A DNA stretch of 63,745 nucleotides, the filler included, from Folioceros fuciformis (lineage: Eukaryota), in the NCBI GenBank assembly GCA_049999805.1. It is 20 parts of 20 records of this genome, joined end to end, with 100 filler letters (N's around TTAATTAATTAA, not from the genome) between each part and the next. Parts side by side here need not be neighbours in the genome. Positions count along the whole stretch, not along the records: positions 7,868 to 14,890 come from JBNGIO010003155.1; 19 more parts are not named here. One strand, given 5' to 3'. The position numbers and the translations under genes were made by a program. Of the stretch, positions 1 to 63,745 are shown piece after piece (the stretch's first letter is position 1; the number at the start of each line of letters is the position of its first letter). The notes below the pieces were generated by a model. The model was not told the DNA's origin. It saw only the letters and a program-made list of their open reading frames with translations, and searched no databases.

Positions 1-862
1 CTTCTTCAATCTACACTCGGGCATTCCAACCAGCATCCCTTGGACCGGTGCAGAAACCAAGTCAGAGCGTGACTTTCTAATTCTTGAAAATTATCGGCGT
101 AACAAAGGCCGTGATAATTTATATTATAGACCTGCTACAATTGGCACTACTCTCCCATGCTGCAATTGTGGACGTCTGTTTAAAAAGGCTCCATGCTCAA
201 ATAAGCCATTTGTTAAGAGGCCAACTTCTGCACCGTCACCATGTACTGAGCCTGCAAGCACATCTGCAATTGATCCTTCACATTCTGAATCAGAGGTACA
301 AGTTCTAGAAGGTACTCTGAATGCCGTTGTTCAGCGACAAGAGACATTCTCTAAACGTTTGGATTGCGCAGATTTTAAAATTCATAAAATTATTTCTCTA
401 TTTTCATTTGAAATTAGTAAAATCTCTAGACAATTACAGATTTTAAACATGATCCTGCGGCCCTTTGATGAGGGGCGATCAGATTGAACTAACATTTGTG
501 ATCTTTTCTAGTGTAGGCATCATTGCATTCAGATGCCTTGTGAATTCTCTGGCCTTTTTGCTTCCGCTGACGTTTCATAGGCAGTTATTAACCGCGTCAC
601 CTGACTCCAATCGTGCCCTAGAAAAGAAGTCAGTAGTTTAAGTTAGACTTTTTCTGCTGAAAGTTCAATCAAACCCTAAACATGCTTTCTCAACCTTAAC
701 TGCCTTTATCAGCCTTATTTTTGTATGTCTACAAGAGACCTGTTGAATTTCCCCTTGTCTCCTTACCTTCGTAGTCAACGTGAGTTGGGTAGTCCTTCCT
801 CTAGCCCACCATCTCTTCTTTCTCCACTTATACCCCCTGCATAGCATCAACAAATAGTCAGT

Positions 863-3800
863 ATGTCTACAGCTCCATCATTTACAACAGATTTGAAAGG
901 CCAAGACAGGTTTAACGGCACCAAGTTCGAAGTATGGAGAGTTCGAATGCAGACTACCTTGCGTGCACGAGGAGTGTGGACTGTTGTTGACGGTAGCTAT
1001 AAGGAGCCTTTGCTCCCTGCTACTGGAACGGCATCTACAAGTGGAGCCCCACAAGTCACACAGGCTGATTTAGACAAATGGAACACAATGAATGAGATTG
1101 CAGTTGCCATTTTGGTTACTGGCCTTGACGAAGTCTTGATTCCAGATGTGGAATATCTTACAAAGGCACACTAGATTTGGAATCAGCTTGTCAACACATA
1201 TGCTGTTAAGACAATGATGACTAAATGTACAGTTCGGCATGAATTTTATACCTTGAAAATGCGCGAAGGGGATAGTGTGGCTGCCCACACTAGCAAGTTT
1301 CAACAACTTCGATCTCGACTTGCTCAACTGAATTCAACTATTTCAGAGGAGGACGCTGTGGCTCACCTTTTGCTCACACTTCCTCCATCATATCAGACTT
1401 TTGTATCCCTACAAAATGGTCCTCTGGCCACTGCTGGTCAGACTACTTGTACTGGTCAGGCTGGCCAATATTCCTTGGAAACTGTGATTGCTGCACTTTA
1501 CCAAGAGGAGCAGAGCCGACTTCGAATTACTTCAAGTGGCTCCAACAAGTTGCGCACTAACAGAGTCCTCTACACTTCACGACAGCGTGGAGGCTTTGGA
1601 AGGGGGAATGGCAGAGGAGGTGGACGACCCGCTCTTTGGCCACAAACCTCCACTCTTGGTACATCTTCTGTAAAGAAACCAGGCAATTGTAATTGGTGCA
1701 ATGTGCCAGGGCATTGGGAGAGAGACTGCCGCAAAAAGAAAGCTGGCGAGCCCCGTCGTCTCAAACCGGAAGTTAATTCAGTAGCTAAGGAAAGACCTCA
1801 ATATGACAATGGCAAAGCAGTGGTGAAGATTCTCACCATCTGTTTGTCTTCCTCATCGAGTGATCCTTGCAGCTGGTTCCTGGATTCTGGTGCGACAACA
1901 CATATCTGTAAAGATAAACAGCTATTTAGCAATTTTAAAGCACTCGCAGATTCCACACAATCTGTCCTGCAGGGAGATGAGCAACGATCAACAAGTTTAC
2001 CTGTTCTGGGCTACGGTACTTGTCAATTTTTTATGACTGATAATTCAGTTCTAAATGTGCTAGGCATTCTGTATGTTCCTGGTATGGCCAAAAATCTTTT
2101 GTCAATAAGGCTTCTAGCAATTCACCATAATCTGGAGTTTCGTTTTCATGGCACCACATGTGAAGTTTTCAGACGTACCTCTAGTGAGCAGTGTATTGGC
2201 CGTGGTGTTCCTGATTCGGAGCTATATCGTTTGGATGCGATTTGTGAGTCTTCCTCTGCAGCACCAATCATCACTTCTACTACTCCAGCGGATCTACCTG
2301 CCAGTGAACAGGCCAAGTTATGGCATGCCCGCCTCGGACATGTAAATAAAAACTCTCTCATCAAGATGTCTACACAAGATTGTTATGTGGAACCTCTACC
2401 TTCCTGCTTCAAACATTAACCTATCTGTGAAGCTTGTCTGTTGGCTAAACAAAAGGAGAAGCCTTTTCCAAAACATGCTTACAGAACTTCAGGGCTGTTA
2501 GATCTTGTGCATGCCGACATCTCTGGTAAACTGCAAGTACAATCTTTAGGAGGAGCCCTATATTATCTTACAATAATAGATGATTTCAAAGACAGTCTGG
2601 CTGCTTACTCAAATGTTTACGTTCAGATAATGGAACTGAATTTTGTAACAATACTTTTGATGCCTTTCTTAAGGATCATGGTGTGCTACGCCAACTTACC
2701 GTTTCTTATACTCCAGAGCAGAATGGGGTTGCAGAGAGAAAGAATCAAACCCTCATGGGGATGACCCGCAGTATGCTTAGCTGGGCATCCCTCCCTGCAG
2801 AGTATTGGGCAGAGGCTCTCACCACAGCTACTTACATTCTTAGCCGCCTCATTACGACTTCACTTCAAGATAAGACACCTTTTGAGATGTTCTGGGGTCG
2901 CAAGCCTAGCATCTTACACCTTCCAGTGTTTGGTTCACCTGCATACGCTTACATTCCACTTGAGAAGCGTCAGAAACTTGACAATAGATCACGAGCTTTG
3001 ATCTTTGTAGGCTATGGGGATGAAGCTAAGGCTTATAAGTTAATTGACCCCTCTGATCTTACCCCTGTCCTTGCACGAAGTGTTGTTTTTAAAGAGCTGT
3101 TGCATTCTGCTTCTCCAAATGTTGGTGTGCATCCTTCCTCCGATTCTGATTCTTCTGATGATGACTTTTCAGTTACGGATGTCTTCGCCACACCTCCTAC
3201 TACCTTCCCTGGAGCAACTGATGTGGTCGAGCCACCTTCTGTAGAGCCACCAGATCCTCCAAACCGTGTTGATCTCCCTGACCCCATCAATGATCATGCA
3301 TCAGCTGAGGGTACTTCAATTCCAGATCAGAATCCTGTTCCCTTGGAGCTTTCCACACATCATACTAATTGAGAGGAGGACTTACCACCTATCGAGGCAG
3401 TACCCCCTTCCCGTTACAATTTGAGAGCACGAATTCCTCAGGCATAGTGGAAGAAACCCCCTTATAAATCTATCGATTTTCGCAACAGTTCTGCTCATAC
3501 AGCAATTCCAGGCAATGTTCCTATACATCTAGACCCTACCTCTATGGATGAAGCTTACTCTGGACCCGATGCCCATCACTGGCAAGCTGCAGTAGAGGAG
3601 GAATATCAATCTATTATTAAGAACAATGCTTGGATACTTACAGACTTGCCCGAAGGGCGTAAACCAGTCAGCTGCAAATGGGTGTTTAAAACCAAGCTAA
3701 ATGCCGATGGTGAAATTGCTCGCTACAAGGCTCGGCTTTGTGCACGTGGATTCAGCCAAGTTGCAGGTCTTGACTACCAAGAAACTTTCTCTCCTGTAGT

Positions 3801-5110
3801 CAGAGCACAAAGTATTAGAATCCTGCTTGCTCTTGCTGCTGAACTTAACCTAGAATTGCACCAAATGGATGTGTGCACGGCATTTTTACATGGTGAAATT
3901 GAAGAGGAGATATATATGGAACAACCTGAAGGATATGTTAACAAACAATGGCCTAACAAGGTCCTGAAACTTCTCAAGGCCCTTTATGGCCTGAAGCAAA
4001 GTGCCATGCTTTGGAATAAACGGTTGGATACTCATCTTAAGAAATTAGGCTTTCTTCAAAGTGCTGCAGACTCTTCAGTGTACTATCTAGCTGATGGATC
4101 TGCATTTTGCATCCTAGCCATTTACGTAGATGACTGCATCTTTGCCTGCACAGATACATCTATATTAGAAACAGTTAAAACACTCCTTAGAAATGAATTC
4201 GAAATGAAGGATGTGGGAGAGTTAAAATTCTGCTTAGGCGTTCAGGTTTTACGTCACAGAGACGCAGGCCTGATCGTTATACATCAAAAGAAGTACCTGA
4301 CTGAGATTTTGAAGCGATATCAGCTTGACCAAGCACGTCCAGTATCCACTCCAGGCTCTGTGGGAGTGAAATTAACTTCTGACCAATGTGCCACTTCTGC
4401 TGATGAGCTTGCAGACATGGAGAAAGTGCCTTACAGGCATGCAGTAGGCTGCCTAATTTTTATATCTAACTGGACTAGGCCTGACATAGCCTATTCTGTT
4501 AGTGATGTCTCATAGTTCATGGAGAAACCCGGTCGAGTACATTGGGCAGCAGTGAAACGTATCTACCGTTACCTTAAGGGTACCATGACCGTTGGACTCT
4601 TTTATCAATCTGGATCACCATCAAGTCTCAAATTATCTGCATATACCGATGCTGATTGGGCTACAGACTCTGAATCTCGGAAGAGTCTTTCTACATACTG
4701 TTTCCTCTTAACTGGTGCTGCAGGTAATTGGTCCTGTAAAAAGCAACAGTCAATTGCATTATCTTCAACCGAAGCCGAATATATTTCACTTACCGATTCT
4801 GCAAAAGAGGCGGAGTGGGAGTGTGCTTATCCGAAGGATCTGCATGTTGAGCAACTCGAACCCACTGTTCTTCACTGTGATAACAGCTCAGCAATTGCCT
4901 TAGTGGCAAATCCACGTTTTCATGCACGGACAAAGCATTTTGAGATTAAACATCACTATTAGGGACACTGTATCAAGAGGAGTGATCAAGCTAACCTATG
5001 TGCCTATAGCTGACAACACAGCAGATATCTTAACAAAGGCACTGCCCAAGTTGAAGCATAGATTTCATATGGAGTCCCTAGGACTCAAGGACTTCAGCCA
5101 CTTACTTTGA
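863..5110 (+). mobile_element. Ty1/copia gag-pol (gag, CCHC knuckle, protease, integrase, RT, RNase H), disrupted
   Basis: Knuckle CNWCNVPGHWERDC, protease WFLDSGATTH, LWHARLGH, YTPEQNGVAER, RT WVFKTK...YKARLCARGF and YVDD, RNase H YTDADW/STEAEY/ADILTK. Domain order is copia-type. In-frame stops at 1172, 2417 and 4513; deletion/frameshift near 2590. Confidence 0.95.
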
Positions 5111-5233
5111 AGGCATGTGAACTGACCTGGAGTGTGTGGAAGGGCAGGGGACCTTAGTTCCCTTCTCTGGAAACTGTTTATAGTTCATGTTTACAGAGTT
5201 ACAGCCATAGCTGTTGGTCCTTCCCTACACTGC

Positions 5234-5836
5234 CTACTTAGGTATATCCTGCGATATACACACATCCTCCTCACTTGCACATGTTACAGTTTTCCCTTTG
5301 GTCACACTCAGTGGATGAAGCCATGTAGAACATTTAATCGTGGGTGTGTCCATCTTACCATAGCCCAGTTGCTCCAGTCTCTCGATCATTGCTGCCAGTT
5401 CGTCCATTGTGAGAGGGATGTCGAAGCCACAGTTGTCCGGTGTTGCTGACAACATCTCTCAGCTCCAGCGCTTTGGTTCGCGCCGTCTCCATCGCTGCCT
5501 GAGTTTCTTCACACTTCTTGGAAGTCCTACGAAGGTGGCGCAACAACTGCAAGTCGGCCCTTCGGAGCTTCATCATTTCTGCCTCAGTTGCTTCCCGTCT
5601 TGCAGATTCAGCCGAAGATTCTGGTGAGTGCGGACGCGCCTTCCCTTTCTTTGTGCTGCTGTCTGCTTCGGCGGTGATGCAACTTTCTTCGACGAGTGCT
5701 TGTGGCGGCATCCATCTTCTCTGATATGTGGGTGTGTGCGCGCCATCCTTCGAGCGATTGTGATAGATACCAAAAGTGATGCTGCTGCAAGTCCGCTTGC
5801 GATCCAGCTTAAAACGACATACACAGCGAGCTCCAT
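5234..5836 (-). pseudogene. Possible antisense accessory ORF of the copia element (hydrophobic N-terminus + coiled-coil), frameshifted
   Basis: Three overlapping minus-strand ORFs (5573-5836, 5355-5711, 5234-5455) between the RNase H end and the putative PPT. Confidence 0.35.
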
Positions 5837-6098
5837 GTGATCTGGCTAGGAATTCAGATCGACCCCACTTGCTTTGGTTGTTGACGCAGTGTTATGTCGC
5901 ACGCGTCGAGATGCCCCGCCAGAGTCTAAGGGAGTCTTCTCCTGATTTTCTCCTTTTAATCTGGCACGCGTTGCTTTGAAGATGTGGTACTGCTATCGCC
6001 TTTCGCTTATACCTTGCGCGTGGAGTGAAGGCCGAGACTTGAAAGTTGATCTCGTTTTTATGAGTCCCGTTCTTAATACAGCCTAGGTTATGTGGGAG

Positions 6099-6262
6099 TA
6101 TGAAAAATATACGTTTTAGTATATATGTTTAACCTAGGCGTATTAGGTTTAGACTATAAATTACACTTTTGTTTATTTCAATAACTGAATCCATTTTATG
6201 ACTTCAAGCTTGCTGGCTCTCACACACACATAATGTCAAGCTGCCTTGAAACTTTTCTAGCA
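6099..6262 (+). repeat. Putative 3' LTR of the copia element
   Basis: GTGGGAG PPT-like tract at 6092-6098, then an AT-rich segment with TATAAAT that ends ...CTAGCA where the opposite-strand copia coding region begins. The 5' TG would have to be mutated to TA, and no partner LTR is available. Confidence 0.35.
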
Positions 6263-6275
6263 TTTCTTATTTTTC

Positions 6276-7619
6276 TTATATCTTCATTCCTTTTTGAGAC
6301 ATATGTCCTAACCGATTATGCCACAAGGAAACACTTGGCTGTTCCGTTACACAAATCACATGATCCTTAACAGTGGTTACCTGAAGTGAGTACAAAGTGC
6401 CACACTTCGTTCCACGAGCTAACACAAGAGAACCTTTGGAGATCTTCCAAGAATGATCTCCAAACCAACAGTGGTAGCCCGCATCATCCAACTGCCTTGC
6501 ATTAATCATGCTCTTTGTCAATTTCGGAACATGCCTAACATCCTTCAGTACGAATGAAGATCCGTTGTCAAACTTCAGCTACACATCACCAATGCTTGCA
6601 ATCTCGCATGCGTAGTTATTTCCAAGCCGAACACATCCTTTCCTAGTAGCATCATAGGTGCTAAACCACTCTCTATGCGGAGTAACATGGAAAGATGCTC
6701 CAGAGTCAATTATCCAATTAGAGAATAAGTGACTCTCTACGGCTGTCAGTTGTGCAGAATCGAAGGAAGACGAGATAAGAACATCTCCATCGTCAACAGA
6801 ATTCACCTCGGCAGGCTTGGTACTTAGACTTGCCTTGTTGTCGCTCTGCTTCTTCTCCTTTCCTTTGTCCTTCTTGAACTTCTCGTAGTCCTTCATGATG
6901 TGACCCTTCTTGTGACAATGGTAACATTCAACATTGTTACGACTACGAGATTTGCTACGGGAAGAACTTCGCTCCTTGTTCTTCCCCTTAGAAGTGGACC
7001 TTCCTCTCACCATGAGGGCATTGGAACCTTTTGAAGGTTCCATATTCTTCCTGTTCACCTCCTCTGTTAACAGGCTACCTTCTACATTTACAACGGTAAG
7101 ACCACTGGCAGGAGCGGAATTACTCAGAGCTGTACGAAACGTGTCCCAACTCTCTGGTAATGTGACCAATAGAAACATAGCTCTCACGGGATCTGGGAAC
7201 GAGATACCTTGCGATGAGAGCTGGCTGAAAATGGTATTGAACTCGTTCAGATGATCGGACATCCTTGTCCCTTCCTTCATCTTCAAGTTCACTAGCTGTT
7301 TCAACCAGTACACCTGAGAAGCCGCACTTTGCTTCTCGTACAGGTCATACAACTTCTGCCATAGCTCGTAACTTGTGGTCTTGTCTTTCACGTTGAAGTA
7401 GACCGACTTCGACAATGTTAGCATGATCGTAGACCTAGCAAGCTCATCTAGGTCTTGCCACTCATCCTGAGTCATGCTAACAGGTTTCACTCCTAGCAAC
7501 TTTATCAGCTTGATTTGCTTCTTCTGCACTAGAACATTATACACTTGTTCTTTCCAGAACGGGAAGTTAGTACCATATAACTTCTTGATATTGAACATGA
7601 CGTTTTCTGAGGATGCCAT
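6276..7619 (-). mobile_element. Ty1/copia (Tork/Tnt1-like) gag-protease-GAG-pre-integrase fragment
   Basis: LLVTLPESW-type gag motif, knuckle CYHCHKKGH, WIIDSGASFH, LWHNRLGHMSQKGM. In-frame TAG at 6579; truncated near 6276. Confidence 0.92.
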
Positions 7620-7767
7620 GTTTCAAAATCGATGCAAATCAAGCAAAACCCTAGTTAGAAACTGTCGAAATGTAATGTAGATTTTGTTACCCTTGTTCCG
7701 ATTCTTCTGTCCACAATTTAGGATGACACGTCAAACCTAAATCCTCCGTTGAGATCAGATTCCACCT

Positions 7768-7867
7768 NNNNNNNNNNNNNNNNNNNNNNNNNNNNNNNNN
7801 NNNNNNNNNNNTTAATTAATTAANNNNNNNNNNNNNNNNNNNNNNNNNNNNNNNNNNNNNNNNNNNN
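7768..7867. other. Artificial contig linker (first of 19)
   Basis: 44 N + TTAATTAATTAA (stops in all six frames) + 44 N. The same 100-bp linker starts at 14891, 19460, 21409, 27686, 29318, 33239, 34890, 37322, 38966, 42341, 43975, 45133, 48800, 50894, 52147, 57797, 59528 and 62419. Confidence 0.98.
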
Positions 7868-9118
7868 CTGGACGAGTGGTTCCTCCCTTGCCTCTGGTGG
7901 TTTAGGAGTGTTGTTACGTTCTCTCCTCCTTCTCTTCTCTTCCTTCTTCATCCTCTCCCGATAACGACGTTCAGAATGAGTGGTGACCCTTGCCACCATG
8001 ACTTCTTCACCATCGCTAGCTTCGCCTGAATATCCCTCCTCCACAATGCCAGAAAATGCTTGAGAGTCAATCAAAGGCTCCTCCTCGGCCTCCACCGACA
8101 ACACAGGTGCGCTTGTCACCGGAGCTGCTGTCTCCACCGCACGAGGAAGTCCCTCTTGCGGTGCGTCCATGATCCTCACTCCAGATCTAGGCAGCGCAGG
8201 CCTAGGGATGCCCGAACACCTTGGATCCCCAGCCCTGTGCCCTGGATCCTTACACACCTGACAAAACGGCACAAATCCAAGTTGCCTACGTGGCTCTGTG
8301 CACTCGTTAGCATAGTGTCCCGGCAAGCCACAATTAAAACAACAACCTGCTGCCACCACTTGTGGACGCTGGGACGGATCTGGCCTCCAATGGCTTGGAG
8401 ATACCGGACGAGGAACATACCTCATTCCAGGTGGTCCTGGTGGTTGGAAAGATGGCCGAATGGACTGTGGTGGTCGAGGAGCAGTCTCAGCCTGTACCCG
8501 ATAGGAGTCATCCACGTACCAATAGTCTCTTGGTAGGTAGGTGTCCACTTGGTTGACGGCGTGGCGGGGAGCCCTAGTGCACTCTTGGTGGGTGTGTCTT
8601 GATTGGTGACAGATAGAACAGTACACCAGCTGCCGACCCGGTGAAGGTGACCTCCTTGGTGCTTGGTTGCGTACTGCCTTCACCTCCAGCTCGGCCAGCC
8701 TCCTCGTCAATGCCTCAACCTGACTGGTCAGTCCTCCACCACTTGAGGACGGTTCGCCTCTCTCCATCCTATAGGATCCTTTGCCTCTCTTGTCCTTCTC
8801 AGCTCGACGATCCTCATCCTCTTCGCGCCTCTTGCGTGCTTTCTCCAGATCCTTCCTCATCCTCTTCTCATAAGCCTTATCGGACTCCTCATCGGTGTAA
8901 GGATCCGACACAAGGCTGTCATAATCCGAATCAGAGTGAGACGGTGACCTCGACCTTGAAGAGGAAGATGGGCTGTGATGCCTTGACCTCCTATGATGCC
9001 CATACTTCCGGTTCTGCTTCCTCTTCTCTCTGCTCAACTCCGAAAGCTCAAAATCTTCAGCAGCCTTCAAAGCCTCCTGCAAAGTGGTCACACCTCTTGT
9101 GTAGTAGGTTGCCATCCT
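7868..9118 (-). mobile_element. Ty3/gypsy gag C-terminal part with three zinc knuckles
   Basis: CSICHQSRHTHQEC, CFNCGLPGHYANEC, CQVCKDPGHRAGDPRC. Homologous to 26189-27685, which is followed by a gypsy-type protease. Confidence 0.8.
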
Positions 9119-9485
9119 ATAGTAAACCCTAAACCCTACATGACAAAACCTTGTAATATGGCAGGTATCACATAATTCACGTGTTATCGGATTCCATGTA
9201 AAGTCGTAAGCGTTTGAGCTATACCTCATATCAGGTGACCCTATTCCTCAAACTTATCACCTATCGATATCTATTTGCATTTTTCAGAAATGGTGGCGAA
9301 ATAGAACACCAGTGAACCAGCGCGGAACAAGCGGGAGTGCGCCGGTAGACCAGCGCACTCTTTAGTAAAGTGCGCCAGTTGACCAGCACACACTGCCAAA
9401 GGCACATGTATGTCAAGTGGAAAATGAAACTTGCATGGCGCTACATACAAAAATTATCATACCAGTTTGTACTTAACACTTTTAT

Positions 9486-10214
9486 TTAAATGTCTAACAA
9501 GTTTTCATTATTTTCAGGCGATAGTGTATCCTGGTCGCGATTGAGGACGTATTGGTTTCTGCGAATGAGAGTCCTCGTTCGGGAGGGAAGCTGTTTTTGG
9601 CATGTCAAGTCAAATCCATATGCTAGAATAAAAGTGTCTTCAATGAATAATGTATCTATATGCTTCCAAAGTCTTCTGCTTGACCTGCGTTTGCGACCGC
9701 CACGTAACCCTCTTGGTGGAGCTTCATGTGGTAAAATCATCTCTTCTTTGTAACAACCCTCAAAAGCATCTGAACATTTGGTTACGCACCAGTGCACTTT
9801 GACATATGGTTTTTCACATGTAATATTGGCCTCTAAGACTTTGGCAATCTAAAATGGCCTATTGTCTTCGTCAGTCTTGCAAGGGACTGCAATCATATGC
9901 CCTTTTTCTATTTTGGTTATATCCCCGTTCAAACTTTCGCGGTTGTCATTGAGGTCCGTCTCCCTATGATATGCCCCCACATACATGTTTCTTCTGGGAA
10001 TCTCGCGGATGCATGGGTTGTGAACAACGATTTTTTCTGGTACAGTTATAGGTGCATTCAATAATTTTGCCGCCTCCCGATTATACCACCGCCAAGGAGA
10101 ATCAAGGTCTTTGTCTACACCGGAGCATATAGAATGCACAATAGCCTCTTGCTCTGCCCACCACAAGTTCTCACTTGGTCCTAAGTGTTGACGTAATCGC
10201 ATCTCCTGCGCCCC
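9486..10214 (-). pseudogene. Uncharacterised protein C-terminus (RPF[W]IAKV...VHW motif), interrupted by LTR insertion
   Basis: ORFs 9849-10202 and 9486-9797 are in the same frame, separated by a single TAG at a likely Trp position. The frame is cut at 10214/10215 by the LTR end. Confidence 0.5.
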
Positions 10215-11188
10215 TGTAGCGCAACATGTTCCTCTCTCCGATTTACACTCCTCAACTCAACTCTTAACTCACTCACAGCTCACACACAATCGCACCATAC
10301 TTTTAGAAACACAGCCACTTCCTTCCCCTGTCGCCACCCTCGCGACCCGCGATTACGCATAGCTCTCACAACAGCGATCACTCGAAACCGCCCCTCACTT
10401 CACACGATCGACACACTTACTTACATACTCTCATTTCTTAGTCCACTGGCAACTCTCGTCACCTTTCTCCGACAGGCCCCTCGAGGGCCTTCTCTTCTCT
10501 CTGAAGTTTGGAGGAATGACGGGTCACCGGAGGCTAAGGGAACGGGTTTCCACTTCCACTCCAAACTCGAGGATTCGGCCTCCGACACTCTCACCACTCC
10601 ACATGATCGTCTCAAGGATAGCTGGGGAGCTCGTCTCCCACTCGGTGGGGTCTCTCCCCCCTATTCGTCCTCGGAGCCCGGTCACGGAGCATCCACCACC
10701 TGCACCCACACCCTTAGAACACTACGTGCGCTTGCTTGCCTGGACCTCCCGTCCAGCAACGGCCATCGCTAGGGTTCCACAAGGTTGGACTGTTGGGCTG
10801 GTTTTTGCTGTTTTTTCCGAGGCCCCAAACTGGCCTCTTATACACGGTAGTGGCGGTCCTTCCGCCATAAAGTCTGTCAGGGGTCGGTCAACGCTCTTAA
10901 ATTCTGAGCGACTTAGGTCCAAGCAAAACCAATCTAAAAAAAACTAGTTTAGACTGCAATTACTATCGCCTCTCTCTTTGTCGTTGGCACCTCCTTTCTG
11001 GCCGTCATGCTCCTTTCCCCACTGGTTTGCCTTTGGCCCTCCTACCCCACCGCTGGTCAGGTAGGTCCTCCCACAAGACCTCCACCTCACTGTTGCTGCT
11101 GCTGGTCCTTATTGGCGGCGGAGTAGGTGGGTCCCGTCGTAGGGAAGCCCTCTCCTCCCCCCGTCGCCGATTGCTGAGGATGAGAACG

Positions 11189-11422
11189 TGTTGGATAATA
11201 TGTGCTAATTAATAATTGCGGCTAGTTATTATAGTTTAAAATAATTTAACTTACCCGTTCGCTAGGGTTACACCGCTTAGCAAAGGGGTGTACCGTTTCG
11301 TAAGTAGCTGTAGTTTAAGTTGGGCTTATTTATGAAGAATACATACACATGACAAGCATGAATGTAATGTAATATAGCCAATTAATGTAAATATGTTTAT
11401 GCATATTTTCTTTAATATGAAA
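11189..11422 (+). mobile_element. 234-bp AT-rich solo-LTR-like insertion with 5-bp TSD GAACG
   Basis: GAACG at 11184-11188 and 11423-11427; starts TGTTGG. Absent from the homologous site in copy 2 (~52588-52611). Confidence 0.8.
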
Positions 11423-11895
11423 GAACGGGCTCCCGCTCAACCCACTGTTGCGCCCTTCTCCTCCGTCAATTCCTCTAGGACTGCCTCGGAATAGCAATGA
11501 GGTAGTCCCCATACCCGCCAGCGGTAGTAGTAGATGCCCCTGCGGGTCCTCAGTTGCAGGCTGTAGTCCCACGTCCCTCCTGTGCCCATGCGTACATACA
11601 AAAACAACTTCAGAACTCGAGCTCCTTCCACATAGAGGCCTGGCACATAGGAGGCGTCCTCCTCATACTACAGCATAACCTGACCCTCTGTCATAAAGGA
11701 GGTGCTTACCCCTTCCTCCCTTGGGCTACCTCGGGATGCTTGTCCCCTACTCTCCTAGGGTACCTGAGGGTCCTCCATCCCTCCGGCTCAGACCGCATGG
11801 TGCGAGTCGCCCTCTTGGAACGCCTAGGCACAGGCGCCTCCGCCATCCCTCATTCGGCTACCGGGATCGTGGCTTCGACTATCTCGGGTAACACA

Positions 11896-12045
11896 AGACT
11901 ACCGGTAGCCCCTTCGACTACCGGTGTGGCCATTCGACTACTGGTAGCCCTGTCGGCTACCGGCACTATTGCTCGGCTACCGGTAGCCCCGTCGGCTATC
12001 GGTACTGGGACTCGACTACCGGTAGCTCCTTCGGCTACCGGCGTC
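11896..12045 (-). repeat. 39-bp (13-aa, PVxEGATGSxxxx) coding tandem repeat, ~4 units
   Basis: Recurrent CTACCGGTAG core; related repeats at ~53065-53185 and ~61180-61290. Confidence 0.75.
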
Positions 12046-14027
12046 GCCGTCCGGCTATTGCGCCCAGCCTTACCCTTTCCCTTTACTCGCTCCCTGGCCT
12101 CATCTTGCTCCCGTTTGTACCTATCGGCCAGCTTCTGGACTTGTTCCATCGCAGCCATCTCCTGCTCCTGAGCCTTAGCCATTTCCTATTGTATTTCCAG
12201 ATTTGTCTCATAGGCTTCCCTCACCTGAGCTAGGAGCGACCCCCGTTGCTCCTTCAGTTGCCTTGGCCTAGCGCGCCTCTTCCTCTGCTTGTGCCTTGCC
12301 CTCACTCAGGACCCGGTGCTTCTCTTCTAGGAGCCGCCGTGCCGTCTCAGACTCCGCCAGCTGTCTCCAGGCTTCGGCCTCCTTTCCTCTTGCCTCTGCC
12401 TCCTTACTTTGGGCCTCGGCCTCCCTCTTCCGCCTGCATGCTCAACCAGGTCAGCGCCCTGGCCACCTGGTCCAGCATGTCCACTTCTGCCTGCACCATG
12501 GCTAGTCCTAGCAGATCCACCTCCTGCGAGGCAGATAACCAAGAGGGGAATGGCTCCCTTGCCTGCAGCCTATCCACCTGAGGAATTTTTCTAAAAACAT
12601 CTTCCCATTCTGGGAAGACTTCCTGCTTCGGAATGTGCCCTAATTCACTCATAACCTCTGGAGGGGCCTCTTCCATTTCTGGCACCTGCTCTTGAGGTGC
12701 TTTTGTCTCCTCCTCGTTCTGTTCCTGCTCTGCTAGTTCTTGGTCTGCTAGCCCTTGAGCAGCTTTTTACACCTGCTCAGCATGCACCAGGGCTATCTCC
12801 TGTGGCACCGACCCGCTTTCCCTCCTGGCAATTTGGCCGCTGGCTTGTCTCCTCTTGGCATGAGTCTTCTTCCCTGCCACTGCCTTCCTCTTGTGCCTGG
12901 TGGGGGTCTCCTACTCTGAGCTGTCCACGCCGCCCGACTCCCTGTTGCTGGAGTCGGCTTCCATTGGCTCAGCGGGCTTCCACTTCACATCACTTATTGG
13001 TCTCCACATATGTAGTGAGGCGAGCACCTCCAATTCAGACACGAGGTTAGCATAACAATAGATATGGATTAGAAAGGGAGAGATCATCGAAGGCCGAGGA
13101 GAGGACAGGGCCAGATTCTACCTCTCCTCGTCCATCCTGGCATACAGGATTTTCCCCCAATCCACCTTGCTTCCCTTGACAACTTCGTGCATAAACAAGA
13201 GCATTTGATCAGACAGATAATCTTGCTTGCGAACCTGTAGGAAGCTTAGGAACCACCTAGCCAAACCTATCAGCTGGGGGTTGGCCATATCGCGGATTAG
13301 CCAGCCATTTGATTCCTTCTTGGTGCCAAGTTTGAACAACACCTCGGCGTCTGGTGTGCCACCACGCCTCTTTAGGGACTCCAGCACCAGTCCCCCTCCT
13401 CCTGCTGATCGCGGCCATACACCTATCTTACCAGCTCCAGGTTCCATTCCTTGGGCCTGCCACGGATGCCCTCCTGCACTTGCGGTCGCCTAGCGTCCTC
13501 CTTCCACTCCGTGCCACCGCCTTAGTGCTTGCTCTATTCCTGACCATCGTCGCACTCCGCGGCTACTCTCGCTTTCGCTCCAACTCGCGGAACCTCCTGC
13601 CGGATTACTGACCAGGTTCTCCCTGACTCTCTCTAGGGTTTTATATTGCCGTTCCCGTTCCACTACCGCCGGTTGCCCTTCCATGACAATCGCCCAACCG
13701 GCTACCGTCGCCCAGTCACCATGCCCCGTTTTTTTTGCCTAAGTCCACCTAAGCCCCTCTCCCCCACTACCTATTTCCTTATTTTTCAAGGGGGGGGTGC
13801 ATATATAGACACCTGAGTGTCCTCGAACCACCAAGGGCCAAGGACACTCTCGCTCACACTTTTCCTTGGACCTGTCAAAACACCAAGGGCCAAGCAGACT
13901 TTGGGTATAAATACCCAAGTCTTATTCACATACTAAGTCGATCCACTCGCATTCTCACAAAAAAAAAATCACAACCTGTTCATTTAGTCCTTTAAAATGG
14001 GAGTCACGAAAGTTTTTTTCCTCTACA

Positions 14028-14040
14028 TACTCCCCTTCTC
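14028..14040 (-). promoter_or_regulatory. Polypurine tract (PPT)
   Basis: GAGAAGGGGAGTA immediately before the TG of the LTR. Confidence 0.8.
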
Positions 14041-14062
14041 ATTTGTTGGCATCCTTGCCAAC

Positions 14063-14552
14063 CTACACATAATATTTCTTCACTCGCCAACCATTAAGTC
14101 TGGTTGGCAGTGATTGTCTGTCCATCTGTTGCAGCTAAATGGATCCATTGTCAAATACCTCAATTACCTTCTAGGGTCCCATCCACCTTAGATGCAACTT
14201 CCCCGGGAAGTGCATATACCTACTGTCATACAGCAGGGCCAGATCTCCGGGTACCACCCACTCCTGCTTTCTTAGCTTGTGGTCATGCCTCTCCTTTCTC
14301 TTGGCCTACATCTCCTGCATCATCTCTAGTGCCTGCTCCCTATCTTCAGTGTGCCTCACGAAACTGACCGGACGCTCCAGCTGACTTTCTTCCACTAGCA
14401 TTCGGTTCTCTCTGGATGTGCAGGGTCTGGACTTCAAACTCCACAGGCATCACCAGGTGATGCCCATAGGTGAGATAATAGGGCGTCCTCTGTGTGGTGA
14501 TTCTCTCCACGGTCCTACACGCCCATAATGCTGAGTGGAGCTTAAGGTCCCA
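14063..14552 (-). mobile_element. Gypsy integrase C-terminus (Athila-like GPY/F region), with stops
   Basis: Manual translation gives WDLKLHSALWACRT...LLYDSRYMHFPGKLHLRWMGP*KVIEVFDNGSI*...NGWRVKKYYV*. No chromodomain follows. Confidence 0.85.
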
Positions 14553-14787
14553 TGTGAACCTCCAAAGTTTGGGGTAGTAGTTTGTTTTGGTTGAAAAAGG
14601 GTTAATAGTGGTATGGTTTGGTTTTCTCTTTCAACTTATTTTCCCTAATTTTCCTTGATTTTCTGGTCATTTTTCCTATTTTTCTTTGTGTTAATTAGGT
14701 TAATTGACCAGGAAATAGTTGGTTTGGTTATAAGAGTGGGTATAGGTTTGGTCCCAGATCTGGGAAAGTTTAGGTCCGGTACCGGGC
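14553..14787 (+). mobile_element. LTR 5' part (TGTGAACCTCC family) inserted in the integrase
   Basis: The same terminus occurs in reverse orientation ending at 42491 and 45539, each time against a different flank. Confidence 0.8.
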
Positions 14788-14890
14788 CATAGGGTTATTA
14801 AAGCCCAATGTGCTTAGGCTAATGTGATTAGTCTAATTAGGCTAATGTGATTAGTCTAATTAGGCTAATGTAATTAGTCTAAGATTAGTG
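14788..14890 (+). repeat. Nested LTR start (family of 21813-22105) with 23-bp x3 tandem repeat (14814-14882)
   Basis: AGGGTTATTAAAGCCCA...TAGTCTAAGATTAGTG is shared with 21816-21870. Unit: TTAGGCTAATGTGATTAGTCTAA. Confidence 0.75.
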
Positions 14891-15577
14891 NNNNNNNNNN
14901 NNNNNNNNNNNNNNNNNNNNNNNNNNNNNNNNNNTTAATTAATTAANNNNNNNNNNNNNNNNNNNNNNNNNNNNNNNNNNNNNNNNNNNNAGTTTTGCAA
15001 GTTTCTCTGCTAAGATTTTTGTTGTGTGGGAGGCAAGAGGGTCAAAATGTGGCATAGGGTGCTACAAGACTTGCTGCGGGAGGTGAGCAAGGTGAGATCT
15101 GCTGTGATCTACTTATGCATATACACGTGAAGCTGACTGACTGTTAGGTGCAGGGCTTCAAGCTGGGACTCTATGCAATTCAACTGAATTCTGAGATAAT
15201 CAGGTGTAGTTGGTACTTTTGAAGAAAAGGGTGCTGTATAGGCGCATCCATGCGAGTGAGGAATTGGTCTGATTGGCGTGGCGGTAGTGCGAACGCCGGC
15301 AGGCGTGCTCGAGGGCGTGGTGCTTGGTCTCATCCGTTGTCGGCGGCGCTGTTCATAGCGGGTCAATTTCTGGGTGCAGTCCGCGCAAGGTCTTCCGATT
15401 GGAGATGGAGCGCGGGCAGTGGGTGCATGAAACGCTGGGACGCGCCACCTACGCATGATGCTTTAGCTAGTGTCGGTAGCCGTCAAAGCCCGTGGCTTGC
15501 TGCTGCTTCATGCTGGTGGATTGCGCGGCGCCAGTGGTAGGAGGCGGAAGCGAAACTGAAGGGTAGAGAGCCCTGGT

Positions 15578-15589
15578 GCTCTGATACCA
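15578..15589 (-). promoter_or_regulatory. Primer-binding site (initiator tRNA-Met)
   Basis: TGGTATCAGAGC directly after ...CTTCA on the minus strand. Confidence 0.9.
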
Positions 15590-15756
15590 TGAAGACGGAC
15601 AAGATATCCAAGAAAGAATAATTTACTGATACAATGATACATGTCTTATACTTCTACATACGGTTATAACTGCAGTAATTCAGTTAAGTGTCTAAGTAAC
15701 TTGATTAACTGCCCAAACTGTTAGGCTATTATTTTAAACTAGTTACGGGCGAAACA
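15590..15756 (-). mobile_element. Short (~167 bp) 5' LTR inserted at the 3' end of a LINE
   Basis: TGTTTC...CTTCA, AT-rich, followed by the PBS. The TG start position is inferred. Confidence 0.65.
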
Positions 15757-15769
15757 TGCCCTAAAAACT

Positions 15770-18035
15770 AGGTCCTGATCTGACGGCGCCTAAACCCTAT
15801 CATTCGCACCAACAGCTGGCACATTACCACCATAAGCCACTTTAGACCAGTTGACCCAGAGATGAAATAGGCACGAGGGCCACAGTAAACCCCACCATTG
15901 CGACTGAAGTAACGCTTTGCCCAAGGTAGCATCCAGTCCAAATAAAGCGGTTTGCTTCGTGATTCTGAGGTTGGAGTCAAGGAGGATCCTCTTCAACCAA
16001 CAACCCACCTCGCTCCAAATCTCTTGGTCAAAACTGCAATGGAAGAACATGCGTTGGCTTTTGTTTGGGGCGCCAGAGGAACAGAGTCGACAGAGTCTTC
16101 TCTAGTAGCAACCAACAACCCATCCCACCGATCCGCGTTAGGCAAACAAGCTTGAAAAAAACACCAAACCATTGTCCTAACCTTGGGAGGAATTCCTACT
16201 GAATTCCAAAGCAGCTTAATAACCTGCTTTTGTCACCGCACAGAGAGCTGTAACCTGGGAGCCATTGGTTGCCGTTGCTTGAGTTTCTGCAATCGTACCA
16301 TCCAGAGGAAGATGTCCGCCGTTGGAAGGTTGAAGAAAGACCGAGGTTTTACCGCCTTGCGTCCTAGCCCCCTGGGCCATTTGTAGAGATCTGGCCTTAA
16401 AGCCAAATCCCAATTTTCCATAAGCAGAAACCAACATCGTACGACTAGCTTGTCTGAGGTTTGTGGCCTACTAGCACGCTCGTCTTGAGTGCACCATCGC
16501 CCTGCGTGAACAGACTTAGAGAGGACCGTGATGGCCCTTAGTTCCCACTACGGATATCTCCTTCATCCCTGCCCTGATCTACCAGAAGCCCTTCAGGTGA
16601 TCAGACATTGAAGGACCGCCCTGCTTCATTGTCCTCCGTACCTGCAAGCCAAATAGCCCTATCTAATTCTAGGTCTTCCTCATGTTCATCCTTAGAGTCG
16701 ACTCCCCTACTATCCATGGAGTACGCAAACCACCCCTCGGTTCCCCGAGTAGGTTGTTGCCTTAGCACCTGTTGTACCTTACCCTCTAACCCCTCCTCTC
16801 CTGCAACCATGAAAAAATGAACCTAACATGTCTAGTCACTAGACCAAATTCACCCTTGACCTCCTCCACCTCCTTCCAGCGGGCCTTTGTTTTGTTCCAC
16901 AAGTGACCAAGTTGGATGACCCCTTTCCGACATGCCAATCCGAAAATTTGGGACCGGTACACCCTTGCCCGAAACTCTTGACCCCACAGCCTCGAGAAAC
17001 CTTGTAAGGGAACACCCAGAACATCATCGACATGTGAAGGGCTACTAGTGATAATGCACCTCTTGACCTCTAAATAGCTACTCCAGATTGACTTGAAGAG
17101 TGGGGAGCACTCTGTCGTATCTAGAAGAGGGTTACCAGCAAGGATGTTGTCGATAGATCTCCTTCCCCTAGGGACAGCTTGAGTGCACTCCAAATGTTGT
17201 GTTAGCAGGCTCTTCCAGGAGTAGTAGGTAGGATCTGCCGCCCTTACCACCCACTGAGCGTGCAAGACTTTCATCTTGCCAACCGGATCAACCACCCCAA
17301 GCACCCCCATACTGCGCGCCTGAATAATGTGCTGCCAAGCCCCCTTGGAGCACCCAGTCGAGCTATCCCCCACACGTTTCCACAGGAAGGAAGTTATCAC
17401 CTGCTGCAGCCTTTTCACCTTGAGCTTGGAAGGAGCCCACAAGAACAAATAATACCATAGAGAGGCTGTTAGGATGTGGTTAATCACCACCAACCTTCAT
17501 GCAAGGGTAAGTTCCAACAGCTGCAGGCTCGCCGCTTTGCGAATAAATCTGAGGCATACATACTTCCCTATCTCTCCGAATGTGTTGAATACATGACGGT
17601 AGCTCCCCATCCATATGAAGACACATCATGCGGGTCTTGTTCCAATTGACCTTGCATCTCGACAACTCCCCAAATACCTTAACTTGCTGAAGCAAAGCAG
17701 ACAAAGATGCCTCCTTTGCTGAGGAAAAAAGAAGGGTGTCGTCTGCAAACGCAGAGACCCTTAACTACGATCCGTCTGAGTTGCAAACACCCTCAACGGC
17801 CTGATCTTGTTTAACTGCTCGTAGGAAGAAGTTAGTAACAATAATAAATAAGAAAGGAGCAAGGGGGCAACCCTGACGTACCGACCGGTGAATGCCAAAG
17901 CGCTTCATAAAGGATCCATTGATGGCCGCCTTGGCCCCTGCATCTTCACACAGAATGGCGATCCACCAACACAAGTTATTCCCGAACCCAAAGCTTTGCA
18001 AGCACCTCCACAAGAAATGCCACTCAATGGAATCA
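15770..18035 (-). mobile_element. L1-type LINE ORF2 remnant (RT + zf-RVT region)
   Basis: SIEWHFL, RSVRQGCPLAPFLF, FADDT (~17737-17751), VNWNKT, G-G-LG-type motif, and a C-terminal Cys/His region (CRLC...FFHC). Many stops and frameshifts. Confidence 0.9.
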
Positions 18036-19459
18036 GCAGAATACCAGGGCATTTAGAATCTGAATGTCGCAAGAAGCAGAATGGTGAACCTAAGCGAGAA
18101 GCCCCTCCATCTGCTCACGTATCCTCCAAGAAAAATACAGGGGCCATCCTCACAATGTGTATGGAGACAGGCTCTTCTCAAGACAGGCATGCCTGGTATC
18201 TAGACTCAAGTGCCACCACGCATGTCTATAACACTCGCACAGCCTTTACCACTTTTACGTCTTCTCCTAAGGGACACTTTGTACTTTTAGGTGATGACAG
18301 TGGGCTATGCATTGAGGGCACTGGCACAGTCGTCCTTCACCCTGCACAAGGCAAGACCATCACTCTGTTAGATGTCATCTTTGTCCCACATATGGCTAAA
18401 AATCTAGTCTCATTAAGACGCCTGTCTCCTCCACTTCTTACCTTGGAGATGACACCTGATGGTCTTGCTCTGCGGGAGGCTGCTGCACCACACCAGTTAT
18501 TGGTTACATGTACTCTCAAGAATGACCTATACCAGCTCAACTTGAAGAGTAATCCTATACAGCAGCTGAGGCCACCAGCTGCTCACGCTACAGCCACCAG
18601 TTCTCCCAATGAGACGCAACTGTGGCACTGCCGCCTGGGACATGTACACATCCAACGTCTCCGGACCCTGCCTGCTTCATCCTTGTATCGGACTGCGCTT
18701 CACTTCAAGTCTGAGAACTCCATTTTCTGTGAAGCCTGCATACAAGGGAAGCACCATAAGGCTCCTCATCCCAGTCAAGATGCGATGAGGGCCACTCACC
18801 TACTCCAAACTATGCACACTGACCTCTGTGGTCCCATGTCCACACGGTCCCTTAGTGGTGCTCTCTATTTTATGCATCTCATTGATGACTGGAGTCGGTT
18901 TACAATCACTTACTTTCTCAGGCACAAAAGTGAAGCCTTCTCTTGCTTTCTTCTGTACCTCTCGTATGCTCAACGCTTTACAGGTCAGAAATTGAAATGC
19001 TTGAGAAGTGACAATGGAGGCGAGTTTACCTCAGGAGAATTCACGGAGTTTTGCTCACGGGAGGGTATTCCTCGGCAACCCACCGTTCCCTACGAGCATG
19101 AGCAAAATCCTTTGCTTGAGAACAAAAACAAGGTCACACAGGCTGCTGCTAAGTCTATGCTGCATCTTGCCCGACTTCCCGGGTGCTTCTGGGCAGAAGC
19201 TGTTGCCACAGCTGTCTACATTCAAAACAGGCTACCCACTCATGCTTTTGCCAATGCTACACCTTTTGAGCGATGGACTGGCGTCAAGCCTCGGGGGACC
19301 ACTTGCGGATCTGGGGCTGTCCAGCCTATGCTCATACACCTGATGAAGTCATACGCAAGATGGACTTTAAGGCAACCAAACACCTGTTCATCGGCTATAC
19401 AGAGGGCATTAAAGGCTACAAGCTTTATGACCCCCTGCACCGTCGTTTCCTGCATGCCA
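18036..19459 (+). mobile_element. Ty1/copia pol fragment (knuckle end, protease, integrase)
   Basis: RIPGHLESEC, WYLDSSATTH, LWHCRLGH, HTDLCGP, LRSDNGGEF. Frameshift near 19295. Confidence 0.93.
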
Positions 19460-19735
19460 NNNNNNNNNNNNNNNNNNNNNNNNNNNNNNNNNNNNNNNNN
19501 NNNTTAATTAATTAANNNNNNNNNNNNNNNNNNNNNNNNNNNNNNNNNNNNNNNNNNNNTAGCCTAGTGCTGATTTAATCTGAATTCTTTGGTTCGCGAA
19601 AAAACTTTTTTAGCCATGTATCATATTAGATGAAAGTAGCCAAGATATAGACATGCTAAAGAAGCAAAGAGAGAGTGAAGACATGAAGCTCAGACTCATA
19701 TCATGTTAAAGAATATGAATGAATGTATTCTCAAG

Positions 19736-19830
19736 ATAGATATGCAAGCTTTTCCGTATGGCTCCTCATATAGATATGCAAGCTTTTCCGCATGGCTCCT
19801 CATATAGATATGCAAGCTTTTCTGTATGGC
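19736..19830. repeat. 34-bp tandem repeat, ~2.8 units
   Basis: Head-to-tail ATAGATATGCAAGCTTTTCCGYATGGCTCCTCAT. Confidence 0.9.
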
Positions 19831-20623
19831 ACATGAGGAGCGCATGCAAAGCATGAATATAAATATAAAGGATGTCTTGGGCTGGAGCATGCTAGGCTTG
19901 AAGAATACAGAAGAGGTCATGGTCGCTAGATTCATTTGACATAATATTGTATGGCCACAAAGCTGTGTATTGTCACCAAGTAGTATGTTGTGGATTGCAT
20001 TTGATTCCTTGTTAAACTTGGGATGACACAAGAGAAGCTTGTGGTTCATATCGAGATAGATGTTCAATGATTATCAGTAGCTTATCACCAAAAATTTAGT
20101 TCAACGGTCAAAGCAAATAAATCGACCTCCCATACCACTACTACGCATATGATATATGACATTGTGTGAGTTGTTCTTAAGGGCTGATACGCATATAGCT
20201 TCTAGAGCTCTTCAAAGTGTTGAAAGCAAAGAGAACAGCAAAGTAGCCTGACATGTGCGATGTAGACTCTTAGGGAGTATTAGAGACATAATCTAGTTAC
20301 TTAGCTTGCCCTAGACCTTAGACGCACCCGGAGACACTTGAAGGCACGTTGAAGGGACTGATTTGTTATACATTTTCTTCCGCACGACGCTCACGTGCTG
20401 GGTACAGAATAATGTACCGAGTGATCCAATAAATTCGGGAATACATCTCAGAAAAAGTGGAATAAGTGCGACGTCCTCCAGGCCCAGGAGCAGGACCGAG
20501 GGGACTGTCCCGAGTGGATGAATGCTATGCTATGGCACCGTCACGGGTGGATGGACTGGACTGGCTAACAAACGGAGGGCCCATGCATTGCATTGCATTG
20601 CTGATATGTGCTTGTGGATGCGT

Positions 20624-21298
20624 CTACTTCTGACTGGCCTCCAGCCGCTGGACTGTCTTGTCATCGATTCCAAACGTCTGCTGCAGCACATCCGATGGCA
20701 GCGGGGAGCCAAAGAGAGCGGCAGCTGTCTGCTGCAGTCCAGGATTCTGGCTCCCCAGGGCTGCCACGGCCCACGCCGGACCATAGCCGACGTTCTTCTG
20801 GAAATGAAGGAGGCCTCTGGGGAAGACAAACAGATCGCCCTTGTTGAGCGTCTGCTGGAAGAGCGTGTTCCCGTTAGACGAGACGAATCCAACCTCGAGA
20901 GTGCCCTCCACCACGAACAGCAGCTCGGTGGCTCTCGGGTGGGAGTGCGGAGGGTTGAGCCCGCCCACAGCGACATCAATGCGGGCGGCGGAGATCCCCA
21001 GCGTGTTGAGGCCCGGGAATTGGGCGACGGACGCGGGCGTCACTGCAGCCTTGAACTTGTTGCCGGTGTTGCCGGGGCCGTTGAGGCCCGAGAACTTGAA
21101 GTCGGTTGCCGTCACCTCATCGGCTGGTTTGCAGACGACGCCGTTGATGGTGGGAGCGCCCGCTTGGGCCACGCAGAAGTCCTGGAGAGGGTCCTCGTCG
21201 GCTGCCAAACTGAAGTGGGGCGTCCAGGTGACCAGCAACGCGGCCAGGAACGCGGCCGCCATGAGATTCAAATTCCGGGATGCGGCATAGCGAGCCAT
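20624..21298 (-). CDS. Germin-like protein (cupin), intronless, 224 aa
   Basis: Signal-peptide-like N-terminus, box A PLQDFCVA, box B GLNPPHSHPRATE, box C FPRGLLHFQ. Metal ligands H,H,E,H are intact. GC-rich coding sequence. Confidence 0.95.
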   Translation of the reverse strand: MARYAASRNLNLMAAAFLAALLVTWTPHFSLAADEDPLQDFCVAQAGAPTINGVVCKPADEVTATDFKFSGLNGPGNTGNKFKAAVTPASVAQFPGLNTLGISAARIDVAVGGLNPPHSHPRATELLFVVEGTLEVGFVSSNGNTLFQQTLNKGDLFVFPRGLLHFQKNVGYGPAWAVAALGSQNPGLQQTAAALFGSPLPSDVLQQTFGIDDKTVQRLEASQK

Positions 21299-21812
21299 GG
21301 ATGACCGTGAATTGCAGTGCAGTACTGGCAACAGCGCAGCCGAAGGTTGCAGCCTTCCACCACCTGTAGGCGAGCTTGGTTGGCACGGATTGCTCTCAAA
21401 AATTGAGANNNNNNNNNNNNNNNNNNNNNNNNNNNNNNNNNNNNNNNNNNNNTTAATTAATTAANNNNNNNNNNNNNNNNNNNNNNNNNNNNNNNNNNNN
21501 NNNNNNNNTGTCTTCCACGATCGCATCCACCCGATAGCACCGCGGGTCGTCATCGTGCCTCTCCTCCGCGTAGAGTCCTTGATACGCCCCCGAGGAGCTG
21601 TCGCCTGTTCCTCCGGAAGTGTAACCTGTTGTGGGCGGTTCAGTCTCCCCTCCGTAGGGCGCTCTTCTCCAGGAGACGAAAGCGGTCCCCTTGACCCCTG
21701 CTTGTCAAGTTGTAAAGGTGACGCCTCGCCTCCCGAAATCGAAGACACAAGCGGTGCCGTACAGCCATGGGCCTTCTGTGGAGTGATTTCTTGCACCCAA
21801 GAATCACCCAAG

Positions 21813-22105
21813 TGTAGGGTTATTAAAGCCCATTGTGCCTAGACTAATGTGTTTAGTCTAAGATTAGTGTCTAGTTAAGTATCATTAGTTTAGATTAGCT
21901 TAAGCTAATCTCTAGGAAGCTTCTTGTGCAGCTTCCTGTGGGCTTCTTGTGAAGCTTCCTAGGGAGCTCTTCTAGAGGGTATAAATACCCCCTTGAGCTC
22001 CCTTGTATGTGGACTCCATTGTGAGAGTGTGACCTCTCTTTCTCCTCTCCTCCTTGCCTCCTCCTCTCCTCTCCTTTACCATGTAGCTCCTAGAGCGTTC
22101 CTTCA
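21813..22105 (+). mobile_element. 5' LTR (293 bp)
   Basis: TGTAGGG...CTTCA, TATAAATA at 21980, followed by the PBS. Confidence 0.85.
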
Positions 22106-22107
22106 AG

Positions 22108-22125
22108 TGGTATCAGAGCCTGGTT
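22108..22125 (+). promoter_or_regulatory. Primer-binding site (initiator tRNA-Met)
   Basis: TGGTATCAGAGCCTGGTT, 2 nt after the LTR end. Confidence 0.92.
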
Positions 22126-25100
22126 GTGGAGCAGAAGGATGATGTCCCTGGTGCTGCGAGCAAAGTGGCTGAAAGAGAGACATTGGAGTGGCTGTATGCG
22201 ACATCCGGAGTGCAAGGGCCTCTACCCCGGAAAGGAAGCCAGGAGCGGGGCGACCTCCGAGCGGGGCGGCCCCTTGCCTGCTCGGCCGACCTCCTGACTC
22301 CCGGATCCGTCAGCCTCCAGCCTGCTCGCCAGGTCGACCAGCGCCTGGTTCAGCCAGCCCGATCTCAAGTGATCATCTCCTTGTAAATAGACTCCCTTGT
22401 TAACCAGCCATGCTGTCCTAGCTGGCTGAACTTGGCGCTGCCTTGCCTCCAGCTGCATCTAGCCAACCAGCCCCAGGTGCTCTGCCCCCATATCAGCTAG
22501 CCATCCTACTACATCCCGATCTGCCTCTGTAGCTGGCCAGCGGCCGCCTGGCCTGAACCTCACTTGCCCGCCAACACTGCAAGCACGGCCCGGATCAACC
22601 CGAGGCCTGCCTGGCTTGGATCCGACCTCGCCCCTGGCTTGCCACACTACCAGTCTGAACTCGGCCAGTCGCTAGCCCCAGCCGGCTACCCGGCCTTCGA
22701 ATCCAACCCTGGCCAGCCTGCTGGGTCCTCCAACCACCGGCCCTACCTGATCTATTGGTCGGCCACCGGCTTGGTTGCTGCCCACAGCCGGCCTTTGCAG
22801 GCCAACCGCTATCTGGCTGATCAGCCAGGCCGCCTGCCTGGCACCCATCCAGATCCATCCTAGCCAGTCGCTAGGCAGCTGCTTGAGTGCTTGCCAGCGG
22901 GCCAGGTCTGTCTGCCGCCGTTCCACCAGCCAGCTCGGCCAGCCCGACAAGCCGGCCTCCCAAATCAGCCAGCCGACCTACAGGCCGGCTACTCCTGTGT
23001 GCTCCAGGTTGCCTGGCTCCCGTCATGATCAGCCACAGCCATCCTTAACCACGCCACCAGGATTCGGCCCCGATCTGCTCCCGTCAACCCCGCTAGACGG
23101 TCAGCCAGGCTTTCCGGATCCGCCAACAACCCGCCTGCTCATCGACCAGCTAGCCGTCTGCCCGATCTCTGCTAGTCCTCGAGCTGTCTGCCTGGCTGCC
23201 TCCTCGCTCAGCTCGAGGCCTGCCTGGCTTGGGTCCAGCGCCGCCCCTGGCTTGGCATGCAGCCTGATCCGCTGGCTGGCCACTGATGGCTGGCTCAGCC
23301 TCTGCTGCCCGGCCCAAGTCCACCCCGGCCAGGTCCTGCAAGCCAGGCGGCTTGCCTGCTAGCAGCTCGACTTGGCCAGCCGCCATGGGCTCCTCCATCC
23401 CCAGAGGCCGCAAACCGGCCTCTTGCCTGCCGGAATCGCCAGCCTGCTCCCGAATCATGCAGCTACTGAGCCACCTGCCGGCCTCCCGATTCAGTCTCGG
23501 CTGCCTAGCAGTCGGGCGCTTGCCCAAGGGTCGCCTGCCCACCACGATCCAGGCCAGTCTGCCTGGCTGCTTGGGTTCCTGCAGCCAGTGACTGCCCGGC
23601 TTCCCCGGCCGCCTTGCTGCCTGATCGATCGTACCCGCCTCTTGGATCCGGCAGCCTTGCCTGGCTGCCTAATTGATCGTACCCGCCTCTTGGATCCGGC
23701 AGCCTTGCCTGGCTGCCTGGCCGGGTAGGGCTGCCTGATCCTCAACCAGTCACTACTAGGCCAGCAACTTGCCAGGATCCCTCCCCGGCCTAGACTTCCC
23801 CCAGCCGGCCGCCTACCAAAGGCCGCAAGCTAGCCTGCTCTCCTTCCGGATCCGGTCAGGTAGCCAACCTGCTCGGCCTGGCAGCTTGCTGGATCCGTCC
23901 GCCAAGAGCCAACCCCTCTACGCATCCCTTGATCCAGCCAGGGGGCCACCTGAGCCCGCTGGCTGGCTAGATCCGGCTGGGAAGTCAGCTGGACCTGGCA
24001 AGCCCCCCCTAGCCAACCTGCCCGTGTGCCTAGGCTTGCCTACTGGCTAGCACGACCTGGATCTGGCTAGGCAGCCAGCCCACAGGGCGGCCAGCTTCTC
24101 CCGCACCTGGTTAGGTAGCCGTCTTGCACTAGCCCGCTTGCCCGATTCCCCTGGCCACTGCCCGCTGGCCCAGGCCGACTAGCCAGAGGCCGCTAGCTGG
24201 CCTCCGGCCTCTAGATCTAGCCGGGCAGCCAGCCTGCTCGGCTTGGCTGCTTGCTGGATCCACCTGCCTAGGGACCAGGCTAGCCTGCCTGGCTACTTGG
24301 GCTCTTGCAGCCAGGCCGGTGCTTGGCTTCCGGATCCAATAGGTAGCTAGCCTGCCGATCGACACCCCCTCCGGCCAGGACTCCCCTGGCCAATCGGCCA
24401 CCCTAGGTGACTGCCCGGCTGCCTGGATCCGCCTGCAAGCTGCCCTTGCCGCTGGGGCGCCAACCAGCTCCTCAGCAGCCGCTGCCAAGCTACTTGGCGA
24501 CTGCCTGGATGCCTAGCCGAAATCGCCTGCTTCTGGCCTGCCCGCTAGTTGGCTGGCGATCCGGCCAGCGCCTGTCTGGCCCCGCCGCGACGAGTTGTCA
24601 TGACCCGGCCCCTGCCCAGCCAGCCTGCTGGTTGCTTGGTCTAGCTGCAACCAGCCCGGCTCCAGAATCGGGCAGGCAGCCGTCATCTGCCGTTGCTGGT
24701 TAGATCTCTCCATCGCCAGCCACCCCACCGCCCGGATTTCGGCCTACCCACCTGCTTGGCTAGCAAATCAGCCTGGTCTCCCGATCCAACCAGGGAGCCC
24801 GCCTGCTTGGCCTGGCTGCCTGCTGGGCTGCCTGGCTCCTACAGCCAGGCACTTCACCCCCGAGTCCTCCCAATCAGCTCCCCGCGCTGCAGCCATCAAC
24901 TGCCCTACTCAAGGCCACCTCGGCCAGCTCCTTGCCAACTAGGCGTCTTCCTGCTCTCAGCCCGACTTGACCAGACACCATGCCTGATCCACTCAGGCAG
25001 CCGGCTTGCTGGCCTACCTACCTTCGTCCTGGCCCACTCCTGTGGTCGGTCCGACTCCTAGTTCCCTGACCCTGTTGCCAGCCCGACCGGCCCTGGCTGC

Positions 25101-25630
25101 GGCTTGCATGCAGCTGGCCGACCTGGCTGCTGGTCAGGTTCCTCAGCAACCGGGGGGCCCCTGGCTTGCTTGTGCTACCCATTCAAATGGGCTAGGCTGG
25201 GCTGTCTAGCGTTCCGGCCAAACCCGCTTGGATCGCCTGCCGGGCGACCTGCCCCTTAGCACCCGCTGCCATCCATTACCGCTTGGATCAGCCCAAGGCC
25301 CGTCTGGCCTGGATCCAGCGCCACCTCGGGCTGCCTGCCTGACCACCTCTAGCTGCAGCCAACCAGCGGCCGCATGGCAATCCGGCCAAGCCCACCTACC
25401 AAGATCTACCCAACCAGCCGCCCGTTCTGCTCCCCCGTTACCTTACCCCGAGGAACCAGAGCCCTTGCCCTATCTACCACACAACCTATCTACTCTATCG
25501 ACTCACCATAAATCTAGCTACTATTCTAGCCTAATCTCCCAACCTTTCCTCTACAACACTCACTCACAGATCCAAAAAAAAAAGAAAACCTATCCTTTCC
25601 CAGGGGTCTGTTCAGCATGTGGAGTCCACA
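22125..25630. mobile_element. 3.5-kb GC-rich, internally repetitive non-coding element (LARD-type interior or giant LTR)
   Basis: No recognisable domain; dense CCAGC/GCTGG/GGATCC/CTAG motifs; bounded by TGTGGA...TCCACA. The right end interrupts a gypsy protease. Confidence 0.5.
23616..23718. repeat. 48-bp tandem repeat, ~2.1 units
   Basis: GCTGCCTRATYGATCGTACCCGCCTCTTGGATCCGGCAGCCTTGCCTG. Confidence 0.9.
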
Positions 25631-26304
25631 CCTTCCCAGGAGAACCTTATACCCCAAATCAGACACAAGTCCCATAACGATGTAGGTCAGATAGAAGGTG
25701 ACTCCTCCAATCACTGTGGGCACATCCCGAAGTACTCCCAAGGGTTTCCTCTTGGTTTGATTAGCCATGCGTAGATAAACTCGGGTCGGTGTGAACTCCA
25801 TAAAACCCAGACGATGTGCTGTTTCTTCAGTCATGAAGTTGACCCCAGACCCGGTATCCAGTGGTACCTCCGAGATTAGGCAGCCTGCCACCTCAATCTC
25901 GATTTCAGGTGCCCCGCGATCCACCAACTCCACCAGATTGACCTCTGCGAACGCGTTCTTCACAGTTAAGGGTTCCGGAATTCCGCGAATTGTCTCCTTC
26001 ACGATCTTGCGAGATCTTGGGCTAACTGCCAATAGTTGTCGCAGGCTAATCACGAACTCATGGTCGAGGAGGGCGTCTACGAAGTTTGCGATCTGGTCCG
26101 AGAGGGTTGGTCGCCTTAACCTGCCGTCGTCATTTCCTGGATCCCCATGCAACCTTGAAACCTCTTCCGAGTGAGCAGGGCTCGAAGGCTAGGCAAGTTC
26201 ACCTCTATTTGTCCCTTCGAGTAGTTCCCCGAAACTCACTCGCCGCGGCTGCTGTGTTAGCCGCCGTAACTCCTCCTCCAACATCGTCGCCATCTGCTGA
26301 GTCG

Positions 26305-26348
<44 letters not shown>

Positions 26349-27685
26349 GACTCAGCAGAAGCCCCCGTGCCCCTTGCCTCGGGCTCCCCAGGCGCTCCGG
26401 CGTCTTCCATTGGCGCGCTCTCACCCTCCCGCAGACTGCTACGACTCTTGGGTGGCCAAGGGGAATCTTCCCTGACCTTTCGCTTCTTCTTCTCCCCTTT
26501 TTCGCGACGCCTCTCCCGGTACTGCAGCTCCCACGCTCTTCTCCCAGAGCGCGTGGTGACTCTTGCCACGTCCAATCCTTCCCCATCACTGACCTCGCCA
26601 ACGTAGCCTTCTTCCACGATTCTCGAGTAGACATGGGTATCGTCCACCGTGTCAAACTCTGCCGCAACCTGCATAACAGGAGTGGAAGTCACGGTGATAG
26701 CCGTGTCGGTGTTCGCGAAAGATCCGTCTGCCGCAGAGTTAGAAGCTTTGTCCCCTGATCGAGATGGGACAACACGTGGGATGCCGGAACAGCGTGGATC
26801 ACCCGCTTTGTGGCCAAGTTCCTTGCACACTTGACAAAACGGAACGTACCCCATCTGCCGCCTTGGCTCGAGACATTCATGGGCATAATGACCAGGTGCA
26901 CCACAATTATAGTAGCACCCGGCTAGAGCTGACGTCGGTCGTTGAGATGAGTCAGGCCTCCAATGGCCTGGCGTAATCGGGCGCAGCCCATACTGCATGG
27001 TTGGGGGTGCCATCGGTTGATAGGTGGCTCTCATCGATTGGGGTGGACGGGCCGCTGTGACCGCCTACACTTGATAGGTCTCATCGACATACCAATAATC
27101 TCCAGGCACATATGCGCCCACCTGGTTGACCACATGTCTTGGTGCCTTGGGGCACTCACGGTTGGTGTGTCCTGCATGATGACATATGGAACAATACACC
27201 GACTACCTAGCCGGAGAGGGGGATCGTCGTGGAGCCTGATTTTTCACCGCCTTGACCTCCAACTCCGTCAACCGCCTGGTCAGGGCCTCCAACTGATCCG
27301 TGAGGACAACGCTGCCCGCGGAGGGACCTCCGCGCTCCATCCTATTAGAACTCTTGTTCTTGCTCTCCTTCTCGGCTGCTCTCTCAAAATCCTCCTGACG
27401 CTTCCTTTTTGCGCGTTCGAGATCCTTCCTCAACCGGCGTTGGTAAACGGGGTCGGACTCGTCGTCCATCGAGTTGCCTGAGATGGTGCTTCCCTTTTCC
27501 GTGTCTGACCTGGAAGAAGACATAGAGGGACGCGCTGGCGAAGAAGAACTGGAGTACCTCGCTTCCTTGACCTTCCTCCGCTCCTTCCTCTTCTTGCGCT
27601 TCCCATACTCAGCTAACTCATAATCTTCTGCCGCCTTCAGACATTCTTGCAGAGTGGTGGTCCCCAGCCGGCAGTGGGTGTCCAT
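25631..27685 (-). mobile_element. Ty3/gypsy gag (three knuckles, partly degenerate) + aspartic protease
   Basis: Homologous to 7868-9118; protease VPLDTGSGVNFM...VLLGR. Confidence 0.88.
26293..26359. other. Probable sequencing-adapter artefact (inverted TCTGCTGAGTCGA flanking A41)
   Basis: 13-bp perfect inverted repeat around a poly-A run. It matches, from memory, the start of the MGI stLFR adapter TCTGCTGAGTCGAGAAC.... Confidence 0.75.
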
Positions 27686-27785
27686 NNNNNNNNNNNNNNN
27701 NNNNNNNNNNNNNNNNNNNNNNNNNNNNNTTAATTAATTAANNNNNNNNNNNNNNNNNNNNNNNNNNNNNNNNNNNNNNNNNNNN

Positions 27786-28448
27786 ATCGACATGCTGTTG
27801 GCACTCTTATATATTTATGCAATTTCACTAGACCTGATATTTCTTTTGAAGTAAGCTCTTGCTTACAGTTTTTAGAGAACCCTGGACACCAACATTGGAT
27901 GTCAGTTAAGCGTATTTTTCGATACCTTAAAGGGACTATGCATACAGGGCTGACATTTAAGCATACACCAGCAATCAAAACATTAACACTCACGGCATAT
28001 GCCGATGCTGATTATGCTGGTGATCTTGATACTCAAAAATCCGTATCAGGTTATGTTTCACTTCTTGGAGGAGCCCCAATATCATGGTCGAGTAAGAAAT
28101 AGCCTACCATTGCCTTGTCTAGTACTGAATCTGAATATGGAGTACTAACATATGTTTCCAAGGATATAGTATGGTCTAGGCTAGTTTTGAGTGAACTCAA
28201 TCACCCTCAGCATAACCCAACATCTCTTTTTAGTGATAGTCAGGGCGCCATAGCACTTGCTAGAAACCCTATTTTTCATTCCAGAACCCAACATATAGCT
28301 GTTGAGTATCAGAGAGAAATTGGAAGATAAGACCATAGATATCAGTTATTTACCAACCCAAAATAACCCAGCTAATCTGTTAATTAAATCATTACGGAGA
28401 GATTTGCATTTAAAACACATGAAAATGTTAGGCATTCAAGAGGTTTAA
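27786..28448 (+). mobile_element. Ty1/copia RT C-terminus + RNase H remnant
   Basis: TRPDISF, VKRIFRYLKGT, YADADYAGD, SSTESEY, HSRTQHI. Confidence 0.9.
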
Positions 28449-28643
28449 GTCAGCAAGCTAGCATGTGTAATTGTATTCCCTACAGTCCACACATCTTATC
28501 TAGCATACATAGTTCCTCTCCTAACTCTATGTAGTCTTCACTGTACTCCTTATCCTCTCTCTCTAATGCCCAGAAGGATCCTACAATACACTCCATGGGT
28601 TATATACACATCTTAGGAAGAAGGTAGTACTTAAGTCTTTAGG

Positions 28644-29317
28644 TTACTTACGGTACAAGTGTTTGGTGTGTCCTTCGTATTCTTCACATGGGGAAGCACC
28701 CAACCACATCATTTTTATTCCTCTCTTTTCACATACATACTCCATGGGAACTTCAAGGTCATCCTTTCCTCCAGGAAGAACCAAGTAGGTTGCCTTACAT
28801 AAATTACCAGCTGGCAGGTAGGAACTAGGAATTTTCTTCTTTGCACTTGCTCTCTCTTGAGTAGGTCGTAGAGGTAGGGCAAATCTTATATGACTTGTGC
28901 CCACATTTTTATCTACATCTGCAAAATAGAGGCAAATATTAGGAAAATGTTAGTTTAGTCTACCTAGTTTTTTGGTATCAACTTTCCCACTTACTTCTTT
29001 GCTCTCCTGTTGTTGCCGCTATAACATCCTCTATTTGGTTATCAGCACAAGGATGTGACCTCCAGCTTGGGCTACCATCACAAACAGCCTGCTGGGGGGT
29101 CTCTTCTTGTTTTATAAAGTCTTCTAACTCTTTTGAATCTTCATTTATTTTGAAGTCATCATATTCGGCCTTAGTTGGCGGTGCTGGCTTCATCGGATTA
29201 TCTACATCCACATTTATTAGCATTTTGTGCAATCAAAATTTTTATACAATTTATCTTGCAATTCATTGACTTACCAGTCACTTTGACTTCTCTCACAACG
29301 ACCTCGGATTTTTTCAT
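28644..29317 (-). other. Possible exon fragments of an unidentified gene
   Basis: Protein-like ORFs 28978-29232 and 28644-28904 with a TTTTGCAG acceptor near 28920. No recognisable domain. Confidence 0.25.
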
Positions 29318-30169
29318 NNNNNNNNNNNNNNNNNNNNNNNNNNNNNNNNNNNNNNNNNNNNTTAATTAATTAANNNNNNNNNNNNNNNNNNNNNNNNNNN
29401 NNNNNNNNNNNNNNNNNCAGCAGCTTGGGCTCTTGGCATGTGTCTTGCAAGCAGCTGCGTAATTTTTTGCTGCCTCTGATACTGGTGTAAGCGGTGCAGT
29501 CACTCATGACAGTAAACTTCTGTCTGCTATTTTTGTAGGGGCCTTGGAACAGGAACTTTGGCACGCAATCAAGGATGGGCACAAAATTCTGGGCATGGGG
29601 TTTCTTGAGGCGCATTGGGACGCTAGCCAAATACTTTCTGAACTCCACTCGCTCCAACAGAGTGTGATGATTTTCTTTCAAACCACGTTGTTCATTACTT
29701 TCCTCGAAGTATGCAGCCTGTGTGTAGCCTTTTCATGACAGTGATGCTCCTTTGTAGCACCTTGTTTTTATTTCTCTACTATGTGCATGAGGCATCAGGC
29801 CGCAGTGGAGAGCATGGCACAGCGGGACGAGTTCCAGTTGGCTCTGTCACAGCTGCAGACTCTGCTCAGAACCTACACTTGGACCTCTTTGTCAACATCC
29901 CATAAGGCTCTTCGACAACAGCTACCAAATTCTCACCTTCTAAAACCAGAAGAGTGGATTCTAACCTCTAAGACAAAAAGCATAATTGACTCGATCAAAA
30001 CTGAGTGCTATTTGCTATCTTCTCTCACCCTACAAAAGTGGATTGGTCAGCTTCTAAAACCAAAAGCCCCCTACAAAAGTGCATCAATCCACTCTTTATC
30101 AACTGCCTATGTTCCACCTCACCGTCTTTTTCTTCTTACACACAACTTCCTCCAAACCAACAAATCGTT

Positions 30170-32447
30170 TCAGTCAGTTCGTGCCCTCATTCTCAGCAAA
30201 AGTTTCCAACACTTGTTTCCGTTGAGGTTGTTTGTATGCATGTGCCACTAATTGTCTCACCTTTTGTTGAGTTTGCTCCATAATGCAGGCTATCCCAAAA
30301 GCTAAATCTGAATGCTCAAATGCAATATCACATACTTCAGCACATGCCATTTTAATAAAATCCAACCGTTTTTCTTTTGCCATCTCCAATTCTATCTTAC
30401 ATTCTTGGTGCCAGCAAGGGGTTACTAGGCAACACAATGTGTGGAGCTTCTTGATCCTTCATCCAAAAAGCCATACCCAAGTTGTTGGTATCACTACTTT
30501 AAGCAACATACGCTCCATCTGTTCTTCCATTTTGCCTAGCTGCTGCTACACCATCTTTGTATATGCCAAGGAGTTGTTGAACTTTCACCACATGCTTGCA
30601 GATGAAACCCTAAACCCCATTAGACATGAACATGTAGCCCAAGGAGAGTAAACATGTTCAATCACATACCACAAGTTAAGGGTCGATGAAGACAAACAAT
30701 GTGCAGCAACATTTTTGGCATGCGGTAAAATAATTGAGCTAATAGGAATAGTTTCTGCACCCTTCATAGCGGTTTCCTCTAAAGCCTTGGGCTTCTTGGT
30801 ATGCCTGTATCCCCCTTCTTTCGTGAAGTGCTAGTACCAATAATGTCGGGCAACCACATTCACTAATTGGTGTAGTAACCAGTTTAGTCTACGGCTAGGC
30901 AAACTTGACTTGCTAAATGCTGCACGTTCTTTTATAAATCTATGGAATCCTTCCACAGCTGAAGTTGTATGTTGCCCTGCATGAGGCAACATTCTAGCAT
31001 TACACAACCACATATCTATAGTCTCTCCCCATTGGACCTTCATATATCTCACACAGTCTCCTTCACTTGTTCCCCACTTGTCACAAAAATTGTGTAGCAT
31101 ACTTCTTCTTATGGAAATACACTCTGAAGATGTGCTTGCCCCTGTGACATACATAATATCCCCTAGCTCTGCCCACATTGAAATTCGATTACTTTTTGAG
31201 TGCGATTTCTTCAATAAATTCCGTCTCCACGCTTTCCGCACATGCCACAAGCATAATAATATAGGCATATTATGATTCCACACTGACCGAATAGCGGAAA
31301 TCTCTGCCTGACATTCATCAACAAGGAATGAACTAGGTGTCCAATCCTTGTTGATCTTTTCAACCTTCTTCCGTAAAGCTGAAAGCCACCTGACAAGTGA
31401 CTCAGCAGTAGCATCTTTTGTAATAGCCCATGCTACTGGAACACCGTTCAAGTAATGGTCAAAAACCATCACAGTGAATAAGTGGTAGCGATACCTGTTC
31501 AACCCAAAAGTTGCATGCATAGCTAGCACATTACCATTCCCATAAAGCAACATGCAATATAACATCAAAGGAGTTTGAATACCCAAAGCGAAAGGTTGAT
31601 TCTCGCTTGATTGGTGGAAGACTATAGACGCATTTTGCTCCAACCACAGGGCCACTGATGTGGCATCATCTGGGGCTAGCTTCCATTCACCAACTTCAAC
31701 TTGTGTAAGTATATTGAGAACATCATATCTTTGCATATAATCATCTCTTACTAGCTCATATACCTGTGTCTGATTGTTGATTTGAGCATACAATGCATCT
31801 TGATGCTGACGCATTATTTCATCAATAGGAACTTTGCAATATAGGCAATGCCTAATCCAATCCTTCTTTTCTTGTGAAAGCCATGCTGCTCTGACATCAC
31901 GGGGTAAACCTTCGTACCCAGGCCCATGACATATAGCATTTGAAAGGTCAATATTCCTATGTTCAAAAAGACCAATCTCAGCAACCGTAGGCCACACAAG
32001 AAGTTTCTTCACCCTAAAATTTGCTTGGCAACCATGCTTCACACTCTCTCCGCGAAGGACCTTACACTTAGCTGTATTAGCACCACGTGACACTCCCACC
32101 TCTTTTTGACGAAAGTCTTCCGGGCCGTAAGAACACTAATACCTGCAAGCTAGCCTCATAATGTTAATGCCTCCCTAAGTAATAAAACAATTTGCATACT
32201 TCAAACCTTCTCACCTAACATATAATACAGCTGTATGCACTATCGATATTGCAGGGTGAGGTAAACTCCCCAGTCCCTTAGAATCCTTCTTGTAGAAGTT
32301 CGTAGGATGGGAACTTATAGCACTCATTCCCCCAATAAAGTCTCTCACTCTAGAAAAGAGTATGTGAGCCACCTTCACATGTTTTTGCTGCCCTGGTGCC
32401 TTAAATATGAGAAGGTTAAATAACCCTAATTTAGGAAGCTGCACCAC
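30170..32447 (-). pseudogene. MULE transposase-like / SWIM zinc-finger protein with intron 32143-32214
   Basis: Spliced RY[W]CSYGPEDFR, GCQANFRVK, CHGP, M[D>H]ATFG, GVPVAWAIT, FLVD, LCLWHVRKAW, T-SAVEGFH, and frameshifted SWIM CSC...CKH near 30595-30635. Stops at 32136 and 30831. Confidence 0.85.
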
Positions 32448-33338
32448 AAAAGTGTGTTAGTTAGTAACTCTTCTAAATTAATTCATATTATTATCCGTAA
32501 ATCACATTCCCCTATCCTAAAGAGAACCCTAACCCTAACCCTAATCTCAACCTTTAACCAAAATCCCTATCCCTAATCACAAGAACGCTTAAAAGCAAAG
32601 ATTGAACATGCCGCTCTAAACTCGCATATCACGCTATGCAAATGAGGGAAGTTCACATACCATAAGCTTGTAAGCCGGGGTGCACTTGGAGCCTTAAACA
32701 AGTATTATTAGTGACGTGTAAGGGGCTTTCTCATGTCCCGTGTTGGTGGTATGTACCGGACGGGCGTCAAAACTTTTGGCCACCTGTTCGGATCATGCAT
32801 GACTCACCATAGCATGGTGACGGGCAAGGACATACAGGGCCGTGCGGACACACGTGCCGGCCCTTATGCCCATCGGTATCCATTTGCAAGCCTTCAGGCT
32901 GCGGTGGTCATACATACATACGTACAGTGTACCCGGCCGAGGATCTGTCTAGACGAGACTTTTGTGAGAGTCATCTTCCGACAGCGGTCCCTGAAAGATG
33001 GCCACAGTATGGCAACCGGACCTGTTGTGGACCCAACAAATTGGAATTGGTGTGTGTACAAGGACTCTACCAGGAACCCCCGCTCACCTCAGCTTCGGGA
33101 GTGAATCACCCTTTGCAAACAAAGCCTCCAGGTGCAGCAGTGTCAGGAACCCAACACTTCCACCTCCGAGAGCGAGAACGTGTGTGGGCAGGGACGGGAT
33201 TTCCGACGATGCTGGTAGTTGCCAGGAGCAGCAGGAGCNNNNNNNNNNNNNNNNNNNNNNNNNNNNNNNNNNNNNNNNNNNNTTAATTAATTAANNNNNN
33301 NNNNNNNNNNNNNNNNNNNNNNNNNNNNNNNNNNNNNN

Positions 33339-34889
33339 ACGGATGATAAATCTAGGTACACTAAGGTGTATTCTTTGAAATCCAAAGATGCATGCTTCTC
33401 CAAATTCAAGGAGTACAAAGCATTTGTAGAGAATCAAATCGGGAGAAAGATGAAGATTTTACGAAGTGACAATGGAGGGGAGTACATGTCCAAGGAATTC
33501 GAGATGTTTTGCAAAGAGCACGAAATCATCCATCAATTCTCGGCACCCTATAGCCCTCAGCAAAACGGAGTCGCAGAACGCAAAAACAGAACTTTGGTAG
33601 AATGTGGTAGAAGTATGTTGCACCATGGAGGATTGGGACATGAGTTTTGGGGTGAAGCTATTGCAACTGTTGTGTACCTAACAAACAGAAGTGCAAATGC
33701 ATCATTGGATGGCATCACACCAGAGGAGTGTTGGAGTGGAAGGAAGCCTTCCATTGCTCATCTGCATGTTTTTGGGTGTAGGGCATTTGTGCATAGACAC
33801 AAGGAGACAAGGACCAAGTTAGAAGCAAAGTTGATGGAGTGTATTTTTGTGGGTTATGATTTGGAAAGAAAAGCCTTTAGATTGTATGACAAGGGCTCCA
33901 AGAGTATCATCATGAGTAGGGATGTGATTTTTGATGAGGATAGAAATGCTGCAACTAAGATCGTAAATGCATCTATTGTCGGTGATCATGAGTTTATTGT
34001 GCCTCCAGAAGAAGTAGGAGAAGACAATGCTCATGCTGATGAGAATGAGAAGACTTCTAGTGAAGGAGAAGTTGAGGAGTAAGCACCAAGACAGCAAACT
34101 CCTCCACCTAAGAGGTATCTAGCTAGGGAGCGGCGCCCACCTAAGGATTGGAGGGAAGGGCCTGAGTCTGCGTGTGTGGCTTTGGCACATGGAAGTGAAC
34201 CCATCACAGTGGCTGAAGCTTTACAAGGAAGAGATCGTGAGCATTGGAAAGAAGCCATGGATGAGGATATGAGGTCGCTCCAAGGCAACAATACTTGGAT
34301 GTTGACTACATTGCCTCCAAGAAGGAATGCCATCGGATGCAAATGGGTGTTCAAAATTAAGAGCAATTCAAGTGAACAAATTGATAGATTCAAGGCTAGG
34401 TTGGTGGTGAAGGGATCCGCTCAAGAGGAAGGCATTGACTACAATGAGACATTTGCCTCGGTTGCAAAGTTTGCATCCATTAGAACCTTACTTGCAGTGG
34501 GAGCAATTGATGATTTGGAAATCCATCAACTGGATGTGAAAACAACATTTTTGAATGGGGATTTGGAAGAAGACATTTACATGGAGCAGCCTCAAGGGTA
34601 TGTAGCAATCGGCAAGGAGGACTTGGTCTGCAAATTGAAGAAAGCCCTCTATGGATTGAATCAAGCGCCACGAGCTTGGTATCAAAAGATTAACTCTTAT
34701 CTTTTGGAGCAAGGTTTTCAGCCATGTACAGCAGATGAGAGCATCTACACTTCTGAGGTCGCACAAAGTAAGGTAATCTTAGCCATATACGTGGATGATC
34801 TGATCCTACTAAGTCCATCTCTAAGTGCTATTGCTAAGGTGAAGGAGATGTTGTCAAAGAAGTTTGAGATGAAGGACTTGGGGGAGATT
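33339..34889 (+). mobile_element. Ty1/copia integrase-RT fragment
   Basis: LRSDNGGEY, PQQNGVAERKNR, CKWVFKIK, QLDVKTTFLNG, YVDD. Confidence 0.95.
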
Positions 34890-35376
34890 NNNNNNNNNNN
34901 NNNNNNNNNNNNNNNNNNNNNNNNNNNNNNNNNTTAATTAATTAANNNNNNNNNNNNNNNNNNNNNNNNNNNNNNNNNNNNNNNNNNNNCCCCCCCCCGG
35001 TCCCTATTTTCATCATTTCAATAATTGCATTTGCCATCCACCTGTTTTCCTTGCCCATATGCAGCCTGCTTACTACCTGCCTTCAGCAACCGGGGATTTC
35101 CAGCCAGTGCTCACCCCGAATTCTCAAGTGAAGATCGAACCACCACCAACGTCATCCCTCACCCAGGAACTTTGGGGTCAGCTGGAGACGACTGCCGACG
35201 AGCTTGTGGACCTCGTTTTTCGACTCCGGCGACTTACGGAGCCAGATCCCGGCACATCTCCGGCTGCTCACCCATCGAACTTGAGAATGTTTCCCTGAAC
35301 TCTCGCGGCTGTATTTTTCTCCTCTGTATATACTTTCTAAGGAAGTGACCATCTTCGACTTCGAAGCTCGGCTTTT

Positions 35377-37321
35377 ATGACCTCAGGTGCCAACACCTCT
35401 TTGGACCAGCTCATCCAGCAATTGAACTCCTTCTCTCTGAATACAACGACTACGATGGCCAGCAGCAGCTCCTCGGCACCAGCACCCGGTGCCATTCCGA
35501 TGTTCACTGAGCAGATAAAGGAGCAAGACCGCTTCAATGGCCAACGCTACCCCGTGTGGCGAGTCCGCATGAAGTCACTGCTCGTCGGCAGGGGCGTGTG
35601 GAAGGTGGTCGACCGGAGCTACCCCAAGCCGTCCCCAGCCTCCGTCCCTCCGCCCTCGGTTGCCGACGTAGAGCGATGGGACTTCCTCAACGGAATAGCC
35701 ATCGCCCTTATCACCAGCGGCTTGGACTCAAGCCTGGTCCCTGGTATCGAGTTCCTCACCGAGGCCTCTGCCATTTGGGACCAGCTCGCCAACACCTACA
35801 ATGTCAACAACGTCCTGACCCTCTACAGCGCCAGGCAGGAGTTCAACGCCCTCAGAATGAAGGAGTCCGACACAGTAGCTGCCCACACCTCAAGATTTCG
35901 ACAGCTACGAGGGCAACTGGCATCTCTCGGCTCGACGATGCCTGAGACGGACGCCGCCGCCCAACTATTGATGAGCTTGCCACATTCATATCAGCATTTC
36001 GTCACCAGTTTGATGCTGATGTCGACACGTGGTGTTGCTGGCTCCATCTCCTCTCTTACAGTGGAGGAGATTATTGGAGCGCTTTATCAACACGAGCAGA
36101 GCCGCCTTACGTCGGCAGGCGGGTCCAAGCCCAAGGCCGACAAGGCGCTTGCTGCTCGAGCCAGGCCCGGGAAGGCAAACGGGAAGCAAGTCAACACCTC
36201 CAAGGGCGCTTCGACCTCTGCTCCACCACGCCGGACGGGCAACTACAACTGGTGCGGCACTCCCGGCCACTGGGCATGGGAATGCCGAAAGAAGAAAGCT
36301 GGGGAACCTCTGAAGCCCGGCCTCCGACAGACGGCGGATGTGGCCGTCAAGGGCAAGACTGAAGACAGCAAGATCGTGAAGATTCTCACCATCTGCCTCA
36401 GCACCTAGCCCCGGCCAGATCAAGGGTGGTACTTGGACAGCGGTGCCACCGCCCATATCTGCAATGACGACGCCCTCTTCTCCAAGTTGGACCGACGTCC
36501 CGTCAGAGAGAGGGTCCTCCTCGGCGACGAACAGAATAAGTCAAGCTTACCCATCCTTGGACACGGGACCTGTGATCCTAACCTTAGAACCAGTACTTTA
36601 TATGCCACAGATGGGCAAGAACCTTGTATCCCTTAGCCAGTTACTGCGGCACAGTTCACTAGAAGTCAACTTTTCCCGTGACTCCTGCTGCTTTTACAGA
36701 CCAGATAGTCCTGATCTATGCCTAATGGGAGCCATCCCCCAAGATGGTTTGTACAGACTTACTCTTAACAGCAAACAAGGACCTCTTGCTTACGTCGCTA
36801 GACAGTCAGCCGAAGACCTGGCTGCCCTATGGCATGCTAGGCTAGGTCACATTAACAAGCACAAGCTCATATCCATGTCCTCACTAGGTCTCTACCAAGA
36901 GCCACTCCCTAGATGTTTCCAACACTTGTCAGTCTGCGAATCCTGTGTCCTCACCAAGCAGAAGGAGTCTCCCTTCCCGAAGGGGGCACATAGGGCTGAG
37001 GCCGTGCTAGCCTTAGTTCATGCCGACATATCCGGGAAGATTCAGACTCCCTCCCTCGGTGGTGCTATATACTATCTCACCCTCACAGATGACTTCAGCA
37101 GATACTCTTGGACCTTTCCAATGCATCTGAAGAGCGAGACGTTCACATACTTCAGTGAGTGGCTCACAGTGGCTGAACGCCAGGCTGACCAGAAACTGAA
37201 GACCTTGCGGAGCGACAATGGCACGAAGTTTGTCAACCACGAGTTTGATGTTTTCCTCCTGGAGCGAGGAATTCAGAGACAACTCACGGTACCTTACACT
37301 CCACAGCAGAATGGAGTAGCG
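35377..37321 (+). mobile_element. Ty1/copia gag-protease-integrase, same family as 863-5110
   Basis: Shared VKILTICLS, GDEQxxxSLP, LVHADISGK. TAG at 36406 and a frameshift near 36575. Confidence 0.95.
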
Positions 37322-37778
37322 NNNNNNNNNNNNNNNNNNNNNNNNNNNNNNNNNNNNNNNNNNNNTTAATTAATTAANNNNNNNNNNNNNNNNNNNNNNN
37401 NNNNNNNNNNNNNNNNNNNNNTGCTTCATCACGATTGCTTGGAGCCATGGCCTGCGGCGTGTGAAAGAACCTTTCAACAACATTTTATGAGCAGCCAACC
37501 ACAACGTTTTATTAGACGTATTTCCAATCGAGGCCCTGTTCATCATTCACCTTCATTATTTTCTCGTAGTTTTCTACAACGACAACTTGAAGCTGATTTG
37601 AGGGAAGCATCTCATCAGATCCATAATTTACAAGATTTTCTCTCTATTCTTCTAACTGGAATTCAACAATTATTTTTGCTGTCTACTCCAACTGAAGAGG
37701 AGAAGCGTGTGCATGAGGCTAGGTTATTTTCACCGGGACGCCCACGTGCGCCCCGCTCTTAATATTTGAATATTGGAC

Positions 37779-38965
37779 ATGCAGCCAGGTTCGCCCTCAT
37801 CAGCGTCTGGCGAATTTAATGAAGGCGAAGATGTGGACCTTGGTAGATTGGAGTTGCAAGAGGAACCTACTTCACCTGTTGTCAATCCCACAACTGGTAT
37901 TGATGAACAGCAAGGCACATCTCCCTCTTTTGACTATTTGAGAAATTTTTGGGGCAATCCCACACAGCCTAGGCCAGGCTTAGGTAGTGTTCCTTCTCCT
38001 ACAGCAGGCAACCCTGCTGGTTCCGCAAGCACCCTTGCAGGTACAGCAGGCAACCCTGCTGCTGGAGTTGGAGTTTCTACTGGTCAAGCTGCAAATTTTG
38101 CACAAGCTATGGCGATCACTCCAGGTTCCTTGAAGATTGAATTCAAGGATAGGGATCGCTTTAATGGTAATGATTACCACATCTGGGCGATGAGGCTGAC
38201 CCAGATTTTGGAGGAGCATGAGCTCATGTCCGTTGTGGACGGGACAGAACCAAAACCAGCAACACATGCCAACAATGCAAATGCTCCTGATATTCTTGCA
38301 TGGCAAAGGAAGGACAGGCGAGCCCGATCCATCCTTTTGGCATCCCTTGACAGGAACATGATGCCGCACACTATGGATGCTGACACTTCAGCAGCAGTTT
38401 GGAACAACTTCAAACTCATCTATAGAGATAAGAGTTCTGTTTCCCTTGTTTTAGCACATCGGGATTTTTTCAATATTCGCATGAAGGATAATGAGACTGT
38501 TGAGTCTTATATCAATAAATTTCGCACAGCTCGTGCGACTCTTGCATATTGCGGGACTACCTTCACTGAGTTTCAAGCTGCTGTTTCCTTTCTAGCATCC
38601 CTGCCTGATAGTTATTCTCAGTTTATCAGTTCTCAGAATGCAACTCTTCAAGCAGCTGGACCTGGCGCCAATGTGACGTTGGAGCAGATATTTGGAGCTT
38701 TGATTGCTGAAGAACGCCGTAGGAGCCTTCACAAGTCAAAGCCTACCATGCAGCAAGGTAGCAGAGTTTTGTTTGCTTCTAGAGGACGCGGAGGCAATCA
38801 TGGCAGAGGACGTTGGGGCTCAACACGAGGAAGAGCTTCAACCTCTCGACAGCCCAACCTTCAAAGGCATACTTTTACTTGCAATTGGTGCAAGATACCA
38901 GGTCATTTTGAGAAGGACTGTAGGAAGAAAAGGGCTGGTGAGCCCCGGAAGGAAAGTTCAAGTTC
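37779..38965 (+). mobile_element. Ty1/copia gag with long N-terminal extension
   Basis: KDRDRFNGNDYHIW, FLASLPDSY, knuckle CNWCKIPGHFEKDC. Confidence 0.92.
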
Positions 38966-39447
38966 NNNNNNNNNNNNNNNNNNNNNNNNNNNNNNNNNNN
39001 NNNNNNNNNTTAATTAATTAANNNNNNNNNNNNNNNNNNNNNNNNNNNNNNNNNNNNNNNNNNNNGAGCTCGCATTTCTGATTCAGCGGGCAATCCAGGC
39101 CATGCTTGCGAGGGAAGAAGCTCTGGCTCGGTTGCCCATGCGCTGGTGTTTTTCCGGTGTGCAAGCGGGCGAGACTTGCACTCCGTTGATCTAAAACACC
39201 TACGCACAGCAAAGCTTGGTCCGTGGGGCATTGCGCTAGTTGCAGGAGCAGCAACCATGAGGCAGCCAGTTTGGAAGGCAGGAATACTGCAAGATCATAG
39301 TCCTACCTACTGAGCATGGAGCCGCGTAGTGGTCGGTTTGGAAAGGCAGTGCCGAGGAAGAAGATACGTCGGTCCTGATCAATGCGAAGCTAGGACGCAA
39401 GGGCACTTCTCGCCCAATGATTTCCCAGTGTACAAGTTCTTGCAAGC

Positions 39448-42340
39448 TTGAGGAACCTCTTTCAAGAGGTCGCTGATCATCCTGAAATGGGGGACGATGC
39501 TAATCGTGAGCGAGCTAGAAAAGACAAAGAGAGACAGGATAAATTTAAAGCTGATTTAGAGGACAAAAGGAGAGAGAGGGAAGAGAAGGAGCAGCAAGTT
39601 AGACTTAACTTTGAGCGTCTCCCTGCTGTTAAGATTGATTTCAAGGACAAAGATCGTCTTATCAGCGGCACGAACTATGATGTCTGGGTGATGCAGATGC
39701 AAGGCTTCCTCTGGGAGGCTGGTGTTTGGGGACATGTTAGTGGAGATATTCCAAGACCTGATGATGATATCCTCAGCTTCATATCCACATCACCTGAACA
39801 ACTTTGTTGGGACCAGCTGGATGAGAGAGCACAAGGAATTATCCGCATTGGCTTAAGTGAGCAAATGGCCCTGAGTGTCATAGATGCAAAGACATCAAAA
39901 GAAATGCGGGACCACCTGGCCATGGTCTACCATGCAAAGGACATGATGACCATGATGGCTGCCCAAACAAAATTTCACTCACTCAAGATGCGGGAAGGTG
40001 AGCCTATTGATCAGTTTGTAACACAGTTCAGAAATGCAAGACTGAAATTAGAGCAGACTGGAGCATGGATAAATGAACAAGATGCATGTGTGAGGTTCCT
40101 GGCAGCCTTACCCCCTAGTTACTCACACTTCGTGTCCAGTCAAAATGTTGTGCTGCGCATGGCCAGACAGTTGGCCCTGGTAGCGAATATAGATGAAAAT
40201 CAGGTGCCTGCACTTGAGTTTAATGAGCTTGTGGGAGCCCTCCTGTAGGAGGAGATGACGAGACATACTGCTAAACCTCCAAGAAATCAGGCACTCTTCA
40301 CAGCTAGGCCCAAGACCGTAGACCTGGACTGGCACAAGGCAGCAAGCCAGCCATCAAGAGCAACTGGACAGCCTCTAGTGGACCTGGTGAAGGGTCAGGA
40401 GCTAAGAAAAGAGTCGGAAATTGCAATTGGTGCGGACTTCCCAATCATTGGGAAAGAGACTGCAGGAAGAAGGAAAACGGGGAACTGAGGCGAGTCCCAT
40501 TACCTGAGGCGCACTCTGAGGCCAAGAAGGAGAAGACGTTGCCCTCAGTCCTGGTGGTTTGTTCTCCTCCTAGGCAGGAATCTCTGAGAGTTGCACCATC
40601 GTCGGAGTGTTGCATCGAACCTGGCAAGCTCCAAAGACATCGCTTTGCCCACCAGGCCCTTACAGTCTGCCTGAGTGCTTCCAGTGCATGCGAAGGCAGC
40701 TGGTACATAGACTCAAGGGCTATGTCCCATATCTGCTGTGACAGGTCAGCTTTCACCAACTATATACCAGACACTACGGAATAGAAGGTCCTTCTGGGTG
40801 GCAATAGCCAGCTAGAAGGACCTTAAAGGGAGTAGGGGAGGTTACTCTAACTCTCAAAAGTGGAGCTACCCTTACACTTTCTGGAGTCCTACATGTGCCC
40901 TTTATCACAAAGAACCTGCTGTCCGTGCATCAGATCACAAAGGATGTTTTCGTTGAAGTAGTCTTCAAACAGGGAATGTGCACTGTAAGTCGGTCAGGAA
41001 AGACTCTAGCAGTTGGAAGGCTGGTGAACGATCTGTTCCTATTGGATGCACGAAGTGTGCAAATACCATCTGCACAGGTAGCTAGAATCAGCCCAGCAGT
41101 AGACAGTGCAAGAGTAACGCACATCTGACATATGCGATTAGGACATCCTAATGCCACAAAGCTGTGCTATGGAGAAGACTGACCTGTATGCTGATGGGTT
41201 GCCCAAGAATTTGAGAAAATTCCCTTTTTGTGAGGCCTGCACATATGCGAAGCATCACGTTACAGCATTCCCAAAAGGTGGGGGCACTCGTGCCACAGGA
41301 CTACTACAATTGGTTCATGCTGACCTCTGTGGTCCAGTGTCCAAGGAGTCTTTCGGTGGAGGCAAGTATTTCCTATCGTTCATCGACGATTACAACAGGT
41401 ATGCACATGTCTATGTGCTACGGAACAAAAGTGAGGCATTTGACAGTTTTAAACATTGCCAAGCATTGGTTGAAAGGTAGTTGGGAGTAAAAATCTTGTG
41501 CCTTCGTACTGATAATGGAGGGGAGTTCGACTCCGATGCCTTTAATGCACATTGTCAATCTCTTGGGATTGCAAGGCAATTTACTGTTCCCTACAGTTCG
41601 TCACAAAATGGGGTTGCTAAGCGCTGGAACAGATCTGCACAAGACATCACAAGAGCACTGTTAAAACAGGCAAAATTGCCTCTGGCCTATTGGGGTGAGG
41701 CCGTAAGCACAACAACATACCTTCATAATCGACTTCCTTTGAGTGCTATGCAGGGACGGACCCCGCATGAACTCTGGTGTGGCAAGGTGCCTTCCATTCA
41801 GCACCTTCGAGTGTTTGGGTCCCCCGCCTATGCCCACGTCCCTAAGTAGAAGAGGCAACATGCTAAACTATCGGATCGAGCAATGAAACGAGTGTTCATT
41901 GGCTACACTGACGGGATCAAGGCGTACAAACTTTTTGATCCACTTACTAAACAAGTGGAGTATGCTCGCAGTGTGGTATTTGATGAAGCCTCTCTGCTGG
42001 AGCCATCATCAGGTATGCCTGCTCCTCATGCTCAAGGGGAGGATACAATAGCAATACCTGCAGCAGCACCAGAATCGGCATTAGAACCTGCTGTGTTTGA
42101 CCAGTCGGAGCATGGCATGACTCATGACGAGGAGGCCTCGTTTGACCTCAATGAGGATGCGTTGGCTGACGAGGGAGCGTATGTACCTGAGCAAGTGTTA
42201 GATGATTATTCAGGAGGTGACGCATTTGTGGGAGAATCTGTCCCGGAAGCGGAAGTACCTGCAGCACCTATCGTAATGCCACGGAGGTCAGGAAGGACCC
42301 GAGCTCCACCTGTTCCCTATCAGTCTGAACAGTGGATGGG
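39448..42340 (+). mobile_element. Ty1/copia gag-protease-integrase, disrupted
   Basis: FLAALPPSY, knuckle near 40420-40465, WYIDSRAMSH, VHADLCGP, LRTDNGGEF. Confidence 0.93.
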
Positions 42341-42440
42341 NNNNNNNNNNNNNNNNNNNNNNNNNNNNNNNNNNNNNNNNNNNNTTAATTAATTAANNNN
42401 NNNNNNNNNNNNNNNNNNNNNNNNNNNNNNNNNNNNNNNN

Positions 42441-42491
42441 AACCCTTTTTCAACCAAAACAAACTACTACCCCAAACTTTGGAGGTTCACA
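42441..42491 (-). mobile_element. LTR terminus (TGTGAACCTCC family)
   Basis: Reverse complement of the sequence starting at 14553. Confidence 0.8.
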
Positions 42492-42493
42492 GG

Positions 42494-43974
42494 GATGTTG
42501 AAGAGCTGCAGCAGTAACACCCCCTTCCACGGGGTGGGGCAGAACTACGCAGTTAGAAGCCAAAACAGGGATCAAGTTTAAACACCGGACACAGCACTAG
42601 GCCTCCAAGTAGCCCGCCCTCCTCTTCTAGGAGGACTCGCAGCCAGCACCCTTGCTGCTGCTCTTTATTCAAATCACGAGTCAACAAGAACATACAGAGC
42701 TGGAGGACTAGAGAGAACTCTCCATCTTTGCCTAAGCTAGGAGTTTAGCTCTCCCTTCTCTTGGCCTCCTCCCACAGCTCCTTCACAGCACCTTTCATGT
42801 GCTCTCACAGCTCAAGCAACACATGCTCTCAAGGCATAGCCCCAAGCACCCAGTGCTCTCAAGGCTTTGAGGAGATACTCATCTCAACTCCACTGTACTG
42901 AACTTCCCTTAGCCCTTAGCTAGGTCCCCTTTTATACACAAGCTCAAGTCACTAACTTAGCAACTACTTACTTAAGCACTTACTTAAGCCTTAAGCTATT
43001 ATTCACTACCACACACTTTTTCCTAGGGCTGCATGCTTCTCATGCTCTCTTAGTAACCTGCTCTGCTAAACATGCCTTTGCATGGAGCTTACTTGCTTGG
43101 CACTCAAACCAACGTTGTTACTGCAGCCGCGAATTTCAATGGCTTTGCAACAGCTTGTGCTGGTTCTGGGTGGGAGTATTAGTCTGTCCCCATCGCCACC
43201 CTCCTCCCAAATGCACCTACCTCACCCACGCCGGCAACGCACCCGCCTTCCAACCTTTCCAGATGTGGTGCTTGGGGATTTCTTCGATGGACTACCACGG
43301 CCGGTGGAGAAGGAGGAAAGAAAGCGGTGGAGGCAGGTGCGGCAGAAGGTGTTGATTGCTGTTGGCAGATGTGCCTCCCTCAGCTGACTGAAATGGTTGC
43401 CTCTTGACATCTACGAGGAGGGGCGAGAAGATGAGGTGGAAGCCCTGTTCGGAGGTTTGAAATCGATTGCCAACTACTCGGCCTTAGAAACGTTGGATTT
43501 GGAAGGGCGCAGCGGTGTGGGGGGGAGTGAAGCTGGATGTGCTGCCCTGGTGGGCTTCCTCCGCTTCAATCCCAGCATCCGTCATTTGCTATTGGAGCGT
43601 ACAGGCCTGAAGCCAGACGGGCTGGGCCAGTTGGTGCGGGGGCTGGAAGTGAATCCCCACCGCCCTCTCCGCTCTCTGAATCTGTCAGAGAACGAGCTGG
43701 GAGCTGGTGAAGGCGATGCAGCAGGATGTGAGGGCGGGGCTTTGCAGGTAGCGAACCTGCTTCAGGCCACCGTGTGCCCCAACCTGCAAAAGCTGGACAT
43801 CAGGAATATCGGGTTGGATTTGGAAGGTGCAGACATGATAGGTCGGGCTTTGGCGAAGAACTCGTCGGTGCGGTCGTTGAAAGTGGGAGGGAAGAATGAC
43901 AAAGGGGTAGCGTTACTTCTTCGGACGGGACTGGCGAGGGAGAGGGAGAGGGAGATGGAGAGTTGCCCCACCCA
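42494..43974 (+). pseudogene. Ribonuclease-inhibitor-type LRR protein (TORNADO1-like N-terminus), interrupted
   Basis: LETLDL, LRSLNLSENELG, LQKLDIRNIGL, LAKNSSVRSL. Removing the solo LTR restores DVEELQPRISM... in frame. One TGA at 43385. Confidence 0.7.
42513..43122 (-). mobile_element. 610-bp solo LTR with AGT...ACT termini and 5-bp TSD GCAGC
   Basis: AGTAACA...TGTTACT inverted ends; GCAGC at 42508-42512 and 43123-43127; minus-strand TATAAAA near 42930 and AATAAA near 42665. Confidence 0.75.
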
Positions 43975-44074
43975 NNNNNNNNNNNNNNNNNNNNNNNNNN
44001 NNNNNNNNNNNNNNNNNNTTAATTAATTAANNNNNNNNNNNNNNNNNNNNNNNNNNNNNNNNNNNNNNNNNNNN

Positions 44075-45132
44075 AAGTGAGTGTTTCACACATTTTAAAG
44101 CTTATCTCAAGTTTGCTGAACGTTGGACAGGGAAGCAGCTTAAAACCCTGCATTCAGATAACGGTGGGGAATTTACCTCACATGAGTTTCAAGCTTTCTG
44201 TACCAATGAGGGCATTGGGCGACAGTTAACAGTGGTTTATACACCCCAACATAACGGAGTGGCTGAGCATATGAACCTCACTTTGCAAGAGATTACCTCT
44301 TCTTTGCTGAATAATGCTCACCTTCCTCTGCCTTACTGGGCAGAAGCCCTCATCACAGCTGTTTATTTGAGAAACAGACTTCCAACCACTATTGTTTCAG
44401 GGATGACTCCCTACGAAGCCTTCTATGGGCATAAGCCAAAGATTCAACATCTCAGGACTTTCGGATGTGTTGCCTACGCCTTTATTCCTCGTGAAAAATC
44501 CAAGAAGCTGTTTAACAAGGCACAGAAGTTGCTGATGTTAGGGTACACAGAGGGGATTAAGGCATACAAGCTGTATGACGTATCCACAAATCAGGTTACA
44601 TACTCCAGGAGTGTTACCTTTTGACGAAAAGTGTTTCTGGCCAGTGGGAGTTGCTGATGATGCTTCTCCTGCTGATGATGCTGCTCCTGACAGTTGGGAA
44701 CGTCTTGATCTGGATGTTTCTCACTTTGAGGACCTTCCTGAGGATGTTGCTCCTGCAGGTGGGGATCAAGAGGATCAGCTTCAGCTAGCACCCAAACTTG
44801 AGCCTGTCCCAGACCAGGAAATCTTGGAAAATATTGCTGATCCTATACAGGAGCCACCTCCTCATGATCTCTTACCTCCTGACCCTGTTTCAGAACAGGA
44901 GGAAGACGAGGTAGCAGCTGAGGCTGTTTCAGAAGATGCTGAACAAGTCAATCTTGATGATCTGGACCCTCAGCGTGAGCAGCCAGAACGTCGTTATCCT
45001 CAACGTATTCGACGACCTCTAGACTTCTACCAATCCCATGATTTCAGGCCAGCTGAAGCACATGCCACATTGTTGGACCCCGTCAAGCCACAGTCATACG
45101 AGGAAGCACTCAGGAGGCCTGATTCTGCAGAA
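44075..45132 (+). mobile_element. Ty1/copia integrase C-terminus and linker
   Basis: DNGGEF, YTPQHNGVAE, HLRTFGC, KAYKLYD. Confidence 0.92.
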
Positions 45133-45232
45133 NNNNNNNNNNNNNNNNNNNNNNNNNNNNNNNNNNNNNNNNNNNNTTAATTAATTAANNNNNNNNNNNN
45201 NNNNNNNNNNNNNNNNNNNNNNNNNNNNNNNN

Positions 45233-45539
45233 ACACTGACATACCCAGATACCCGTTCCTATGTTCAAACCATTATTTTTATTATTTAATATTATTATAT
45301 TATTTAATCATTAATATTATATATCTTTAATTAATATTAAACTAATCACCAGACCTAGACTAAACCAAACCAACTATTTCTTGGTCAATTAACCTAATTA
45401 GCACAAAGAAAAATAGGAAAAATGACCAGAAAATAAAGGAAAATTAAGGAAAATAAGTTGAAAAAGAAAACCAAACCATACCACTATTAACCCTTTTCCA
45501 ACCAAAACAAACTACTACCCCAAACTTTGGAGGTTCACA
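45233..45539 (-). mobile_element. LTR 5' part (TGTGAACCTCC family)
   Basis: About 200 bp are near-identical to the reverse complement of 14553-14730. Confidence 0.85.
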
Positions 45540-45633
45540 AGTGACAAGATTGCAAGTCTGGAAAGGACTGTCTGAGATGCAGTGTGGAGTCGCCAAGGGT
45601 GGAGGTCCCATTGTTGGAGGAACTTCTTTTTTT

Positions 45634-48600
45634 TTATTGTGGCTGCTGTGCTCCCCTTGTAGCTGCGCCAGAGGGTGGATTGCAGAGGCCTAAATAGGTC
45701 TCCTTGCTGATAAGACCAATGCCTTGTACATGTCTCTCATGCAGGTGCTTTAATAAACCCTTGGTCATAAGATCTGCAGTGTTATCTGTTGTATTCACGT
45801 ATTGCAGTGTTACTTGCTTACTAGCTACCACTTGCCTAATAAAGTGATGCTGTATCTCCACGTGTTTAGTTCGTGCATGCAGGACGGGGTTCAGAGTCAT
45901 AGCTATTGCTGATTGATTGTCACACTGGAGAACTATAGGCTGATGCTACTCCTCTCCGATATCTTTCAGGAATTGTTGAATCCACAAAATTTCCTTCGCT
46001 GCTAGTGAGGTTGCTGCGTATTCTGCCTCTGTTGAAGAGAGGCATAAAGTGGGCATCTTCTTACACGCCCATGAGATGCATCCCCCATTCATCATCATAC
46101 AGTAAGCAGCTGTGGATCGTCGAGCATCTGGGTCTCCTGCCTAGTCTGCATCTGAGAAGGAGGTAAGTGTAAGCTTCTGGTTAGGATCGCTTCCATAGTA
46201 AAGGCCAAGTGTTTTTGTGCCCTTCAAGTATCGCAGGATACGCTTAACATGTGTCCAGTGTGCCACTCTAGGGTTTGAGAGATATCGTGAGGCAATATTA
46301 ATGGCTTGAGCCACATCTGGTCGAGTCCAGATAGCCAAGTACAAAATACTTCCTACTGCCTCGCTATAAGGTATATTTACCATCTCCATTTGCTCCTCTG
46401 GAGTAGTAGGGCAGTTTTCTGCTGATATTTTATCACTTGATGCAATAGGGGTTGCAACAGGCTTTGCCTCTTTGAGGTTGAAGCGTTCCAGCAGCTGTTC
46501 AACATAATGTGATTAATGTATGAAGAACGTATGATTCTTGGAATCTCTCTCAAATTGAACGCCAAGAGCGTATTTCAGCTGTCCAAGGTCAGAAACTTCA
46601 TACTCCTTGGTCAAAAGGTCTTTTACTTTCTGTATATAAGCCGAATCATTTCCAAAAATGAAATTCTCGTCAACGTAAAGTGTCATAATGGCGAACTTCT
46701 CTCCATTTCTCATAAGGTAAACACTGGGGTCAGCAATTAGTGGAACGAATCCACATTTCTTTAGATACTTATCTATGGTCTCGTTCCAAACCTGAGCCGA
46801 CTGTTTGAGGCCATACAGTGACTTCAGGAGCCGGCACACCTTCTTGCTGTCCTCCACAAACCCTTGTGGTTGCAACATATATATTTCTTCGTTAAGTGTC
46901 CCATATAAAAAAGCTGTTTTTATGTCAACCTGATGAATGTCGAGGTGGTAGTGTGCAGCAAAAGCCAAGAGAATTCGGATGGAGGTTGATTTGACAACTG
47001 GGCTATACAGACGATTCTCCTCGTAATCAAAATCAGGGATCTGTGTAAATCCTCTAGCGACAAGTCGTCCTTTATACCTTGACACTGTGCCGTCAGGATT
47101 TAGCTTCTTCCGAAATGTCCATTTACATGATATGGGCTTTCTGCTCGGGGGCAAGTTTGTCAATTCCCAAGTCTTATTAGCAATAAGGGATTCATACTCA
47201 TCTTTTGCAGCTGCTGTCCACTCTGGAGATTTAAAAGCCTCTTCTATTGTAAGTGGGACTCCCTGCATTTTGATTGCCGATAATGCTTGGTGAAGAGCTA
47301 TTTGAGCTTGCTGCTGTTGAGTATCTGCAGGTGTTTCAACTGCTGTAATTTGCCTCTGAGTAAGGGTATCTTCTAGTACGTATGGAGGTTCCTTCCATGC
47401 ATCTCGAGGAGGCCTATGGCGAGATGATCGTCTGGGAAGTTGCTGCAAAGGTTCTGTGGTAGGTAAAAAAGGTTCAGGAGTACCTGGGGTTTCGTTTACC
47501 TCTGTATGCTGACTTGAAACAGGAGGTTGATAAAGAGGTGGTGTCTGAGGAAGGGAGACTACAAGCTGAGGGTCTGGGATAGAAAATTGTTGATGTACCT
47601 CTTGAGATTGTGAGTCAAGATCACCAGGATCATAATGGGCCCCCTCAAGATTAAGAGGGGCATCAGCGAATGAGTGACCATAAAGGCTGGGATCAGGAAG
47701 AGGAGTAGTAGTTTGAGTACTGGTGAGGTAATAGTTTAATACGCTGCCTTCGTTAAACTAAGCACTTCTAGAGTAAATGACCTCTCGGCTATGGGGGTCA
47801 AATAACCTGTATGCCTTGACGTGATATGAATACCCTATAAATAGGAGTTTTCGACTTTTGTCATCCCATTTACTGCGATTTGCGTCAGCGATGTGCGCAA
47901 AGGCTAGGCTCCCAAAAATACGTAAGTATGAGATTGTAGGAGAACGACCTGTCCATCTTTCAAAAGGTGTGACATTTGGCAGGTCTTTGGTTGGGAGTCT
48001 ATTCTTAAGATAGGTAGCAGTGGAGGTTGCCTCTGCCCAATAACCCTTAGTTAGACCTGCAAACTTAAGGAGTGACCTAGAAATTTCAAGGATGGACCGA
48101 TTGAGAAAATCTGCAAAAGGGTTTTGTGATGGGGTATGGGGAACAGTTAGCTGCCTAAGAATGCCCTTGAGTTTACAAAATGATTGGAAAGCTTGGCTTG
48201 TATACTCACCTGCATTGTATGTGCGTAGGGTACCAACTAAAAGGCCAGTTTGGTGTTCTACAGTGGTGAGGAACTCTTGGAAGTAATCGAGGGCTTCACT
48301 CTTATGTTTCAGAAAAAAAATGTGAGTATACCTACTCCACTCGTCCATAAAAGTGAGAAAATATGAGTGTCCTCCAAATGAAACTGTGCTCATAGGACCA
48401 CATATGTCAAAGTGGATGACTTCCAGAAGTCTTCTAGCCCTAGTAGCTTGAGGGTCTTTGAATGGAAATTGACTCAGTTTAGTATACTTACAGACTTCGC
48501 AGAAGAAATCCTGTGGTACATGGAGTTTAATTGGGTCTCTATACATCAAGGGATTAGAAAATGAGTTCAAATACCTCGGGTTGATGTGACCGGCACGGCA

Positions 48601-48799
48601 GTGCCATAGTAGAGAATTTGATTTATTGTGTTTTGAAGAGCTGTCTACCAACAAGGATGAGTGGGTTTGAATGTTCAGCAAGTATAAGTCATTATAAGGT
48701 AAACCATGAGCAAGGGCTGTATGATCAGGATCTTTTGCGTGGCTAATAGTGTAGTGGTTACCGACAAATGTGATTACCAGGTCATGCTCAGTTGCTAAC
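45634..48799 (-). mobile_element. Ty1/copia pol (integrase, RT, RNase H), disrupted
   Basis: LWHCRAGH, HFDICGP, CKWTFRKK, QVDIKTAFLYG, YVDE, FSDAD, HARTKHVEI. Confidence 0.95.
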
Positions 48800-49081
48800 N
48801 NNNNNNNNNNNNNNNNNNNNNNNNNNNNNNNNNNNNNNNNNNNTTAATTAATTAANNNNNNNNNNNNNNNNNNNNNNNNNNNNNNNNNNNNNNNNNNNNG
48901 CTGGGTCGCCAAGCGGGAGGAGGCCGGCTGCGTGGAGGAAATCAGGCAGGCGGCCCGGCAGGGCAAATGGTAGGTGCTGGCCGGATTGGCTGCAGGTGGT
49001 GGGCAGCAGTGCGAGGACTCCTGCTGCTCGTGGTGGCCTGGAGTAGCGGTTCGAACTGATTCGGGCATGGCGGGGTGTCAA

Positions 49082-49252
49082 AGCTGGATCTTCCAATGTG
49101 ACTACGAATTGCGTTGGGGAGCACACTGGGGATTGCGCACCTGCACCACGAGGCAAGCCCCCCGATTTTCCACAGAGCCATCAAGGCTAACAACATTTGG
49201 CTGGATGGAAAGCGGAATTCTAAGGTTGCGGATTTCGGGCGGTCAAAGCTGG
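49082..49252 (+). pseudogene. Receptor-like kinase fragment (subdomains VI-VII)
   Basis: [52 protein letters not shown]; catalytic HRD is mutated to HRA. Confidence 0.8.
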
Positions 49253-49395
49253 GCCGGTGCGGAACAAGAGGGGTTGAGTCTCGGGCATGGGTCGACGGTG
49301 GTGAAGATCTTGAAGAAGCATGATAACTAGACTGGGGGTGTCCTTTGCATGTCTTATATCCAGATTGTCCTGCACCAGCCTTCTACACGACGGAG

Positions 49396-49866
49396 CTACG
49401 GCCTCAGCTCGTGAAAGACTGTAAGGGAACTTGTTTGACTTCTTTTCGATGCCACCCATTTTCCAGCAATAGCCGTTGTGGAAGTTCTCCTATTTGACGA
49501 GGGAGAAAACAGTGTCCATAAAGCTCCGGGAATGATGTTGAGCGGACGGGTGCTTCTGAGGAGGTTCGAAGCCATGAGCGCAAGCAATGGGCAGCTGGTG
49601 GCGCATTCCTCCCCAAAGTAGCCTGGCTTGCCGCAGGCTCTTGCTAAACATCCTGGGGGATCTCCAAAGGTTGCAGCCAGTCTCGGGATCCATTCCCAGT
49701 TCCAGGGGGTTACGGTGGCTTGGACAAGGGCCAGAGGCGCAGGCTGCCAGAAGAATGCATGCGGACAAAGCCGAGGGACTGACCAATTGGCCCATGGTGG
49801 AATGGAGCCAAATGGTGGAATGTCACTTTTAGGTGCCAGGTTTACAAGGCTGCCCCTTGAGGGCAC
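49396..49866 (-). mobile_element. Degenerate gag-like fragment
   Basis: Decayed knuckle RACGKPGYFGEEC. Confidence 0.35.
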
Positions 49867-50461
49867 CAGATCAGCAGCATGGAGGCTGAACGAACGTGAA
49901 GAGGTGGAGGCTCTGAAGGGTGTAGGATGCTCTGGTCAGAGTGAGGTTAGGTCAGGGTTAGGGTTAGGAATAGGTTGGAGTTAGGTTTAGGGTTTGACGA
50001 GTGGAGGGTTTTGTTGGAGGCGTGCTGACCTAGTTGGGAGTGACAGGGGTTCTTGGCCAAGGAGGTATAAGGGGCCAGGCCTGTCATTGAGGGGGGGCTT
50101 TTTTTGGTGAAGAGCGCCCTTGACCTTGTGTGCAGGCTGCTGGGTTAGAGGTTTAACCCAGTGTGCAGATGTGCCTTGGCCTTGATTCCCCATGCCACTA
50201 GGGGAACGTGGCGGCTCCCAAAATCGCCGAGATCTGGGTGGCCAGATCCGCAGGGGCTGGCCTATCTTGCATGCTGGTTGGGTGGTTGGGGTACCTTGAC
50301 GTCCCTAAGGGGTTTCCAAGGTGACGGATTGCAGGGCTGTGAGCCGAGGAGGCTATCCAGCCTGGGTCTGCACATCCCTGCCTCAAGGACTGCAAGTGAG
50401 GAGCTACTGTGTTCCAAAATCCAAGAGTGAGACGTGATGGTGAAGGGTTGAAGAGTTGAAG

Positions 50462-50590
50462 TGCTGGAGCAGAGATTTGAAGTGTTGGGGAAGTGCCGGA
50501 GTAGAGACTTGAGGTGCTGGAGTAGAGACTTGAAGGGCTGGAGTTTGGAGTTGTTGTGCTGGGGTGAAGAGCTTAGGTGCTGAAGTTCTC
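50462..50590. repeat. Degenerate 21-bp tandem repeat
   Basis: Unit approximately TGCTGGAGTAGAGACTTGARG. Confidence 0.6.
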
Positions 50591-50993
50591 AATCAATTGC
50601 TGGGGTGGCTGGCATTTAGGGCTGAGAGTAGAGGTCGAGGCCAGGGCTAGGGCCTCCTCTCAGCTGCTAAGGCGGCTGATACCCGTAGCTGGAAGTGGGA
50701 GCTGAAGATGATGCTGAGTCCTCATTCAACTGGGGCTGTGGTTGGTGTTGAAGACAGGGTTCTGATCTTTTTGCTATAGTGTGGTTAGGTCTAGGAGCCG
50801 GCTGATAGATAGGGTTAGATTTGGGTAGTGAGGGGGAGATTGTGGGGAACCTTGACACTAGTTCACTCCCTTGGGAGCGAATCCTAGTACTACNNNNNNN
50901 NNNNNNNNNNNNNNNNNNNNNNNNNNNNNNNNNNNNNTTAATTAATTAANNNNNNNNNNNNNNNNNNNNNNNNNNNNNNNNNNNNNNNNNNNN

Positions 50994-51510
50994 CTAACAC
51001 CACATGAGTTTAGCTCATATAGAGCTCGATAACTCAACACGGTTGACCTTCAGCACCCAGTTCAGCTTGGTGTACTTGACCTTCCTCCTCCCAAGATGAA
51101 TGCTGCCGACACACCGTTCTCCTCCTCCTTGCTCGTCCTTGCACAAGTATAACCCTGGCGGGGACGTCTCTAGATCTAAGACGATATCGTGGGCTCCCCT
51201 CAGCCTCCTCGGGTTGCATAACCCATGTAGCAGTTCACTCACAAAACGCCCAATCACTAGCAAGAGGTGGCATGCAAGCACACTTGTTAGAGAACCCTAG
51301 ATGCCTTCCCAACACAAAATAGAAAGCACAGCCACTCTAGATCTGATCATGTTGCAACATCTACAATTCCCTATGTCTACCCTAGGATTTAGGAACACAT
51401 CACAGCAAAACTCTAGCTCACATGTGGAGATTTCAGCACACGACCTTGCTCACACGCGATGCCATCTTGAAAATCGAAGCAAGTGTAGCAAGAGCAAAAC
51501 CCTAATTGTT
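50994..51510 (-). mobile_element. Highly decayed Tork-like copia gag start region
   Basis: 51461-51505 (GCCATCTTGAAAATCGA...GCAAAACCCTA) resembles the gag start context at 7614-7652. Confidence 0.35.
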
Positions 51511-52246
51511 GTCCAAAACTTCCAGGTGTAATCAGTCATTGAAAAGAGCTCCAACTTGCACAAAAAGCATACCATTTGACTTGCTTGGTTGAGATAAAAA
51601 GTTTGGTACAAGAATCAATAGCAAATGACCTATAATGTGGCCGCTATGAATCTAGAAGGCTGGAAGCTCTAAACTTGTTGGGTCAGCATTGCAACTAGCT
51701 GCTACCAAGACGGGGAAGATGGCGCCATGATATAGGTGCGTAACTATGTTCTCTAAGCCCAGTCGCCCTCATATCTCATAGACAATCGTCGAAATGACAT
51801 GAAACCAGCTCACATGCAGTTTCATAGACATTGTAGCAATGTCACGATTGATGGGTTGCCATTGCTAGGCACCTTTGAGTCACATAAGTCACACCGGAGC
51901 TGCCAATGTACATAGAAAATCCACGAGCATTACAACATTCTTGCCCCAAAACAGGCTGGAAATTACAAACATCAAGCAAGTGAAACCCTTGGTGTGGGGT
52001 CAGGGTCAGGCACTCTCCCTCGGTGCAATTTCAACAACTATTTTTTGCGGCGCCCGTCCCAAGGTTTAGTGCTGGCCGCCATGGTTGATGACGGTGATAA
52101 TTTCAAGTATCAATGATAATTATATCACAGTTGGTCTCACACTCTTNNNNNNNNNNNNNNNNNNNNNNNNNNNNNNNNNNNNNNNNNNNNTTAATTAATT
52201 AANNNNNNNNNNNNNNNNNNNNNNNNNNNNNNNNNNNNNNNNNNNN

Positions 52247-55200
52247 TGGCCTCTTATACACGGTGGTGGTGGTCTTTCCGCTATAAAGTCTGTCAGGGGT
52301 CAGTTGGCGCTCTTAAATTCCAAGCGGCTCAGGTCCAAGTAAAAGCATTCCAAAAAGAACACTATCCTTGCCTGCAATTACTATCGCTTCTCTCCACGCT
52401 GCTGGTGCCTTCCCCCCGGTCTGCGTGCGCCTCCTCTCACTGGTCCCCCTCTTGCTCTCCTACCCCTCCGCTGATTGGGCAGATCTTCCCACATGATCTC
52501 TACGTCACTACTGCTGCTGGACCTTTCTAGCGGTGGCACAAGTGTGCCCTGCCGTTGAGAACCATTGTTCTTCCTCCTCCTCTGGTTACTGAGGATGGCA
52601 ACAGGCTCCCGTTCTACCCATCGTTGGGCCTCTTCTTCCGTCAGCTCCTCCAGGACTGCCTCTGCGTAGCAATGGGGCAGGCCTGTCATCCACCAACTGT
52701 AGCGGTAGAGACCCTTGCAAGTCCTCAGATGCAGGCCGTAGCCCCGCATCCCTCCTGTGCCCATACGTACATACAGAAATAGTTTAAGAACTTTGGCCCC
52801 TTCCACATAAAGACCTGGCATATAGGAAGCCTCCTCCTCATATTGCAGCACAACCCAACCTTCTGTCATAAAGGAGGTGCTTACCCCTTCCTCCCTTGGA
52901 CTACCGTGGGTTGTTTGCTCCCCATCTTTTTGGGGTACTTGAAGGTCCTTCATCCGTCCAGCTGTTGCTTCCTCCGGCTCTGTCCTTCTGGTGCGGATCA
53001 ATCTCCTGGAGCGCCTAAGCTCAGGCACCTTCGTTGTTTCTTCCTTGGTTCCTAGGGCTGGTCCCTCGGCTACTCTGGGCTTAGCCGGGCTACCGGTAGC
53101 CCTGGCTACTACTCGGCTACCGGTAGTCTGCTCGACTACCGGTTCCCCTGCTCGACTACTGGTAGCCCCTTTAACTACCGGTGTCGACGTTTGACTTGGG
53201 CGCCCAACCTTACCCTTCCCCTTCACTCTCTCTTTGGCTTCGTCTCGCTCCCGCTTGTACCTATCAGTCAGCTTCTGGGCCTGTTCCACAGCGGCTACCT
53301 CCAGCACCTGCGCCTTGGCCATCTCCTGTTGTATCTCCAGGTTAGTCTCATGGGCCTCCCTCACCTGAGCTAGTAGGATCCCCTGTTGCTCTCTTCACGC
53401 TTGGACCTCGGCCTTTGCCTGGCGTGCCTCTTCCTCAGCCTGTGCCCTCTCCTTATCTAGGACTTGCTGTCTCTCCTCCAACAGTTGCCGCGCCGACTCT
53501 GATTGTGCCAGTAGCCTCCAGGCTTCAGCCTCCTGCTGGCATGCCTCTGCTTCCTTCCCTCGGACCTCGGCTTCCCGTTCCGCCTGCACACTCAGCCAGG
53601 TCAGTGCCCTAGCAGCCTGGTCCAGGAGATCTGCTTGGGCCTGTACGATCGCGGCAATCAGCCCTGGCAGATCCACCTCCTGCTTTTCTCCAACAGTCAT
53701 TCCTCTCGCCGTAATCTGCTTGCCCAGAAACTCCCTCAGCTTCTCCAGGTCTCCCACTTGCAGCCTGTCCTTCTGAGGAATGCTCCTGAAGATTTCCTCC
53801 CATCCTGAAAAAGCTCCTTGCGCCGAAACGTGCCCTAATTTGCTCTCATGCCTGGGAGGAATTAACTCGGCGGCTAACGTCTGCTCCTGAGACTCCTCCA
53901 ACCCTACTTCATCCTGCCCCTGCTCCTCTAGTCCTTGATCCGTGACTCCCTGGTCAGCGAGCTCCTGTTCTACCTCCTGTTCCTGTACAGCCCGCTCCTC
54001 TGTTTGACCTTCGATTTACTCCAGGGCTGTCTCCGGTGTCTCCGGCCTACTCCCTCCTCTCGTGCTCTGCCCGCTGACCCATCTCCTCTTGGCAAGGGTC
54101 TTCCTTTGAGCTTATGTTCTCTTCTTAGGCTTGACGGGAACCTCCCCCTCCGAGCTGTCCCCACTCCCCGACACCCAACTGCTGGAGTCAGCCTTCACTG
54201 GCTCAGCAGGCTTCCATTTTCCATCCCTGATTGGCCTCCACATGTGCAGTGAAGCCAACACCTCCAGTTCCGACACCAGGTTAGCATAACTATAAATATG
54301 CACTAGAAACGGGGAAATCATCAAGGGCTGAGGAGAGGGCAGGGTCAGGTTCTGCCTCTCCTCGTCCATCCTGGCATACAGAATTTTTCCCCATCAATCC
54401 TAGTCCCCTTCACTACCTCATGCACAAACAGGAGCATCTGGTCAAACAGATAATCCCGTTTGCAAACTTGGAGAAAACTAAGAAAACCACCTGGCCAGAC
54501 CCATCAGCTGCGGGCTCGCCATGTCACAAACCAACCATCCGTTAGCCTCCTTCTTCGTGCCTGGTTTGAGCAGTCCTTCAGCGTCTCTTGTACCTCCCCG
54601 TTTCCTCAGGGACTCTAGCACCAGTCCTCCCTCTTCTCGCTGGTCACGGCCATACACCCTCCTCACTAGCTCCAGGTTCCACCCCTGCGGTCTGCCTCTG
54701 ATCCCCTTCTCACGGACAGGTTCGTTCAACCTCAGGGTGCACTCCCTGACCAACTGTGGCGCTGCATGGTTCCACTTCTGGGTCATGAAACCCATACCCA
54801 ATTCATCCACCAGCCCTCCTGCTCTGACCCTCCAGTGCTCCATGTCGGGCCACAGAAGTAGGTCGATTCGGGGAACAGGAGGTTCCCCCTCCTGCTCGGG
54901 TACTGTCACTCCAGGCAGTAGTTCAAGGCGCGACCTCATCCTACCAACCTCCTCCTCTTGCTCCGGCTTCTGCGGTCCCTCCTCTCTCTTGATGAGCACT
55001 CGCTGCTTGCCTCGGCCCGTCCTGTTGCCTCAGCGTCTGCTTCCTTTCCAGCCGCCTTCACGCTCCCGGGTTACTACCCTTCATGTTTCGAATACTAACT
55101 TAATTCCCCTCCAGACTGCCCTTTAGGGTTTTTATACTAGCCGTTTTCTTCTCTCACTACTACTAGTTGGACTACCACCAGTCGCCCTTTTCGCGACGGT

Positions 55201-55553
55201 CGCCCCGCTGGCCACCGTCGCCCAGTCACCTCAACCCAACCTTTTTCCTAAATCCACAACTAGCTAGCCCCCTTCCCTACTCATTTCTATTCCTTATTTT
55301 TCAAGGGGGGGGGGGCATATATAACCACCTAAGTGTCCCCGAACCACCAAGGCCCAAGGGCAACCTTACTCACTCACTTCCAAATCGTGGTCTTCGATAT
55401 CCCAAACACCCAAAGACCAAGGCCATTTTTGAGTATGAATCCCCCTATCTTATTCACATACTAAGCCGATTCGCTCGTTCCTTCACACAAAAAATCGCAG
55501 CCTGCTCATTCTGTCACTCAAAATGGGAGTGTCGAAAGTTTTTTTCCTCTACA
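52247..55553 (-). mobile_element. ORF-bearing giant LTR, copy 2 (5' or solo LTR, truncated by contig end)
   Basis: Starts TGTAGAGGAAAAAAAC at 55553, as copy 1 does, but abuts unrelated gag with no PPT. ORF pieces 54478-54999, 54112-54369, 53395-53901 and 52381-53364. Confidence 0.85.
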
Positions 55554-57796
55554 CCTAGTAATGTTGAAATCGTGAAGAGAATGTTTGACCTTGAAACCCT
55601 GGTATAGGAGATGCGTTCCCTGGCACCTACACTTAACGCGAAGGAGGACAAGGCACGTGCACCTTGCAAAAGTGTGGCAGCTCGAAACACACCACAGGAT
55701 ACTATGTGAAAGGAGCATGCATCAAGTGTGGGGAAATAGGCCACACCGACTGGACTTGCCCAAAGTTTCCGTTAGTAAAGTAGCCACCAAACGCCCGGGG
55801 CCTAGAGTTGTCTGGAGAGGAGACAGTGAGAGGAGTGTTCTCTGACTGCATTCCCACCCCTCGCATCTTCGTTGTTGCAGATGAGGATATGAAGATCAGG
55901 GATAAAGAGGAGGATGACAAGGAAGAGGAGGTGAGGAGGAAGTCCAAGCAGCAACAGTGGGAGGCAGATCCTGCAGGGCCTGAGGTGGTCATGAAAGATG
56001 CTGAGGATCCCTCTATTTCTGCCAAGCCTAAGCGAAGGAGGAAGAAAGGATCAGTGCTACCACCAATCGCCAAAGACACACCTAGGTATTCCCTGGTAGA
56101 CAACATCGCTGACAGGCCGGTGAAGATGACCTTCAGACAACTCTTTGGTATAGTTCCATCTGCACGAAGAGAAATGGCTGCTGCTTTAAGTACCCGAGAA
56201 GCAAAACCAAAAAGAAATAAAGCCAAGGCGGTGGGAGAGACAAAGGAAGAAGTTGTTGGGACTTCTGCAGTTTTGAAGATAGGAGATCGGAGTGCAAAAG
56301 GCGGGTGGCTGCAGAAACATGATCCTCCTTCTGTCAAGGCTTGGGTGAACGATCGGGAAGTCCACGACGTGATTGTGGATGGCAGAGCCTCAACAAACAT
56401 TCTGAATGATAAGTGGCTTGCCCGACTCAATTTGGAGGACGCGAAGCTTAGGCCTTGAAGGAAGGTATTCAAGAATGCTTCTAACGTCCCACTGCCTGTG
56501 AAAGGAATCATAGACGGAGAGAAAGTCGTAGTGGAAGGAGTAAAGGTATCCATGGGGTTCGTTGTGGTTGAGCTCCTTGAACATGCTTATGGGATCATCT
56601 TTGGTCTGCCCTGGTTGGAGCTAGTAAAGGGAAGTCATGATTGGGACACGGGTATCTTGGAGATTGGACCAACACGGAAGCGAATCTAGGTTCCATCTTA
56701 GAAGCCTGCAGAGGTGGAGATGAGCGACTCTACAACTACCAGTGATTCAGGGAGTACAGGAAGTGAAGGGAAGCAACGATATATGAGGAGGATGATTCTG
56801 AGCTCGACATGGACCAAGATTTGGAAGCATTCAGTTCCGCTGCAGAAGTGCTGTATGCTCTATCAATCAGGGTGGCGATGGATAAGGTAGAACCAGCATT
56901 CTCTGTGGCGTACCCAGCTACTCAAGAGCTCAAGTTTCCAACCCCTAATGTGAAGAAGAAGACAGCAAGGGTAGGGACCCAACTTCATGGTGAGGAGCTG
57001 AAACAATACCAAGCCTTGTTTTCCAAATTTCATGATGTCTTCATTACAGAGCACGCGGAGATGCCAGCCACCAACCTGGGGGAGTTTCGTATCAACATCC
57101 CTACTGACACGAAACCCAAAATGCAAAAGTTACGAAGGTTGTCCCCCAAACACATGCAGGAGGTGAAGGAAGAGGTAGAGCGGCTCTTAGAAGCTGGTTG
57201 CATCGAGCTTGTAGAAGAGCCAGAGTGGGTGTCCCCCATTGTGATTTCAATGAAGAAGAATAGGAAGATTCGGATGTGTGTGGACTTTGGAGAACTGAAC
57301 AAGGCAACAGTGAAGGACAAGTATCCTCTGCCTTTCACTGACAAGATCCTGGACAAGGTGGCAGGACATGAAATGTACTCCTTTTGTGATGGTTACAATG
57401 GGTTCCACCAAGCCGCGATTGCCAAGGAAGATCAACCCAAGGTTGCGTTTGTTACTCCATGGGGGGTATTCATGTATAAGGCAATGCCATTTGGCCTCTG
57501 TAATGCCCCATCAGTCTTTCAGAGGTTTATGGTTGAAGCATTGCAGACCACCATAGGGAAGTGTCTTAGAGTTTTCCTTGACGACTTTACTGTCTACGGG
57601 AAACGGGCTGAACATCTTGCCCACCTGGAGCTGGTCTTCATTTGCCTTCAAAAAGCAAGACTAGGTCTTAAACCCACAGAAGTGTGTGTTTGGCGTCAAG
57701 GGTGGTGAACTCTTGGGCTTTATGGTCGACAACACTGGGGTTAAGGCTGATCCAAAGAAAGTTGAAAAGATCATGAGGAGACCTCCACCAGCTTCA
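55554..57796 (+). mobile_element. Ty3/gypsy gag end, protease and RT
   Basis: Knuckle CIKCGEIGHTDWTC (~55720-55760), IVDGRASTNIL...IFGLPWL, WVSPIV, RMCVDF, MPFGLCNAP, FLDD. Confidence 0.93.
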
Positions 57797-57896
57797 NNNN
57801 NNNNNNNNNNNNNNNNNNNNNNNNNNNNNNNNNNNNNNNNTTAATTAATTAANNNNNNNNNNNNNNNNNNNNNNNNNNNNNNNNNNNNNNNNNNNN

Positions 57897-58055
57897 GTGG
57901 GCTTATAAAGGATGATTACGAGGGGGTGTGTCCTTTCACTAGCCTGCTAGTTAACTAACTACTAACTAGTTGAGTCTAGTTTGACTAATCCACATTGGGT
58001 CTGGTCTAGTCGACCTTAACCAACGCTGTCTGCTCTATTTCTAACTCCCCTTCTC
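57897..58055 (-). repeat. PPT (GAGAAGGGGAG) and start of a putative 3' LTR
   Basis: Purine tract at 58045-58055 on the minus strand, downstream of RNase H; the LTR start is degenerate. Confidence 0.5.
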
Positions 58056-58337
58056 AGACACGTTGAGCTATCTGAGATCTCCGTAAAACAAAAGGAGACC
58101 ACTTGTTGTCGGAGTCTTGCAATGTGCTACAGTCTTCTACTCGCCTGTCTCAACTCGAGGTCGAACTTCCTCGCGCTGAGGCTGGCTCACCAGTGGCTCA
58201 CGGAGTAGTACACTGGTTGTGGGCAGGGGAGAAGCAAGCTGTCTGCAACAATTGTCAACTTCAAGTGATGGAACAGAAGATGATAAACCTCACCATATGA
58301 GTGACTTGTCTAGCGAAATAAAGCTACTACAGTCTAC

Positions 58338-59437
58338 TTATCCAAGCCCTTCTCTGTAGAAGCAATGTTTAAACTTGGGCAAGGATTTAGTCAACATATC
58401 TGCTGTGTTGTCGTCTGTTGGTACATACTGTACCTTTACTATTCCCCTTTCTGCAGCATCATGGATATAGTGATGTTGAATCTCTATGTGTTTCGTGCGT
58501 GCATGGAACACGGGGTTAGCAACTAAAGCAATTGCTGACATATTATCACACTTAAGTATTGTTGGCCCTTCTTGCATCATACCTAGATCCTCACACATCT
58601 TCCTTTCCCATTCAGCCTCTTTTGTGGCTTCAGTGAGAGCCTTGTACTCCGATTCTGTTGATGAAAGTGATATGGCTGCTTGTTTTCTACAAGATCAATT
58701 AATAACAGTGGAGCCAGCAAGAAAGCAATATGCTGAAATACTTTTCCAGGTGTCAGCGTCTGAAGCCCGATCTGCATCCACATAACATGTAAGCAGGAGG
58801 TGCTTCTTTCCGCTAGGTTTGTAGTATGCATAGGCCATAATTTTGAGTACCCTTGAGATACCGCATGACGCATTTGAGACAACCCAGTGATCCCTCCCTG
58901 GATTCTCTAAGAACTGAGCAATAGCATTTACGGTGTTTGAGATGTCTGGTCTTGTTTGATTACTCAAGAACATGAGAGTTCCAATTCCCATGAGGTAGGG
59001 CATAGTCTCCATCTCCTTCTTGTCCTCTTCTGACTGAGGGCAAGAAGCAGATGAGAGCTTAATACCAACGGCACCTAGTGTGGCTGCCAAGCTTCTGCTG
59101 AGGTGAGGGCACCATTAGTGTGATGGAGAGTGACTTCGTCCAGGCCAGAAATAAGCATGTGCATAGCCTGTCTGTCTTGCCTTGTCCCTGAGTCAAGAGC
59201 AGGTGAAGGTCCAGGTGGTTTCGGGAGAGAGCCATCAACGATGGCAAGAAGATCTCGAGTATTGAGAGCAGTCTTCATCCGCTTAGACCAAACTTCAAAC
59301 TTGGTGCCGTCAAAACGGTCTTTCTCCTTAAAATCCGTACTCACATTCATAACATTAATGATTGGAGCAGGAGGAGAAGGTGTCGGTGTTGGTGGTGTAG
59401 GTGGAGGAGTAGCCATCGTTTCAGCAACAGAAACCAA
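58338..59437 (-). mobile_element. Internally deleted copia: gag N-terminus joined directly to RT C-terminus/RNase H
   Basis: KEKDRFDGTKFEVW...SAEAWQ, then within a few codons GIKLS...PYLMGIG, TRPDI, YVDAD, HARTKHIEI. Confidence 0.88.
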
Positions 59438-59627
59438 ATTGGTGTTGAGTTGTGTGATTGAATGCCAGAGAGCTTGATAATGTTGGGTACGTTGCTCCTG
59501 TGCTGTAGCTCTTGCTTGTGCCTCACCNNNNNNNNNNNNNNNNNNNNNNNNNNNNNNNNNNNNNNNNNNNNTTAATTAATTAANNNNNNNNNNNNNNNNN
59601 NNNNNNNNNNNNNNNNNNNNNNNNNNN

Positions 59628-62418
59628 TGGTCAGGGAGTGCGCCCTGAGGCTGATAGAGCCTGTACGCGAGGAGGGGATCAGAGGCAGACCAGGAATGGA
59701 ACCTGGAGTTGATCAGGAGGGTCTACGGGCAGGACCAACAGGAGGAAGGGGGACTAGTGCTGGAGTCCCTAAAAAGGTGTGGCGGAACGGGAGCGACAGA
59801 AACACTGCTCAAGGCAGGCACGAGAAAGGAAGCCAACGGGTGGCTGGTGCACGACATGGCAAGTCCCCAGCTGTTGGGATTGGCCAGGTGGTTCCTAAGC
59901 TTCTTCCAGGTATGCAAACAGGATTATCTGTCCGATCAGATGCTCTTGTTTGTGCATGAAGTAGTGAAGGGCACCAGGATCGACTGGGGAAGGATTTTAT
60001 ACACCCGGATGGATGAGGAGAGGCAGAACCTGCTCCGACCCACCCCTAAACCTTTTATGATTTCCCCGTTTCTAATCCACGTGTACAATCATGCTAACCT
60101 GGTCACTGAGCTAGAAAGGTTGGCCTCGCTGCACCTGTGGAAGCCAGTTCGTGATGTAAAGTGGAAGCCCGCTGAGCCAGCAAGGGCTGCCTCCAGCAGT
60201 TGGGAAGCTGAAAGTGGGAATAGCTCGCAGGAGGAAACCCCAGTCAAGCCCAAGAAGAGGGTGGCCCCACAAAAGGAGGCTCCTGCCAGGAGGAAAAGGA
60301 TCAGAGGACAAAGTGTGAACATGGGGGCTGATCAGGAGGAAGGGGGTACAGCCCTGGAGCAGACAGGTCAGCAGGAGGCAGAACGAGAACCAATTGTCCA
60401 GGGAATCAAGAACCAAAGGTTGGAGTAGCAAGGTCAAGGTGGGACAAGACCCGAGGAGCCACCGGATCAGGTGATGGCAGCTGACACAATTTCCTCCAGA
60501 CAGGAGGATAAGTTAAGGCACGCTTCAGCACAGGAGGGTTCCTCAAGGTGGAAGGACATTTTCAAGTGCAGGCCTCAGAGAGACAGGTTGCAGGTGGGGG
60601 ACTTGGAAAAGTTGCGAGAATTCCTGGGCAGACAAATCACAGAGAGAGGAATGGGCACCGGAGGGGTGCAGGAGGTGGACCTACTCGGGGTGACTGTTGC
60701 GATGGTACAGGCCCAAGCAGACCTCATGGATCAGGCTGCTAGGGCCCTGACCTAGTTAGGTGTACAAGCGGAGCGAGAGGCCGAGGCTTGGGGAAAGGAG
60801 GAGAAGGCTCGTGAGCGAGAGGCTGAAGCAAGGAAGCAACTGGCGGAGTCAAAGATGGCGCGGCAACTGCTGGAGGAGAAGCAGCGGGTCCTGGACAGGG
60901 AGAAGGCTCAAGCTGAGGAAGAGGCGCACGAGGCGAGGGCTGAAGTACAGGCGCTGAAAGAGCAAGAGGGGACCCTGCTAGCTCAGGTGAGGGAGGCTCA
61001 CGAGACTAACCTGGAGATGCAACAGGAAATGGCTAGGGCACAGAAGATGGAGATAGCCGCTATGGAGCAGGCTCAGAAGTTGGCTGATAGATACAAGAGG
61101 GAGCGAGATGAGGCCAGAGAGAGAGTGAAGGGGAAGAGCAAGGCTGGGCGACGGAGTCAGTCGGTGCTCCCGATAGCAGAAGGGGCTACCGGTAGCCGAA
61201 CTAGGGGAACTGTAGTTGAGGGGACTACCGGTAGTCCGGTAGTCCACGGGACTACCAATAGTTGGGTAGCCGATGGGGCTACTGGTGGCCCAGCAAGGCC
61301 CAGGGATAGGGGAAGAACCAACCCTGGAAACGAAGGAGGAAGCAGTAGGGGAACCTGCCCCTAGGCGCTCCAGGAGGGTGACCCGTACCAGGAGGATAGA
61401 GTTGGAGGAGGCAACAGCTGTGCAGGCAGAGAACCTTCAGGTACCCCAGCAAGAGGGGGAGCAGGCAACCCGAGGTAGCCCAAGGGAGGACGGGGTAAGC
61501 ACCTCTGTTATGATAGAAGGTCGGATTGTGCTGCAGTATGAGGAGGCCTCATGTGCCAGGCCTGTATGTAGAAGAGGCTAAAGTTCTGAAGCTGTTTCTG
61601 TATGTACATATGGGCACAGGAGGGACGCGGGGCTATGTCCTACAACTGAGGACGCGCCAGGGACTCTACCACTTCAGATGGTGGGTGACAGGACTGCCCC
61701 ATTGCTATGCGGAGGCAGTTCTGGAGGAACTGACGGAAGAGGAGGCCCAGCACTAGGTAGAACGGGGGCCTGTGGCTGTCTTCAGCAACTAGAGAAGGAG
61801 GAGGGGTGGTGGACCATAGCGGCGGGACCCACCTGCGCCGCCGGCCAGGTCCAGCAGCAGCAGCAGTGATGTGGAGATCCTCTGGGAGGATCTGCCGGAC
61901 CAACGGAGGGGCAGAAGAGCGAGAGGAGGAACAGCAAGGGGCGACACGCGAAGGCCAGGAGGAAGCCGCCAGCGGCGTGGAAAACGGCGACAGTAAATGC
62001 AGGCTAGAATAGGTTTTTTTTAGCGTGCTTTATTTGGACCCAAGTCGCTCAGGATTTAAGAGCGCAGCTCCCCTGCCTGACAGACTTTATGGGGGAAAAA
62101 CCGCCATCACCATGTACAAGAGGCCGGTTTGGAGGCCTAAGGAATCAATAAGCACCAGCCGAACAGTCGACCTTGCAGGGACCTAGCGATGGCTGTTGCT
62201 GGACAGGAGGTCCAGGCAAGCGAGCGCACGTAGCAACCAGGGGTGCGGGTGTAGGTGGTGGGCGCTCCGTGATCAGATCCGGGGACGAATTGGGAGGAGG
62301 AGCCTCGCCGAGTGGGAGAGAAGCTCCCTAGCTATCCTCGAGGTGGTCACGTGGGGTGGTGTGGGTGTTGGAGCCGAATCCGTGAGTGCGGAGTGGAAGG
62401 GACTCCTCTTCCCTTAGC
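59628..62418 (+). mobile_element. ORF-bearing giant LTR, copy 3 (internal part)
   Basis: ORF pieces 59709-60428, 60471-60755, 60855-61364 and 61526-61756, plus downstream non-coding sequence, all collinear with copies 1 and 2. Confidence 0.85.
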
Positions 62419-62518
62419 NNNNNNNNNNNNNNNNNNNNNNNNNNNNNNNNNNNNNNNNNNNNTTAATTAATTAANNNNNNNNNNNNNNNNNNNNNNNNNN
62501 NNNNNNNNNNNNNNNNNN

Positions 62519-63745
62519 TCTGTGGACCTATCCATCCAGAATGCGGACCATTCAAGTACTTTATGGTTCTGGTGGATGCTTCGACAATCTGGTCACATGT
62601 CGTTTTATTGTCCACAAGAAATGCTGCAATACTCCTAGCACAGATTATACGTTTAAGGGCTCACCACCCTGATCACCCTATCAAGTCTATAAGGCTTGAT
62701 AATGCTGGAGAGTTTACATCAAAAGCATTTGATGATTATTGCATATCTATTTGGATCGATGTAGAGCATCCTGTACCCCATGTGCATACACAAAATGGTC
62801 TCGCAGAAGCCACCATCAAAAGGCTACAGATGGTGGCTAGGGCATTGGTTATGCGCACCAACCTGCCTATATCTGCATGGGGTTATGCAATATTGCACGC
62901 AGCTTTACTTATTCGTTTCAGACCCACTGCTAGCCAACCATTTTCTGCGTACCAGTTGGTAACTGGATATGAGCCTGACATTTCACACTTACGCATATTT
63001 GGTTGCGCAGTATATGTGCCTATTGCGCCCCCACAGCGCACCAAAATGGGTCCTCAGAGACGATTAAGTATTTATGTTGGATACGAATCCCCAACAATTA
63101 TCCGCTATTTGGAACCCTTGACAGGCGATCTCTCTACCGCTAGATTTGCGGATTGTCACTTTGATGAGACAGTCTTCCCGTCGTTAGGGGGAGATAGGAA
63201 AAAGGATTTTCCAAGGGAACGACAGGAATTGTCGTGGTTTGTCCCCACTCTGTCTCATCTTGATCCCCGCACTTCATAAAGTGAAAGTGAAGTGAAAAGA
63301 ATAATCGATCTTCAGAACGTAGCAGATTCGATGCCTGATGCGTTTACTGATATCGCAAAAGTGACGAGATCACATATACCAGCTGCAAATGTGCCTGCAA
63401 GGTTAGAAGTCCCCAACAAGGGGCACGGTGCCGCAGATAGAGGCACTGCAACCGCACTTAGTGGAGGTGTGGTTGAGGCCGTGGCTCCCCAAGGAAGAGG
63501 GGGAGGTCACTTGGTTCGATTGACACTCACCCAAGGAAGAAGAGGGTGAGTAAGGCACAAACCAATCATCAATGTATAGAATCCCTCTCATGAGATTGTC
63601 TCTGATTATAGTTATGTCCATGAATCAATACTGGAGGACGCTCCGATGTTTGAAATGATTCCAGAGAACAAAGAAATCTCAAAGGATTACGAGAGTGCGT
63701 ATGAGTTGATAGAAAGATCTTCCATACACATTGATGATATATACT
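62519..63745 (+). mobile_element. Ty1/copia Bianca-type integrase fragment
   Basis: CGPIHP...FMVLVDAST, IRLDNAGEFTS, HTQNGLAE, KMGPQRR, YLEPLTGD, ARFADCHFDE, VTRSHIPAANVP. Confidence 0.88.

Follow-up and report, generated by a model that had tools for sequence, protein, structure and literature searches.

Can a long terminal repeat (LTR) of a plant Ty3/gypsy retrotransposon carry a protein-coding gene of its own? LTRs are treated as non-coding promoter/terminator modules, and the accessory ORFs of plant elements are assigned to the internal region (PMC7264820 and PMC6431247, in the portions of both papers available to us). In the literature searched (main texts), no case of a plant ORF located within an LTR was found. 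A locus in Folioceros fuciformis raises this question, as a long decayed ORF lies there directly past the end of an integrase gene, in a unit originally predicted to be a giant LTR. The window, i.e., the whole stretch of 63,745 nucleotides that was analysed, consists of 20 unplaced contigs and 19 artificial 100-bp linkers (each N44-TTAATTAATTAA-N44); because these contigs are separate, the three copies of the unit within it have no physical linkage. The reference copy lies on a small unplaced piece of 7,023 bp (7868–14890), and the pairwise identity between the three copies is only 71–76%.

On the minus strand of the reference contig, a broken and frameshifted C-terminal tail of a Ty3/gypsy integrase (14447–14063) terminates with a TAG stop codon (14065–14063). 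In the translation, which was read by eye, the GP[Y/F] position is occupied by a stop (GP[stop]KV), and the tail ends approx. 30 codons past this module without a chromodomain, as would be expected for a non-chromovirus Ty3/gypsy element of the Athila/Tat type. The contig contains no RT, and from position 14448 onwards, a high-copy repeat takes the place of the integrase core. Twenty-two nt past the integrase stop, there is an 11-nt polypurine tract (PPT), GAGAAGGGGAG (14040–14030), followed by TA and then by TGTAG (14027–14023), which is the 5' terminus of the unit and the putative start of U3. Directly after the PPT, as in an LTR, the unit begins, in the order GAGAAGGGGAG-TA-TGTAG. By chance, a purine run of at least 11 nt ending 0–4 nt upstream would be met at only 1.6% of positions on the reference contig, and its presence here is a point for the LTR reading. 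The 22-nt spacer that separates this stop from the PPT holds a 7-bp hairpin, GUUGGCA-AGGA-UGCCAAC (14062–14045; −10.1 kcal/mol, z −2.73), the stem of which is kept in one other copy by a change on both sides (run contigs, place 14069).

The same boundary is found at a second, independent junction. Homology between copy 2 (55553–52247, minus strand, from TGTAG to the contig end) and the reference starts precisely at TGTAG, with the same TG, and the upstream flanks are unrelated. At this point, copy 2 abuts a truncated gag-PR-RT region of another gypsy element in the opposite orientation (55554–57796, plus strand; zinc knuckle, PR, and RT), the gag frame of which is cut at 55554, and the terminus of copy 2 is therefore a nested-insertion junction. 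Copy 2 shares the 5' end of the reference unit against unrelated DNA, which is how a 5' LTR or a solo LTR would behave. Moreover, contigs from public sequencing runs of the organism cease to match at 14062 or 14069, beyond which they carry a diverged but homologous integrase tail; because the integrase-to-unit junction recurs in these contigs, it is a feature of the family rather than a one-off event. Both the predicted order of the integrase tail, the stop at 14063, the purine run (read here at 14040–14030), and TGTAG at 14027, and the predicted end of copy 2 at the identical nucleotide (55553) against an unrelated gag, thus agree with the data. Copy 3 (59628–62418, plus strand, in the reverse orientation to the reference) is homologous to the unit, as had been claimed, but its supposed ends are not termini of the element: it fills a whole contig, from inside the N-domain of the ORF to 425 bp past the ORF stop (61994), and both of its ends, like the low end of copy 2, are contig ends.

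Downstream of this boundary and on the pol strand, the reference copy holds a decayed ORF of approx. 760 codons with many stops and frameshifts (13485–10965). Given the boundary at the PPT, its recurrence at an independent junction, and the downstream location of the ORF on the pol strand, a gene lying within the LTR, specifically in U3, is the most economical reading, and we regard it as reasonably probable that the ORF resides in U3 and that the LTR measures 3.5 kb or more. A point against it is that the contigs of the window, on which copies 2 and 3 are cut by contig ends, contain no element with two direct copies of the unit, no primer binding site (PBS) past a 5' copy, no target-site duplication, and no solo copy with proven ends. 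On the LTR reading, the interval would be what is left of an old non-chromovirus Ty3/gypsy element, now broken, namely its 3' LTR, approx. 3.8 kb in length if the end at 10215 is right, and the U3 part of this LTR would hold a family-specific accessory gene of ~790–880 codons on the pol strand. The PPT, located 2 nt before TGTAG, would prime plus-strand DNA synthesis, and because of this priming, everything from the PPT to the 3' end of the RNA would constitute U3-R and would be copied to both ends of new insertions. Each element would consequently contain the gene twice, and each solo LTR would keep one. On balance, the evidence slightly favours the existence of a Ty3/gypsy family organised in this way, i.e., one with a U3 accessory gene present twice per insertion and with a complete gene and its own upstream TATA box in every solo LTR. 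Such an arrangement might have originated in a family with an accessory ORF distal to pol, if the functional PPT, once located past this ORF, came to lie directly behind the integrase gene; by this shift alone, a gene of the internal region would become part of the LTR, which would grow by approx. 2.5 kb.

Two promoter-like boxes are relevant to the expression of such a gene. The first, TATATATG, is located 220 nt into the unit (13807–13800); it is also found in copy 2 at 55323–55316 and is thus kept in both copies that cover the site. The second, a TATA-like box, GTATAAGAGGCC, lies approx. 125 nt past the ORF stop (10843–10832); copy 2 has the identical sequence and copy 3 has TACAAG (TATA-like in two of three copies), and the block around it is conserved in all three copies. 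The ORF could be translated from the genomic RNA, of which it would form the 3' portion, in the manner of the sense accessory ORFs that lie past pol and before the 3' LTR. Alternatively, an ORF mRNA could start from the conserved TATATATG box, and the second box might drive the genomic RNA. The unit had been described as a promoter-plus-gene cassette; for the promoter half of this description, the TATATATG box, with its position near the unit start and its retention in both covering copies, is the one supporting element.

The conserved TATATATG box also suits the main rival architecture, in which the LTR is short, i.e., comprises the first 300–500 bp past TGTAG with this box as its promoter, and is followed by a PBS and by the ORF as the first internal gene, in the manner of ORF0 of Retrosat2/RIRE8 or ORF1 of Ogre. 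The reference contig would then run from the integrase through the PPT and LTR into an internal region, owing either to tandem elements that share one LTR or to a join made by the assembler. Approximately 325 nt into the unit, the reference reads CA followed directly by TGG, beside a 17-nt block conserved in copy 2; this could be the end of a short LTR with a PBS and is a point against the LTR reading. However, the better-preserved copy 2 has no CA-TGG at the candidate site and reads GA-GG at these bases. No tRNA genes, which were sought to derive the PBS, were found in the window. Extra ORFs at the 5' side have been described for grass gypsy families with long LTRs (PMC3485330, in the part of the paper seen) and for Ogre (likewise PMC6431247), and the location of ORF0 upstream of gag-pol in the former is also a point against the LTR reading. 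Nonetheless, gag, PR, and RT of the same element are absent past the ORF: neither PR nor RT was found for 750 bp, and the gag at 9120–7868 is 5'-truncated, with other copies continuing differently. This absence and the block with the TATA-like box, which is conserved past the ORF in all three copies, are points for the LTR reading. As the short-LTR architecture further requires that the contig be chimeric or that two elements be arranged in tandem, which is rare, we consider it unlikely.

The possibility of a chimeric contig directs attention to the assembly. That the reference contig is a small unplaced piece favours the short LTR, as does the depth of run contigs, which hardly differs from the integrase tail to the start of the unit instead of showing the 2:1 excess expected for an LTR; given that contig depth is not copy number, this is a weak point against the LTR reading. 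On the other hand, the reference copy differs from all other contigs of the family at many sites, and some of its stretches exist as exact contigs with the lowest depth observed, which makes a join by repeat collapse less likely. Among the run contigs listed, exact ones cover only 10118–10600, 12598–12974, and 13154–13391 of the reference contig. The stretch 13391–14274 lies outside these listed exact contigs, an observation on the assembly of that stretch that was counted against the LTR reading. There are no direct repeats within the contig, and the first part of the unit is not repeated elsewhere on it. A small mini-element of the LTR-ORF-LTR type was ruled out, since the first part of the unit is single on the contig and there is no internal direct repeat.

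If the LTR is indeed long, its 3' end should lie past the ORF, and here the original prediction of a terminus at 10215 was not confirmed. The candidate CTACA (10219–10215) is one of six such sites on the 7,023-bp contig, i.e., at the level of chance, and it lies within a G-rich tail of the unit (10532–10215, minus strand) that only the reference contig reaches: copy 2 is cut by its contig end at the position equivalent to 11182 of the reference and copy 3 at that equivalent to 10533. Thus, of the TG...CA ends of an LTR, the TG start is seen, and the CA end has a candidate in the reference copy only. The excess of G over C typical of the unit runs on to ~10050–10215, which is a point for the LTR reading. 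The summed depth of run contigs (not a measure of copy number) is far lower at 10218–10452 than in the bins on both sides, a weak point against that reading, and the region 9121–10560 has no matches elsewhere in the window. Beyond 10215 lies an AT-richer segment (10214–9121, minus strand; GC 42–44%) that is probably flanking DNA; it contains a 257-codon ORF-like stretch with one internal and one terminal stop, and its family was not recognised. Next comes the 5'-truncated gag with a CCHC zinc knuckle (9120–7868, minus strand), which belongs to another repeat family and the other copies of which diverge past 9117–9120; in the run contigs, loose ends are found at 9117 (X1) and 9120 (X3), and X3 record 17 matches 7868–9120. 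An LTR end at 9121, the gag breakpoint, was also considered and is less likely, as the GC content changes from 51–55% to 42–44% and the G>C skew stops at ~10050–10215.

It is also conceivable that the stretch belongs to a Retand/Tat-type element, as the long internal segment that separates pol from the actual 3' LTR. In this case, the ORF would be a sense accessory ORF of the usual kind, the actual PPT and LTR would be located further on, and the purine run past the integrase would be there by coincidence or serve as a second (central) PPT. Indeed, Retand has 2.9–6.6 kb between pol and the 3' LTR, and the ORFs in this region include sense ones without known domains or membrane segments (PMC11963269, as far as the paper was accessible). 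Purine runs of at least 11 nt are, moreover, common on the minus strand (23 in 7 kb, several of them past the ORF). However, an internal region of this type would not account for the homology of copy 2 stopping right after the purine run, against a cut gag, and no second repeat start is found past the ORF on a contig without internal direct repeats. It is therefore an improbable explanation.

Even less probable is that the unit is an independent nested element or a captured host gene (transduced fragment) that happens to follow the integrase in the reference copy. Points for this reading are that the encoded protein is unrelated to gag or pol and has one weak outside relative, P0002 (E 5.9e-5). 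Nevertheless, the junction recurs in the run contigs, and the PPT is located at it. Moreover, all three copies contain the ORF under constraint despite a divergence of 24–29%, for which reason the ORF is regarded as a feature of the family.

The coding capacity of the unit becomes evident when the copies are compared. In the reference alone, no stop-free stretch on the sense strand exceeds 123 aa, and ORFs reach at most 221 aa when both strands are considered (171 ± 38 in 200 shuffles). Copy 2 (ORF 54750–52384, followed by TAG TAA) has open stretches of 337, 206, 183, and 93 aa, and copy 3 has 568 codons with 2 stops, its N-terminal two thirds being the best preserved among the copies. The distance from the ORF start to the unit terminus is approx. 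540 nt in the reference and 800 nt in copy 2. Between copies 2 and 3, 11 segments were compared in the true frame; dN/dS is 0.01–0.40 in 10 of them, over 714 aligned codons, and 1.66 in the remaining one, a linker of 30 aa, whereas the eight off-frame HSPs of at least 28 aa give 0.73–1.17. Mismatches are in excess at third positions at 13475–13176 (p = 3.5e-4 and 2e-3), and such periodicity is absent from the first 300 nt of the unit (p = 0.64). The ORF, though decayed, is hence real and under coding constraint, which confirms the prediction of a long decayed ORF on the pol strand downstream of the PPT; the size of its product, first put at ~850–900 aa, is revised to ~790–880 codons for the family. 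The view that there is no gene, and that the open stretches are chance products of G+A-rich sequence, could appeal to the reference ORF being within the range of shuffles and to the lack of a Pfam family, but it is refuted by true-frame dN/dS values far from the off-frame values of ~1 in the same DNA and by the third-position periodicity, sits poorly with the 568 codons of copy 3, and is scarcely tenable. In the reference, the ORF is interrupted by an AT-rich insertion of approx. 245 bp (11184–11428) that is absent from copies 2 and 3; its GC skew is reversed, and run-contig joints connect 11184 with 11428/11454.

The protein, an orphan, begins with a helical N-domain; a coiled coil of approx. 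200 residues and repeats of the GATGSR type come next, then a C-domain rich in beta structure, and finally an Arg-rich tail. No meaningful Pfam match was obtained for seven ORF pieces and the read-through proteins up to E = 10, including domains of the Plant mobile domain (PMD), Transposase_28, or DUF1985 types. The protein atlas gave leads for the N-domain that all remain below the 0.9 line (plant hypotheticals, 0.87; DUF1985, 0.85; PMD, 0.84) and no usable match for the C-terminal part. No homologous proteins were found for P0001 (against proteins of 312–994 aa), for P0003 (against longer proteins), or for the C-terminal part of copy 2 (against 185–590 aa). A HMMER search of 1.84 billion representatives returned the single weak match to P0002 (28% identity), an unnamed singleton without a Pfam family, and neither metagenome contigs (searched by protein and by a 21-nt pattern) nor viral contigs contained related loci. 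AlphaFold models have a mean pLDDT of 38.8 for the N-domain and 56.0 for the C-terminal part, in which the coiled-coil helix alone is confident and the beta domain reaches 55–70. No membrane segment was detected: in copies 2 and 3, the highest Kyte-Doolittle mean over 19 residues is 1.09, and an env-like accessory ORF was rejected on this basis. This domain composition and the lack of a membrane segment suggest a putative oligomerising, nucleic-acid-binding replication or regulatory factor rather than an env-like protein.

Coding sequence in or overlapping U3, and hence in both LTRs, is known from MMTV sag and HIV nef, the analogy drawn in the original prediction. The unit would resemble these systems in having protein-coding sequence inside U3; however, they are short ORFs of animal retroviruses with known routes of expression and have no sequence relation to the ORF described here. 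Among plant elements, the aORF-3S class (Retand, Athila, and Bagy2) is similar in that the ORFs are located on the pol strand, directly past the integrase, are family specific, and have no known domain (PMC7264820 and PMC11963269, within the text accessible for each). Nonetheless, aORF-3S ORFs precede the PPT and belong to the internal region, whereas here the PPT and the terminus of the element precede the ORF, and env-like ORFs possess a membrane segment, which the present ORF lacks. For Ogre elements of dicots, the additional ORFs are depicted as internal and LTRs are called noncoding (PMC6431247, in the part consulted). In Retrosat2, RIRE3, and RIRE8, whose hosts are grasses, LTRs exceed 3 kb, comparable to the proposed LTR of at least 3.5 kb, and ORF0 is, like the present ORF, an additional orphan reading frame that evolves fast and has a low Ka/Ks; however, according to the portion of the source available (PMC3485330), ORF0 is placed between the 5' LTR and gag-pol, and the ORF here lies past the integrase and the PPT. 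The LTR ends also differ (TGTCACACCC... in the three grass families and TGTAGAGG here), and the integrase end approx. 30 codons past GP[Y/F] is counted as a further difference. Retrosat2, RIRE3, and RIRE8 are chromoviruses.

If the gene does lie within the LTR, a selected 800-codon gene in this position would provide a concrete route to giant LTRs (by movement of the PPT), the gene dose per element would be doubled, and thousands of gene-bearing solo LTRs might be masked as repeats by standard annotation. With part of the LTR under selection, LTR identity would no longer be a reliable basis for dating such families.

At the end of the contig, the sequence found in place of the integrase core (14448–14890) is a repeat of very high copy number. 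It contains a 23-bp tandem array (14814–14882) and matches 45363–45545 at 95.6%, and run contigs join it at 14790 from other places.

The window is a chain of unplaced contigs, not one locus: its 63,745 bases comprise 20 segments of 1.1-7.8 kb with 19 identical spacers between them, each precisely 100 bp long and of the form N44-TTAATTAATTAA-N44, a linker with stops in all six frames (at 7768-7867, 14891-14990 and so on to 62419-62518). Because the spacers lie between contigs, adjacency across them is artificial, and any inference from neighbourhood across a spacer is void. The finding is carried by the contig at 7868-14890, which holds the reference copy of a repeated unit; copy 2 lies on the contig at 52247-57796, and copy 3 is an entire contig (59628-62418). 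The remaining contigs hold fragments of copia, gypsy and MULE elements; a 434-aa ORF for a MULE transposase occupies 30831-32135 (minus strand) on a separate contig, and several copia gag/RT/integrase ORFs are present on further contigs.

The original prediction was of a giant gypsy LTR at 10215-14027 that encodes a protein of approx. 850-900 aa. Its 5' boundary and PPT are found as proposed: on the minus strand, the integrase stop (TAG, 14065-14063), the purine run GAGAAGGGGAG of the PPT (14040-14030), TA, and TGTAG, the start of the unit (14027-14023), follow in this order. The integrase is represented by a broken Ty3/gypsy tail pieced together from three frames of the minus strand (PGDLALLYDSRYMHFPGKLHLRWMGP, stop, KVIEVFDNGSI, stop, LQQMDRQSLPTRLNGWRVKKYYV, stop), with a stop at the GP[Y/F] position; three-frame translation of this strand revealed no chromodomain in the tail. 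This purine-rich strand holds 23 runs of at least 11 purines in 7,023 nt, yet such a run ends 0-4 nt upstream of only 1.6% of positions. The 22 nt that separate integrase stop and PPT form a 7-bp hairpin (14045-14062, minus strand; -10.1 kcal/mol, z -2.73), the stem of which is kept in one other family copy from the run contigs despite a change on both sides, from A-U to G-C. Upstream of 14447, a repeat of very high abundance that includes a 23-bp tandem array (14448-14890; also at 45363-45545, 42441-42494 and 21815-21861) has taken the place of the integrase core. Run contigs join this repeat to other positions in the unit (11143, 11784), in the manner of a small sequence that is satellite-like or highly mobile. 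In contigs from X1 and X2, two public sequencing runs of one sample of the same organism, the match to the reference ends at 14062 or 14069, and beyond these positions they carry diverged but recognisably homologous integrase-tail sequence; thus, the integrase-to-unit junction is a family property.

Within the window, blastn detected copy 2 at 52247-55553, in the same orientation as the reference, and copy 3 at 59628-62418, in reverse. Their identity to the reference is 71-76%, and over 2.5 kb they match each other at 74%. The second terminus that had been claimed is present: the alignment of copy 2 with the reference starts at TGTAGAGGAAAAAAACTTTCG, that is, at TGTAG, and the preceding bases are unrelated. 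The flank belongs to a plus-strand gypsy element that encodes a protease and an RVT_1 domain as well as a CX2CX4HX4C knuckle, and whose gag frame extends to 55554 and is cut there. This junction looks like a nested insertion, and TGTAG is thus a genuine end of the element.

The ORF is real yet decayed, with stops and frameshifts breaking it in all three copies. In the reference (approx. 13485-10965, minus strand), nothing stands out among open frames: sense frames stay free of stops for at most 123 aa, and the maximum on any strand, an antisense stretch, is 221 aa vs. 171 ± 38 in 200 shuffles. Copy 3 has 568 codons with two stops in frame 0, and along one path through copy 2, stretches of 183, 93, 206 and 337 aa remain open. 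Where the reference differs from copies 2 and 3, the mismatches concentrate at third positions of the sense frame (23/12/40, p = 3.5e-4, and 24/11/35, p = 2e-3, by codon position at 13475-13176); this periodicity was not detected over the unit's first 300 nt (p = 0.64). When copies 2 and 3 were compared by the Nei-Gojobori method on blastp-anchored codons, dN/dS was 0.01-0.40 in 10 of 11 true-frame segments (714 codons) and 1.66 in the eleventh, a 30-aa linker, vs. 0.73-1.17 in eight off-frame HSPs of at least 28 aa from the same DNA. The predicted protein size agrees with copy 2, in which the constrained ORF spans 789 codons (nt 804-3170, 54750-52384, minus strand), or approx. 880 with the frame that is open upstream to 55029, and terminates in TAG TAA. 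A 39/78-bp tandem repeat within the ORF (11897-12042, minus strand) codes for GATGSR-type peptide repeats. The reference ORF is also split by an AT-rich insertion of 245 bp that is private to this copy (11184-11428). The insertion occurs repeatedly in the organism (one run contig carries it with three differences), and no clear terminal inverted repeats were seen on it.

By these searches, the ORF protein is an orphan. It matches no Pfam family up to E = 10, word-indexed protein searches returned no relative, and HMMER against 1.84 billion representatives returned one weak relative, P0002, a 244-aa singleton (E 5.9e-5, 28% identity across the N-domain). A language-model atlas gave sub-threshold leads only (plant hypothetical proteins, DUF1985 and PMD clusters). 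The N-domain motif may resemble the PMD/Transposase_28 type, a likeness that no profile supports. With shallow alignments, the AlphaFold model of the N-domain is helical but useless (pLDDT 38.8), and in that of the C-terminal 337 residues a helix of 58 residues is confident, a repeat region is disordered and a beta-rich domain scores pLDDT 55-70. The predicted folds, the lack of any membrane segment in the protein, its Arg- and Gly-rich tail and its orphan status weakly suggest a putative oligomerising nucleic-acid-binding accessory protein.

During reverse transcription of LTR elements, the nucleotide after the PPT becomes the first U3 base, and everything from this base to the 3' end of the RNA is copied into both LTRs. 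The unit starts at this same base in two contexts, against foreign DNA in copy 2 and after integrase and PPT in the reference and further run copies, and the ORF begins 0.5-0.8 kb past this start in both the reference and copy 2. The simplest reading is therefore that the ORF lies in U3, which is the best available interpretation and a reasonably probable one, though not proven. If so, an accessory ORF of the pol-distal type would have come to lie inside an LTR. The main rival is an LTR shorter than 500 bp with the ORF as the first internal gene, for which the available text of the sources offers precedents in ORF0 of grass Retrosat2, RIRE3 and RIRE8 (PMC3485330) and in Ogre ORF1 (PMC6431247). 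A CA-TGG beside a conserved 17-mer approx. 325 nt into the reference unit mildly favours it; however, the CA-TGG is absent from copy 2, and this reading requires that the reference contig be either chimeric or made of two elements in tandem. A Retand-like internal region between pol and LTR, which in the available text spans 2.9-6.6 kb and holds mostly antisense TRP28 ORFs and some domain-less sense ORFs (PMC11963269), leaves the copy 2 terminus unexplained. A mini-element of the LTR-ORF-LTR type is excluded by the lack of an internal direct repeat on contig 7868-14890. Ogre LTRs reach 1.9-6.5 kb, and the terminal repeats are termed long noncoding in the accessible text (PMC6431247); within the literature collection searched, no plant case of an ORF within an LTR was found.

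With the ORF placed in U3, two conserved elements may be relevant to transcription. The block past the ORF stop is conserved in all three copies (GTATAAGAGGCC in two, TACAAG in copy 3) and is a candidate promoter for genomic RNA, which would leave approx. 600 bp for R-U5 if the unit ends at 10215. Further upstream, 220 nt from the unit start, both copies that cover the site keep a TATATATG box, which could yield an LTR-internal mRNA of the ORF.

Of the original prediction as a whole, the 5' boundary, PPT, second terminus and ORF were confirmed, whereas the 3' end and the physical linkage of the copies were not: CTACA at 10219-10215 is one of six such sites on contig 7868-14890, the other copies are cut by contig ends (copy 2 begins at the equivalent of 11182, and copy 3 ends at the equivalent of 10533), and the copies lie on separate contigs. 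Judging by alignment, the unit is at least 3.5 kb long (14027-10533), and it plausibly ends near 10215. Neither blastn nor nhmmer found anything else in the window that resembles 9121-10560. Composition helps a little: the unit has a GC content of 51-55% and a G>C skew that peaks at 10215-10452 (+0.5 to +0.6); where the skew fades, there is a weak change point (approx. 10054-10144), and segment 9121-10214 has a GC content of 42-44%. Summed contig depth, which is not copy number and carries little weight, drops strongly within 10218-10452 relative to both neighbouring regions, and the integrase tail and the start of the unit have similar values.

A 257-codon ORF-like stretch with one internal and one terminal stop (9486-10256, minus strand) matched no Pfam family, and a search of longer proteins returned no relatives. 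Its AT-rich tail finishes in telomere-like GGGTTTAGGGTTTA (9121-9140), which directly abuts the truncated gag of another family (7868-9120, minus strand), a fragment that includes a CCHC knuckle and a region rich in Ser and Arg. Since other copies of this gag, from the same and a second organism, diverge beyond 9117-9120, it represents 5'-truncated flanking DNA. Over 1.25 kb, the fragment shares 97.7% identity with a 5.3-kb contig of the second organism, from the same study, and it has a 66% relative elsewhere in the window (26778-27435).

Follow-up and report, generated by a model that had tools for sequence, protein, structure and literature searches.

Plant Ty3/gypsy retrotransposons can carry extra open reading frames (ORFs). 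The available part of one survey (PMC6317226) reports a 5′ extra ORF, eORF-5′F, in Tekay (33% of elements), TatII (23%), and Ogre (21%), and the plant-transposon helical domains (PMD, Transposase_28/32, Athila ORF-1) in the extra ORFs of Ogre (57%), Retand (23%), and Athila (16%). In Retrosat2, ORF0 lies upstream of gag-pol and has a Ka of 0.26 and a Ks of 1.65, as given in the excerpted text of PMC3485330. Many plant gypsy elements bear extra ORFs, and none of these is known to have an established function. MMTV sag and primate lentivirus nef are accessory genes located in or overlapping the U3 of the retroviral long terminal repeat (LTR). Both belong to vertebrate retroviruses and are expressed from spliced subgenomic mRNAs.

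The window analysed here, a 63,745-nt stretch of Folioceros fuciformis DNA (GCA_049999805.1), consists of 20 contigs separated by N44-TTAATTAATTAA-N44 spacers. Three related copies, A, B, and C, share 71–80% DNA identity (Table 1) and are not neighbours, because the window joins separate contigs by spacers. Each terminates at contig ends or nested insertions. With sensitive blastn, neither the 5′ region nor the tail turned up in another copy in the window. With slightly better than even confidence, the copies are read as carrying a gene for an accessory protein that belongs to a family of Ty3/gypsy-type LTR retrotransposons in a plant-like genome, in a position that leans towards the inside of the LTR. 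It is an orphan accessory gene, and extra ORFs of plant gypsy elements are already a known kind.

As described in the accessible parts of PMC6317226, PMC3485330, and PMC6431247, Ogre ORF1, Retrosat2/RIRE3/RIRE8 ORF0, and Tekay/TatII eORF-5′F resemble this gene in being long sense-strand 5′ ORFs ahead of gag-pol. In those texts the likeness extends to being lineage-specific, mostly without known domains, and tied to very long LTRs, and to evolving under purifying selection, yet faster than pol. The Ka/Ks of Retrosat2 ORF0, computed from the means in the excerpt of PMC3485330, is ~0.16, compared with ~0.2 here. The available text of PMC6317226 defines an eORF as at least 250 codons long, separate from gag-pol, recurrent in copies of a family, and placed in the internal region between the LTRs; here, ~790 codons are shared by 3/3 copies without gag/pol domains. 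The 5′ extra ORFs in the accessible descriptions sit between the 5′ LTR/primer binding site (PBS) and gag, whereas no PBS is seen before this ORF. Also unlike them, the copy A ORF is directly behind integrase, a polypurine tract, and TG, and may be inside the LTR. Unlike Ogre extra ORFs, 57% of which contain PMD in the available part of PMC6317226, it gave no PMD match, and no sequence similarity to any of these 5′ extra ORFs was detected.

Table 1. Coordinates of the three copies and their features, counted along the whole window.
Feature	Position	Strand	Remark
Copy A	10215–14027 (approximate start)	minus	
Copy A, polypurine tract GAGAAGGGGAG	14030–14040		
Copy A, TGTAG terminus	14027		
Copy A, ORF remnants	~10962 to 13489		
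Copy A, conserved 3′ tail	reaches at least 10533		
Copy A, candidate LTR end CTACA	10215–10219		
Copy B	52247–55553	minus	Site of the feature first marked, 52381–55084
Copy B, element 5′ terminus (TGTAGAGGAAAAAAAC)	55538–55553	minus	Directly adjoins the plus-strand zinc knuckle in a different gypsy element's gag
Copy B, 5′ non-coding region	54940–55537	minus	
Copy B, TATA-like box	55316–55323		
Copy B, GGGCGAC subrepeats	55181–55223		Three of 18 bp
Copy B, second TATAAAA	55130–55136		
Copy B, N-terminal conserved domain	54195–54939	minus	Predicted helical (low confidence)
Copy B, N-domain frameshifts	near 54486; near 54394		+1; −1
Copy B, Ser-rich/basic linker with KPKKR, then acidic Q/E-rich stretch	53823–54194	minus	
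Copy B, linker in-frame stops	54112–54114; 54016–54018		
Copy B, middle block and E/A/Q-rich heptad-like helical region	53208–53822	minus	Putative coiled coil
Copy B, middle/helical region in-frame stop	53395–53397		
Copy B, ATGS repeat region and RRSRR basic patch	52905–53207	minus	Tandem DNA repeat, ACCGGTAG core
Copy B, C-terminal conserved domain	52584–52904	minus	Predicted beta strands and one helix (low confidence)
Copy B, Arg/Gly-rich basic tail (RRGRRARGG...) with stop codon	52381–52583	minus	Stop codon 52381–52383
Copy B, conserved 3′ non-coding tail	52247–52380	minus	Start only (contig end)
Copy B, tail TATA-like GTGTATAAGAGGCC	52248–52261		
Element beside copy B, CX2CX4HX4C knuckle	within 55556–55801	plus	Followed by protease-like sequence
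Element beside copy B, RVT_1	56767–57708	plus	
Copy C	59628–62418	plus	Contig ends cut both sides
Copy C, ORF	59628 to stop 61994–61996	plus	
Copy C, conserved 3′ tail	61997–62418	plus	

For reading the frame, alignment columns present in at least two of the three copies were kept. A single frame common to A, B, and C is open for ~790 codons, as the earlier note had expected, and the remaining two frames are full of stops. All three copies are broken, with several ORF pieces each. In-frame stops number 10, 3, and 5 in A, B, and C (18 in total) and frameshifting indels 6, 2, and 3 (11 in total), every one private to a single copy. The copies descend from intact genes of ~850–880 codons; after insertion each decayed independently, and all three in the window are now dead. 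In copy B the frame is open from 55029 and its first in-frame ATG is at 54939. The first ~95 codons (from 55029; ~63 from the ATG) are present in copy B only, the N-terminal ~290 bp of copy A being deleted and the N-terminus of copy C lost at the contig end. Of the feature first marked in copy B, the terminal stop codon is correct, and the ATG at 55084 belongs to another frame that closes after 8 codons.

The copies diverged deeply, at a dS of ~0.9–1.3, with the protein under purifying selection. Their p-distances are 0.37–0.44 at third codon positions versus 0.18–0.28 at positions 1 and 2. Whole-ORF dN/dS is 0.197–0.210 by NG86 (bootstrap 95% CI 0.15–0.26), 0.31–0.36 by YN00, and 0.14–0.24 by ML, whereas two wrong frames used as controls give 0.93–1.09 (NG86) and 1.3–2.6 (YN00, ML). 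The earlier impression that many DNA differences are silent is upheld by the third-position excess and by this frame-specific dN/dS. The whole-gene value is not near 1, and a per-domain comparison, proposed at the same time, shows that the domains differ. The N-domain is the most constrained part, at 0.06–0.10 (NG86) and 0.06–0.15 (YN00/ML). NG86 values are 0.27–0.40 for the linker, 0.08–0.16 for the middle block and coiled-coil region, and 0.20–0.32 for the Arg/Gly-rich tail. The ATGS repeat region is least constrained (0.44–0.68 by NG86, up to 1.03 by YN00/ML). The C-domain gives 0.16–0.23 (NG86) and 0.23–0.56 (YN00/ML), and this span of 0.16–0.56 reflects absolute omega values that are method-dependent because dS is near saturation. 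Each terminal branch has an omega of ~0.19–0.22, from three-point values calculated by hand from NG86 distances. Random changes create a stop in 4.4–4.7% of cases; using this figure to subtract neutral decay via the stop counts, we infer an active-phase omega of ~0.07–0.14.

Copy A shows the gypsy-type succession of integrase C-terminus, polypurine tract, and TG-starting LTR, in the order GKLHLRWMGP...NGWRVKKYYV (integrase C-terminus), stop, 33 nt, GAGAAGGGGAG, TA, TGTAG. The TGTAG boundary is a true element terminus, because in copy B the same boundary cuts a foreign gag mid-gene, and the gene starts ~0.6 kb inside it. A TATA-like box common to A and B is located ~230 bp from the terminus, upstream of the gene. 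A–B identity is 0.90 around this box and ~0.4–0.5 beyond the subrepeats. A reading that places the ORF after pol and ahead of the true 3′ LTR was rejected, since the boundary interrupts the other element's gag in copy B. A reading of B and C as LTRs of the gag-pol at 55784–57708 was also rejected, because copies on different contigs and in opposite orientation cannot be paired LTRs. The earlier description of the protein as LTR-encoded is plausible: the gene lies within 0.6 kb of a true terminus, although B and C are not a flanking pair.

Past the stop codon, A and C have at least 470 bp of conserved non-coding DNA in which every one of the three frames is closed and no protease is present. 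Its JC distance is 0.20–0.27 versus a dS of 0.87–1.27, a conservation ~four- to fivefold above that of synonymous sites. In copy A, the G/T-rich tail stops at CTACA, a 5-bp inverted match to TGTAG, where the GC skew shifts and an unrelated protein-like fragment starts. A 5′-truncated gag fragment (7868–9247) is found on the same strand ~1 kb past the tail.

Candidate LTR ends are ~305 bp or 3813 bp from the terminus. We lean slightly, on a roughly even balance, towards a long LTR (TGTAG...CTACA, ~3.8 kb in copy A) that contains the entire gene. A more detailed version, to which we give just under an even chance, has a gene cassette of ~2.6 kb, with its own TATA-like box and a T-rich stretch past the stop, placed in the ~3.8-kb LTR ahead of the core promoter. 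The integrase–polypurine tract–TG adjacency of copy A would then require no special arrangement. The inverted CTACA in copy A coincides with the end of the tail and the change in GC skew, and the strongly conserved tail has a TATA-like box; both favour this position. If it is correct, the gene is like MMTV sag and nef in being a non-core protein gene carried and duplicated with the terminal repeat. Unlike them, it has an apparent upstream TATA-like box of its own, would fill most of the ~3.8-kb repeat, of which it is a putative member, and bears no sequence relation to either. No precedent for protein-coding ORFs inside plant LTRs was found; the surveys, as represented in the available part of PMC6317226, covered internal regions only.

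The gene could instead belong to the internal region as a 5′ extra ORF, behind a ~305-bp LTR (copy A 14027–13723, ...GGGGCA) and a PBS and followed by gag-pol, which would liken it to Ogre ORF1, Retrosat2/RIRE3/RIRE8 ORF0, and Tekay/TatII eORF-5′F. We regard this as a substantial possibility, though below an even chance. Such ORFs are frequent in Tekay, TatII, and Ogre according to the accessible part of PMC6317226, and the Ka and Ks of Retrosat2 ORF0 in the excerpt of PMC3485330 are near those here. At 13722 in copy A, TGG comes immediately after CA; a 17-nt block that A and B share without a difference begins there, and A–B identity falls past ~350 bp. The same-strand gag fragment beyond the copy A tail fits an ORF-then-gag order and argues against the in-LTR position; it is, however, 5′-truncated, and an unrelated fragment lies between it and the tail. 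The CA/TGG junction ahead of the gene is seen in copy A only, having been lost in copy B, and overlaps a 3 × 18-bp subrepeat of which the conserved block is the first unit. An LTR ending there would leave merely ~45 nt for R plus U5, given the copy A TATA box at 13800–13807. Integrase, polypurine tract, LTR, PBS, and ORF on one molecule would also require copy A to have arisen as a tandem element or by recombination, or else to have been joined in the assembly through a shared LTR. No second LTR, PBS, or target-site duplication was seen for A, B, or C in the window contigs. The 12-nt initiator-tRNA-Met PBS motif is absent from the contigs of the three copies and was found on other contigs only, and no tRNA genes were detected in the window. 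A literature string search with the candidate PBS block gave unrelated matches only, among the matches listed.

The two placements differ in what they would mean. Inside the LTR, the gene would be present as two copies in each element, pass through every reverse transcription together with the LTR, and be kept on solo LTRs, thousands of which in such a genome could each bear a protein-coding unit. Surveys restricted to between-LTR regions would miss such a class, which would be a plant counterpart of retroviral U3 accessory genes, undescribed for plant retrotransposons as far as we found. Behind a short LTR, it would be one more ordinary orphan 5′ extra ORF.

Pfam-A scans matched 0/17 ORF pieces at E ≤ 0.01 and 0/6 window pieces at E ≤ 10. 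PMD (pfam10536) and Transposase_28 (pfam04195), as well as Athila ORF-1 (pfam03078), gave no match in these scans, nor did Transposase_32 in the whole Pfam-A scans, of which it is presumably part as a Pfam-A model. The resemblance to these families proposed in the earlier note was thus not recovered. When 1.84 billion representative proteins were searched exhaustively, the sole match was P0001 (27–28% identity), a predicted protein of 244 aa from a public collection of read assemblies. It aligns over 123 N-domain residues at 27% identity and shares the EEGG, NG(W/Y)L, and DWGR motifs. P0001 stops soon after the domain, without the coiled coil or C-domain. It is the only member of its unnamed cluster, which has no Pfam family; the Pfam-A scan at E ≤ 10 gave P0001 just one irrelevant match (E = 0.12). 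This match suggests that the N-domain may exist outside this retrotransposon family. Word-indexed searches of 5.8 billion proteins found no match to the N-piece among longer proteins, only the member P0001 itself for the profile of alignment A1, and no match for the C-terminal 198 residues. Of the two domain profiles searched against PDB sequences, one gave a single match at E = 1.1 and the other none, and no relative was found. Language-model searches with the N-domain returned unnamed streptophyte clusters (0.92–0.89) and a DUF1985 cluster (0.88), which are leads only; the atlas search with the C-domain gave no usable match. AlphaFold2 models reached a mean pLDDT of 39.7 for the N-domain (7-row alignment) and 44.8 for the C-domain (5-row), too poor for fold comparison. 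Foldseek on these low-pLDDT models found nothing at E < 1, and N-domain matches in PDB only at E > 7; we set these outcomes aside.

It is unlikely that the N-domain belongs, as a very remote relative, among the helical domains of plant transposons (PMD, Transposase_28/32, Athila ORF-1). Like them, it sits in a plant gypsy element's extra ORF and is a largely helical (predicted) module. Such domains are the most frequent ones in extra ORFs of non-chromovirus gypsy elements in the available part of PMC6317226, and the language-model leads point the same way. Unlike them, it matches no profile at the thresholds tried, including E ≤ 10 for the six window pieces; P0001 has only its irrelevant Pfam match, and no PDB relative was found.

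Slightly less likely still, the protein would be the family's own Gag-like structural protein, with a capsid-like N-domain and an Arg/Gly tail replacing zinc knuckles. No other long ORF separates it from the 5′ terminus, its N-domain is predicted to be helical with low confidence, and it has the basic stretches RRSRR and RRGRRARGG. However, none of the 17 pieces has a Retrotrans_gag or zinc-knuckle match, the closed frames past the stop hold no protease, and ~850–880 codons with a long coiled coil and repeats have no counterpart among the plant gypsy Gag proteins we know of. A non-functional origin, in which a repeat happened to hold an open frame or a host fragment was captured and drifted neutrally, is very improbable: every window copy is broken and no homologue of known function was found, but this view is contradicted by the frame-specific omega (0.14–0.36 versus at least 0.93 in control frames) and the private lesions, and conservation varies by domain.

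Persistence of the gene across sublineages (dS ~1) indicates that it matters to the element, and a role in element propagation would explain its retention in all diverged sublineages. From composition and motifs, we infer a possible mode of action. Transcription would start from a promoter near the element 5′ end, with the gene as the first long ORF on the RNA. The protein may enter the nucleus via the basic KPKKR/RRKR patches, multimerise via the ~160-residue heptad-like helical region, and bind nucleic acid or chromatin via the RRSRR patch and Arg/Gly-rich tail. Its specific function would be carried by the helical N-domain and beta-rich C-domain as the two most constrained modules. It could serve the element's own propagation, for example in RNA handling or countering host silencing; the nuclear anti-silencing or targeting function put forward earlier is a guess. 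The strongly constrained N-domain and coiled coil, set against a nearly neutral repeat region, offer a clean experimental target.

The remaining architecture first described is present in the alignment of the copies, including the N-terminal motif string, E/A/Q helical stretch, ATGS repeats, and C-terminal block. The KPKKR patch occurs in B and C, and copy A carries a different basic patch. In a crude heptad scan of our own, based on proline/glycine-free heptad windows, residues 37–130 (94 residues) of the copy C piece 60756–61364 fall in heptad-like windows, compared with shuffled sequences that averaged 11.7 residues and reached at most 78. Copy B gives a weaker signal than copy C. A two-chain complex prediction for the coiled-coil piece scored 0.17 against a mark of 0.32, which speaks neither for nor against self-association. 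The ATGS tandem repeat has a 39-nt period in copy A (3.8 units) and a 20-nt period in copy B (2.9 units).

The gene is present in three decayed copies, A, B and C, which share 71–80% DNA identity and are each broken into several ORF pieces. The copies were aligned as DNA, and only columns filled in two or more copies were read. All copies have one frame that stays open for ~790 codons until a shared stop region, and the other two frames of the same columns are full of stops; the consensus thus forms a single reading frame. Copies A, B and C contain 10, 3 and 5 in-frame stops and 6, 2 and 3 frameshifting indels, and none of these 29 lesions is common to more than one copy. Each copy therefore derives from an intact gene and decayed separately. 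In copy B the frame is open from 55029, with ~63 further upstream codons from the first in-frame ATG at 54939. The ATG at 55084, the start implied earlier, lies in another frame that closes after 8 codons. A deletion has removed the N-terminal stretch corresponding to these upstream codons from copy A. An AT-rich insertion, bounded by a 6-bp direct duplication (CGTTCT), breaks the C-terminal part of the ORF in copy A only; it resembles a small non-autonomous transposon, with no obvious terminal inverted repeat.

Whole-gene dN/dS (Nei-Gojobori) was 0.197 for A–B, 0.208 for A–C and 0.210 for B–C (bootstrap 95% CI 0.15–0.26), with dS of 0.87–1.27; in the two remaining frames these columns gave 0.93–1.09. 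YN00 gave 0.31–0.36 and pairwise maximum likelihood 0.14–0.24, with control frames at 1.3–2.6. The purifying selection proposed in the earlier note is therefore upheld across methods (0.14–0.36 versus 0.93–2.6 in control frames). The p-distances are 0.19–0.28, 0.18–0.24 and 0.37–0.44 at codon positions 1, 2 and 3. By domain, dN/dS is lowest in the N-domain and highest in the ATGS and basic region; small-segment values are method-dependent, YN00 reaching 0.56 for the C-domain and 1.03 for the ATGS region. Terminal-branch omega is ~0.2 each (three-point branch lengths, hand-calculated from the Nei-Gojobori values). A random point change in these codons yields a stop in 4.4–4.7% of cases, and stop counts imply ~0.10 (A), 0.03 (B) and 0.05 (C) neutral substitutions per site since inactivation. 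After subtraction of this decay, omega while the gene was alive would have been ~0.07–0.14.

The N-terminal motif string described earlier lies in the conserved N-domain. The KPKKR patch reported with it was found in copies B and C, and A has a different basic patch; the copy C linker also contains RRKR. In a crude ad hoc scan, heptad-like windows cover 94 residues in copy C versus a shuffle mean of 12 and maximum of 78, and the signal is weaker in copy B. A tandem DNA repeat underlies the ATGS repeats, and its copy number varies, with 3.8 units of 39 nt in A and 2.9 units of 20 nt in B.

Pfam-A matched none of 17 ORF pieces at E ≤ 0.01 and none of six window pieces at E ≤ 10, leaving the suggested likeness to PMD, Athila ORF-1 and Transposase_28/32 unsupported at sequence-profile level. 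The 256-residue N-piece of copy C was searched exhaustively with HMMER against 1.84 billion representative proteins and matched only P0001 (E = 5.9e-5), a nameless singleton of 244 aa with 27% identity over 123 residues and the EEGG, NG(W/Y)L and DWGR motifs in common. No further relatives were found by word-indexed search of 5.8 billion proteins or by PDB sequence search. In a language-model atlas, the N-domain was nearest to unnamed streptophyte clusters (0.92–0.89) and a DUF1985 cluster (0.88), which are leads only, and nothing was returned for the C-domain. The AlphaFold2 model of the N-domain has eight helices, and that of the C-domain has six strands and a single helix. Mean pLDDT is just 39.7 for the former and 44.8 for the latter, so the Foldseek outcome with these models (no match below E = 1) carries no weight. 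As it stands, the gene is a nearly orphan new addition to a known class, the extra ORFs of plant gypsy retrotransposons.

On the minus strand of copy A, a gypsy-type integrase C-terminus (...NGWRVKKYYV) ends at a stop; 33 nt further on come the polypurine tract GAGAAGGGGAG, TA and TGTAGAGGAAAAAAAC, in that order. The 16-nt start recurs in copy B, where it adjoins a plus-strand CX2CX4HX4C zinc knuckle; protease-like sequence and then an RVT_1 reverse transcriptase lie downstream of the knuckle. Copy B's element therefore landed in the gag of a different element. Given this insertion and the copy A junction, TGTAG is a true element terminus, of LTR-start type. The gene starts ~0.6 kb inside it, with an upstream TATA-like box in the best-conserved 5′ stretch (A–B identity 0.90). 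The gene belongs to the element, near its 5′ end, and selection kept it through deep sublineage divergence. An env-position ORF between pol and a real 3′ LTR is ruled out by this terminus, with the gene inside it. Upstream of the ORF, both A and B retain three GGGCGAC subrepeats with 17–18 bp spacing, a possible regulatory array; the first two units in copy B can pair as an 8-bp hairpin stem.

Past the stop codon, a non-coding tail of at least 470 bp is conserved far above synonymous sites (JC 0.20–0.27 versus the dS above) and contains the TATA-like GTGTATAAGAGGCC. In copy A, CTACA at 10215–10219 is a 5-bp inverted match to TGTAG; here the G/T-rich tail stops, GC skew shifts and an unrelated, AT-richer protein-like fragment starts. 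This fragment (~255 codons, one internal stop) matches no Pfam family at E ≤ 1.

The chance that the whole gene lies within an LTR, 3,813 bp long in copy A given the candidate end CTACA, comes close to even. The copy A adjacency is then a normal pol–polypurine tract–3′ LTR junction, and the conserved tail with GTGTATAAGAGGCC would look like a core promoter with R and U5. A serious competitor, somewhat short of even, is a short LTR of ~0.3 kb with the gene as a 5′ extra ORF between primer binding site and gag. Such ORFs are well known: according to the PMC6317226 supplementary table, 21–33% of Ogre, TatII and Tekay elements carry them, and for Retrosat2 ORF0 PMC3485330 gives Ka 0.26 and Ks 1.65. 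Our literature search listed no earlier case of a protein gene within a plant LTR, and the available sections of the review PMC7264820 mention none. A 5′-truncated gag also lies on the same strand ~1 kb beyond the copy A tail. However, a short LTR would mean that copy A is a tandem or recombinant element, or was misjoined during assembly. The sole CA|TGG ahead of the gene is a feature of copy A that copy B lacks; it overlaps the three 18-bp GGGCGAC subrepeats and would leave only ~45 nt for R plus U5. No primer binding site was confirmed for either LTR length. The gene would be of greater interest if full-length elements carry it inside the LTR.

The 63,745-nt window consists of 20 contigs separated by 19 identical spacers, N44-TTAATTAATTAA-N44, which place stops in all six frames. 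Because separate contigs were joined, order and orientation across spacers are uninformative, and the inverted B/C pair around gag-pol is meaningless. The label "LTR-encoded" is plausible but unproven, and its original basis was an artefact of concatenation.

Judged from sequence, the gene would be transcribed from the 5′-proximal promoter, and its protein may enter the nucleus via the basic patches, multimerise via the coiled coil and bind nucleic acid or chromatin via the RRSRR patch and Arg/Gly tail. The two constrained domains would carry the specific activity, and the protein may serve the element's propagation, e.g., RNA handling or silencing escape; any one such function is at best a doubtful guess. 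A Gag-like structural protein is a weaker, improbable alternative.

Features of the gene and surrounding contigs (codons are positions in the shared frame; dN/dS by NG86)
Feature	Position	Strand	Remark
Copy A contig	7868-14890	-	
Copy B contig	52247-57796	-	the finding
Copy C contig	59628-62418	+	cut at both ends
N-domain, conserved	codons 0-185		dN/dS 0.06-0.10
Ser-rich basic linker, then acidic Q/E-rich stretch	codons 185-300		dN/dS 0.27-0.40 (linker)
Short conserved block	codons 300-345		
E/A/Q/R-rich putative coiled coil	codons 345-505		few Pro/Gly, heptad-like periodicity; dN/dS 0.08-0.16
ATGS repeats, then RRSRR	codons 505-615		dN/dS 0.44-0.68
C-domain, conserved	codons 615-722		dN/dS 0.16-0.23
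Arg/Gly-rich basic tail	codons 722-790		dN/dS 0.20-0.32
Conserved non-coding tail	10533-11003 (A), 61953-62418 (C), 52247-52394 (B)		76-83% identity
GGGCGAC subrepeats	55181-55223 (B), 13672-13713 (A)	-	
Insertion in copy A	11189-11427		239 bp
Protein-like fragment	9486-10256	-	directly past copy A tail
Gag fragment, contig A	7868-9247	-	66% DNA identity to gag-protease at 26189-27064, 25526-26188
Gag, other contig	26778-27435	-	
Cupin_1 (germin-like) gene	20624-21460	-	E = 1.5e-46
MULE transposase	30831-32135	-	E = 3.8e-13
Primer-binding-site motif	15578-15589	-	exact match
Primer-binding-site motif	22108-22119	+	exact match
GC-rich region	22000-26000		62-64% GC
Shared stretches	14547-14729 vs 45363-45545 and 42441-42494		90-98% identical
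Shared stretch	14790-14890 vs 21815-21869		90-98% identical
Spacer examples	7768-7867, 52147-52246, 59528-59627		

The remaining contigs hold copia and gypsy fragments, a MULE transposase and a cupin gene, which fits a transposon-rich, plant-like genome. The 5′-truncated gag fragment carries several zinc knuckles as well as an Arg/Ser-rich stretch. Exact matches to the 12-nt primer-binding-site motif of initiator tRNA-Met occur twice and mark where LTR meets internal region in two other retrotransposons; the unusually GC-rich region downstream of the second contains ORFs without Pfam match. Short stretches of the integrase region of contig A recur on other contigs, two of them at contig ends; these are probably repeat-induced assembly break points.
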